NCBI GenBank assembly: GCA_004431415.1
Contig: QPMI01000162.1
Span: 108,153 to 172,152 of the forward strand
Direction of reading: 5' to 3'
DNA: 64,000 nucleotides
Source of the DNA: Cyanophora paradoxa CCMP329
Lineage: Eukaryota > Plantae > Glaucophyta
This document shows, piece by piece, positions 1 to 64,000 of the stretch. The first letter of the stretch is position 1. Every line of letters starts with the position of its first letter. A program made the translations under genes and the position numbers. Below the pieces are notes generated by a model that did no database searches, was not told the origin of the DNA, and saw only the letters and a program-made list of their open reading frames with translations.

Positions 1-1304
1 GGGGAGCTCCACCCGATTTTTAGATCATATGCATGAGCCGCCGCGGGGCTAGCACTGCAGCGCTAGCTGAGCTCGTGAGGGCCCAGGCCGGGTCCGGGGG
101 GCCGGGAGGGGGGAGGGAGGGGGGGGGAGGGGGGAGGGGGGGGAGGGGCGGGAGAGAAAGAGCCTCGAGCTCGAGTACTAGTCACTGATCATGAGCCTCG
201 GAGCTCGAGTTCGAAGCGCTAGCGAAGGCCTATATATAGCTAAGGGAAGCGTACGCGTTCCGGGATCCGGATGCATTAATACTAATATTACCATTTTAAT
301 TTGTCAGATCTAGAGGGCCCCGGCCCGGCCGCGGGGGCCGGCCCGCGGGATCCGAGCACCGAGCTCGAGCGTGCCGCAGTGCGCGTGCGCATGCGGCGCC
401 CCCCGCGCGCCGCGGCGCGGCCGGCGCCGGCGCAACTAGTACCGCAGTACTGTTAACGTTGAGTCAGCTGCAGTGTTGACTCGCGATATATCGATCGAGC
501 TCACTGAGCGAGTCAGCTGCAGTGAACGGCGCGCGGAACGCGCGGCCGCGGGGCCGGGGGCCCGCGCTGCAGCTGGGCCGCCAGGTTCAGGGAGCTCGAT
601 CGCGGCCGCGGAGGACCCCGCGGCCGGGCCGCGGTGCACGTGGCCTAGGGGAAGGATCACCGGGCGGTAGCTCGGTACCCGGTAGTCCACCCGCTGTCCG
701 GGCCCGGGTACCGCACATACATGCGCCGATCTGCATATATATATACATGCACCGAATGCCACCGAATGGCACCGATCGATCGATCCGCCGGCGACCGGCT
801 AGCCAATGGTACGCGAGCGGCCAAAAAGCGCGGCGAATTAGAATGCGATTCCTGAGTTCCCGGAGGTTTTTGATTAAATCCGCGATATTCGATACCTTTT
901 GGGGATACCGGTACGTCCCTTTTTTTCTGCCGTTCGCTTCTCCCCCCCAAGGAATTGACATGCGTGTGCTTCTTGTACGCCGGTGCGTAGCGCCTAGCTG
1001 CCTTAGCCTGCCTAGCAGCTAGCTAGCGTATACCAGCAGTCTAATTACCAGCAGCAGCGCCATCAGCAGCAGCAAGAACGTGGGCGCGTGCTCGTGGTCT
1101 AGACGGCGCCCCTCCGCAGACGCCGCCAGCTGCACTCCGCCTGTGGTGCCAGTTCTCCTTAGTCTCCGAATCAGTGTCAGCTTTTCGGCGAGACTCCAGC
1201 TGCAGCTTGCAGCAAGCGCGCAGCGAGACTTGATTCTCAAACCGTGAGAGTCGGTCACATCCCTCCTCGCTTGCGGCGCTGGCGGGGCGGGTGTGCGAAA
1301 TGCG

Positions 1305-4239
1305 ATGGGCGAGCCGGAGGGGAAGCATTCCCGGCGAAGTAGCAGCGGCAGCGAGAAGGTTGGCAGCACCAGCGAGAAGGAGACACAAGTGCGTGAAGAG
1401 CCGCCGCGCATCGACCCCGCAAGCTCATGACCCAACCCCGCCGCGCAGATCGAAATGATCATCAAAACGGTGTCCACGCAGGGTTCAGCGGCCATCCGCA
1501 TGTCCTACAGCTCGCATGCCACGGGCCCCGCTGGCGACATCGATGCACCGACCGCCGTCACGGAAGGCCTCCGGGCGGCGGAGGCGGCAGCGGCGGTCAT
1601 GGCAGGCGCGCCGTCGCGCTCCGGGGATATCCCCTCGAGACCGTCGATCAAGCGGCGGCGGGCGACGCTCGCCGACCTGCCGGCCGCGCACAGCGAGTGC
1701 GCTTGCCCGCCCCGCGCGCGGCGCCGCGGAGCGCGCCGGCGAGCCGCGCGCGCAGGTCGATGCGGCGGGCGATGCTGGACGACGAGGGGGCGGCCCCGAT
1801 CGAGAGCAAGGCGCTGGGCACGCGCCTGAGCTTCTCGGACGGATCGCTCGAGGACCGGTACCGCGTGTGGCGCGGGGCGACCTCCATGCAGCACGGCTGC
1901 TACGCCGCGATCTTCTGGACGGCCTGCTGGATCGCCGGCGTGGCGGCGCGCCACGCGCTCTACGGCCCGCGCCTCACCTCGCTCGTCCCGGCGGTGGTCG
2001 TCTGCGTCATCCTCGCCGTCTTCTCTGCGGCGCTCGTCCTTGGCACGATCTTCGGATCCCGCTTTATCCGCCACAGCTGGCAGGCGCGCCCCTGCGCCGC
2101 CCGCCCCCCGCCCCCCGCCCGGCGCCCTCGCCCGCTCGCGCCGGCCTGAGCGCGGCGCGCGCGCCGCCCCGCAGGCGACCGCCCAGGGCCTCCTCTTCGT
2201 CTCCGTGGCTGTCGTTAACTACCTCTCGATTCACGAGCCCGAAACCAAGTACCCCCTCGTCTTCTGCGTCGTGCGCGCCGCCCGCCGCCGCCCGCCGGCC
2301 CGCCGGCCGGCCGGCCGGCCCGCCTGCCCCGTCCGCGCCGACCGGACGGCCGCGCCCCAGATCACGAACCTGACGGTGAACCTGGCCACGCTGTCGTTCG
2401 CGCTGCCGACGGGGAACGTGGCGATGCTCTCGGGCGCCTCGGCCGCCGTCCTGGCGCTCCAGGGCGCCCTTATCGAGGAGATCCGCTACAGGTGCCGCCG
2501 CCGCCGCCGCTCCGGGAGCCTGCGGGGCCCTAGGGATGTGACGACGCGGCGGGCGGCAGCATGGTGACGTGGATCGCCGTCGCGATGCTCATCATCAACC
2601 TCTGCACCTGGTGCGCCCCGCCCCGCCCCGTCTGCCGCCGGCTCGGGGCAGAAGCAAGCGTGGCGGCGGGCTGCAAAGAGCTGTGTCGAAGGAAGCGCCG
2701 CTAGAGTCACTTCGGGGGGCGGGCCGGGATGGGCCCGGGGGAAGCAAGCGAGCGAGCTGGCTGCGGCTGACCCCTTCGGGGGCCAGGACGTATGCGTCGG
2801 TGCAGCTTGAGCGCTGGAAGCGGTCGGAGTACCGGCGGGCGGACCTCTACTCGCACCGCGTCCGCCAGGAGGCCGCCCGCTCCGAGCAGCTCGCCCGCGA
2901 GCTCAGGGCGCGCCCCGCCCCCGCCCCCGCCCCGCGATGCTCCGTGATGCTCTAGGCCCCGCCCCGCCTCGAGATTCCATAGAGACTCTAGGCCCCGCTT
3001 CGCGCCACTCCCCTCCGCCCGCCCGTCCAGGCCCCGCCGCGCTTCTTTCCCGCGCCGCGCCTCGCCTGTCCGCCGCACCGCGCTCACGTCGCGCGTGCGC
3101 AGGAGCTGCGGGAGCAGCGGGAGCGGGAGCGGGCGGAGGCGGCGGAGGAGAAGCGCAAGAAGTCCTCCTTCGTCATCTCCCAGCCCATCGAGGTGCGCGC
3201 AGGCGGGGGGCCGGGCGGGCGGGCCGGCGGGCGGGCCGGCGGGCGGGCGGGCGGGCGGGCGGGCGGGCGGGCGGGCGGGCGGGCGGGCGGGCGGGCCGCC
3301 CCTCGGGCACCCCTCACTGGACGGCCGGGGCAGCGCGTGGTGGCGTCGGTGCAGACGCTGAAGGAGCGGGCGGAGGAGGACGGGCGCGCCGAGGACCAGC
3401 GCCTCCTCGACGAACTCCTCGAGACCGGTGCGCCCGCCCGCCCGCTGTCCGCAGTCCGCAGTCCGCGGTCCGGTCCGGTCCGGTCCGGCCCGGTCGGTCC
3501 GGTCCGGTCCGGTCCGGGAGAGGGAGGCGGCAGGCCGTCTAGAGCGATGCCCTTAGACACGGCACGGGCCGGGGCTGCTCTGCTCTGCTATGCTCTGCTG
3601 CCGATGGACGACCCAGGCTGCTGCTCTGCTCTGCTCTAGGGGTTGGGGGGCTTGGGGCTTGGGGCCCCCCGAGGCCTCTCCCCGCTGTCTAAATCCCGCG
3701 GGGCGCAGTGAGCGCGACGGCCAACCTTTTCGTGCCGGAGCTGGCGCGCACCTCGGCCGACGCCGACGACCCCCTCCTCGCCTCCTGGCTCCAGCTCGAG
3801 GTGCCCGCCTGCCGTCGCGGACGAGCTTGTACCCCCGCGCCTCGCGCCGCGCGCCTCACTTCGTTCGCCTTAGCTCTCGCCGACGACGCGGCGGCTGAGG
3901 AACGCCTCCTTCCGGTCCAACCTCCCCAGCACCTTCGGCGACATGTCCTTCCGGTGCGGCCTCCTTCTTCTTCGGTTTTGACGCGGCCCGGCCGCCCGCC
4001 CGCCCCTCGAGATCTGACCGACGCCACCGACCGGCTCTCGCCCCCTTCTTCCTTCCTTCCTTCCTACGCGCAGGCGCCGGGAGTCGGCGCTGCTGACGAT
4101 GGGCCGCCGCTCCTCGCGCCGCTTCTCCGCCGCGCCCAACGCCCTCGCTTCGTTCCGCCTGCCCCCCAGGTGCCAGCGAGCCGAACGACAGCGCGCGCAG
4201 TCGCGCTGACGGACGCCCTGGGGGGCGGCAGCTCGGAAA

Positions 4240-4281
<42 letters not shown>

Positions 4282-7200
4282 GGGCTGGGGCGGGGGAGGG
4301 GGCGGACCCGCTGGGCCCCGTGGTGGCCGCCCTGCTGCCTGAGGAGGACCAGGCCCTCCGCGCCCTCCTCCCCCGCGCCAAGGACTGGTCCGCCCCCCCG
4401 CCCGCCCCCCCGCCCTCAGATAGATAGATAGCTCCGAGCGGGATCGCTCTCCCTCCCTCGCTTGGAGGGGGCGGGGGCGGAGGGGCGCTGCCCCGGGGGG
4501 GCGGGCCGCTGAGGGTGCCGCGCTCGCCCGGCAGGGACTTCGACACGATGGAGCTGGACAGCCTCACCGACGGCCGCGCCCTGCGCGTCCTCGCGTGCGC
4601 CCGCCCGCCATGCCCCACGCCCCCACCCGCCCGTCCACGCTCGCCCCCTCTTGCCGACGCTCGCGCAGGCTCCACTTCTTCCACGACCTCGGCTTCGCCC
4701 GCACCTACAAGCTCGACGCCAACAAGGTGCCGGCCTGCCGGGCCCCTAGCGTGGCGCTGCGTAGCGTGGCGCAGCGCAGCGCAGCGTAGCGCCGAGCCGG
4801 AGCGAGCGAGCGAGCGAGCTTGCGCTGACCACCGTCCCGCCCGGCCCGGCCCAGTTCTTCAACTTCCTGGAGGCGGTGGACGCGGCATACAACGCCAACT
4901 GGTACCACAACGGGGTCCGCCCGCCCGCCCGCCCGCCCCACTGCCCCACTGCTGCCCCCTCGCCCGGCCGCCGAGCTGACTCGACTCGACTCGACTCGAC
5001 CTGACTCGGTGCAGACGCACGCGGCGGACGTGCTGCAGGCGGTCGTCTCGCTGCTGACGAGCCCGGGCCTCCGCCAGCACCTAAACGACCTCGAGCGCCT
5101 CGGTCCGCCCCCGCCCCCGCCTCCCTGCCCAGCTCGGCTCCCTCAGCTCGCCCGCTCACGCTGCGCTCGCTCGCTCGCGTGCTTTCAGCGGCGCTGCTGG
5201 CTGCGATCGTGCACGACATGGGCCACGAGGGCCGCAACAACAACTTCGAGGTCCGTGCCGGCTAGAGGGGACACCGGGACGGCTAGAGGGGACACCGCCG
5301 GGACGGCGCTCTCCGGCCCGCCTCCACTGGCACGCCTAGTGCTCTCCACTGCCCTTTACCACGCGCCCCGCCCCGCCGCGCCGCCCCGCCCTGCCGTCCC
5401 TCCTCCCCCTCATCCCTCGCCTCAGATCGCGACGGCGTCGGAGCGGGCGCTCATCTACAACGACCGGAGCGTCCTCGAGAACTACCACGTCTCCCGCTGC
5501 TTCCTCGTCCTCCGCCAGGCACGCCTCAGCGGCCCGGTCCCGCCGCCAGCCAGCTCGCCGCTGAGCTTTGCTCGGCTTTGCTTTGCGCAGGCGGACTGCG
5601 ACTTCCTGGGGTGCCTGCCGGTCGCGGACCGCAAGGCGCTGCGCCGCTGCGTCATCGACGCCGTCCTCGCCACCGACATCTCCCGTGCGCCGCGCCCGCC
5701 CGCCAGCTTTTAGAGAGCGGGAGCTAGTAGCACGCGGACGGGTGTCTGTCTGTCGCGCCCACCTTGCTATTGAGAGCTGCTTATGTCGCCCGCCCACCCG
5801 TCCGCTTTAAGCTATTAGGAGCTAGCGCGCACTGGCGTATCTGTCTTTCAGACCCGCTCGGGACGAAGCCTGCCTGCCGCTGACGGGCAGCCCAGGCCAC
5901 TTCGAGCTGCTGGGGGCCTTCAAGGCGCAGAGCGGCCTCTCGACCTTCGGCAAGACCGGCGAGGACCGCCAGGTCCCCCCCCCCCCCCCCCCTCCGCCCG
6001 TGCCGCCCGCGTCGGATCCAATCCAACCGCCCTCCCGCCCCCCGCTCAGATGGTGCTCAACGCGCTCGTGAAGTGCGCGGACCTCGCGAACGCGGCGCGC
6101 CCGCTCCCCATCTACCGCCGCTGGGCAGACTGGGTCATGCAGGCGCGCCCCCGCCCGCCCGCCCCCTCGGCCCTTCTTCTCTCCTTTTCTCGCCCTTGAC
6201 CTCACTCTTCTTCTTCTTCCCGCAGGAGTTCTACGAGCAGGGGGACGACGAGAAGAGGCTAGGGCTCCCCGTCAGCCCCTGGATGGACCGCGACCGGCCC
6301 CAGATCCCCCAGTGCCAGACGTGCGCCCCCGCGCCCGTACCCCCCCTCGGCCGCCGCCGTCGTTTCTTACCGCGGGGGGTACGCCGCGCAGCGGCTTCAT
6401 TGACTTCCTCGTCGAGCCGCTGTACGCTGCCTGGGCGCAGAAGTTCCCCGGTGCGTGCAGCGCGGGCCCGAAAGGAAGGAGAAAGAAAGATAGGAAAAGA
6501 AAGGAAAGGAGCTGCCACGCGCTGACGTTTCCCCCCCGCGCGCGCCGCAGACTTCCAGCCCAAGCTGGACCAGGTCCAGGCCAACCGCGCCTACTGGAAG
6601 AAGGCGTGCCCCGCGCCGCTCCGCCAGCCGCCCTGCGCGCTTGTTGCTGCTCCTCTCACCGTCGTTTTCGTTCGTTCCCGCCGCAGGTGATCGAGTCGGG
6701 CGGCGAGGGCATCGGCAGCGGGAGCGTGAGCCCCGCGGGCCCGATCAGCAGCGCCCCCGTGACGTGCGCTCGCGCCCGCCACCACACTCCGCGCTGGCGC
6801 GCCGACGCGGCCGCGCCGCCCGCCGCGCCGCAGGTTGACGCGAAGGCGGAGCAGCACGTGCAGCGCCGGCGCCGAGGCCGCGACGGACGCCGCCGCCGCC
6901 GCCGCCAGCGCCGCCATCGCCGCCCAGACCGCCTCGATCTCGGCGACCGTCACCGCGCCGCTCCTGGGCCCCTCCACGCCGGCCGACACGCCGCCACACG
7001 GCTCGCCATCCGCGTCCACGGGCCTCGTGCCCTCCATCGCCATGCTCACGTCCGCCGCCTCGGCCTCCTCCGCCGCCGCCGCCACCGCGGCCGCGCGCAA
7101 GTCGCCGGTGCCGGGGGCGGCCCCTGCGCAGCTCTCGTTCTCCATCGGGGCGCCCAACATCCCGCCGCCCCCTACGAACCTCCTCGTCGGCCTCGGGAGC

Positions 7201-7952
7201 CTCGCCCCGGACCCGATCGCTCTGCCCCGCCGGCGGCCGCGCAGGCGCCGGCGCCGGCGCCGGCGCCGGCGTGGGTCGCGGCGCCCCCGCCCGAGCTACT
7301 GCAGCAGCAGCAGCAGCAGGCGGCGGCGGCGCACCCCTTCGCGCCGGAGCCGACCAGCCCCGCATCGTCCGGCTCCGGCCGCACCGAGCCGCCGGCCGCC
7401 GCCGCCGCCGGCGGGACGCCGCCGCTGGTCGGGCTCGCGCAGGCGGCGCGGGCTCAGGCGGCGCTGGGCGGGAGCGAGCGGCGCTCGAGCACGCCGACCA
7501 AGTCCTCCCTCCGCAACCGCAACTCGATCTCGCTCGGCGGCGCCCGCCCCGACTCGCCCGCCGACGCCGGCGCCGGGGGCGAGGGCGCCCCCTTCGACCC
7601 CAACGGGAGCATCCGGTGCCCCCTCTTTGCCTCTCCCGTCCCGTCTGGATGCCCCCCCGCTGACCCCGCGCCCAGGCGACGCTCTGTGATGTTCTCGGGG
7701 CGGGACGTGCGCCTCTTCAGCAAGGAGGAGGCGATCTCGTCCCCCGCGGGGGGCGCCTCCGCCCCGCCCCCGACCTGGGCGCCACTCGACGGCGGCCCGG
7801 GCGCCGGCGGCGGCGGCGGCGGCTTCGGCAGCCTCGGATTCTCCGTGCTCGGCGCCGCCCCGCCCCCTTCCTCCGAGGGCGCCGGCGTGACCCCGGCCGC
7901 CCCCTCGTCCTCCGACTCGATTCTGGGTCGTCGGCGCTCTCGCCCGCAGTAG
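1305..7952 (+). CDS. Class I 3',5'-cyclic nucleotide phosphodiesterase with N-terminal multi-TM domain (~25 introns)
   Basis: Spliced exons give PDEase_I motifs: YNANWYHNG/THAADVLQ, AAIVHDMGHEGRNNNFE, ALIYNDRSVLENYH, VLATDIS, VKCADLANAARP, EFYEQGDDEKRLGLPVSPWMDR, GFIDFLVEPLY. Hydrophobic helices at ~1890-2610, coiled coil at ~2800-3430, low-complexity tail to TAG at 7950-7952. Start 1305 inferred via intron 1389-1448. Confidence 0.93.
3213..3296 (+). repeat. (GGGC)n intronic microsatellite, G-quadruplex-prone
   Basis: Run of GGGC units inside a PDE intron; (GTCCG)n follows at ~3447-3515. Confidence 0.9.
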
Positions 7953-8829
7953 CAGCGGCACCGTACCGTGCCCCGCTGCTTCGTGCCGCGCTTCTTATCG
8001 TGTCGCTTCCGGCTCCACTCCGCGCCTTGCGCCCGGCGACCTTCGCCGCGGCGCCTTTTATCGTTGTCGCACCTCCGGGCTTTCCGTATTTTCGTATCCA
8101 TTTCCTTATCATTTTAATGATTTTCATGCTTTTTTGCTTCACGTATCGCTTTTATGGTATCGGTCGGCTCGTCATTCATTCATTTCTCTACTACGCTAGT
8201 TAGTTTAGCGGGAGCCGCGAGTCTCCTCCTTGTACTCCCACGCTTCGCGGGGCCAGAGGCCGCCTGCAGCTGTGTGCTCTATCGTTCGCTTACTCGCCCG
8301 CGCGCGCGGGCAACTCGCATCGCAGCAGTCCCCGCCAATTCCCCTTCCGCCTGCCAGTCAGGCGTTGTTCATATGGTATTTGTCTATGTAGAAAAATCAA
8401 TTAATCTCAACGACTGACGTCGACACGAACCGCTGGAGCCGGCAATTGGACCTCAGGGCCTCTGGATCCTGTAGGCCTAGGCCTAGTCTTGGGCTGTGGG
8501 ATTCCGGGACCGCCGATACTATGATATCGATCGCAAGCGTCGCCTTGACGAGCCTCAGAGCATATGCGCATGCATCGCGATCGCGATCGGAGCCTTTATA
8601 TTATAAATTAAGACTCCATTCATATTGCAATTGACCACTCGCGAGCTCAATATATATATATATTAATTGCAAGCTCATCATCGCTGCGCATGCATGAGTG
8701 CCATGCCGGAGATATCGACATACACGGATACGCGCATAATGGATTCAAATGAACATGTACAGATTGCAGGGAGGGAGTGAGCGGGGGCGCATGCAGGGGG
8801 CGCAAAAACGCGCCCCGCGGTTCAAAAAA

Positions 8830-8856
8830 TCAGATCAGATCAGATCAGATCAGATC
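8830..8856 (-). repeat. (TCTGA)n pentamer repeat overlapping the SAT stop codon
   Basis: Plus strand tcagatcagatcagatcagatcagatc; on the minus strand the first TGA is the SAT stop. Confidence 0.85.
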
Positions 8857-10832
8857 TGGAAGTCGAGGACGTAGTCGCCGGCGGCGGAGAGGGTGCCGAC
8901 GCGGTGGTCCATGCAGAGCGACGGGCACGGGTCCTTGTTGCTCGGGCCACCCAGCACCTTCGCCGGCACGCTGCGCGCCGCCGCGCCCGCCCCTCAGGGG
9001 CCGAGCGGGAAGGGGAGGGGTACGGCGTTCGGGTGCCGCACCCGACGGCGGTGCGGTGGGCGGGTACGTCGTTCAGGACGACCGATCCCGCGCCGATCTT
9101 CGCGAAGATTCCGATGCGAATGTTCCCCAGGACAGTCACGTGCGCGCCTAGCACGGGTTAGGGGGGGGAGACGGAGGGTGGGGGGTGGGGGGTGGGGGGG
9201 CGATTCGGGCGGGGCGGTTGGGTACCGAGGAGAACGCCGTGGCCGATCTTGGGGTGCCGGTCCCCCGTCTCCTTCCCGTTGCCGCCCAGCGTCACGTTGT
9301 GCAGGACTGGGCGCCGGGGCGAGCCGGCGGGTCAGGAGCATGGATGGGGGTACATCATCTGAGGACGCGGGAGGGGTACGCGCGCACTGGAGACGTCGTC
9401 GCCGACGACGGCCGTCTCGCCGATGACGACCCCGATTGCGTGGTCGACCAGGATGCCCTGCGGCGCGGAGCGCAGCGGGTCAGTGGCGTAGAGGCGTAAA
9501 AGAAGAAGCGGCGCGAAGAAGAAAGAGGCGTGCAGTCGCTCTAAGAGGAGAGCCCGCCCGTCCACGGGATTCGGGACGGGGACTAAAAAAAACCATCCGC
9601 GAAAAAAACGGGGACGGGGATTCGCCCATCCGCGAAATTATCCGATCGGGACGGGATTCGAACCTTCCCGATGCGCGCCGCCGGGTGTATGTCGACGTGG
9701 AATACCTGTACTCCCCCGTTCGGATCGTACCCCGCGGGGCCGGGCCCGGGGGGTACGGCGCACGTCGGAGATGAGGCTCTGGAGGGTGTGCGCGATGGCC
9801 TTGCGTCCCTGCGCCCACATCGAGTGCGCCACCTGCTCGCCCGCGGCGAGCGATCAGCGGCGCGCCGGCCGGGAGATCAGAAGGGGATCAAATGAGAGCG
9901 CGCCCGGTAGGCCTGGACGGCCTGGAAGCCCTTGAAGTGGAGCAGGGGCTGCGAGTAGCCGCGGCAGGCAGGGTCTCGCTGCTTCACGGCCTGCGCGGAA
10001 ACGGCGCCCGTCGGGATTGACGGCCCGAGGCGGCGCGCGCCCCGCGCTGGCGGGAGGGGCGCACGACGAGGTCGGCGCGGATGGCCTGCCGGACGCAGCA
10101 GTCCCTGTTGAAGACCTCCGAGATCATCGTCACCAGCTGCGTCGAGAGCAGCGTCGGGTTCGCCAGCTGCGCGCGCGGCGCGGCGCGGCGCGGCGGTCAG
10201 CGATGGAGCGGAGCGAGCGCGGCGGCGGGCCGGGGGCGGGCCTTGTGTGCGAGGCGGAAGCACAGCGCCTCGTAGAGATTGCGGTGCGAGAGGATCGTGG
10301 ACCAGAGGAAGGAGGCGAGGTCCGGCTCCGCCGCCACGTCCCGCTGCGCCTCCTCCCGGATCGAGTTCCACAGCTCCGTCTGCCGGCACGGCGACCCTTG
10401 GTTTCGCGGCGGCGTGCGCTCCCGTGCGGCGGCGGGACGCACGTCGCTCGGCAGCGCGTCGAGGTTGTGGCTCGGGAGCGCCGAGTCCTCCATCCGGTTC
10501 TGGCAGCACGGGCACGGCGCGCACTCGCGGCCCTCGCTGTGCGGGGAGCATGGGCCCAACGACGAAACGAGCGCCGCGAGGTTGCCGAAGCTCTGCTCCC
10601 CGCTGTCCCCCTTGCAGGCGGAGTAATTCGGGTGCGCCGCCCTGGCCTTGGGCTGCGCGGCTCCTGTAAGCTCGAGCGGGCTCCCGGCTCGAACGAGCTC
10701 GAAACGTCAGACCTCCGGCGACGGCGAACGCGACCTGTGGCCCGCCTTGTTCAGCTGCGCCGAACGCGGCGTCCTAACGACGGGGTTCACGTCGAGCGGC
10801 GGCTCGAAAGCGATGCCGTTGAGGGACAGCAT
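8850..10832 (-). CDS. SAT: Serine O-acetyltransferase (CysE/SAT), spliced
   Basis: Exons: LWNSIREEAQRDVAAEPDLASFLWSTILSH, RDPACRGYSQPLLHFKGFQAVQAYR, VDIHPAARIGK, GILVDHAIGVVIGETAVVGDDVS, HNVTLGGNGKETGDRHPKIGHGVLLG, KIGAGSVVLNDVP. C-terminus DYVLDFQI* keeps the terminal Ile typical of SATs. Start (MLSLNG) inferred. Confidence 0.95.
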
Positions 10833-11450
10833 ATTGGTGCGTGCCGCACGGCTCTCTGCGACCTAACCGTGCTCTCTAAGCGGCTGCAGCTGGGTCTCTT
10901 GCGATCGGCGTACGGGGGGACCGGTTTGATCTCTCGCGTTTCTCCCCCCCTCCCCTGGCCCGTTGGCGGCGTCGACTGGCAGCGCAGGCTAGAGCGCTCC
11001 ATACGACTCCTGAGCATGCATACTATAGCTATGATATGTGCAATTCTAAGCTCATCGGCGCGGTCGCCTATGGACATAGCCATCGGCACGGCTGGCGCGC
11101 GCTGCTCTGCAGTTCACGTTCCGCACGCTGATCGAAACTGTAATTCGACCTTTATTGACACAGCCAGTATCACGTACTCTACGCATTACAGTACGGTAAC
11201 AAGCAACACATACATCTGTTCATGATTCATGACGCCTTTCTACATGATGAAGACGGCACAGCAGCAGGACTCGATCTGTACATGATGCGATGGAAAGCTA
11301 GCTACCCGTATACGTATCTAGTACTATCCACGCCCAGCCGTAGGCCCGCAGGGGCGTCGGGGGCAAAATTGATTGAAAGCGAGGCGGGGCGCGCGTTGAA
11401 AGAATGCTATAGCGCTAGGCGCCCGGCTCGGGTTCGGGAGGGGCCGGCCC

Positions 11451-12171
11451 CTACGCGGGGGGCTTTTCCATCATCTGGATGGGCTGGCCGGGCGCCATCT
11501 GCGAGAGAGGGGCGGGGCGTCAGGGGCGCCGCCGTGGGGCGGGGGCGCGAAGGGCGGGCGGCGGACCATCATCATCTGCTGGCCGGGGGCGGCCATCATC
11601 GGCATCTGCCCGATGGCGACCTTGAGCCCGCCGATCCTGCGCGCAGCCACGTGTCAGAGGCCGCCGGGGCAGGGCCGCGCAGGAAATTTTGAACCGCGGC
11701 GCACTTGATCGTGTCCTTCTTCATGCGGAACTCGGCCTCGTTCGCGACTTGCATGTTCGCACAGCACGGACAGCCTGCGCGAGCGGGACGGATCAGGCCG
11801 GGCCGGCGGCGGAGATAGAGCGGGGAGGGCCGCACAGCAGGCGAGCATGCAGTCGTTGCAGGTGTCCTGAGGCAGGCCGTAGAGCGCGCGAAGCATCGTG
11901 CGGTTCGTGTAGATCGAGCTCAAGGGCACGCTGCTCAAGCAGCCGATGAGGAGGCAGTCGGCGCAGCCGGTGGGGCGCTGCTCGAGGACGCCGCGGGTCC
12001 GCCTCGCCAGCTCGCCGGCGCAGCAGTACGCGAGCAGGCAGTTCCTGTGGAACGGATCTCGTGAGAAAGCTGCACAGCTTAGCGAGGGGAGCGGAGAACG
12101 CACGTGATGTTGTAACCGCAGTCGCAGAAGCCAATCGTGAACGCCGCAGGGTTGGGGTTCGGCTCCACCAT
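11451..12171 (-). CDS. PLAC8-family cysteine-rich protein
   Basis: MVEPNPNPAAFTIGFCDC...NCLLAYCC...RTMLRALYGLPQDTCNDCMLAC..CPCCANMQ matches the PLAC8 pattern (R..YG....C.DC....CCPCC...Q). Met/Pro/Gln-rich tail ends MMEKPPA*. Confidence 0.85.
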
Positions 12172-12769
12172 TTTGAGAGACTTGGAAAGAAGCGGGTGGC
12201 GGCGGCGGGCGGCGGGCGGCGGGAAGCGCTGGAGAGATGCGGGGCTATTCGCCGCTCTGTCAAGGAGGGAGCGCGGTGAGCGGTCTGCGGCGGATGCTTC
12301 TGCAACTGATGAGGAGGAGACTGAGGCGCTGCCTGGCTGTAGCTAGACTGGCAGTGTGTCGACTCTGGCCCTCCACGCTGGCGGCGAGACCAAAATAGAA
12401 CTGATGTCATCGCCATCGAAGCAGCTCCTTCACTGCCAGGCTGATGAGTCACCAGCGCGTTTCCCTTTATCGCTTGCCAGTGAGCTGGCGGTTCGCCCCC
12501 CCCCCCCCCCATTCCCACCCCCCCCCCTCCCGCGAATCCAAGAATAGACCACGTGCGGCGAACGCTGCCCTGCCCGACTCTCGGCCGCCAGACGACCTCT
12601 TCGGCTTCGCGCGCACGCAGTCACACGCACAGCTGACGACTGACAGCTCGCAATGCGGCATACCGCGGTACGTAGACTTGCTGTATACGTAGGCTGACTG
12701 TACTAAGGCTAGCTATAGCTTGGCTGATAGCGATCGCGCGGCGATGGCCGGCTGGATGTAGCTATATAG

Positions 12770-15614
12770 CTAGGGGCCAGCCGCGACCGCGGCCGCTGCG
12801 CAGCCCTCCGCGGCAGACCGCAGGGTCCGCGCCAGGGTGCTCCCCTCCCCGCGGCGCACCTCCGCGGCCTGCAAAGGGCCCGGGTTGGGACAGAGGCACA
12901 TTGCATGAGCTCAACGCTTCTGGAGTTCGGAGGCCTATATTAGCTAGGCCCCACCTCGGCGGCCCGTCGGTAGGCGTCGGCGGCGTCGGCGTGCCTCCCG
13001 CGGGCCTGCGGGCGGTCGTGGGCACCACGCCGCAACGGGCTCACATCGAATTCGTGATCCGGAGAGGGCGCACCCGCTCGATGGCCCCAAGGGCCGCCAG
13101 CTGCGCGGCGGGGCTCGGCTCGGGGCGGCGGCGGGACGGGGCGGCGGGCGGGTAGGGGCGAGGGGCCGCACGTCGGCGTGGGTGAGGGCGTCGGGGAGGA
13201 GAGAGGAGAGGAGCCCCGAGGCGGCCGCCGCGATGCGGGCGTGCCCTGCTGCCGCCTCCCACTCGTGCCTGGGCGGAGGCACCTCAGACGACGAGTCAGA
13301 CTCGGATGAGCCAATGGAGGGGTACGCACCGCCGGGCGGCGTCGTCGCGGAGGAGCCGGGCCAGGCGCAGGCTCAGGCGGTGGGCCGGGTGCAGCCCGGC
13401 CGCCTCCACGGCCGCCGCCGCCGTGGGGAGGGCCCCCCCGCCCTCGCGCTCCGCCGCAGCGACGGCCGCCCCCGCCGCCCGCTCCGCCGCCCGCGCCTCG
13501 GCCGCGTCCCGCCGCGCCCCGCACGCCTGCGCAGCCGAGGTCGGCGCTCGCTCGGAGCGGACCGGGTCGGGCTTGAAAGGCCGCGCCTCGCACTGCACCG
13601 CGCCGCTCGCGGCGGCGGGGAGGGCGAGGCCCGCGTCTGGGCCTGGGAGGCACCGCGCCGGGCACGCAAAGCCCCCGAGCAGAGCGTCGGCGCGGGCCGC
13701 GGTCGGGTCCGTCCCCCGGCACCTGCGCGTCGCCGGGTCGCGGGGGGTACGCAGGGCGTCGGCGTGGCCAAGGAGGCGGGGGGTACCGGTCGCAGCGGCA
13801 CGTGAAGAGCGGGAACTTGCGCGCCATCGCTTCCCGCCTCTCTTCCCTGCCCGGCGCTCTTAGGGGGGGCGGGGGGTGCGCTGAAGAGGGCGCGGCTGTA
13901 CCCGGGGAGCAGCGTGTCATGGTACGCGATCGTGATCTCCTCGCCTGCACTGGCGTGAGGGGGGTACGGAAGGCGCCGAAAGGGGGGTACGTGCCTTCTT
14001 TGATGTCACGCAGGGCGCGGAACGCGAGCTCGGGGCCCTGAGGGGTACCGCATGAATTTGTGGAGGGTGAAGAAAGGGCACCGCCCCGGATTCGAACCTC
14101 GAACGCCCATGCGCACGACGGATTGCAGCTGTGGTTGCAGAAGGCCGCGAGGGGGTACATCCTGCCGGCGCGTTGAGTGGCTGAAACACAGCTGAAGGGT
14201 GGAGGAGTACAGCGCCGTACCCGTGGCCGATCGGGACCGGGGGATCCTCTCCGTGATCGTAGATCGTGAAGCCGTTCGCCTGGGGTACCCCCGTCAGGCT
14301 CTGGAGGGACGGACCGCGAGGAGGGAGGGAGGGAGGGGGCAGCCCGACCAGGGCGCGCCCGGCGGCATCCTCGATCTGCGGCGGAATCTCAGAAGGACGG
14401 GACGGGGCGGGGCGGGGCAGGACGGGACGGGGCGGGGCGGGGCAGGGCGGGACGGGACGGGGCGGGGCGTGCGGGCCTCGTCCGGGGTACACGGAGGTCT
14501 GAGCTCGGGGGGGAGGTGCCGCATGAGAGCGGCGGCGAGCTGGCGGCCCCGCGCGTGAGGAGGAAGGAGGGGGGGCGGGGCGATAGAGGGCGCTGCGCCG
14601 CGCGGGCCCACCCGCTCGACGTGGACGGCCACCCCGCTGGCGCTCGTTCCGCCCGTGCGGTGCGATGCCAGCGACCGGAAACTGCGACGGGGCTCAGAGA
14701 TGTCTGGGAGAGGGGGGGTTGAACGGACCTGGGCTCCTCTACGGAGGGACCGGCCGACCAGCCGGCGGCGGCGGCGGCCAGGAGACGAAACAGGGCCTGG
14801 GGCGAGGCGGCGTCGGGGGCGCAGGAGCTGGGCCGGAGACGCGAGGAGCCGCGGCGGACCAGGAGGCGGAAGGCCGCCGGCCCGCGCTCCGCCTCCGGGA
14901 CGCCAGCGTCGGCCGCGGCGCCGGCGCGGATCTGCGGCGCGCGTGTGGGCACCTCGGCGCGAGCGGGCAGCGGCGCGGGAAGCGCGCGCGGGGGCACGCG
15001 CACCGCGCAGAAGGCGGCGCACTCCTCCCGGTGCCTCGGGGCGGCCTGAGCCTGCGGGGCGTCCGCGGGTCGGCGGCGGGCAAGGGGCGGAGCCCGGCGC
15101 CTCACCTCGTGATCCGGGGAGCAGTAGCAAACGACGCGGCAGCAGCCGCACTCGCGCGGTGTCGCGCCTAGGCCTTCGGCTTCGAATTCGATCCTCGCGA
15201 AGCAGACGTCGCAGTGCGCACGGGGCCCGTCGGCGGGGTGCAGCAGGTGCGCGAGCGGCCGGCTCCGGAGCACGACGTCGCCTGCGCGAGCGGCGAGACA
15301 CGTCAATCGGATCCGGGCGCGCCATGGGCGGGCCGGGATCTTGGGTCAAGCGGACCGCGGGCGAAGACCCTGCGCGCGACGAGCTTCTTTCCCCCGTACG
15401 CGTCGTCGCCGATGTCAACGCCGAAGGCGCTCACGAGGCACTCGCGCACGCGCGGGTCCACGTCCTGCCTGCCTTCGGACACACGACCAACGCGGCTCTC
15501 CCTCGACGCCGGCGCGCTGCCGGCATCGGCACTGCGCTCCGCTGGCGTCGGCGGTGCTTTCGCGACGCGCCTGAACCGCAGCTTAGGCCGCGCACCAGCG
15601 ACGCCGAGCCGCAT
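12770..15614 (-). CDS. SET and MYND domain (SMYD-like) lysine methyltransferase
   Basis: Split SET: GGKKLVARRVF..AGDVVLRSRPLAH; MYND HCDVCF...CGCCRVVCYCSPDHE...HREEC; ANGFTI; MYPLAAFCNHSCNPSC; ALRDIKEGEEITIAY; post-SET FTCRCDRC; helical C-terminus. Ends approximate. Confidence 0.88.
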
Positions 15615-15867
15615 CCCGAGCGCTACACTCCCTCGAGCTGAGTTGCAAGGGCAGCTCCCAGCTACATCGCTCACAGCTATAGCTACAGCTACATCGCTCA
15701 CAGCGCGAGCGGCAGGACCGGGCAGGTTCGGCGCCGGGTACAGCGCTTTGCCGATATTGATCTACCCTCGACCTGCGAAGGGCCGCGACGGCCGGAGCTC
15801 GCTGGTGGCGCATCTGGGCCGGTGGGAGCGTGCGCGTCAGCCTTGAGAAGCGTTCCGGCAGCCCCTC

Positions 15868-18519
15868 ATGAGACCGGTGGATGCGTGTGCAGTATCTGCA
15901 TCCGGCCGCTCTCCTGCCGAATCAGCCGGGCAGGCGCCGGCGTGCGGCGCATTTGCAGCATCTTTGGCAGTATCCCTCGACGTTGCGCGCGTAGAGCCAG
16001 CGCAGCTAATATCTCCGCCGCGCTCTCCCGTCCCCGACTCCGTCTTCCGGTGCGCGGTCGACGTCTGCGCCAATTTTCCCCTCTCGGGACGCTCATGCTG
16101 ACGCGCGGGATGCAGGCAACACAGACCCCACCGTGTCCGCACGCCGGACGGGCCCTCTGCGATTTCATGGTCGCGTCCCCACCACGCCGCGGCCGCGGGG
16201 GAGACACCACTGCACTCACAGCTGCTCCGGTGGTCGTGCGGCGCTCGCCTGTATCCCTCAGCGCAGCCCGTCGGCACAGCCCGTCCAGCCGGCATCCTAC
16301 GGCGGTCCTTCGGCGTGCGCACGTGCGCGTGGCAGCCGCACAGGCAGAGAGCGTTCTTCACTGGCGCGCGGTTAGAGAACCCATGCTTCCGGACGCTTAG
16401 CCAGCCCCCGCTTCAGACAGCTCCAGTCAGCTGCAGCGCCGTCGCGTCGGCCGCGGTGCTGGCATCGTTCGCCGGCCGATTGCCGCGGATCTCGATAAGG
16501 TGGCCCGTCGCTCTGGGGCTCAGCCTGCTTGGAATAGTTATCGACTTTTCCGCCCGCCTCTGGTCGCAGCTCCAGGTGCGAGCGCGGTCGTTCCTGTGCG
16601 CCCGTCTTGGATTCCATCTCACTTCGCCTCCGCCCCCAGCCCGCGGCCGAGGGCGACGAGAGGCGGGAGAGGGTTCGGCGCGCGGCGTACGGCGCGGCGC
16701 AGCTGCTGTACCTGACCCAGCTGCTCGGCCCGGAGCGGCCCGCGCTGCGGTTCGCCGCGTACGTCGTCTCCTTCTTCGTCCTGCCGTCCTTCGCGTCCAA
16801 GTTGGCGTGCGCCCCCGTGTCTCCCGCGCTTCTACGAAGTTAGCTGCGGCCGAGCGCGTCCGGATTTGATCCGCGGCGCAGGGCGGTGAAGCGCTCCATC
16901 GGAATGGCGAGCGCCCTCTCGGCGTCGGGCTCGAGCCGCGCGGAGCTGTCGAACCTGAGGAAAGCGAACGACGCGGCCCGCATATTCCTCGGTGACCGCT
17001 CTCCCTCTCTCTAGTTCGAATCTCTCTCCGGCCGCTCGCTCATCGCGGCCGGCCGCTGGGCGCGCGCAGAGGTGCTCGGCGCGGCGCTGGCGCCCGTCTC
17101 GGTGGGTCTCTCCGCCTTCGGCGGCGTCTTCGGCGAGCTCGCGCGGCGCCCGGCGGCGGCCCTCGTGACTCTGCTCTTCGGGCTCGGCCTCCCCGCCGCG
17201 CTGGCCGTCGCCAACGCAAAGTTCGGCGCCGCCGAGTCTTCCTCCCCGAAGAAGAAGGGCGGGCGGCGGCCGGATCCCGTGGAGCAGCGGCTGGACCGCG
17301 CCGGCCACAGGCTCGCCCTCCTCGGCTTCCGCCCCTCCAACTCGGAGCAGGTCCTCCGCTCCTGCTGCCGCGTCTGGGTGAGCGTTCGCCCCGGCCGGCC
17401 CTGCTTCACACCCCGAGCTCACCGCCCCGCAGCTGGGCCCGGGCGAGTCGCGGGCCGGCTGGCTCTACGACCGGAGGCGGGGCATCGTCGTGACCGAGGC
17501 CTCGGCCGCCCGCGGCAAGTCGGAGGCGGACCTCGTGCGCCGCGCGGGCCGCCCCGCGGGCTGCGAGCTCGAGCGTAGCCGACGCCTGGCCGTAGGTCGA
17601 CGTGGAGATCGCGGGCGCGTGGGTCTCCTGCAGGATACTCGGCGCAGTGCGCCCTATCTCTCGGTCCTCTGCTGATTCTAAATCTGAAGCTCACGCTTCG
17701 GCTCCGCAGGACTCCTCGCGGGGCCTCTGCGTCCTCTGCGTCCTCCAGGCCGACCCCTCCGAGATGTGAGCGAGCCCCCGGCCCTCGCCCTCCGCCCGAG
17801 CCCCTTCCGCCCGCGCCGACGCGGGTCCGGCCCCTGCAGCCCGTTGCTCGCCGCCAGCGCATCCCTCGGCATCCTTGACGCCGCGGTGCGGCTACATTAA
17901 TTCGGCCCGCTTCACCGCAGGCCGGCCGCCGGCCGGCGCTGACCCGGCGCGGGCGCAGCCGGAGGGGGGGCGGAGCTTCTTCCTGGTGGACGTGGGCGGG
18001 CTGGGCCCCGGGGAAGCCGGCCCCGGCGCCCAGGCTCTCCGGTTCCTTCGCGCCGCCCCGGGCTACGAGTTCGGCAGGCGCGCCGCCGGCGCCGCCGCTT
18101 AGGGGCGTGGCCGCCGCCTGACGGGGGCGATGGGGGGCGCGGGGTGCATGCAGGCCGAGCAGCAACCGCTTCCTGGCGACGAGCGCGCCGGCGCCGGCGC
18201 CGGCGCCGGCAAAGGGGGCCCGGGGCCGCCCGGGGGAGCTCCTGGGGGCCCCCATCGCCAACGAGCAGGGCGAGGTACCCCCCGTACCCCCGTACCCCCC
18301 CCACCCCTACCCCCTCCACTTTCCTTCTCTGACGGCGCGCTCGCAGGTGGTAGGGACGCTGGTGCTGAGCGGCGAGTCGGGCATCGCCCTCTCCAGCGCC
18401 GAGGTACCCCCCACCCCCCTCCCCCTCCCTCCCCACCCCACCGCCACCGCCACCCTCTTCTTCAGCTCCCTATGGCCCCCGCCGCCCCCCGCCCGTTTCC
18501 CGCCATCGCCTGTCCCCCC

Positions 18520-18550
<31 letters not shown>

Positions 18551-19604
18551 ACCTCCTCCCCCAGCTCCCTAAGGCCGTCGCCCCGGGGCAGGTTGCGCGG
18601 GTGGCGGAGCTCTTCTGCGGGCGCTCGGCGCCCTCGGACCCCTTCCTCGGCGTCGATCTCGAGGAGGTCGAGCTCGCCCCCGCCCCCGCCCCGGGCCAGG
18701 CGGTCGGGGTAGGCGGCGGCTCCGGCTCCGGCGGGCGCGAGCTCCGCGTCAGGGAGGCGCGCGCTCCCAATCCTGCACCCTGCCGCGCCCTTCTTAGATC
18801 TCACGCCTCGCGCTGCGGCAGGTCTCGCCCGGGTCGCCGGCGGAGGCGGCGGGGGTGCGGCGCGGGGACGTGCTCGTCGGCATGGACGGCCTCCGCGTCT
18901 CCTCCCGCGACGCCCTCGGCCGCCTCGTACGCACACGCCCCGCCCCGCCCCGCCCCGCCCCGCCCCGCCCCGCCCCGCCCGCCTTGAATTCAAGCGGTCT
19001 TTAGAAATATAGCTCGCCCCGCCCCGCCCACCCCGCCCCGCTATAGTCGCGCAACCCCCCCCCCCCCCCCCCCCCCCCCTCGACTATAGCGGGTCTTTAG
19101 AAATCTAGCTCGGATCTAGCCCTCGGCCGACCCCGCCCAGCCCAGCCCCGCATCGACTTCTTAAGCTTCTTGAGCTCGCATCTTGAGCCCGATTCATTAT
19201 TCTAAAGCTAGATCTTGAGCTAGACCCTCAGCTCATCCTCTGTACCCCCGCGGCTCGCTGTTCTGACGCGGGCGCCGGGCCCGGCCCGGCGCGCAGCTGT
19301 ACGCGAGGGCGGCTAGATAGATAGAGCTAGATAGACCCTCAGCTCATCCTCAATCCCCCCGCGGCTCGCTGTTCTGACGCGGGCGCCGGGCCCGGCGCGC
19401 AGCTGTACGCGAAGGCGGCCGGCTCGCCCAGCAGGCTCGACGTCGAGCGCGAGGAGGAGGAGGGCGAGGGGGAGGGTCGGCGCCGCCGCCGCCTTCAGGT
19501 TAGCGTTTCCTCGATCCGCCCTCGGTCCGATGGCTCTGACGCGCGAGAAGGTGTACGCTACGCTGGAGCGGCGGCCCTCCTCCTCGCCCCCGCCCGTCTG
19601 GTGA
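15868..19604 (+). CDS. Membrane protein with degenerate HtrA/Deg-like trypsin domain and C-terminal PDZ domain
   Basis: Hydrophobic segments at 16440-17220. FLATSA...PGELLGAPIANEQGE|VVG resembles HtrA IQTDAAINPGNSGGPL.N..GEVVG. PDZ: PFLGVDLEE...VREVSPGSPAEAAGVRRGDVLVGMDGLRVSSRDAL. Start uncertain. Confidence 0.65.
19221..19419 (+). repeat. Tandem ~90-bp duplication in an intron
   Basis: tagaccctcagctcatcctc...cgcggctcgctgttctgacgcgggcgccgggcccggc...gcgcagctgtacgcga appears at 19221 and 19332. Confidence 0.85.
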
Positions 19605-20334
19605 TCGTTCGCCTCGCCCCGGCGGCTTTGCCTTGTTGCTGGCACCACATCCCGGGATCCTTAGCTTCGTGCCCCCCCGCGGCCTGTAAGTAAGTATGGC
19701 TGGAGAGCCATATATAAGATGGCCGTCAGGCTCACTTTTTTTAGGATGGCCGTCAGGCTCACTTTTTTTAGAATGGCCTAGCCCTGTAGGCGGCAGTAGA
19801 GTGTACAGTACGTCGACTGCTGACCTGTTTAGGATGATTGCTCAGTCAGTAACTCGAGCTCAGTGGCTTCTTATCCAGTTTTCAAAATTTCAGCTTTCAT
19901 AATCACGGCTATCAGAAACTCATGATCAGAACTCGGAATCCTCATCGATATCGTTTTCTACAGTAAATTATCGAGAGCTTGTAGAAGCAGTAGTTGAGGA
20001 TGTAGTTCAGAATAAGCTAGATATCATAGTATGCGTACACGTACAGCATACATTTAGATCAAATTAAAGTCTAAGAGCCTCGGAAAGCTTCTGGATCGCA
20101 GTTGCAGAAACCACCAAATACCGCAGTATACGTGCTAGTACTACGGTACTTGGGAATGAAGTAACTAGAATGAGAATTGCCGTGCCGAATTGAAGGCGGG
20201 GCATGGCATTTAAAATACGTTTCGCAGATTCAATTGCAAGGCTTCGTAATGAAGGCTTGATTATATAAGCTTCGAATTCTCTTAAGAGTCTTTTACATAT
20301 ACGTAGATAGTTAAAGCCAAGGCCCAAAGCGAGT

Positions 20335-23300
20335 TCAAGGATCGTCGAGCTCGAACTCGAGCTCGGCATCGGCCTCAAGGCCCGGCCGCGGGTCGAGGTC
20401 GCCGCCCGGGGCGCCCGCCCGGGCGCCCGTGCCGGCGCGGGCGGCGGCGGCGGCGGCCTTGTCGAGGAAAAGGCGGGCGAGGGGCGGGCCCCGGTGCCCG
20501 AGGCGGGCGGCGAGGGGCGGGAGGCGGAGCAGGCGCCCCGCCGCCCGCAGGACGCGGGGGTCGGGGTCGGCGAGCAGCGCCTCCAGCCGCGCCGGCGCAC
20601 TCTCCGCCAGCGCCGCCCCGCCCTGCCCGATCGCGAGGCGCCCCTCATTCCAGGGCGGGGCGGGTCGGGCCGGGCGGTGCATAGAAGGGCGGGTGAGCGG
20701 GCTTAGCGCGAGGCTGGCCATGGGCGGTGCAAGGCGGGGCGGGGCGGGGCGGGGCGGGGCATAAAAAGGCGGGTGAGCGGGCTAAGAGCTCACGAGGCTG
20801 CGGTGCAAGGCGGGCGGGGCGAGGCGGGGCGGGCGGGGCGGGGCGGACCCGGCCCCAGAGGGCGGCGAGCTCGCGGGGGTCGAGCCGCGCGAGGGCCTCC
20901 GGCGCCGCCAGCGCCGCCGCCAGCGCCTCCCCGGCCCCGGGCCCCTGCGCACGCGCCCCCAAAACAACGTTAACGGCCCCTCAGAAGAACCGAACGCGCG
21001 ATTCGATTCGAGGCGAAGCGAGGCGGACCGCGCGTGCGAAGTGCCAGGCGCACTCGTGGGCGCGCCGGGCGGGGGGTACGCCCGCCCCGCGGAAGAAAGC
21101 GCCCAGCCGCCCGTGCAGCGCCACGCGGGCCGCGGGGGGGCCCTCCGGCCCCCCTGCCAGCCCCAGCGCCCCCGCGACCCCCTGCGGGCCGGGGTTACCG
21201 CGTCAGAAGAAGGGGATGTGGGGGTACAGGAAGCGAGGCCCGCGGGCCTCGGCGGCGGAGGGGGTGAACGCGAAGAGGCCGTCTGCGGCGGATCGGAGCA
21301 TGAGAACGAAACGAAACGGAACGAAACGAACAGAACCGGCGCTTCGGACCGCGCTCGACGAGGAGGGGCCGTAGGGCGGCCCAGAGGCGGCAGAAGGCGA
21401 GCGGGGAGGGCCCGCCCGCCGCCTCCAGCGCCGCCCCGACCCGCATGAACGCCGCCAGCTCGCCTGAGCGCACGCACGCGGGAGGTGAGGCCAGGCTGGG
21501 TCGGGCCGGGCGGGGGCCGCGCGGGGCACCCTCGGCGAGGCCGTGGCGGGCACAGAGGAGGGCGGCGGCGGCCTCGCGGGCGGGGGGCCCGTGGCGTGCG
21601 GCGACGCGGGCGAAGGCGCGGGCGGCGAGGGCCTCGGGGCCGTCGCAGGAGAGGCACGCCTCGAGGCGCGCGGCCGGCGGCTCCGCGCCCGGCGCCGCGA
21701 GCTCCTCCACCAGCAGCTGGGGCGGGGCGGACCCTCAGAGAGGGCGCAGGAAGGGGCGGGAGGGGTCCCTTAAGAAACAGGGCGGGAGGGGCTTAGACGG
21801 GCGCACGCGGAGGAAGAGGGGCCTCTCGGCCTGCGGGGCGGCGCAGGCGCGTTCCCGCAGGGCGCCCGGCAGCGCCGCGCCCCGCTCCGCCAGCGCCGCC
21901 TCCAGCAGCGCCTGAGGGGCAGTCAGAGGACGAACCGGGCGGAGCGGTGGTGGTACAGCTGGAGCCGCGCGGGCTCGCCCGGCGGGCGAGCGGGGGGTGG
22001 GAAGGGAAGTGGGAGCCGGGCCCCCCCGCTCTCTCGCGGCCGCCTACGCCCGAGCGCGCTCACCCTGCGGGCGGGGGCCTCCAGCGGCTCGACGTCGTGC
22101 ACGCGCGGCGTCAGGGAAGCGTCCAGGAGCCCCGCCGGCGGGCCCCCTGCGCCCCCGTCACACGGAGGCGGAGAAGGAGGGGAGGGGGGGACGGGGGGGG
22201 GGGGGGGGGGGGAGGGGGACGCGCGCCGGGGCCCGGGGTGCAGGAGAGGACGACGCGGAGGCGGGGGCCGGGGGCCTGCGGCAGCCACGCCAGCTTCCGG
22301 GCGGCCGGTCAGCGAGGGAGCAGGGTACATGGAAGGTTAGGAGCGGTCTGGTGCGGGGCTGGAAGGGGCGGGTCTAGAATGGCGGTCTAGAAGGGCAGTT
22401 GGGAAGGAAGGGAGGAGGGGCGGGCCCGCTGCGGGCGGGGCGGGGCGGTGCGAGGGCGCACGGCGTGGGGGGCCTCAGCCTCGAGCCGCTCCGCCCCGTC
22501 CACCACCACGACCGCTCGCTGCCCCCGCCCCCGCCTCAGACGGCGCCGTAGGGCTGGGCTCGGGGAAGGGGCGGGCCGGGGCGGGCCTGGGGCCAGGCGC
22601 GGGGCGCGGCGTGGAGCCAGGCGCGGAGGCGGGCGGCGAGCTCCGCGTCCCCCGCGTCCAAGTCCAGCGCTTCCGTTCCGGGCCACGCCGCCCGCGCCTC
22701 CTCCCGCAGCCGCCTGGTCCGGTGGGATCAGCGGGGGCGGCCGGGAAAGGGCGGTGGGGGGCGCGCCGGGCGAGGGTGCGGAGGTGGGCGCTGCGGGGCA
22801 GCTCCGCCGAGTGGAAGACGAGCAGGTCGGAGGGGTGCCGCCACCGCCACGACTCCGCCCACGCCGCCAGCAGCGCTGCGGGGCGGGCGGCGGGTCAAGA
22901 GGGGGTACGGGGGGTACGGGGGGTGGGGCGAGGGGAACACGGCACCGGTCTTGCCGGAGCCGCGGGGCCCGCGGAGAACGAAGTGGGAGCGGTACCCCTC
23001 GAGGCCCTCGCCGGCCGCGAAGGAGTCCAGGGCGGAGAGGTCGACCCCCGAGGGGGGAGGGAACGGTGCGCGGGGGGGTACGGCGCAGCGGGCGTGCCGG
23101 TCGCGCTCGGCCTGCAGCCAGGGGCGCCAGGCGCCGTCCGGAGGGAAGTCCGCCTCGACCCGCTGCGCCGGGCCGGGGCCGCGATGAGCGCGGTCAGTCA
23201 GAGTCGACGGCGCTTGGACAAGAAGCGCCTCCCATCGAGCTAGGGATTTAGCGCCTCAAAATAAAATCTAAGAGCTGGTGGGGGCGGGCGGGCAGGGGCA

Positions 23301-25079
23301 GCGTGAACAAGGAGCCCCGTCCCAAGCTAGAAACCTAAAAAGCTTAAGAGCTGAAGGGGGGCGGGGGGGGCGGGGCGGACGGCGGCGAGGGCGTCGGCGA
23401 CGTCGTGCGCCACGCGCGCCGCGAGGCTCGACGCCCGCTCCACCCGCAGCCCCGCCCCCCGAGCCTGAGAGGGGCGTGAGAAAGGGGCGGGGGCCGGGGC
23501 CGGGGCGCGGGCCGGGCCTCGTCGCGGAGGGCGGCGAGGCGGGGCCGCTCGTGCCCGGGGCCCGCGCCCTCCGCCTCGTCCCGAAGAAGAGCAGCGCCCG
23601 CCCCGCCCGCCCCTGCGCCTTGGTGTTTGTCTTCACCTTTGCTCGCGGGCGACCGCGGGCGGCGGGCGGGGCTGCGGGGGGCGGGCGGCGCACCTCGGGG
23701 TCGTTCAGCACAGCGGCGCGGATCTGAGGCCGAGTCAGGCGGGGATCCGGAGGGCTAGGGGCGCGAGGCTCTCTATCGGCTAGGTGGGGAAGGCCGAACG
23801 GCGGCAGGAGGGGGGCGGGGGGGGGGGGGGGGGGGGGCGGAAACGCGGGCGCGGGGGGAGGGGGAGAGGATGGGGGAACAGGGGTAGAGAGGTTTTCAAC
23901 AGTAGCTAGGTCGGCGTTTTCAACAGTAGCTAGGGGGGGGGGGGGGGGAGGAGGAGGAGGAGGGGAGGGAGGGGGGCAGGGCCGGGCGGGGCGGGCCTCG
24001 AGCTCGGAGAGGGAGCGGTCGGGCCACTTTGCAACCCACGCGAACTCCCGCCCCGCCGCCTCCACGTTCCTGCGGAGCGGTTGGGGAAGGGGGGGAGAGG
24101 GGAGGGGTACGGCGCACCGGCGGAAGACGGCACCCGTCTCCGAGAGGGCGTGCCAGCCTGCGGGGGGTCGGAAGGGGGGGCAGGGGGGGAGGGGAGGGGT
24201 ACCGTACCGTAGCGGCGCTTGAAAACACCGACGAGGTACGTGCAGCGGCTCGCCTGCCGCCGGCTCGAAGGGCGGAGAAGGGGGGGGGGGGGGGGGGGGG
24301 GGGTACGGCACCTCGCGGAGGCAGAGGGCGGCGAGCTCGCCTGCCCGCGCGGGCTCGTCGGAGGCCCGCCACCTGTGCGCCGTCAGACGTCGGAGGGCGG
24401 AGTGGGGACCGGCGGGTGCGGGGGGAACGGGCGCACCTGAGGTCGACGAGGTAGAAAAGGGCGCCGCGGACGGCGCAGAGGGGCGCGAGGCGGGGGCCCA
24501 GCGCCGCGCGGATCGCCTCCCGCTCCGCAAGCGTGTCCTCTGCACTCCCTCGCTGAGCCAAGCAAATAGGGGGGGGACAGGGGGGCGCGGCGGGCACCGA
24601 GGGGCGACGAGAGGTACACGCGGATCTCCCGCAGCGGCGGGGGCGGAGGCGGAGGAGGCGGGTGCGGGGGCGGTTGCGGCGGGGGCGGGGAAGTGGAAGG
24701 GGCTGCGGACGGCTTCGCGGAGGCGCGCGGCCTGCCGTCGAAGCGCGGCGCCGGCTCCCGCCGCGACGAGGCGCCGGGGCCCGCCCCGCCCCGCGTCGCG
24801 TTCGAGGAAGGCGCCGGTGGGTCGCGGCGCGACTGCGCGGCGCTCGGGGCTGGGGCCGGCGTGTCGAACTCGGCGAGGAGGGCGGCGCTGGGCCCGGGCG
24901 GAGCGCGCGCACTCGACGACTCCGCCGCGCCCTGCGGATGCGACGGAGAACGTCAGCTCCAGCGGCACTTGCTCCACTGCAGCGCTCTCGCGCGCGGAAG
25001 GAATCCGCTCGCGCTCGGAGCGGCCTGTGCTCGGGACGCGCACCGCTGCACCTGGCGCAGGCGGGCTCTGCGCCTCCAT
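20335..25079 (-). CDS. DUF4062-like + NACHT/AAA P-loop ATPase (TEP1/NPHP3/TTC41-like STAND protein)
   Basis: DTLAEREAI..ALGPRLAPLCAVRGALFYLVDLRW...LCLREV...RYGW...FAWVAKWPDRSLSELEIRAAVLN fits DUF4062. Walker A GPRGSGKT at 22947-22970; Walker B AVVVVDGAERL; later PLFLR and RLWAALRPLLVERG fit a winged-helix region. Confidence 0.8.
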
Positions 25080-25615
25080 CGCAGCGGCAAGCGCTCTGTG
25101 CGCGAAATCCGTGCCGCTCGATGCCACTCGGTGCCACCGGTGCCGCGGCCGCGCGCCGCTGCCTTAGCGCTGCTGGGCGTCGCGCTAGGCTGCTGATCAC
25201 CGCGCTGCGCTACCGATAGAAACTTGCTGCGTCCTCAATCCCGCCTGCGTCCTGCAGCTGAGCCGACCTCCCCAGCGCGATGACCGCGACAGCACCATTT
25301 GTGTTGCAAACTGGCCGCGATCAAATTGCACCATGGCTCGACGGCAAGAGGGCGCCCGGCGGGAGTCAGGGGACGAAGTGCGTGATTCGATCAAAGTGAT
25401 CGTCGCGTCGAATGTGCCTAAGCTGTCTCCGCGGACCGCCGCGGTGCGCTTTGGCCGCGCCTGCACGATACAAACGAGCCTTGGTGTTCCTTGTACATTC
25501 CCGGAGCCATGTCCGTACATTCCCAACCCCGCCGCCGCGCAGCCGCCGGGGAGCAGCGCGCGACCACCAACGGCGACGCCCCGCAAACCAGGTCGCCCCG
25601 CGGCGCGGCCGACGG

Positions 25616-26674
25616 ATGGAGGAAATCGTCGACTGCAGGCTCCTCTTCGTCGCAGCGCTGAGTGTTGTCGGCCTGGGCGCTATCATCCTGTGGAACTCTT
25701 GGGGCAAGTCCTCCCGCTCGAGCTCGCCGCCGAGCACTCGTCCCTCCAGCTCACTGCGCAGCCGCTGCAGGGCTGTCAGGCGCGCAGATACGCGGCCAGC
25801 CGGTCCAGGAGGCCGAGCGCCTCGCGGCCGGCTCGCTGCACGCGGGCAGCGCGACTGCCGGCGCCCCCGCATCCGCTGGCGCCCGCGCTCACGCCGACGC
25901 GGACGCCGCGGCGCGGGAAGAGCCTCTCGCGCTCCGCTGGACCCGCGTGCTCGGCGTCTGCTCGCTTTCTGGCCCGCTCTCGCGCGCCGGCGGGCCGGGG
26001 CCGGACGCGTACGCGCTGCCAGCGGAGGCCCGACTCCGCCTGACGCAGACCCCGGTGGCCCCCTGCGCGTGGCGGGCCGCGGGCGGGGCGGGGCTGCGCT
26101 CACGCGGGGCGGCAGGGGTGGCCGGTCTTCCCCGGGTGGTGCGAGATCCAGCACGGCCCCATGCTGGCCTTAAGCTTTCTCGCCCTCCTCCAGCGGGCGC
26201 GCCGGCCCCTCCCTCCCGCGCCGCCGCCGGCTCGGGGGGGCGCGCTCGCGGGGCGTGCGGGGCAGCGTCGGCGAGATCGGCATCCACCTGGGGCTCTCCT
26301 TCGCGGTCCGCCGCCCGGGCGCCCCCGCCGACCCGCCCCACCCCGCCCCGCCCGCCCCGCCCCGCCCACCCCGCCCCGCCGGCGAGGCTGCGGCGGCGGC
26401 AGGTGCTCACCTCGACGGCCGCGGCCGACGAGCCGCTCTTCGCCTGCGACGGTACCGGTACCCCCGCCCCGCCCCGTCCCCCGCGGCGACCTGCATCTGA
26501 TCGGTGTCGGGCCCCGCCGCCAACCTTCGTGCACGCGCAGCAGTGCGCGGGCGGCCGCGCCCCGCCGCGCCCCGGCCCGGCGGCCTCGAGGGCCGCGCCG
26601 CCGGCCGGGGGGGCCCGGGGGGCAGGCACAAGAACGTGGACGGGTCAGGAGACTCGGGACAGTCGCGCGCCTAA
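25616..26674 (+). CDS. N-terminally anchored class I SAM-dependent methyltransferase (Methyltransf_24-like), apparently C-terminally truncated
   Basis: TM anchor LLFVAALSVVGLGAIILW, then FPGWCEIQH..LSFLALLQR, GSVGEIGIHLGLSFA, VLTSTAAADEPLFACD, HKNVDGSG. No downstream half of the domain found. Confidence 0.55.
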
Positions 26675-27935
26675 GTCCGGGACCGGGTACCCCCCGCCCC
26701 CCCTTAGCCGGCTCGAGCCCGGCTCGAGCTGGCTCGAGGACGGAGCGCTAGCCGGCTCGAGCCGGGGGTTTTGAGCTCGAGCCTCGGAGCCGCATGCGCA
26801 GCTCTAATTATAAAGATCGGCCAGGAGTCCACTTTTTCTATTCAATTCGACGGCATTTTCATGAAACCCCCACCGTTTTTTTCTCATCTAGATCTGGAAC
26901 AGGGGCATATATACACTGTATATTATGGCATATATACCTGTATATACCGTAATAATCATTGATTATTGCAGGGACCGACCGCGGCCGACATGTCACAGTC
27001 TCGAGTCTCTCGACTCACAGACTCACAGTGCATGCATATGCTACAGCCTATAGCTACCGGTACTACTGGTCCGGTAGTGTACAATGTACATCACGGGACT
27101 CGCGGCGGATCACGGCGATGATGGGCCATCGACGTCGACGTCGAGCCGAATGAATGAGATTTCAAGATTGGCCATATCATATTATATCAGCGATCGCGAG
27201 TTCTGCAATTCAATGCAATCCACTGTCAGTCAGCGCGCGAGTCATTTGACAAATATTTGACCTCGCCGAGGGGCCAAGCATTTGAGCCGGCCGGCTCGGG
27301 TGCTTGGCTTGGCTTGAGCTCGGAAGGCCAAAATTTGGCTTGCAATTGGCTTGGCTTGTTTTTTTTGCAAAAGTGGACGTCGCATTGATACACCACGGCA
27401 CATGTATCAATGTTCTACGTGACGTGCCCTTCCGACCGGTCATCTGTCTAGCCGAAGACGCTAGCAAGGTGCCGGCCATGGGTCGCTCAATATGGGAGGT
27501 TCGCCTGAGTGGGGGAGCCATGGTTTTCGGTGATAGCCGTAACCAGACCCACGCGCCCACCCCTTGATCAACTCCTCCATCCCTCATGAGCCCTGGAAGT
27601 GAAATGTCTCGCAGTCCGCCGCCCTCCCTTGCCGCCGCTCCGCCACCCCTCCTCCTCCTCACTCTGCCTCCTCCCTCCTCCTCACCTGCGCCCCAGGACC
27701 CCGATTAATCGGTGTCCCGTTCTGTCGAGGTGAAGAAGGTGGTAGGAGGAAGATATGAGGAAGGAGAGGGAGTGGGCGGCGGCAGCGGGAGGGGGTGGGC
27801 AGCGGATGCGGGGCAGGGCAGGGAGCGGTGCCGGGACGGCAGAGTGGAGTGAGCGTGGGCACTGACAGGCGGCGCAGAGAGCGGGAGTGCGGAGACGAGG
27901 CGGGTCGCGAGGGGTCGGAGGGGTCGGTCTGAGTA

Positions 27936-28070
27936 GGGGGGTGGCCGAGGCCAGAGGGGTGGCCGAGGCCGATGGGGTGGCCGAAGCCGGGGGGGGGCCG
28001 AAGCCGATGGGTGGCCGAAGCCGAGGGGGGGCCGAAGCCAGTGGGGGGCCGAAGCCATGGGGTGGCCGGA
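27936..28070 (+). repeat. Minisatellite, ~8 units of ~16-20 bp, core GGG(G/T)GGCCGA(G/A)GCC
   Basis: Tandem units read directly; no unique spacers. Confidence 0.85.
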
Positions 28071-28756
28071 GTCAAGCAATTGGCTTGGCTTGAAGCCGGG
28101 GGGGTCAAGCAGCAGGCGGCAGGCCTAGCCTTGTCAGCCTTGACCATGGCTTGACGTCGACTCGGCGGCGAGTCGCGATCGGCGACGTCGACTCGGCGCC
28201 GGCGGCCTGGCGGCAGGCCCGGCGGCCCCGGCGGCCCGGCCCGCCGCCGGCTGGCGGCGGGCGCCGGGGGCGGCTGGCCGGCGGCCTTGCCCAAGTTGAA
28301 CGGCCGCGGGCCTCGACTCCGGGCCTCGAGTCTCAGGGCCTCGACTCCATTGCAAGGACTTGAGAAAACTTGGTCGAAGGACTACTTAGCACTGAAACTT
28401 CTGACACAACTTGTTCAATCAGTGTTGTGGCGCCGGCACTGCGGCAGGCCTACGCTCGCACTGCAGTCTGCAGCAGCCTCGATCGCGATCGCACTGCGGC
28501 AGTCTCGCATTCGCATGCGCAGCCTCGAGAGCTCGAGAATCGCAGCCTGCAGCGTAGGGCCTGCAGGTGATTTGGCTAGCGAGCTGCCAGCTGAGCTACC
28601 GGTAGCAGCTGCAGCCTGCAGGCTGCAGGCTGCGAGTACCTTTACAACCGGTACCGCAGCGCGCGCTCAATTTGCAATAACGTGCACCCGCGGCTTCAAA
28701 GGCCGACATCATATAAGCAACAGATGCAAATTGCAATCGCAACTGCAGCTCGCAAG

Positions 28757-28879
28757 ATGCAACGCCCGGACCCCGTGGCCGGCCCGCTGCGGCCTCGACC
28801 CGCACTCGTCCTCGCGCTCTCGGCCATCGTCTTGATGGCGGTGTCCGAGCCGTACCTCGCCAGCGCAGAGGGGCTCCAG
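28757..28879 (+). CDS. Signal-peptide-encoding first exon (candidate 5' exon of the surface-protein gene at 39237-41000)
   Basis: MQRPDPVAGPLRPRPALVLALSAIVLMAVSEPYLASAEGLQ followed by a phase-0 GT donor at 28880. Confidence 0.5.
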
Positions 28880-29284
28880 GTCAAGTACGCATCACATTAT
28901 ATAATTAAACTTAAATTCGCGCTTCAGCGAAGAGCGCTATAGCCAGCCCGCGCGCGGCGCTGGCCGCCAAATCATTGAATATAAATCGTTAACGTTGGAG
29001 CTGTGCATGCGCCCGCGAACTCCGGGACGTTAACATACTATGATACCTGTTCAAGACTTAACCATGCGTCCGCACTACGTATACGGCAGGCTGTTCAAGA
29101 ATCCCGCTGCGGCTACCGATCCAGCCGCAGGAGGCGACTGCTCGGGCTCAGAGCTGACTGACGCCGAAGCTGACGCCATTGGCATGCCGCGCGCGGTGCG
29201 CATGCGCATATATATGCGTCCTAGGCCTCAATCGCAAGTGTACATGAACACGTACACGAATATACGTATGCGTATTATATACGT

Positions 29285-29290
<6 letters not shown>

Positions 29291-29316
<26 letters not shown>
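29291..29316. repeat. (TA)n microsatellite
   Basis: Direct read. Confidence 0.9.
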
Positions 29317-29320
<4 letters not shown>

Positions 29321-29598
29321 CCGTTGAACGTATATACGCAGCGCTAGCTATAGCTATAGCCAACTGCATGATCATAACGCGCACATGTATATATACGCTA
29401 ACGTCAACGTTGACGTTTGAATCCGCTCGCGAGCAGCCCTACACCGTTGAGTGGCAGCCCAATGCGTGCTTGACGGCCTCGACCATTGTGGTGAGCCTTT
29501 AATCGCATTATTGGTATTATATTAGTTGTTCACCCGGCCCGCCATAGTTTGCGCATCCAACATTAATTGCAATTGGTACAAGCAGGGGGGCAAGCCCC

Positions 29599-30798
29599 CT
29601 CAGCGGCTCCGTACTTCCCTGCCCCCCCCTAGTCCTTCTCTGATACCTTCCGTTTCACGAATCCGCCGCCCCCGGTCTCCGTCGAATTCAACCTTGCCTC
29701 CCGATGCCGATCCGTCCCCTGTCCATGTGTCTCGGCGCCTGCGGCTTTCCTCTCCTGTACCTTCGGCTTCCCCTCTGGCTGTCCCGCCAGATCCACCTCG
29801 CCCGCCGGTTCCTGCATGGCCCCCTTTGATTCATGATAGTCTTGTATCAATCTTCGCTTCACCTCAACTTAGTTTACCCTCAGTTGTTTTGCCGTCACCT
29901 CCATCAGATGCTTCATCGATGTTAGTTAGGAGCACTGGCCCCTCCACCTTCCAGTTCCTCGTGTATTCCATGCCTTCCCTGTACCTTTGATTCCGTTCCT
30001 TTGTCGTTAGCTCTGCCTCTTCCTCCTCCATCTCTCACTGTTAGCCCTCAGGCAGTTCCGCCTCTTTATCTTCAGCGACCGTCAGACCGTATAGTTTTTG
30101 GCAGCGAGTATTTTGTGTATGGTGACGTTCCTCGTGTGTACCCTTCTCTCTCTCTACTTCGCTATTTTGCCTCTCCCGCCTGGTTCAGCCCCATCGTCTG
30201 CCTTCCCTGTCACTACTGGCTTGCGTTTCGCCCCTCCTCTTATACTGCCGATTCCGAGTCTGCACCCGAGCTCTGCCCTTTCCTCGTGTCGTCCCAGTTC
30301 CTCAGATTAGTCTTCAGCCGTCCATTGTTTTACCAACTCTACAATCTCGATTCCGTTTAGACACTCCGCCAGCTTCGACTTTCCCCTCTAGTGGTGTCCT
30401 ACGTTTCGCCTCTCCTACTGTTCTACCGCCTTTGCCTCCTGCGACTACGTCTTCTAGTTCTGCTGTTAGCTCTGTCTTGTCGTCTTCGTCTAGATCTTCG
30501 TCTTCGACTGTAGTTCCTCGTGCTCGTTCTCCTTATTTGCTGCGTCCCCGTGCTCCTCGTCGTTCTAGTGTGACTAGTACTTCTGCATCGACGCCCTTGA
30601 GCTCTTCTACTCCTTCTCCTCGTGCTCGTTCTCCTTATCTTTTGCGTTCTTCTGATCGTGTCCCTTCTCGTGATCCCTCTTGATTCTGTATATATTTTGT
30701 GCTAGTTTACTGTATCTTTGATTTGTGATTGCTTTGTTGTCTTTAATATCACTACCTACGGGGGGTTCGCCCCACCGTAGTCTCTCAAAAAAAAAAAA
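29599..30798 (+). mobile_element. Family A non-LTR retroelement, 5'-truncated copy (1.2 kb)
   Basis: Near-identical reverse complement of 41642-42842; T-rich 3' UTR, terminal hairpin, A12 tail (30787-30798). Candidate TSD aagccccc at 29592-29599 and 30797-30804. Confidence 0.9.
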
Positions 30799-30884
30799 GC
30801 CCCCCCGCACCCCCCCATTTATAATTTTAATAATTGTTTTTTTTTTTTTTGGTGAATTACCGGCCACATTTTTTTTTTTGGTAA

Positions 30885-33008
30885 ATTACCGGCCACAGTC
30901 TCTAGACACCAGCACTGCGGGGGCTGCCCAGGGGGCATAAAGACAAAAAAGCAAAATAACTAAGACAAGAGCACGAAGAAAGATAAGACAAAGAGCCAAA
31001 ATCGACAATAAAAAAGAAAAGACACGGAGCTCGAGACAGATCGAGAAGAGACGAGAAATCGAGCAGATCTAGGGACAGAGGATGACTGACACGAAGAAGA
31101 GCCAGAGCGAGAGATACCATCAATATCGGAAGGAATGACATCACTAAGAAGCGGAGGACAAATTTGAGAAAGATAAATAACAGGAAGCAGACAAGTAAGA
31201 GGAACAACAAGACGACGCGGAGGCGGAGGCGAAGCAGGACGACGCGAAAGGGCAGAGCTACGGCACGAGGTCGAGGAAGACACAGGAGGCGGAGCAGGCG
31301 GATCAAGAGCAGGCAAAAGGACAGTCAAGGAATCACTAAAGCCGGCCGGGGTCGAGGCGGGCAGTCGAACTGCAAACGACGGCGAACAACAGGTCGAGCA
31401 CGAGAACTATAGCTAGTATTGAAACTAACTCTAGCATCAACACTACGATCAGAATCCGAGCTAGACCGAACTAAACTATAAGACGAAGTACGCCGGCGCC
31501 GGCGGGATACGACCAACGAAGCAGAAGACGAAGGCAAAGGCGGCGGTCCGGTAGCAAGAACAAAGGCCGGAGGTCCGGCCCGGCAAACCGCCGGAGGGAA
31601 GTAGAAGGAGACGCAGGCACGGCAAGCCGGCGACGGGTACGACCACGAGTCCGGGAGGAGATCGGGGAGCCGGTCCCGGAGCTGAGGGCCCAGGAGCAGA
31701 GCCAGGAGATCTAGAAGGTAAGCCCGGCGAGAAATCTGACCCGGAGCCGGAACCCAGCGAACGACGACGACGAAGAGGCCCCGAGGAGCCACGACGGGGA
31801 GCTACCGAGCAAAGTACTGACAGCCGGCGCCGAACACGGTGGCGGAGGTACCCCGCAGACAGTGGCAGGCGGAGAGTCCAGGGTCGATCGAGAGATCCGC
31901 CGACGGAACGCGGCGGAGGCCTACGAGACGGAAGAGGCGAGGAGGAGCCGAGGAAGGGTCGGATCCGGAGGCAGGGGAAGGGCCGCGAACAGGTGACGGG
32001 ATCGCTGCCGGCGCCGAAGAGAGGGCAGCGAAGCAGGAGAAAGGTCAGGTGGCGCCGGATCAGATGACACGGGGTCATGGGCGGCGCAGAGAGAGACGAG
32101 CTCGAGTGCGCAAGGGCCTGACGAGGCGCCGGCGGCGAATCTCACGAGCGCCAGGAAGCGGGAGAGGACCCGCAGATGGGACCCGAGGCGCCGAAGGGGA
32201 GCAGGGAGCCGGAATGACGGGGAGACCGAAAAGAGGACAGTCTCGCCAACACTCGGAAGCGGAGCAGAGGCGAGGACCGGAGCTCGAGGGGGGAGGGAGG
32301 GCGGAGGAGGAGAGAGAAGGCGGCTATTCGAAGGGTATGGAGAATCGAGAGCGGAGGCGAGGGAGGCCGAAGTGATGGCGAGCTCTGGAGGCGAGGGGGC
32401 CTGCAAGCGGACCCGGGAAAGTGGATGCAGACGCAAAGAAACCGGGACGTAGTGGCGGGAGGGCATGCAAAAAGATAGTGCCGCCCGGCGTCACAGTTGC
32501 AGAAGCGGGGGCAAGAAGGATGGGCTGAAGAGGGGGCTGAACCAGGAGGACGTCAGAAAGAGGGCCACGCGGGGGCGGAAGTGGAGGAGCAAGGGGAAGA
32601 GGTAAGAAGGGGTACGGAGCTGCAAGATGACCAGGGACCTGCCGGGGAACAGGCAAGTGAAGAGGCCCCGTGACAGCAAGTTGTAAGGAGGGAGGAGGTA
32701 GAGGCGGGGCCAGCGGGCCAAGGAGCACAGGGATCGGGACCGCAGGAATGGGGAAAAGGAGCGTCGAGAGGGGCAGCGAGAGCAGGAATAGGAACGGGCC
32801 CAAGGGTCACTACAGGGCCAGAGCAGGAGGGGACGGCGCAGGAGGCGGGCGACCACCAGGGATCCCCAACGGGACATTCCCACGAACGGCAAACTCCGCA
32901 GGATTCCGGAGGACAGAATCGATGTCTCGCGAAGAGACGAGGTTGTCAGCACCGCCCGAAGAAGGAGGGTCGGGCGAGTCAGATTCAGAGCTTGAACTAG
33001 AACGATGA
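30885..33008 (-). repeat. 2.1-kb direct repeat, copy 1 (3' part of family B)
   Basis: Matches 35276-37415 except scattered substitutions and homopolymer indels. Confidence 0.95.
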
Positions 33009-35275
33009 GAACCGGCACCAGACTCTGAATCATGTGCGTCAGCATCTGAGGCATCCTGATCATCAGCGTCAGCAGCAGCCAAGCGAGCGCGCCGCTCCTC
33101 CAACAAGGCCGAAGCCTGCGGGATGGTGAACTCTAGGTACGACATATTTCTGTCCCAGGCGGCAACAAGCGCGGCGCGGTTGTAAGAAGGTGCATCAATG
33201 TCAGCCTCCTCAAGATCGCACCGAGCGCGAGCAACCTGTTGGATGGAAAATACGCCAGCAAGGATCGCTCCAAGTGAGCGAAGGCAGAAGGCGGGGTTAA
33301 CTTTACTGCGCAAAATGGGCCCAGATAAATCCGGAACCGAGAGGATGTGGAAGAGAGAGAGGTCAGGCACTGCGACCTCTTCACGCTCCTCCGGTGGAAG
33401 AGTAGAAGCCCAGAAATTCAGGCGCTCACGAATGAAATCCAGAACGAACGAGAAAGCGGGCACTCAGAGAAAACGTGCGCGTGAGAGCGAGCAGATCCGT
33501 CATTACAAACCCGACAGAAACGACGGCGAGGCGACTGTTGCTCGCCCAAACGATACAATTTGAAATGCAAACGGTAAAGAGCATCGATCCAAAGCATCGG
33601 GAAACACTGAAGGACGACAAGATGAGGAAGACGGGACGGAGACAAGGCGCCGGGAAACCCCACTTAGCATCGGGCATCTGAGCGTGGCTAGACACATCGC
33701 GAAGCCGCTGGACCTCAAGGCAGTAGAAGCGACGAACAGATGAGAGGCGGAGAGGGAGCATACGAGCAAATGTGAACGCAAGATTATCAAGAGAAAGAAA
33801 GGCAGAGGGGCCTGCTCCTAGAATAAAAAGACCGGGCAGGGTTCCGCGACGTAGAGAGAGAAAGACAGCGCTAAAGCAAACGTGCAGCGGAAGCAAACGA
33901 GATAGAATTGAATTAGAGGATAGGCCCACAGGGTGGGAAGCCGCAGGGCGGCAAGGAACACGCGGCACGTAATCCAGCACCCGTGGAATTATCTGGTTAT
34001 CGCGAACGGGGAAGGCGACAAAAGTACCGCTCGGGCCCCGAAGGAGAGCAACCGAGGCGTCCAGTCCAGACCACCAGAGATGCTGAGGTGGCGGGGCAGG
34101 GGCCTCAAGGACCTGGCGCCATGCTGCCGGGAGCGCGGAGCACAGCCGAGGGAAAAAGGAATGGAGGGCGGACGAGGCAGCTGCTGGAGCCCGGAACCCC
34201 CGGGTGGTACAATCCCAGATATCGCAGACTCGCAGCAAGCCAGACCGTGCACAACGACTCCAGTCGACCTTGGCACCCGGAGCATCGAACAGGGGATTAA
34301 AAAAAAGAGGTTGGGATAAAACTTCGAGCGAGGTATGAGGCTGACACACGCCCTGGCGCTGAGACCACTCCGAGAAAGCCTGCTTCCAAATAGAAGGCAA
34401 GTCAAGACCGTCAAGTGGGAGACGAAGCGAGATAAGGGCGGGGCCGTAGGAAAAGGGCGCCAGCTGAGCGTCCAGTTTGCTCAAGAGGTACTCCTTCCAA
34501 GGAGCCGAGCAGGACGGGTCGGCCAACAAGGCCACCCACTTCATTTTTAGCGACAGAGAAAAGGCACGAATATCAGGGCAGTTAAGACCACCTTGACGCC
34601 ACGGCAGAGGAGAAATATACTTCGAAAGTTGCCCGCTCACGCCGGCGAAAGAACGAAGCTTGTCTTGCCACGCAGAATACTGGGCATCAGGGGGGTCAAG
34701 CAAATACAGAGCATAATGAAGGGATCCAATAAAGACTGCCCATGCAAGAAGCACGCCGGAACGCATCGGCATGTGATAGGTTTTCGCTTGCTGCACACGG
34801 ATATCAAGAGCAGCATTTTTCTTACGCCAGAAGCGAGACAGATCGGGCTCAAGTGGAAAGCCCAGGTACTTGCGGATTTTCTCAGCGGGAGGGAGATCCG
34901 TCACCTGGAGACGCCGCCAGGGACAGTCCTCGACGCTAGGCCACGCGTCCGCAGGAATATCGCAGAGCGGAAGAAGGTTAGATTTGTCGAGATTAATAAG
35001 GGCGCCAGACAGCCGGCAATATTTATCAAAGCACTCTTTCCAAAAGGGTAGCTCGGCAAAAGAAGAGATTAAAGGAACAGTATCGTCCGCGAACTGGAGT
35101 ACCTTACATAGGGAGTTAGGAGAAAGGCGGACACCACGTATACGCACGTCAGCATTAATCAGAAGGGCTAAAAGGTGCGTGCACAAATTATACAAATAGG
35201 GAGACAGGGGGCCACCCTGACGCACTCCGCATCGAATGGGGAAAGGGGCCGAGGTCCAGCCGTTAATGTGAACAG
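30960..35275 (-). pseudogene. 5'-truncated LINE ORF2: RT C-terminal half, CCHC zinc finger, acidic linker, long Pro/Ser/Arg tail
   Basis: SVHINGWTSAPFPIRCGVRQGGPLSPYLY, LQFADD (FADD at 35082-35093), SGALINLDKS, KYLGFPL, QGGLNCPDI, CRVC..HAHVFSEC (~33461-33517). A few 1-bp frameshifts; no endonuclease or ORF1. Confidence 0.9.
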
Positions 35276-37415
35276 AATTACCGGCCACAGTCTCTAGACA
35301 CCAGCACTGCGGGGGCTGCCCAGGGGGCATAAAGACAAAAAAGCAAAATAACTAAGACAAGAGCACGAAGAAAGATAAGACAAAGAGCCAAAATCGACAA
35401 TAAAAAAGAAAAGACACAGAGCTCGAGACAGATCGAGAAGAGACGAGAAATCGAGCAGATCTAGGGACAGAGGATGACTGACACGAAGAAGAGCCAGAGC
35501 TAGAGATACCATCAATATCGGAAGGAATTACATCACTAAGAAGCGGAGGACAAATTTGAGAAAGATAAATAACAGGAAGCAGACAAGTAAGAGGAACAAC
35601 AAGACGACGCGGAGGCGGAGGCGAAGCAGGACGACGCGAAAGGGCAGAGCTACGGCACGAGGTCGAGGAAGACACAGGAGGCGGAGCAGGCGGATCAAGA
35701 GCAGGCAAAAGGACAGTCAAAGGAATCACTAAAGCCGGCCGGGGTCGAGGCGGGCAGTCGAACTGCAAACGACGGCGAACAACAGGTCGAGCACGAGAAC
35801 TATAGCTAGTATTGAAACTAACTCTAGCATCAACACTACGATCAGAATCCGAGCTAGACCGAACTAAACTATAAGACGAAGTACGCCGGCGCCGGCGGGA
35901 TACGACCAACGAAGCAGAAGACGAAGGCAAAGGCGGCGGTCCGGTAGCAAGAACAAAGGCCGGAGGGTCCGGCCCGGCAAACCGCCGGAGGGAAGTAGAA
36001 GGAGACGCAGGCACGGCAAGCCGGCGACGGGTACGACCACGAGTCCGGGAGGAGATCGGGGAAGCCGGTCCCGGAGCTGAGGGCCCAGGAGCAGAGCCAG
36101 GAGATCTAGAAGGTAAGCCCGGCGAGAAATCTGACCCGGAGCCGGAACCCAGCGAACGACGACGACGAAGAGGCCCCCGAGGAGCCACGACGGGGGAGCT
36201 ACCGAGCAAAGTACTGACAGCCAGCGCCGAACACGGTGGCGGAGGTACCCCGCAGACAGTGGCAGGCGGAGAGTCCAGGGTCGACCGAGAGATCCGCCGA
36301 CGGGAACGCGGCGGAGGCCTACGAGACGGAAGAGGCGAGGAGGGAGCCGAGGAAGGGTCGGAACCGGAGGCAGGGGGAGGGCCGCGAACAGGTGACGGGG
36401 ATCGCTGCCGGCGCCGAAGAGAGGGCAGCGAAGCAGGAGAAAGGTCAGGTGGCGCCGGATCAGATGACACGGGGGTCATGGGCGGCGCAGAGAGAGACGA
36501 GCTCGAGTGCGCAAGGGCCCGACGAGGGCGCCGGCGGCGAATCTCACGAGCGCCAGGAAGCGGGATAGGACCCGCAGATGGGACCCGAGGCGCCGAAGGG
36601 GGAGCAGGGAGCCGGAATGACGGGGAGACCGAAAAGAGGACAGTCTCGCCAACACTCGGAAGCGGAGCAGAGGCCAAGGACCCGGAGCTCGAGGGGGGAG
36701 GGAGGGCGGAGGAGGAGAGAGAAGGCGGCTATTCGAAGGGTATGGAGAATCGAGAGCGGAGGCGAGGGAGGCCGAAGTGATGGCGAGCTCTGGAGGCGAG
36801 GGGGCCTGCAAGCGGACCCGGGAAAGTGGATGCAGACGCAAAGAGACCGGGGACGTAGTGGCGGGAGGGGCATGCAAAAAGATAGTGCCGCCCGGCGTCA
36901 CAGTTGCAGAAGCGGGGCAAGAAGGATGGGCTGAAGAGGAGGCTGAACCAGGAGGACGTCAGAAAGAGGGCCACGCGGGGCGGAAGTGGAGGAGCAAGGG
37001 AAGAGGTAAGAAGGGGTACGGAGCTGCAAGATGACCAGGGACCTGCCGGGGAACAGGCAAGTGAAGAGGCCCCGTGACAGCAAGTTGTAAGGAGGGAGGA
37101 GGTAGAGGCGGGGCCAGCGGGCCAAGGAGCACAGGGATCGGGACCGCAGGGAATGGGGGAAAAGGAGCGTCGAGAGGGGCAGCGAGAGCAGGAATAGGAA
37201 CGGGCCCAAGGGTCACTACAGGGGCCAGAGCAGGAGGGGACGGCGCAGGAGGCGGGCGACCACCAGGGATCCCCAACGGGACATTCCCACGAACGGCAAA
37301 CTCCGCAGGATTCCGGAGGACAGAATCGATGTCACGCGAAGAGACGAGGTTGTCAGCACCGCCCGAAGAAGGAGGGTCGGGCGAGTCAGAATCAGAGCTT
37401 GAACTAGAACGATGA
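35276..37415 (-). repeat. 2.1-kb direct repeat, copy 2 (3' part of family B, no poly(A))
   Basis: Runs from aattaccggccacagtctctagacacc to gaactagaacgatga, as in copy 1. Confidence 0.95.
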
Positions 37416-38393
37416 TTGTTTTTGAAGCCTTCTGATATCGATGCATATGCCGAGTAATTAATATAAGTCGGTCTCGGGAGTCGGGATCCCGGAATATCCT
37501 GGATCCAGCAGTCTGGCATGCGCAGCAGATTCCAGCTGCAGCTGCAGTCTCTGTCTGAGCGTGATACGCGCATCATGGCATGAATTGTAATTCGATGCTT
37601 GTAAGTGCGATATTCGCACTGCTGTTCACGTGCACGGTTTGCAACATTGCGGCGGCCGCGGGCAGCTGCAGGTGCTTATAATTAAACCGTGCTTTGCGCA
37701 TGCGCTACCTACGTGACTAGAGGCTACGTCTATGCGTACGTGTGGCAAAATAATAATCATTGAAATATTAATTATAATCTCTCTCCGCCTCGAGCTCGCT
37801 ACTTCGAATTCAGGAGACGGCCGCGGCGCTGCGTTGACTCCGCTTGCTGATGTGCTCCTTCAAGACAAGCGCCTTTGCTAGCGCACGCTAGCGCTATAGC
37901 CACGTATACGTACGCGTGCACATGTACTACGGTACACTGTGACAGAAGCTGCAGCTGCAGCTGCCGCATGCAGCGCGCTGCTGCAGCCTGCGCTGCGCTG
38001 CCGCAGCGCTGTAGTCCAGCTGCATGCAGACTTGCCGTTCCTTTCCGTTACTTTCCTTTCCGTTACTTTCCGTTACTAGTATCCGCCATTTTCCGTTACT
38101 TCCGTATCCGCGCCGATTCCGCGGACCCGGGCCCGGGATAATCTGCCACGTAGTTTCCGTTTGCAAACAATGTCAAAATCTAGCGTTTTGGGGAACGACG
38201 TCGATTTGGGGAACTACGTTCCGAAGTTCGTCGATCGATATCGCAATCGATGTCCACGTACGCGTACGTGTACGCGTACGTGTGCACGCGGCCGCCGACT
38301 CGGCGAGTCGGCGCCGATCGCCGGCCGCGGCGATTCGCCGCCGCTAGCCGGGTCGCCGATGTCGAGGCCTAGCCGCTGAGCCTCTAGTAGCTA

Positions 38394-38654
38394 CCGTAGA
38401 ACAGGAAAATACTGGACGCTGATAATTAGTGGAGCCCGAAATTAGTGGACTGAAATTTTTGAGTCAGTCCACTAATTTCAGGCTCCAGTATTTCCTGCTG
38501 CTGAGATGCCCCATTCTGTACCCCCCAGAATTACCGCCCCATGCAAGCTTGAACAGGTTCTGGTCCACTAATTTCGGGCTCCAGTATTTTGCCTAAGGAA
38601 GGGCCGAGTTTTATGATCCACTAATTTCCGGCCCAGTATTTTCCTGTTCTACGG
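38394..38654. mobile_element. Tc1/mariner-pogo-type MITE (261 bp)
   Basis: Perfect 22-bp TIR ccgtagaacaggaaaatactgg / ccagtattttcctgttctacgg, flanked by TA on both sides (38392-38393, 38655-38656). Internal aattagtgga/tccactaatt motifs; no ORF. Confidence 0.92.
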
Positions 38655-39236
38655 TATATAGGCGCCGGCCGACTCTCCGAGTTGCGAGGCGCCGCGGCGA
38701 CGTGAGCTCGTGAGCCCGCGGTGGCAGCTGTCGGGGTGAGTGACCGTGAAGTCGGGTCTACGCCGATGTCGACACTCGACGTGTTCGCACATGAGGGTTC
38801 ATATTGGGTGCGACAAAACGGGGAACTGAATCGAAACTGCAAGCTCAGCCGGCCGTGTTAACCCGATTTTTTTCGCAAGTGTCCGCTTGCGTCTTAAGTA
38901 ATAAGTTATAACTTAGTATTCTGATCGAGCCGCGCGCTGAGCCCTGTCTACGTCTCTGCAGATCAAGGATGCCACTGGCGCCCAGATACCGCAGACCCAT
39001 CCGAGATTCTCTTTCATCCAGTTCATGTTCTTCCTTCCGGACGCCACGAAAAGCATTCAAGTGAGAACGTTGTTGCCGCTGTATACGTACTCGTGTTGAG
39101 CTCGCTATACGCCTGTGTATGCATATGGCGGCTGCGCATGCAGCCTGCAGCTGCATGCGCAGTTTGCAATTGCGCTAGGCCTTGGCCATGGCCGGCGCCA
39201 TGGCGCAGGCATGCGGTGACTCACACAAAAGCGCAG

Positions 39237-40593
39237 GCGGGCGCCTGCATCGACAACGAGTTCTACGTGCGGCAGTGGAACGGAGACCAATGTTATGACG
39301 GGAAAGGCGACCGTCCTTCGGATCAGCTTGCAGCGTGAGCACGTTTAAAATCCTGCAGCTGGTTTATGCGTTCCTCGGGCTCAAGGTGGACAACTAAACA
39401 CGAATACTAACCGTTGAACACTAATTGAAAATGATAAAGGCGGACAACTGCATAAAGGTCAGCCTGGGGCACGTCTTTGGAGACAGTGCAACTGCGAATG
39501 CCGTCACACTTAGCTCCCGCCTCACGTGCTCGTCCTCCGCCGCCTCCTATTCAATGGGTTCGGCCGCCTACCTCGACTACAAGTGCGCTGCATGTGATCA
39601 TGCATATGATCGCTTCTTCTCATGATCAACCGCGCCACCGAATGTGCAGATACTACGCAAAGCGTCCATCGGATTCTGCGACGAATGTGTGCACGCCGTC
39701 GAACCTCCTTACCAGGCAAGATGCGACATCCATGTTCCCAAATGACCCCGAAGCACAAAGTCTTCCCCTCCCGGTAAACAATTTGCAGTTCAGCTTCCGA
39801 ATTCAATTTATCAATATACACACTCGTCGGAAAGCCTAAAACTGATATGTTCATGGTTTCTCGCAACCCTCTCAGCCGTACTATTACAAATTTACCGTCG
39901 GTGCCTGCGTCAGCGCCAGTAAAAACGCCATCCAGGTCTGTGAAGTCATAGATCTAGAATTAAATTGCTGTTGCTTGAATCTGTCTGACGGAAATCTGTT
40001 ATAATTAAGATGTACGATTCTTCCATGAACCCGATCGACAATGATGTCGGCACTGTCGCCCTAGGCAGCGTCACGACAGATGGCAGGACGTCGGCAGGGA
40101 TTGCGTACCAGAGGGTGCGCGTTTATATTGCGCTTTGCAAATATATCATATATCTAATTAATGTCTCAACTTTAATTTTAATGTCTGAATCCAACGGCAA
40201 TGCCACTTAAAATTACGCTAACTTTTGAATTCGAATTCGAACTCGCATGTGCAGTCGTTTTGCGCTGGCAGTACCTTTGTGAACATTGGCTACCGCGACG
40301 CGGCTTGCACGCAACCGTGGGAAGCAAACCTCGGCCCATCCGATTCTGCTTTTTTCAATCCAGCGTTCTGGGCGATCGTTGGCTTCAGATCGTCGCGGGC
40401 CGCTTACGTGTGAGTGCACGTGATTATGACACGTTAACATTCATGATCACGTTTTGCGGTCGAAACTAATTTTATTTTGAACTTCGATGCAATTGCACAG
40501 CATGGCACGACGGTGCGCGCGGCATTCCTCGGCAGACGACACATGGCAGCTCTGGTCCGCGGGCGTCTGCTCCATTGGCACACCGAATTTGAA

Positions 40594-40626
<33 letters not shown>

Positions 40627-41000
40627 TGGCTCCTCGAGTGGCCTCTCGGACGGGGCGAAGCTCGGGATTGGCCTTGGCGTCGGGCTGGGCGGGTGCGGCA
40701 CGCATATGCACAGTCCGCGCCTATAAATTGCGATACCGCGCGATTTATATGCTATCGATTTTCGAGCGGCGAGAGAAATAACGAGTGTCATCCCTGCGCA
40801 GCGCTATCCTTCTCGCCGCAATTGGCAGTGCCGCGTACTATATGATCAAAAAGAAGCGCCACAGCACGGGTCCCGGGCCCAAAGCGAGCGCAGATCCCAA
40901 GCTGCCCGCTCCGCAGACGACCCACGCCACCTTTATGCCCGTTGGCCCGACGGCGACCCAGCCCAACCCCCAGCTGCAGGCTGGGCAAATCAGATTCTAG
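39237..41000 (+). CDS. Single-pass type I cell-surface protein (Cys-containing ectodomain, GS linker, TM, short cytoplasmic tail); 3' exons
   Basis: Exons AGACIDNEFYVRQWNGDQCYDGK, ADNCIKVSLGHVFGDS..., YYAKRPSDSATNVCTP..., SFCAGSTFVNIGYRDAACTQPW..., NSGSGSGSGSGSGSSSGLSDGAKLGIGLGVGLG|AILLAAIGSAAYYMIKKKR...QIRF*. Confidence 0.75.
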
Positions 41001-41641
41001 AAGATCTAGACGTCAACGCATACGATTGCGAGCGCTGATTGCAATTATTCGCTGGATTCCCCGGAGCTGCTGTTATGCATGCGCATTAAAATTGCGTCCT
41101 TCATGATCAAGTTCGTGGCGTGCTGTCAGCAGGATCCGGACTCGAGCTCAGATAATTAGAATTTCGCGCACCTGTACATGTACGTACACATGTATACGTA
41201 GGGGGCAAATAAACGGGCGCCGCGCGTTATTAAAGAGGTCAAATTAATTAAAGGGCAGAGGGCACAAGTGTTGAGCCGGGGCAGTCGCACGGGGCTGCGC
41301 ATGCGCATGCGCACAGCAGCGCTTAAGTTTGTTGGCGTCGCATATGCGTTGAACATCATGGCATCAAACCATCGTTAACGTTCACAGGAGCATCGGCCTT
41401 GGGGGAAGGAAAAATCTGAGGTTCAACGGTTGGCTCCTATCTTGTGGCAATTTTCGAAATGCGAAATTCTGTATCAACGAAGACACCTATAGCTACTACC
41501 CAATTTTCAACCTTGGGGATGCCGTCGGTCTGGCCCGTTAACGTTGTCCTATGAGAGGTCTCTAGATCTGATGCATTTGTGCAGTAACAGCACGCCGAGA
41601 AGCATTTTTCCTTAAAAAAACAAATAGAAAGCGCGAATCAC

Positions 41642-43398
41642 TTTTTTTTTTGAGAGACTACGGTGGGGCGAACCCCCCGTAGGTAGTGATATTAAAGACA
41701 ACAAAGCAATCACAAATCAAAGATACAGTAAACTAGCACAAAATATATACAGAATCAAGAGGGATCACGAGAAGGGACACGATCAGAAGAACGCAAAAGA
41801 TAAGGAGAACGAGCACGAGGAGAAGGAGTAGAAGAGCTCAAGGGCGTCGATGCAGAAGTACTAGTCACACTAGAACGACGAGGAGCACGGGGACGCAGCA
41901 AATAAGGAGAACGAGCACGAGGAACTACAGTCGAAGACGAAGATCTAGACGAAGACGACAAGACAGAGCTAACAGCAGAACTAGAAGACGTAGTCGCAGG
42001 AGGCAAAGGCGGTAGAACAGTAGGAGAGGCGAAACGTAGGACACCACTAGAGGGGAAAGTCGAAGCTGGCGGAGTGTCTAAACGGAATCGAGATTGTAGA
42101 GTTGGTAAAACAATGGACGGCTGAAGACTAATCTGAGGAACTGGGGACGACACGAGGAAAGGGGCAGAGCTCGGGTGCAGACTCGGAATCGGCAGTATAA
42201 GAGGAGGGGCGAAACGCAAGCCAGTAGTGACAGGGAAGGCAGACGATGGGGCTGAACCAGGCGGGAGAGGCAAATATAGCGAAGTAGAAGAGAGAGAAGG
42301 GTACACACGAGGAACGTCACCATACACAAAATACTCGCTGCCAAAAACTATACGGTCTGACGGTCGCTGAAGATAAAGAGGCGGAACTGCCTGAGGGCTA
42401 ACAGTGAGAGATGGAGGAGGAAGAGGCAGAGCTAACGACAAAGGGAACGGAATCAAAGGTACAGGGAAGGCATGGAATACACGAGGAACTGGAAGGTGGA
42501 GGGGGCCAGTGCTCCTAACTAACATCGATGAAGCATCTGATGGAGGTGACGGCAAAACAACTGAGGGTAAACTAAGTTGAGGTGAAGCGAAGATTGATAC
42601 AAGACTATCATGAATCAAAGGGGCCATGCAGGAACCGGCGGGCGAGGTGGATCTGGCGGGACAGCCAGAGGGGAAGCCGAAGGTACAGGAGAGGAAAGCC
42701 GCAGGCGCCGAGACACATGGACAGGGGACGGATCGGCATCGGGAGGCAAGGTTGAATTCGACGGAGACCGGGGCGGCGGATTCGTGAAACGGAAGGTATC
42801 AGAGAAGGACTAGGGGGGGCAGGGAAGTACGGAGCCGCTGAGCAGGTGGCGACGGTGAGGGTGCAGGGGAGCGAATCCGTCGCAAAGTCGGAACAGGCTG
42901 ACGGGGCTCGGCATATGTAGCCGCAGCTGCAGGAGCTGGAGCAAGCACTGGGGTGCCGGATCCGGAGACTGGAGGCGGGGGCGCTGGGCAGGAGGCACAG
43001 GATCTGGAGGATTCTCTGAACTAGAGGGGTTCGAGGTCGGCGAACGCCACGGGCGTTAGCAGGATGTTTATCAGCCCGAACATGACGGTCACGATCAGCA
43101 GAAGACTGAAAGTTCTTCCCACAAATAGGGCATATTAATGTGGAGGCAGAAGCGGCGCTAGCGCTAGCATCGGCAGACGAGCTCAAACGAGAACTCGAGG
43201 GAGCCGGGACCGAAGCTGTATCAGCGCTAGCAGATGGCCTCGCAATGTGCTGAACTTGAGGATTCACGCCGACGCCATTAACTGTAGCAGCAGGCCTAGG
43301 GGTAGCGACTGCAGGGGGGCCCGGGACCGCGACTGCTGGGGGGCCCGAGCGCTGTAGAGGGATAGCTCCGCGCACAGAAAAGAAGCTCGCATCAAAAA
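41642..43398 (-). mobile_element. Family A non-LTR retroelement, 1.76-kb copy with 14-bp TSD
   Basis: T10 (poly(A)) at 41642-41651; TSD aaagcgcgaatcac at 41628-41641 and 43399-43412; same 3' 1.2 kb as 29599-30798. Confidence 0.93.
41755..43375 (-). pseudogene. Family A terminal ORF fragment: C2H2 zinc finger plus Ser/Pro/Arg-rich tail
   Basis: CPICGKNFQSSADRDRHVRADKH, Cys cluster CSSSCSCGYIC, TGPLHLPVPR, duplicated PRARSPYLLR, ends RDPS*. Frame breaks at homopolymers. Confidence 0.7.
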
Positions 43399-44347
43399 AA
43401 AGCGCGAATCACGATCACATTGGCCTTTCATGATCAAGTCAAATTTCTAAAAATATGAAATTGAAGAGGCTGCGCCCCATGGCCATTCCGAAGTTCGATT
43501 TCGCTACGAGACAATCTCCGTATGGATTCAAATGATTGTAACTTATTTAACAGAGGGCGACGTGGCCGATCAGAAAATTTGTATGAGACACGGTCGAAGT
43601 GACCTACGATGTGGGATTTAAAAGTACTTCAAGTTTGCACGATGCGTCAATTAAAAGAGCCAAGGGCCCCCATGGCGCCAAGACCCCACGCAAGGGCCAA
43701 GGCCACTCCTGCTCCGCAGAGACTCGACTGTTTTATTTACGAGCCTCGAGCTCCGATCATGACTCAGTAAGCATTAAATTGAACTGCGGTGGCGACGATC
43801 GCGAGGGTCGGAGGCCCTGATCATAATCATGATCATGGCGGGAGCTTTCAAGTTTGAATCAGGCTTAATTGATCGTGATCATAAGCGGGGGCCGGGCAGA
43901 TTGCATATGCACGAGCGGGGACAGCCCGCGGCCCTACAGCTGTGCGTATGCATGATCATAACACGTGCAAGTGCACGTTTTGCATGCATATGCAGCTGCA
44001 GCGAGCTGCGAGGCCTAGGCCAGCCTATGCATATATATGCAATCGACATCGTATATCCCCGCGGCCGTACCCCTAGCCTCGTCTCGTCGACCTGCGTCGA
44101 CCTGCGACGCGTCGAGGGGTACGTCCCCGCGCCAGGGCCACATGTATACGTACAGCTGCAGGCGCACGACTCTGTGACGACACAGGTCGGCGCCTTGGGG
44201 CATGTTGGGGCGCCGCGGCCGGGCGACCTGGTCGCAATATCGATGCCGAGGAGTCCTAAAGGGGGAAAGCCTTGAAGAAGAAGCCTATGTATCTACTGTA
44301 CACCTGCAAGAGCTCTATCTGAAAAAATCCGATCCCGCCAGGCGGCG

Positions 44348-47300
44348 CTACCTGCTCTCGAGGCGCTGGCGCTCGCGGGACTGGGGGCGGCTGGAGGAGC
44401 GCGAGGCCGGCCGCACCGACCCGACGCTGACCGAGTCCGCCAGGTCGCTCGGCGGCGCGCCCGAGCGCTTCCCGGACGGGATCGCCTCGACGAAGCTGCG
44501 CGGCCTGCTGGGCGCCGGCGAGCTCGAGCCGGCGGCGGCGGCCGGCTGCTGCTGGCGCTGGGGGCCCGGGCCGAGGCGGTGCTGCTGCTCGGCGCGCTGG
44601 CGGTAGGCCTCGAGCACGGCGCGCTGCTGCTGCGTCCCCGCCGCGGCGCTCCGCTCCAGCTTCTCGACGAGCTCGGAGAGCACCCGAGTGCTCGCGTACG
44701 TCCGCCTGCGCATGCGCGCCCCCCGGCGGCGCCGTGAGCCGCCGCCGAAGGAACGGAGGAGGGAAGTAAGGAAGGCACCTGAGCTCCTCGAGGAAGGCCC
44801 TGGGGTCCTGGTAGGCCGCGGCGAGCTCCGGGGTGTGCCGCCCCTTGTCCAGGATCTGCTCCACCAGCGCCTCTGCGCCCGCACGCGACGCCGCCGGGGC
44901 CCGATCAGCCACGCTCCGCCCGCAGGCGCGGGGCGCGGGCGGGGGGCCGGCCGGCCGGGCGCACGGGCGTCGGCGACGGTGCGGGCCTTGAGCAGCATGT
45001 CCGCGTACTCTGCGGGGCGGGGGGGGGGGGGGGGGGGGGGGGGGTGGGGGGGGGGCGGCTCAGACAACCCGCCGGGGGAAAATAAATCTCTGATGGCTCT
45101 AAGTATCGAGTTTCACCGGCGGGGATCTTGTAGCTCCTGCCCTCGGCGGCGAGGCTCGGCGCCTCCTCCCTCTCCGCCTGCGCCGAGGCCGCCGCGGAGC
45201 CGCCGACGGACCCGAGGAACCGCGAGAAGCCTGCGCCGGATCGGAGTGGGCGGGGGCGGGCCGCGGGCGCCGGGCATCTGAATCTGAGGCTAGCGCGCAC
45301 CCTCGGCGCGGAGGTTGGAGGCGGACGAGCGGCTGGGGACAGCGGGGGCGGGGGCGAGGCGGGAGGAGCTCGACGAGGGCCGCAGCGCCTCCTGCTCCCA
45401 CCGCAGCACTGCGCCCCCCGCCGCCGCCGCCGTCAGACGCGGACAGGCGGCGGGGGCGCCCCCCGCCCGCCCGCCCGCCCGGCCGCACCTTCGTCCTTCT
45501 CCTCGATGAGGCTCATGCGGGCCGCTTGTTGCTGCGGGGGGGCGGACGGGCCTCTCTCTCAGCGCCTCAACCTCAGCAGAGCGAGAAGGCCAGCGGACCG
45601 CGGGGCTGGGGCCCTCGAAGGAGGAGGAGACCTCGAGGCGGGGGAAGGACTGCCCGTGCGAGGGCCGCCGCTCCAGCGCCCTCGGCGGGCTCCCGGCGGC
45701 CCGCGGGCCCAGCGGCGCGCGCCCCTTCGAGAGGGTCCCCCGCGGCCGCGACCCCGCCCGGCTCGGCGGCAGCTCGGGGACCTCGAAGTCCTCGGGGTAC
45801 TCCTCCCGGGGCGCGTGCACCTGCGGCCCGAGTCGGATCAGCGAGGCGAACGAAGGGAGGGAGGGTGGGGGTTGGAAGGGACGCTGGGGCGCACGCCGGG
45901 CGGGGGCGCCGGCCTGTCCTCCTCCTCCTCCCCTTCCGGCGCGGCGCGCGCGCCCCGGGCCGCCTCTTCCTCCTCCTCCTCCGCCGCCGCCGGCGCGTCG
46001 AGGGGCGGCAGCTGCACGCGCGGGCGCTCCTCGACCTCGCCCTCGCCCTCGGCCAGAGCTGCCGGCAGCTCTTCGCCGGAGGCGTTGAGCTCCTCGGCAG
46101 GCGGCTCGTCGCGCCGCGACTGCGGGGGCGAGGGCGCGCTGGTGGCGGCCGGGAGGGCCGGGAGGGCGGAGAGGTGGATGGTGGTGGAGGTGGAGGTGGT
46201 GGTGGTGGTGGCGGCGGCGGCTTGGTGGGCGTGGGACGGGACGGCGGCCGCCTGGACGAAGGGCAGGACGTCGCGCCTGTGCCCCTCGAGCTGCCCGCCA
46301 GCAGCGGCGAGCGACGCGCGGCGCGCGAGGGCCGCCGCCGCCGCGAGCTGCTCGAGGAGGGCCGCGTGCGGCGGCGGCGGGCGGGCGGCTCGGGGCGCTG
46401 TCGACGAAGGGGAGGACGAGCGAGGCGTCCCCGCCGGCGGCGGTGTGGGGCCGGACTTTCGTGATCCAGCCCGTCTCGGCGATCCCGTCGTCCAGGTCGA
46501 AGACGCCCCGCTCCTGCGCCTGCGGCGCCCGCGCCGCGTGCCCGATCCGCCGCTCCTGCGTCCGCGGCCGGGCGGCCGCCTCCGCGCCGCGCGAGGGCAG
46601 CGCCCGCGGCGCGGCCCGCGAGAGGGGGCGAGCCAGCGCTAGCGGCTGCGGCTGCGGCGCCTGCGGCGGCGTCGCGTCAGGGTTCGCGCGAGTGCGAGGG
46701 TCGGTCGCGCGGCGCGCTCGCCTGGGCGGTGTGCATGAGGTTGATCTGCCTGACCGCCTCCAGCTCCTTCTCCTTCTCGGGGTTCCTGGGCTTCGGCGGC
46801 ACGAACCGCGCCTGCGGCTGCGGCCGCGGCGGGTGCTGCGGCGGCCGATCCCGCGCCGAGGGCAGGGGCCGCCTCGCCGTGGCGGGCTTGGCGGGGGCGG
46901 GCGCGAGGAAGGCGGGGGGCGGCGAGAGCCGCTGGAGCTCCTGGAGGACGCCCACGTGCACGGCGATGCCGATGGGCTCCAGCGCCGGCGCCGGCGCGGC
47001 CAACTCTTCGGCGCGCGTCGGGCTCGCGCTGCGCGGGCGGGGCTCCTCGGCCGCTGCTGCCGGGGGCCAGAGGGCCGGGGCCCGCTGCTGCGGCTCGAAG
47101 TTGAGCATCTGCTCCGCGAAGGTGGCGAGGTCGTCGGCGGCCTCCGTCGTGTGGAAGACGCGCGCCCAGTCCAGCCCGGGCACCTCCCCGCCTCCCTGGC
47201 CCGCCTCCCGGGCCGGCGCCTCGGGGAAGTCGTCCCCCAGCAGCCGCTCGCCCGGCGGGAAGGCCGCCTCGTCGGCGTGGGGGAGCCCCGCGGCGGGCTG

Positions 47301-50300
47301 CGGCCGCGCGCCGGGCCGGCGGGCCGCCCCCGCGGCTCCCGCCTGTCGAACGGGAGGGGCTGGCCCTGCGGGAAGTGCGACGACGAGGCGGGCGGGCTCG
47401 CCCGCGGCTGCCAGCGCCCGAGCATCGGGGCCGTCTGCGGCGGGGGCGGCGGCGGCGCGTCGGGGAACGCCCAGTCCTCCTCGCTCGGCTCCTCCCCCTC
47501 GAAATCGGCCAGGGCGAAGTTCTGCCGGAAGCCGGAGCCCCCCGGCGGGCCCGAGAAGGCCGGCTCGGCCCCCATGGCGGCCCCCAGGTTGGAGGCGGGC
47601 CCGACGCGCCGGCCCTGCAGCACGCCGCCCATGACGAGGCCGCCGGAGGCCTTCGTGGAGTAGGGGGCGCCCGAGGGGCCGGGTGCGCCGGCGCCGGGGG
47701 GCCGCCCGAAGGACTGCGGGGCGCTGGGGAGCTGGTGGAAGCTGGCGACGGGGACGATGGCCTCGTCCGTGAAGGAGGAGTGCTGCACGGCGTCGCGGCC
47801 CTGCAGCACGTACGTCCCCGTCTGCTCCAGCCGCTCCCGCTCCTTCAGCGCCGCCTCCGTGTTGCGCTCCAGCTGCTCGAGCCAGTACGCCATCTGCTCG
47901 TCGTGCATCTGCCCGTGCCGCTGCGCCTCCTCCAGCAGCTCGATCTGCGCCCGCCCTCAGCGCGCGGCGCGCGGGGCGGCGGCTCCGATCCGAGGCGTGT
48001 ACTTCTCATTCACCTGGCGCTGGATCTTGGCGCGCTGCCGGGCGATCTCCTGCAGCTGGAGCTTCTCGTGCGCCGCCGCGAACTTCTCCGCGAAGCCGAA
48101 GAGCGCGGCCGGCTGGAGCTCGGGGTGCCCCTTGTCGAGCCGCCCCGCCGACGGCAGCCTCTCCAGCTCCCCGCTCCCGACGCCCCCGCCCTCGCCGCCG
48201 CCGCCCCGCGCCTTCGCCCTCGCGGCGCGCTCCTGCGGCGAGGCCTGCGGCTGGGGCGGGAGGGAGGAGCCCCCCGTGGAGGTGGACTGCTGCGACCGCG
48301 GGCGCGAGCCGACCGAGGGCGTCGACTGCCGCCGCTCCTGCTGCGAGGCCGGCCGCCCGGCGCCGGCGCCGCCGGCGCCGCCGCCCTCGAGCTCCTCCGG
48401 GGCGTCCTCGGCCCAGGGCGAGACGTCCCCGCCGGCGCTGCCCTTCCGCTCCGCGCCGGTGCTGGCGCCCGCGGCCGGCGCGGACGACTGCTGCTGGCCG
48501 CGGGCGCCGCCCTCCGCCCCGTCGAGGGGCCCCAGCGACGCGGCGGAGAGGAGCGCTGCCTCCTCCTCGGTGAGCTGGTACGACCTGCGCCGCGGGCCCG
48601 GAGTGAGCGCCGCCGCCCGGGCAGACCGAGCGGAACAAGTCCAGCGCTCTCCGGGCGCACGGGTCCATCGCGACGCGCGCCGCGAGCTCCTCGGCCCACT
48701 CGGCGCTCCCGGGCGGCTGCTGCCGGGACAGCACCACCGGCGCGGAGGGTATGGGCCCCGCCGGGGCTTCCCTCTGCGCGCGCGCCGACTTCGCGCTCGC
48801 GTGCCTGCTCCCGCTCCGCGTGGTCGACGCGGAGGAGCCGGGGCGGGAGACCGGCTGCTCGCCCCACCTGCGCGCAGCGGTCAGCTTATCCTTCCCGTCA
48901 AGGCGGCGCGGGGCGCGCCATTTGTCCTCCAGCATGGCCAGCTCCTCGAGCGAAGGCTGCTCCCGCGCCAGCGCCCTCTGCGTCCGCTGCGCCGTGCTCC
49001 CGCTGCTCCTCGGGCGGCCCGCGGCGCCCGCACCGGCGCCGGGCAGCTCGATGGTGCCGGCGTGCTCGAACATGCTGGCCGCCGCGTCCGCCTCCTCCGA
49101 CGCGAACGCCGGCTCGACGCGCGCCGGCTCCGCCCCCGCGGGCTCCGCCTCGCCGTCGGCCTCGAGGGCGGCCTGGGCCTGGGCCGCGGCCGAGGCGGGC
49201 CTGTCCGCGTCTTGAACCGGCGGCTCCCCCTCCTCCGCCGACGCCTTCGCGACGAGCCCCCGCTCCAGCAACCGCCTCCTCCGCCTCTCGAGCCTCTGCA
49301 GCCTCTTCCTCTCGCGGTACGCGGCCAGGCCTCCCGCGCGCGTCAGCTCGCACGGACGGTTCTCGCTGCGCGAAAAGATGCTTACCGGCCTGGGCGGTTT
49401 CGATGTCGGACGATCCGTACCGGCCAAGATACCTGCGCCGCGGAAACGCTCTCGATAACCACAACAAGCCGACGAACGGGAGCGAGCGCGCACAGGGCGA
49501 GGGCCCTCTGCCATGTCCCGCGCTCGACCGAGGACGGCAGCGAGTTCTGGGCCGCGCGGTACAGGCCCTCCAGCAGCTTCCGCCGCCCTGCGTCGCATTG
49601 CGCCGCGCCGGTGAGCACGCGGCCCGGCCGAACGGCGATTCGGGAACGACGCGCCTCTGTCGTCCAGGGTCTCGAAGGAGGAGCCCTCGGGCGGGGTCGC
49701 GACGCCGTCGAGCCCCCTGAAGATGTCGGGGAAGCCCGCCTCGAAGGCGCGGCCGGCGCCGGCCCCGAGGAGGGACCCGAAGTCCAGCCCCGCCCCCACC
49801 TCCTCCTCCTCGTCGCTCTCGCTCGCCTCGCTGTCCGGGTCCCCCTCCTCTTGCTCCTCCCCCGGCTTCTTCCCCTCGGCGGGCTGCACCGCCTCCTCCT
49901 CCTTCGCCTCGGAGGCGGGCCGCGACTCCGGCCGCTCCTCCGCATCCGCCGCCGAGGGCGCGGAGGCCTCGGGAGGGGTCGGGGCCGGGAGGGGCGCCTC
50001 GGCTCCGCCCGCGACGGCCGCGGGCGGCTCGGGCGTGTCAGGGATCGAATCCGCCTCCTGCGCCGCCGGCTCGGCCTGAGCAGCGACCGCCGGCTCGGCG
50101 GGCGAAGGCGCCTCGCTGGCGACGCCCGCCGCCGCTGGCGCCTCCCTCTGCTGCTTAGGACTCTCCTTGGTCGGTGCTTCGGGCGCCGGTTCAGGCGCGA
50201 CAGCGGGCTTCGCCAGCTCGCCCGCTCCCTGCTTGATGGAGGATGCGGAACCGTCGGCCTGCTTGGTCTGCTGGGCGGAGGCGGGGCGCGATTCCGCGGG

Positions 50301-53300
50301 CGGCGCGACGGGGCGTGCCGCAGGTGCCGGGTGGGGCGCTGGTTGGGAAGACGAAGCGGCCGCGCCGCCGGCTGGAGTCGAACTTCCAGCGGCGGCCTTC
50401 GGCTGTTCCTGCGCACGCGGGAAGCTAATCGCATCCTCATCGGTGTCAGGCGCGCGCAAGGCACCTTGGGTGAGGGCAAAGGAGATTCGTGCTTCTTGCC
50501 GGCGGCGGCCGACGTCGAAGGCTGCGCTGGCGCCGCTGGCGACGGGGGCTTGTAGCTGGACGCTGGCGGTGAAGCCTGCGCCGGAGACACCGAGGGCGGG
50601 GACCGCTGAGGAAGGGAGGGGGCCTGCTTCGCGACCGCGGCGGGAGGTGCGGGCACCGGCTTCTGATGATGGGGCAGGTTAACCACGGCCAAGGACCTCG
50701 ACGTCAAAGAAAACGAGACGGACGGAGTATTTCGAGATCGAAGTCGGGAGCTGCGGCTTCGGAGCCCCCGCGGCGGCGGCCACGGCGGCCGCGGCCGGCG
50801 GCGGCGGCTTCGCGTCAAAGGAGACCCTGCCAGCCGCCGCGGTGCCCGCGGCCGCTTTCGCCCTCTCCTTCGCGGAGGACGTCGTGGAGTGGGGCGACTC
50901 GGGCTCGTCGGACTTGGACGGCGCCGGCCGGCTACCCCCGATCTCCCCGAAGAAGGCGAACTGGAAGAGCGCAGTCTTGACGGTCGCCCCGCCCCGCAGG
51001 CTCGCCGGCGACGCCGCCTCCGCTTCCTCCTCCTCGGCCGACGCCTCCGGCTCCGGCTCCGGCTCGGGCGCCGCCGGCGCCGCCGGCGCCGGCGTCTCTG
51101 GTGCCGTCTCTGGTGCCGGCGCGGGCGACCCCGCGCTCTGGGGTGCCTCCTCCGCCTCCTCCGGGTCCTTCGTCGGGCTCGCGAACGAAGCGAACGAACC
51201 GAAACGCTCACCCCTCGCCTCGCCCTGGAGGACGCGGCCCCTGCCGCGCAGCTCGATCGCGCGGAGGACGTCGGCCTTCTCCATGAGCTTCAGCTCCAGG
51301 CTCTGCTTGTACTCCTCGACCAGCTCTCTCGACCCCAGCACCTCTGCTCTCCGCGTCACGGCAGGCGAGGAATGCCAAGACTTCGAACAGAAGAGTGCCG
51401 CACCACGTCTCGCGAGCAAGCTTTTGCTCTCCTGCTCGGGGCCGTCATGATCACGCAGGGAACCGGAACGGATCGCGGAGGAGAAGCGAATTTCGAACCT
51501 CCAAGCGCAGCAGCTCAAGGCTCCCGGACTCTTCGATCCGTTTCCTGCGAGCCTCGTCCTTCGCCTGCTGCTCCCGCCTCGTCTGCGACGCAGCGCGTGA
51601 GCCCTCTCAAAGTATGCGCGCGGCGTTCTCGTTCTCTTCACGATTCGCGGCTCGAGCTCGCCTTGCGCAGGAGGATGGAGCACATGCGCCACATGAGGAC
51701 GGAGTTCAGGTTGCGGATGTCGGAGGCCACTTTCCGGATGTCCGTGCTGTTGTACCGCGCGAGCGCATCCAGCGCTGTCTCTTGGAAGCCTAGCGCGGCG
51801 GGCCGGAGTTAGAAACCGATTGTTTTTCACACAGCGAGCGAGAGCGAGAATGCGCAGGGCACCCTCGCTGTCGAGGGAGAGGTTTGCGCGCTTCTGCAGC
51901 GCGGCGACGACGCGCGCGACGACGCCCGGGTCGACGCGCATGGGTGCCGGGATCTTGTCCAGGCGCTTCCCGCCGGCCTGCTTCGGGCAGACGTCCCTCC
52001 ACCCGGCGAAGCACAGCTGCTTCCACTTCTGCTGCAGGTGCGATCGCTGCCAGGCGATGAGCTTCTCGAACGTGACTCTCCGCTGCAGCGAAGATCAAAA
52101 GAGAATATGAATGCGCCACAGACGGGCAGAGCTGGCACCTGCGCCCGCCCGGTCCACGCCCGCCAGCACTTGTGCATCACCCAGTTCATGCGGCAGAACT
52201 GGCCCTCGAAGCCCTCGTCCAGGTGCGACCGCCAGGCCGCCACCGCGTACGAGAAGGCGCTGCTCGTCGCCGTCGCCTGGAGCAGCCGCTCCAGCCCCAC
52301 CGCGCTCACGATCCCGTCCGCAGAGGCGTTCTGCGGGGGCGTGAGGCGCGAGGCGGCGCTGATCATCACTAGTGAGCAAGGCCGGGCACCTGCTTCCACT
52401 TGTCCATTGCAAAGAACAGCCTTGAACGAGCCGAGTAATTATAATGTCGAATAAATGCGCAGGGGCGACGAGCTCAGAAGCGGGGCGCACCGGTTGTTGT
52501 TCACGAGGTTCTGCATGTTCTTGATCAGCTTGTCCTGGCGCCGCTTCTCCTTGACGAAGGCCGAGAGGGACAAGAACATGACCCGCAAGCGCTGCGGGCA
52601 GCAGCCGTCAATCGACACGCGGCGCGTCGCCCCGGGAAGAGCGCACGTGGCGCTGCGCGATGTCGAATTTCTTGACTTGGCACCAGTCGCGGAACGGGGC
52701 CTCCATCACAGCGCGGAAGTGGAATTTGATCGCCCTCCTCATCTTCTCATGCAGAGCCCTGTGAAAGAAGAAAGTCGGAACAACGCGGAGGCTGAGAGAG
52801 GAGAAGCCGCGGACGGACCGCGCTCGGGCTATGAACGCTTTCCACTGCAGCCACCTCCCTGCAATGGGCTCAGAGAAGAAAGATAGATGGGCCGTGATCG
52901 TGATCGCGGGCGCACGCTTCCTCACGAGCTTGGCGTAGTCGTCCCGCAGCCTCTTGTCCATCTGCTTCCTCCGCTTGTACTTCTCGATCCATGTGTCCCT
53001 GCGATCGAGTTGAGCGGGAGGTCCGGGATCCTCAGCGGAAGGGGGCGAACGACGAACCACTGAACGATGACGGCGCCTTTGAACTCGGCCAGCTGGGTGT
53101 TCTCGGCCTCGGCCCGCTTGAAGAGAGCGTAGCGGCACCACATGGTCATGACGAGGCGCGTGCGGCGCGCGGAGGCTCGGATGGCCAGCGTGTTCAGCTT
53201 TAGGTAGGCCTGCTTTCTCCGCGCCTTGACGTGGTTCTTGAACGCCTGCAGCTGCTTGAGGGATGTCTTGAGGCGGTAGCGCCTGATCCGCTCCGGCATC

Positions 53301-55169
53301 ACCGACAGGAGGAGCGACCCCGCGACTGCCATGCGCAGGAGAGCCCTCAGCGGAGCGCGGAAGAACGGATCCGGAGGGCGGTACGTATACGACCGATCAC
53401 GAACCCGACGGCGTGGCGACGATGTCGGAGTTGCCTTGTGCGACACGCCAGACGGCAATCGGCTGCAAAGAAGCTCAGCGGCGGCGCATCCAGCCACGGA
53501 AGACGGGACGCGGCGGACCGAGACGGCGTTGGACTGGAGCATGCGGGTCATGATGCTGGCGGCGGCCCTGAAGAACTTGGTCGACTCCTTCGTGTAGTCC
53601 TGGAGAGCACCCGTTTCAGACAGCTGCAGCCTCTGACCGCACGCGCGACCCGAACGCGGACGCACATGCCACGCCACGAAGGTCCGCTTCAGGCTCGCGT
53701 ATCGGGACTTGCCCTTCGCCCTGACCTGCTCGCCGCGACGGGAAGAGAAGTCAGGGGCGGGGGATCATTCATTCCGCTGCCGGGCTGCTGCACGGACCAG
53801 CTGCCTCCAGGGGTAGAAGTAGGCCCCCGCCCTCCGGACGCCCAGGAACGCAGCCACAGCCTTCAGCTTCCTGCACGGGAGAGTCGTGATCAGCGGCGCA
53901 GGAGTTTCGGAAGCTGAGTTGGGCGGGAGTCGCACAGGAACTTTCGGCGCGGGCGGACCGTCCTCCACCTGAGCGGGGCGGGACCCGGACGTCAGCGAGC
54001 GAAGCGCGAGTTTGCTCTGAGGAACAGCCACTTGCCAGCGCTGGATGCGGACGCAGGCGTGCAGAATGCGGTTCTTGACCCGAATCTGCACCGCGAGTGA
54101 GGCGAGAGGCCACAGAGGTCTAGAGACAAGCCACGAGCGGCAAACGGACTACGCACGTCGAGTCCGACAAACCAGTGGAGGGCGTACGTGGGCTGCTTGG
54201 CCAGCTTGGGCGCCTCGGAGCGGTCGGAGTCCTCCGAAGCCTCGCTCCGCATCGTGGAGCTCTTCCGCAGCTTCGGCGCCGAAACGGAGCGGCTCGCCAG
54301 GCTCCTCTGGCGCGACGGAGGCGCGCGCAGCGGGACGGCTGCCCGGGCCGTTCACCGAGAGCGCCGCATCGCCTTCAGGATGCTGTACGTACCTGGATTC
54401 GCGTTGAAAGAAGACTCGTCCTCCGCAGACACGGGGAAGAAGTAGCCGCCCGTGGGCCCCAGCAGGACCTGGTGGTCCACCACCTTCAGCGGGTCCCGCT
54501 GAACGTGCGCCGTGGGGCCTCCGCCGTGGATCCGCAAGTTGAAGAGCGGCTTCGCAGGCAGGCGCCAGTCAGGACCCCCCGGGAACGCTTGGGGCCGGGA
54601 CTGGGCACCTGGGGGAACCTGGTGGCGGAGGCTGACCGCTGGAGGACCTGTCCCACGTCCTGCGCCATGCTGCCGACCGCCCGAATGGTGCTCTCGATCG
54701 CCGTCAAGTGCAGGCCGCCCGGCAGGCTCTGCGGCAGCGGCGCGTCGGCACGGAGGCCCGGCGCTGCGGGCGAGGCGCGCGCGCGCACCGCGGTCCGCTG
54801 CATCCACGCAGGAACGAAGGGAGCCGCCGGGGTTGCAGGGGGCGTCGGGCGGCCCAGCAGGACGTCGAGAGGGGGGACGTAGGATTCCCTCTCGATGAAG
54901 CTGTCGAGGCGGCGCTCCGGCGGCAGCGCGGAAGAGACCGAGGAGCTCTTGCCCAGCGTGCCGAAGGTTGAGCTCGGCGCCGACGCCCCGCGCGGCGGCT
55001 TCCGCTTGAAGCTGTCGTTCTCTACCTCCAGCTTCGAGTGGGACGCGACGCGGAAGCCGCCGGCGGTCAGGCCGGCCTGCCGGGTCGCTCGCGGGGGCGG
55101 AGGAACATAGCTAGTGCTCGGATAGGGGCTGGAAGGCGGCCTGCCGCCTGTCCTGTTGCCGCCGTCCAT
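44348..55169 (-). CDS. Very large uncharacterised protein with basic helical Trp-spaced (Sfi1-like) repeats and long low-complexity/coiled-coil regions
   Basis: Consistent minus-strand spliced exons from MDGGNRTGG (55169) to RERQRLESR* (44348). Repeats such as AVAAFLGVRRAGAYFYPWRQLV, AIKFHFRAVMEAPFRDWCQ, RLVMTMWCRYA, RWLQWKAFI, LCFAGWR at 52-54 kb. Could be more than one gene. Confidence 0.55.
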
Positions 55170-55968
55170 GTCGCCGAGGGAGCCGAGCTGGTGTACGCAG
55201 CCAGGCCTAGGAGCTCGAGGGCGCTCTTGCGCGCGGCGCTTCACAGAGGGCGGACGCCACCGTTGCACTGCAGGAGCCGATGCACCGATCAGCAGCCGCT
55301 TGGGAGACTCCGCTCAGCGCTGGGCTTCCCGCATCCAGCGACAGCACCGCGGCGCTGGCGGCGGGGAGGCTGGGGCTCTCCCGAAGGGCCTCGAGGGCTG
55401 TAGCTGCTCGGAAATGCTGATACGGCTGCTGCCGGCCCGTCGGCTGGGCCGTAGCGCGGCTGACGGCCCAGCGCGGCGAGAACGCGCTTGAGGCTTTACG
55501 CGCTTGAACAACTGTCCATAGCTACACTTCCGCTACCGCACTCCATCCACGCGGCCCGCCTGTGATGCCTGCAAGTGACCGATGCGGCCACAAACGCGCC
55601 CCGGGGTCGCTTGCCGTTGGAAACGGATCTAAAAGCTGTCCTGTGTCTAGAGCTGCCTATCCTGCGCGGCAGCGCTCTCTGTAGCTAAGGAACCCAGAAC
55701 GGTGGGGGGAATGCGCGGCCGGGGGATACGCACTTCAGAAAAGCTGCCGCACCACCGCTCGGCACAAACCACTTAGACGCGCCTTCCCGGCGGTCCCTTA
55801 ACCCGTTTACCTCACTTGCACGCTGCTCACGATGCCCTGGCTGTAGCGCGGGCGGACGCGGCCGAGCAGACCACTGCCGCGAGCGCGAGCGACGCGCCAC
55901 AGCTACATCTCCTGTAGGCAGAGCGTAGACGAAGCAGGCGGCTCGCAGGTCGCCGCGCGGGCGCCGGA

Positions 55969-58900
55969 ATGCCGGACCTGCTCGACTACTTCGCGCGGGA
56001 GGAGGCTCCGGAGGAGCTGTGCGAGCCGAACGCCGCGCGGCGCGTGCCGATGCGCGACCCGGTTGTGATGCCGTCGTACGTCGCGCCGCGTGCGGGATGC
56101 GCGGGCCGCGCTGACGCGTACGGCCGGCGCCGGGCCCAGCGGCGAAACGTACGACCGGGCGACGATCCTGGCGGCGGGCGAGGACCCGAGCACGGGGGAG
56201 AAGGTCAGCGCGGAGGCGGCGGCGGCGCTGACGACGAACAAAGCGGTGGCGCGGGCGGTGGGCAAGTGGCTGCGGCGGCGGGCGGAGGAGCTGGCCGGGC
56301 GCCTGGAGGCGGCCCGCACGGAGGAAGCCCTCTCTTCCCTCTGCGACCTGCTCCCGCACCTCGCTCCGGCCCCGGCGGCGGGCGGCCCTGCGGCCCCCGA
56401 GGGCGCGGCGGAGGCGGCGGCGGCGCTGGCGCGGGCGGCGGAGGCGGCGCTCGGGCGCCCGGGGCCGCGAAGGGCCTGCGGCGGCTCGCTCCGTGGCCCC
56501 GGGCCGCCCTCCTGCGGGACTACGCCGCCCTCGCCGCCGCCGGCGCCCGCCTCGCGCCCCTCGCCCGCCTCGCCGACAGTACGCCCTTTCCCTCCAGTTT
56601 CCCCCGTCTTTCCCAAACCCCAAAGCAGATGCGGAGGCTGTCGAGTGGCTACCGGGGGCGCTTCTGGAGGGGGGTACCCCTGCGCCCCTCGCGGACGCAT
56701 TTCTCGCGGGGGACGCCGACGCCCGCCGCGTACGTACCCCGCCTCTTTCCCTCCCCTCGTCCGGCTGCCACCTGAGAGGGGGTACAGATCCTGTGCCGTG
56801 CGGTGGCCGCGGCGGGGAGGGGGGAGGGGGGCTTGGACCCCTCCGCCGCCCTCCCGGCCGCCTTCCTTGCCGCATGCGATCGTGCGTACCCCCTCCCACT
56901 CCCCCACTCATCTCCCGTACCCCCTCCAAACCCCGCCCCGCAGCGCCCGCGCTGGCCGCTCTGCTGGAGGCGGCTGAGGCGCGCCTTTCACTCCTCCCCT
57001 GTCCGCTCGCCGCCTCTTAACCCCCACAATTCTCCCCCCCGTAGGAGGCGGCGGAGGCGAATCCCTCGCCCGCCCCCCTCGCGCTGCTCGAGCGCCTCGT
57101 ATCGCACCTGCTCCAGGCGCGCTTCTCCCGACCCGCCTCCGTACCCCCCGCCGACCCGCCTTCGCCCGCCCCGCCCCCGCAGGCGGAGGGCCGCCCCGCC
57201 GGCGACGCGCTCCGACCGGCGGCCCTCGCCCGCGTGCTGACCGCCGCCGGCGAGCCCCTCTCGCGCACCCTTTCGCGCCCTGCACTGACTCGCGGCCCCG
57301 CAGGCGCCGAGGGCGCCGAGGCCGGCCCCGCCGTCGCCTCCTGGACGCCCTCCTCGCCGCAGGTACCCCCGCCCGTCCCCCCCCGCTTCGCTACGGCGAC
57401 CCCTGCGCAGGCGCGGCGGCCGGGCTGGCCTCGCCCCCCGCCCTCGCCGCCCTCCGCGCCTTCCCCGCCGCCGCCCGCCCCCTCGTGGACGCCCTTCAGG
57501 TACCCCCCTCCTCCCCTCTTCCCTCCTAAAGCGGTGCCTGCTGCTCAGCGAAGCGCAGCGCGCGGCGGCGGGGGCGGCGGGGCGGCCCGCGGGCGCTGCC
57601 GCCATTCGCGTGCTTTCCGCCGTCTGCAGTGCCGGTATCCCTGGCACCGCCCGCCCCCCAGCAAACGCCTGAGCCGAGCCGCGTGCAGAACCGCGGTGCA
57701 GCGAGGCGCTGCGGGAAGGTGCGGGGGCCGCCTTGCCGCCTGCGCCGGGGCCGGCGGGGCCGGGCCGAGGGGCGCGGGGCGCCAGGGCGACGGAGGGGCG
57801 CTGGAGGCGCTGGCGGCGGCCGTCGCCGAGGGGACGACGAGGCCGAGGCCCGCCCCCGCCCCGGCCCCGCCTCCGCGCCTCGCCTCGGCCCTAAACGCAC
57901 GATCGGGCGGGGCAGGCGCTGGCGGAGGCGCTGATCCGGGCGGGGCGCTGACGGGGGCGCGGGCGGAGGCGCTGGCGCGCTCTGCGCCCTTCTTCGTGCG
58001 GCGCGCCCTCGACGGCGTCGAGCGCTCCCTCCTCGCCGCCAAGGAGGTGCCCGGGGGCCCGCCGCCCTGCCGCCCCGCCACCCCGCCGCCTCGGCTCTGC
58101 GCCGGCCGATCGACGTCGCGGGGCAGGCTGGGGAGTACTCGCGCCTCCTCACCGCCGCCCTCGCCCTCGTCCACGTGCCCCGCCCCTGCGCCCGCGCCCT
58201 TCTCCCCCGTCCCGGGCTAACGCCCGCGCCAGTCGGCGCCGCCGGAGGCCGCCCCTGAGGCCCGCCGCCGCCTCGTGCGCCCTCCCCCTCCCCGCCCCGC
58301 CCCTCCCCACCCCAACTCCGCCCGCCCCCCTGGACTCGCAGGCCGACTACGTCTCCACCCGCGTCGTCTTCGGTGCCCATCCCCCTGCCTCCTCCCCCCG
58401 TACCCCCCTCCCCTCACCCACCCGCCCCCTACCGCAGCGAACGTGGCGGACTTCGGGGCCCTCTTTTCGGCGCTGGCGGCGCTGGCGGCCCCGCCCGACG
58501 CCCCCGCCCTCGCCCTCCTCCGCGACTGCGGCCCGCCCGTACCCCCCGCAGCCTCCCCTCCGCCGCCCTCTTACCGTACCCGCCCTGGCAGCGGCGTACT
58601 ACGGGACGGGGGCCGCCCCCGCCGCCTCTGACGCGGCGCCGCTGGGCCTCCCGCCCTCCTCGCCCCGGGCGCCCCGACGCCCCGGCCCGCGCCGCCGCCG
58701 CCGCCCTCGCCGCCCAAGTAAGGCCCTTCCCCCGCGCCCGCCGGATCCGCCGCGGCGCGGGCTCACGGGCGGGTCGCAGCTGATGCTGCGCTTCCCCTCC
58801 CTCTCCGTGGCCGAGCTCGCCGGGCCCGACCCCGCCGCCGCCGCCCTCGTCCGCCCCTGCCCCGACCCACGCCCCCGCTCCCCTCCCGCCCTGGGCTCAC

Positions 58901-61900
58901 CCTCGGGCGCGCAGGTGCAGGAGGCGGCGCTGCGCACGCTCCGCTCGCAGGGCCGCGCCCTCGCCCGCGCCGCCGTGCCCGGCCCTGCCCCTCCCCCTCT
59001 TCCTTCGCTCGCTCGCGCCTGAGATGCGCGCTGGGCGGCAGGCGTGGGGGCGGCTGGGCGGGGCGGAGCGGGCGGAGGCCCTCGCCGCCGCCCTCGACGC
59101 CGGCCTCCCCGAGGCCCGCGTACCCCCTCCCCCGCCTCTCCCCTGTACCCCCGCCCCCCTCACGTCTCGCAGGAGGCGGACGCGCTCGTCGTGGCGGCCC
59201 TCGACGCCCCGCCCCCCGGTGCGACCTCCCGTGCCCGCTTCCTTTTCGAGCCGATCCGAGAGCGTTCTCACTTGAGCTTCGTCTCCGCAGAGGAGGAGGA
59301 GGAGGAGGGGTCCTCGGCCTCCCTCGCGGCCTCCCTGGCGAGGCACGCCCGCCGGGCCGCCCTCCCCGCCGCCGCCCGCGCCTCGCCGCCCTCGCCGCCG
59401 CCTGCGCCGGCCGGCCCCCGCCGCCCGCGCCGCCGCCGCCGCCTCTGCCGGTGACACCGCCCTCTCCCTCCTCCGGTGCTCCCCGTCTCTCGCCTGCAAT
59501 TCTTCTTCTCCGCCTGAATACCCCGCCGCAGGCTGCACGGCGCCGCCAGAGCCGACGTCGCAGCCGCCGCCTGCGGCGCCCTCGCGGCCCTCTCCGCCGC
59601 CGGCGCGGGCCGGCCCCGCCGAGGCGGCGGCCGCCGCCCTCCCGGCAATGCGCTCGCACGCGGCCTCGGCGGCGGTGCAGGAGGCCGGCTGCGCGCTCCT
59701 CGCGGCCGCCCTCGCCGCCCCGCGGCCCCGAGGCGCGCGACGCCCTCGCCGCCGCCGGCGCCCCGCCCTCCTCCTCGCCGCCCTCGAGCGACACGGTACC
59801 CCCGGGGCTCCCCCTCTCCATCCGCGCGCTCCCCCGGCTGACGCAGGGAGCTCAGGCGCGCGCCCCGCCGTCGCGCGCGACGCGGCCGCCGCCCTCGCCG
59901 CCCTCCCTCCGCCCCGGCCGCCCCCGCCCCGCCGCCCCCGCCTCCCGCAAGCCGCCGGCCCCGCCCCCGCCGCCCCGCCGCCTTAGCTCCCGCTTCGTCT
60001 ACCCCGGCCGCCCCGCCCCGGCGGCCCCTCCCGCCAGCAGCGACTTCGCCGATCGCGCCCTCGAGCGCCTCCTCGCGGTGCCCTTCCCCCGCCCCCGGCG
60101 ACTGCGCCCAGCCCACTGACCCACTGACGCACGCCCAAGGCTGCGGAAGAATCGCCCGACATACCCCCGCTCTCCGCCCTCGCCGGCTTCCTCGCATCGG
60201 GTACCCCCCGCGTTGCTGCTGCCCTGTCTGCTTCGCCCAGTCCGATGCCCCCGCGGCAGACTCGCTGCGCGCCTCGGGGCTGGGCCCCGCGCGGCCCGCC
60301 TTGGCCGCCTCTGCCTCGCCCGCGCCGCCCCGCCGGCCCCGCCGGCCGCCCGCGCCGCCGCCCTCGGCGCCCTCGCCGCCGCCCTGGCCCTCCCCGACGG
60401 CCCGGGGCGCTCCTGCCCGGCCCCGCCGCCGCCGAGGCCGCCACCCGCGCCGTCGAGGCGAGCGAGCCCCCGCCCCCGCCCCCGCCCCCGCGCCCCTCTG
60501 AACGCGAGGGCGGCGGCCCCGGGCTCGCAGGCGCTGGAGGAGAGAGGGGACGCCCCGCCCGAGCTCGCCCGCCCCGCCTTCACCCTCGTCGCCCAGGCGC
60601 CCCGCCCCCTTCCACTTCCCCACGCCCCCCGCCCCCGCCCCTCTCACGCCTCTCCTCAGCTCGCGGACGGGGCCGGCCTCGGCGCCCGCGCGGCGGCGGC
60701 CGTCGAGCGCGCCATGTCCGAAAAGGTGCGGTGCACTCCTATTCCGCCTCTCCACCTCTGACTCGGCGGGCGCAGGGGTGCGGGTCGGACGCGGCGGCGC
60801 TGGAGGCGGCCTGCGGCGCCCTCGCCGCCCTCGCCTTCGCCGAGGCGCGCCCCCTTTCCCTTTCCCTCCTCCCCTTCTTTCCCCGCCTTCTGAGTTCGGG
60901 CGCGCAGGGCGTGGGCGGGGAGGGGCCGGCGGCGGCGGTCGTGGCGGCGATGGAGGCGCACCCCTCCAGCGAGCCCCTCGCCGAGGCGGCCTGCGGCGCC
61001 CTCGCCGCCCTCGCCCTCGCCGGTCCGCCCCGCCCCGCACCGCCCCGCGCCTTTGGCCTCGCCGTCGCATCGAGCCGCTCGCTCACCGGATGGCAGCGCC
61101 GGGGGCCGGCCCGGCGCCGCACGGGGCGCGCGCCGCGCGGGCCCTCCTCGCGGCCCTCCGCGCCTTCCCCGCAACGCCCTCCTCCAGGTCCCCCCTGCCC
61201 TCCTCCCGCCCCCGCCTCGGCGACCCCTGAGGGCGGCGGGGGCAGCACGGGGCGGGGCGGGCGCTGGGGCGCTGTGCGGGGCGAGGCGGCGCTGGCGGCG
61301 GCGCTGGTGGAGGAGGGCGCCCTGCCCCCGCTCCTCCAGGCCCGCCGCCCCCGCCCCCGCCCCTCACAGGCTCTCTTAGGGCCCGCCGACGCGGCCGCAG
61401 ATGGCCTCGCAAGCCTCCGCGCCGCACGCCGCGCGCCTCGCGGCGCTCTTCGGCGCCGCCGCCCACGCTTCCGGCGGCCCCGCCGCCCTCGCCGCCCGCA
61501 GGCCCGCCCCCAGCCTCCCCGCCCGGACGCGCGCCTGCCCCGCACTCTGACGCTCGCCGCACAGGGCGCTGGGAACGCGGGAGGGCGTCGCCGCGCTGGC
61601 CGCCGCCCTCGCGGCCCCCGCAGCGGGGCCCGGGGCCGGGGCGAGGAGGCCGCCGACCGCGCCGCCGCCGGTGCCGCCGCCCTCCTCGCCGAGGCCCGCC
61701 CCGCCCCCTCCGCCCTTCCCCTGCCCGCCGCCGGGGCGCTGAGGGCGGGGCAGGCCCTCGCCGAGCGCTTCCCGTCGGGCCCCGCCCCGGGGCCCGAGGC
61801 CCAGGAGGCAGAGGCGCACCCGCCCCTCCCCTCTCCCGAGCCGCCCCCTCTGACGCGGGCGCAGGGGGCGCTGCGGGCGCTGGTCGGGGCCGTCGCGAGG

Positions 61901-64000
61901 CACCCGAACGCACGCGAAGCCGCCGCCGCCTTCTCCGCCGCCCTCGCCGCCCTCGCCGCCTCCCGTGCCCGCCCTCCGCTCCCGCAAATTTCTTTTCGCT
62001 TCGTCGCCTGACCCGAAGCAGCGGCGGGGACTGAGGCGGCCGCCCGCGCGGGGGCCCTCGACGCACTGGGGTGTGTACCCCCCCTCCCTCCTTCCTCCCC
62101 ACTACGAACGCCGACCGCTGCCGGCGCAGGGCGCTGTGCGGGTCGGACGCCGGCCCGCCGGCCGGCTGGCAGGCACCCCTCGCCGCGCTCCTCTCCGCCC
62201 CGGAGCCGCCCGCCTGCGGGCCCGCGCCCTCCCCGCCCTCGCCCGGCGCGCCCCTCCGCCCCGCCCCCTCCCTCGCCTCCCCTCGTTCTCACGCCGGCCT
62301 CCCCCAGGTTCCTCTCGGAGGGGTGCCGCCCGGGAGGCTGGGGCGCACGAGCGCGCGATGGCCGCCGCCGCCGCCGCCCTCCAGTCCGGTGCCCCGCCGC
62401 CCCCGCCGCCCCGCTGGCCCCCGCCCCGCCTCTTCTCGCCTTGAGCGTGGCCCTCGTTTGCCATGTGCAGAGGAGTGCGGGGAGTTCCTGCCGGCGGACG
62501 CCTGCGGGGCGCTCCTCGCCGCCGCCCTCGCCGCCCTCCGGCCCCTCGCCGACCCCAACCCCGGCCCCGGTGCCCCCCGCCCCGCCCCGCCCCCGCGAGG
62601 AGGGCGCGGGTAGAGCGGGCTGGGGGGGCGCAGGGGCGCGGAAGGCGGCGCGGGGCGTGGAAGCGGCCTGCGACCTCCTCTCCGGCCTCCTCCTCTCCGG
62701 TCCGCCCCCGCGGCCCCACGCACGCTGCGGGGCGCAAAGCTGAAAGCTGAGGGGTCCCCGGGGCTTTGGGGCGGGGCAGGGGACGAGCTGGCGGAGGGGG
62801 ACGCGGAAGACGCCGTCGCGGGCGTCCTCGCCGCCCTCCGCGCCTCCGCGAGGTCCCCGCCCCCCTCCCCCCCTCCCCTTCTTTCTTCGCCTCCCGTCTG
62901 AGGCGGGCCGGGCCGGGGGCAGCGGGTCGGGGCGGGCGCGGGCCCGCGCGGAGGCGGCCCTCCGATCCCTCTGGCTCCTCGCCACCGCCGGTGCCCCGCG
63001 CCCCGCCCCGCCCAGCCCCTTCCCGCCCCGCCCAGCCCCGCCTCACCGCGCGCAGCGAGCGGGCGGGGCGCGCTCGCTGCCGCCCACGCCGAGGTCGACC
63101 TGGTGCTCCTCCCAACGCCGCCGCGCCTCGACGCCGGGGCGAGCCGGCGGGGCGGGGCGGGGGGCAGACGCGGGCGATGGCGACGTACGCGGGGAGCGCG
63201 GGGGCGGCGCAGTACGGCTGCGCCGCCCTCTGGCACCTCTCCGCCGACGGTCCCCGCACCTCGCGCCCCGCCATCGCTTCCGCTCCTTCCTCTCTCACCG
63301 ACGCGGGGCAGAGTCGGTGCGGCGGGCGGCGGGGGCGGCCGGGGGCGTGCGGGCGGCCCTCGGGGCCCTCCTCCGCCACCCCTCAGACCCGTGCGCCCTC
63401 CCCGCCCTCCCGCCCCGCGCCCCGCGCCCCGCGCTTCGCTCCGCATTTCGTCCTCGCCGACACGCCGGGTGGGTAGGGAGGTGGCGGAGAACGCGTGCGG
63501 GGCCCTCGGCAACCTCCTCCTCTCCGGTCCCCTCTCCCCTTCTTTTCTCCCTCGCCTCCTCTCCTCTCTGAGGCGTGGCGGGGGGGCAGACGAGCTGCGG
63601 GGGGCGCTGGGGCGGGAGGGGCGGCGGGAGGCGGCGGGTGCCCTCCTCGCCGCCCTCCGCTCCTTCCCCGCGAGCCCCGCCGTCCAGGCCCGCCCGCCCC
63701 CCCGCCCCGCCCCGTTAAGCAGCCTTGATCTCGGGCCTCCTGCGGGGCGCCTGAGGGGCGGGGGCCGGCAGGGGCGGGCGGCGGCGGCGCTGGACGCGCT
63801 GCTGCTCGACGCGGAGGGGCAGGCCGCCGCCGCCGCCGCCGCGGGGGGGCCCTCCCCGCCCTCGCCGCCGCCCTCGCCGCACACAGGTCCGCCCATCCAG
63901 GCCGCGCGTTCCTCTCGGCCCCCTCTGACTTCGTTCGCAGCGGGGAGGACGCGGAGCTCGCGGAGCGCGCCGCCGCCGCCGCCTCCAAACTCGCGCGCCC
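55969..64000 (+). CDS. U-box + armadillo-repeat E3 ubiquitin ligase-like protein (3' end beyond window)
   Basis: APEELCEP...VPMRDPVVMPS|GETYDRATIL..GEDPSTGEKV...LTTNKAVARAVGKW fits a U-box. ARM-like units AAMEAHPSSEPLAEAACGALAALA, AMATYAGSAGAAQYGCAALWHLS, VAENACGALGNLL. Confidence 0.82.

Follow-up and report, generated by a model that had tools for sequence, protein, structure and literature searches.

A conserved ten-residue island in the proline-rich ORF2 tail of L1-like LINE families of the glaucophyte Cyanophora paradoxa

In a 64,000-nt stretch of the Cyanophora paradoxa CCMP329 genome (contig QPMI01000162.1; hereafter the window, to which all coordinates refer) two retroelement families, A and B, encode the same decapeptide, TGPLHLPVPR, in their 3′ parts by largely different codons. 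How two such tails came to carry one peptide, and what it might do there, are the questions that this locus raises. The codons and positions proved to be exactly those given in a preliminary description of this DNA:

32642–32671, minus strand: family B copy 1, acg ggg cct ctt cac ttg cct gtt ccc cgg
37046–37075, minus strand: family B copy 2, DNA identical to copy 1
42481–42510, minus strand: right copy of family A, act ggc ccc ctc cac ctt cca gtt cct cgt
about 29932–29960, plus strand: inverted (left) copy of family A, frame broken, C missing at 29938

Between A and B all 10 residues are the same, while 8 of the 10 codons and 9 of the 30 bases differ, every difference being synonymous. A degenerate-codon pattern of the peptide matches the window at the three minus-strand sites only (0 matches expected in window shuffles); the left A copy is missed because of the single absent C at 29938, which the short-read contigs identify as an assembly deletion.

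The self-comparison of the window revealed a 1.2-kb inverted repeat (29599–30796 versus 42842–41642) and a 2.1-kb direct repeat (30884–33008 versus 35276–37415). A DIRS- or Penelope-like element with terminal repeats (the 1.2-kb inverted plus a 4.4-kb direct repeat) was considered and rejected, the repeats being two opposed insertions of A and two tandem copies of B. The features of both families are as follows (P0001 is a protein of a third family, described below):

41642–43398, minus strand: right copy of family A, a 5′-truncated LINE; ORF open from the truncation point, stop at 41755, 3′ UTR hairpin, poly(A)
43399–43412 and 41628–41641: 14-bp target-site duplication around the right A copy
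43028–43132, minus strand: C2H2 zinc finger of the A tail, 61% identical to the P0001 finger
42400–42531, minus strand: conserved core of family A, 44 codons (motif and Pro/Phe/Leu block ending LPPPSL), 70% identical to P0001
29599–30796, plus strand: left copy of family A, more 5′-truncated, with poly(A)12; only 9 single-base homopolymer indels relative to the right copy
30884–35275, minus strand: family B copy 1; reverse transcriptase (RT) from motif 4 on, zf-RVT-like knuckle, tail of about 825 aa, poly(A) at 30874–30883
33645–35273, minus strand: B reverse transcriptase and thumb region, 49% identical to P0001 residues 684–1233
33439–33624, minus strand: B zf-RVT-like Cys/His knuckle, in a frame different from the RT frame in the assembly
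33080–33499, minus strand: B post-knuckle domain, 33–35% identical to P0001 residues 1276–1423
32570–32725, minus strand: B counterpart of the conserved block (LPPP, motif, then a Pro-rich stretch), from the alignment with P0001 and A
35276–37415, minus strand: family B copy 2, tail only, head-to-tail with copy 1, without poly(A) at the junction
35355–36728, minus strand: B distal tail, a Ser/Pro/Arg-rich open frame of 458 codons (equivalent in copy 1 at about 30963–32330)

Both A and B end in poly(A), as LINE 3′ ends, and both are 5′-truncated; since this holds for all four copies, the endonuclease is invisible in the window. The word depth of both families in public short-read contigs ranges from thousands to above 100,000 and climbs towards each 3′ end. 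A and B are abundant, very high-copy, 5′-truncated LINEs. In family B, Pfam recognizes RVT_1 (E 1.3e-9), the best PDB match is L1 ORF2p, and the Cys/His knuckle pattern CxxC...H...C is present. The Pfam zf-RVT matches of this analysis (E 0.0013 and 0.0021) remain below the gathering score. The A tail contains two SPYLLR; B is without the C2H2 finger that A and P0001 carry, and apart from this finger no Pfam domain was found in the tails.

The ends and surroundings of the copies have further peculiarities. The two B copies meet head-to-tail at 35276/35275 without poly(A), the 3′ end ...ggccggtaattc continuing straight into RT-internal sequence, and at the true B 3′ end (30831–30883) the last ~19 nt with the poly(A) are present twice, a sign that the RT may have switched templates or primed repeatedly. 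Only ~35 bp (30797–30830) separate the left A copy on the plus strand from B on the minus strand, the two insertions facing each other tail-to-tail next to a C-rich near-palindrome, gcccccccgcaccccccc, that may be a preferred target or a coincidence. The 3′ UTR hairpin of family A (41658–41683) lies directly before the poly(A) and is likely an RT recognition element; this terminus is kept at 6680–6697 of L003, the contig encoding P0001, as ACTACCTACG[G/C]GGGGT, and the 3′ end of B differs from it. About 7 copies of a 17-bp tandem repeat with GGGGTGGCCGAAGCCGA-like units occupy 27957–28075, at the edge of a low-GC island. The flanks at 44000–51000 and 56000–64000 have 75–82% GC and contain ORFs of 600–900 codons, with several frames and both strands open; none of these flank ORFs gave a Pfam match, so ORF length alone is meaningless there.

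Reading frames required particular care. Nine single-base homopolymer indels, and no substitutions, distinguish the two A copies, and about 22 of the 39 sites that differ between the two B copies are indels of the same kind. At all testable sites the short-read contigs carry the longer homopolymer state (0 other letters, 2–4 gaps). Many apparent frameshifts in the window are 1-nt assembly deletions in C or G homopolymers, and because such indels are frequent the reading frames of the window are unreliable; ORFs and apparent frameshifts in this assembly need checking against reads. Frames were rebuilt by merging the two copies of each family and taking the longer state; database queries used the unaltered window sequence only. 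Merged A has a 195-codon frame with the C2H2 finger and a 422-codon frame with the motif (stop at 41755), and keeps one uncorrected shift at 43020–42812. In merged B the RT frame has 634 codons; a second frame, of 465 codons, contains the motif at codon 266, and a third, of 458 codons, stops about 80 nt short of the poly(A). Merged B keeps one uncorrected shift at about 32330–32080. Open frames of 422–465 codons arose in 1 of 1000 base shuffles for A and in 10 of 1000 for B, and B holds two of them. In a tblastn comparison P0001 aligns collinearly with B copy 1 across three frames, with switches near 33640 and 33460, as single-base assembly deletions would produce.

The connection between the two families was provided by P0001. 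Neither the A block (queried as residues 20–110 of a 290-aa ORF and as a 103-aa piece) nor the RT ORF of B gave a match in word-index protein searches, the index being limited by its length window and by word sharing. An exhaustive HMMER search with a 347-residue open stretch of the A tail retrieved exactly one protein, P0001, from 1.84 billion representatives (E 3.4e-13). The preliminary description had proposed such a profile search, together with a check that matches sit downstream of L1-type RTs, and in this single match the motif does stand behind the RT. P0001 is one uninterrupted 2084-aa ORF2 on the 6.7-kb Logan contig L003 (run SRR31724264), with the Pfam domains Exo_endo_phos at 7–241 (E 1.7e-12), RVT_1 at 559–821 (E 7e-27) and a weak zf-RVT at 1269–1300. 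Among solved structures, human L1 ORF2p matches it best (1e-42, over endonuclease and RT); R2 reaches 1e-17. The tail behind the knuckle, ~785 aa long, contains a C2H2 finger and, at residues 1789–1798, VGPIHIPVPR. As to the early doubt whether the motif lies in the RT frame of a full-length element, it does so in P0001. Pairwise comparisons gave the following identities:

A tail versus P0001 tail block: 45% over 161 aa, E 4e-18
A zinc finger versus P0001 zinc finger: 61% over 33 aa, E 4e-12
B RT versus P0001 RT: 49% over 557 aa, E 9e-163
B post-knuckle domain versus P0001: 35% over 134 aa, E 4e-21
B motif block versus P0001: 47% over 34 aa, E 4e-4

P0001 is thus like A in its tail, C2H2 finger, PPVPAWPP, VPRVYP, SPYxLR end motif and 3′ UTR terminus (common to A and L003), and like B in its RT and post-knuckle domain. 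It represents a separate family: its tail is 45% identical to that of A and its RT 49% identical to that of B, and at the DNA level nothing in the window matches it. The islands common to A and P0001 are PPVPAWPP, PL[YF]L..P.DR, VPRVYP and SPYxLR. The last of these, the C-terminal motif of both, was sought in B, where just a loose SSYSLVR was found (not significant). In the alignment of A, B and P0001 (alignment A1) the motif residues G, P, H, P, V, P and R are invariant (7 of 10), with conserved Pro before and after the motif, which is the sole island common to all three families. The A–B similarity had also been described as extending beyond the ten residues. For the A–B pair the similarity downstream of the motif is weaker, scoring 22–24 bits, within shuffle noise when taken alone; it is clear once P0001 joins the alignment.

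Because the RT of P0001 resembles that of B and its tail that of A, the three families are, as judged from their sequences, diverged branches of one endonuclease-type, L1-like LINE lineage, in which the motif was inherited in frame with the RT. The RT of family A lies outside the window, and the kinship of A and B therefore rests on the bridging protein; the reading frame leading to the B motif is fixed by the match of the B post-knuckle domain to P0001. The proposed kinship of A with the L1-type family B is thereby borne out (B-like RT joined to A-like tail, finger and 3′ UTR in the bridge). The further suggestion that the block may define an undescribed LINE group is, with P0001 as the one outside relative in the data searched, no more than conceivable. 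The expression "two dissimilar families" was an overstatement, A and B being diverged members of one lineage, and with a shared lineage the motif is inherited and less surprising than first claimed.

The label L1-like is given on the strength of the domains and of human L1 ORF2p as the best structure match. Like L1-type LINEs (human L1; plant and algal L1-like elements with zf-RVT), the lineage has 5′-truncated copies with poly(A) and target-site duplications, and its ORF2 combines an N-terminal APE-type endonuclease (seen in P0001) with an RT that carries FADD and a putative Cys/His knuckle towards the C terminus. Unlike L1-type ORF2, it adds about 785–825 residues after the knuckle. This extension consists of a ~130-aa conserved domain and a tail rich in Pro, Ser and Arg with conserved islands; in A and P0001 it also includes the C2H2 finger. 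Another difference from L1-type LINEs is the lack of an evident ORF1: the 382 nt that precede ORF2 on L003 (1–382) contain none that is recognisable. In the literature we found no account of Cyanophora LINEs or of such a motif.

Substitution patterns were used to assess selection on the tail. Between A and P0001, the 119-codon tail block has a pS of 0.72 (saturated), a pN of 0.31 and a dN/dS of about 0.17, and the 44-codon core has a dN/dS of 0.14; the dN/dS comparison of the A and P0001 fingers, and that of the B and P0001 RTs, came out likewise. For family B, high-frequency subfamily variants in read contigs were counted. In the distal tail these are 13 synonymous to 9 non-synonymous, versus 9 to 35 in the two wrong frames (59% versus 20% synonymous; Fisher p 0.0025). 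In the proximal tail, which includes the motif region, the counts are 7 to 12 versus 11 to 27 in wrong frames, with no synonymous bias in this sample of 19. The earlier assertion that the tails are translated and under purifying selection stands: the position of the motif in the RT frame of a 2084-aa ORF, the dN/dS of about 0.14–0.17 and the synonymous bias of the B distal tail demonstrate, at the level of comparative analysis, a tail translated in frame with the RT and subject to purifying selection.

The best explanation of the whole, which we hold to be probable, is a single L1-like lineage with an inherited and selected tail island that would serve as a docking motif. The ORF2p of this lineage runs past the RT and the zf-RVT-like knuckle into a ~130-aa conserved domain and then into 600–800 Pro/Ser/Arg-rich residues, probably disordered. 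The ten residues, with the consensus [TV]GP[LI]H[LI]PVPR, LPPP before them and a Pro/Phe/Leu block after them, are the best-kept island of this tail, derived from a common ancestor and held by protein-level selection, with the DNA diverged to saturation at silent sites. In a further, inferred step, the island may act as a short linear docking motif for a putative binding partner, supplied by the host or found elsewhere in the ribonucleoprotein of the element itself, that would be needed for retrotransposition, e.g. for nuclear import or tethering at the target.

Alternative explanations concern both the origin of the match and the nature of what is conserved. A chance match in Pro-rich, C/T-rich low-complexity DNA with all frames staying open has the base composition on its side: A makes up 10–13% of the coding strand, so all frames are long and rich in Pro, Ser and Leu. 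Moreover, the 10-mer alone reaches an E of only 0.11 in composition-corrected BLASTP, and A and B have another 9-residue match, PPGSAPSSA (A 42264–42238, B copy 1 32549–32523; 30 bits), with 23 of 27 nt the same, including 14 in a row. As a conserved motif PPGSAPSSA was rejected, being out of frame with the decapeptide in B (with a TGA two codons upstream) and missing from P0001; the match is probably a coincidence, though its DNA identity exceeds that of any other A–B stretch. Against chance as the source of the decapeptide, shuffling the residues of both tails 900 times, globally or in windows of 20–40 residues, gave a longest common peptide of 9 residues once and otherwise of at most 8. The composition-weighted ungapped score of the 10-mer, 37.4 bits, was not approached by the null maximum for the nine frame pairs together, which has a mean of 24.2, an sd of 2.0 and a highest value of 29.3. 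In all JGI metagenome contigs the degenerate pattern has one match, which ends in Ser and runs antisense to a bacterial gene; the 596 Gb of prokaryote genomes searched also contain a single match, antisense to a 606-aa bacterial gene. Given this rarity in shuffles, metagenomes and prokaryotes, the peptide is no common product of Pro-rich DNA; the preliminary description had named an equal occurrence in unrelated DNA of this kind as evidence against the motif, and nothing beyond these two antisense matches was found. In addition, the third family has the island at the homologous place, inside the significant 161-aa alignment. A chance match between the A and B motifs is already refuted, and we attach practically no weight to it. 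Very improbable, too, is that an RNA or DNA cis-element is conserved rather than a peptide. The block does belong to the 3′ half of the RNA, a usual place for cis-signals in LINEs, but all nine A–B differences and most A–P0001 differences are at silent positions, the nucleotides are just 70% identical where the peptide is identical, and the distance from the 3′ end is about 0.9–1.8 kb.

Instead of descending with the whole element, the tail block might have moved between unrelated LINE families by template switching or LINE RNA recombination, leaving mosaics. The B–B junction without poly(A) shows template switching or tandem priming in family B, no family A RT is present in the window, and the finger of A and P0001 is missing in B, all of which could be read in this way; on the other hand, the block DNA is 30% diverged between A and B and the silent sites are saturated between A and P0001, so any exchange would be ancient, and both the single P0001 ORF with its B-like RT and A-like tail and the post-knuckle domain common to B and P0001 are what vertical descent predicts. 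We consider such an exchange unlikely. To the possibility that ORF2p forms a small folded domain or a metal site of which the block is part, and that the block is not a linear docking motif in a disordered region, we assign a similarly low probability. A fold would account for the invariant His and Pro, for the conservation over about 44 residues between A and P0001 and for the weak strands about 50 residues downstream in an AF2 model; that same model, computed from a single sequence and weak evidence for disorder, has a pLDDT of 45 (below 50) and no secondary structure at the motif, there is no Pfam match, the tail has 22–24% Pro with few hydrophobic residues, and the flanks of the B 10-mer are almost unalignable.

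The tails in which the island lies contain 19–24% Pro, are Ser- and Arg-rich and are net basic. For a short linear motif the criterion is a conserved island in fast-changing flanks, and here 7 of 10 positions are invariant in three families while the A–B flanks are within shuffle noise. We regard an interaction role as plausible. To our knowledge, the motif fits no SH3, WW, EVH1 or MYND consensus, and an ESM Atlas feature search with the P0001 block returned noise only (best score 0.83, to FHA clusters).

Docking by small parts of retroelement enzymes has precedents established by experiment. The PIP box of human L1 ORF2p is a short docking motif for the host protein PCNA (PMC10830420), and small targeting domains of the Ty1 and Ty5 integrases bind the host proteins AC40 (a Pol III subunit) and Sir4, respectively (PMC7459421). 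The island in the Cyanophora tails resembles them in being a small set of conserved residues within a presumably flexible region of an enzyme; unlike these cases it is known from sequence alone, and with its dissimilar sequence the likeness is one of working principle only. A bolder version of this reading, offered tentatively and in our estimate rather doubtful, is that a glaucophyte L1-like lineage without an evident ORF1 built an ORF2 tail of ~800 residues that would do the jobs of ORF1p or of host adaptors, the finger and the Arg/Ser stretches acting as a nucleic-acid chaperone and GP[LI]H[LI]PVPR representing a new proline-type class of docking motif for an essential host factor.

The prevailing view of LINE function is not overturned by this finding. 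The host belongs to a deep-branching photosynthetic lineage whose transposons are almost undescribed, and the 10-residue island is usable directly as bait for the element's partner. Overall, the very long stretch of low complexity that follows the RT in an abundant LINE of this alga turns out, by comparative analysis, to be selected coding sequence and not 3′ UTR.
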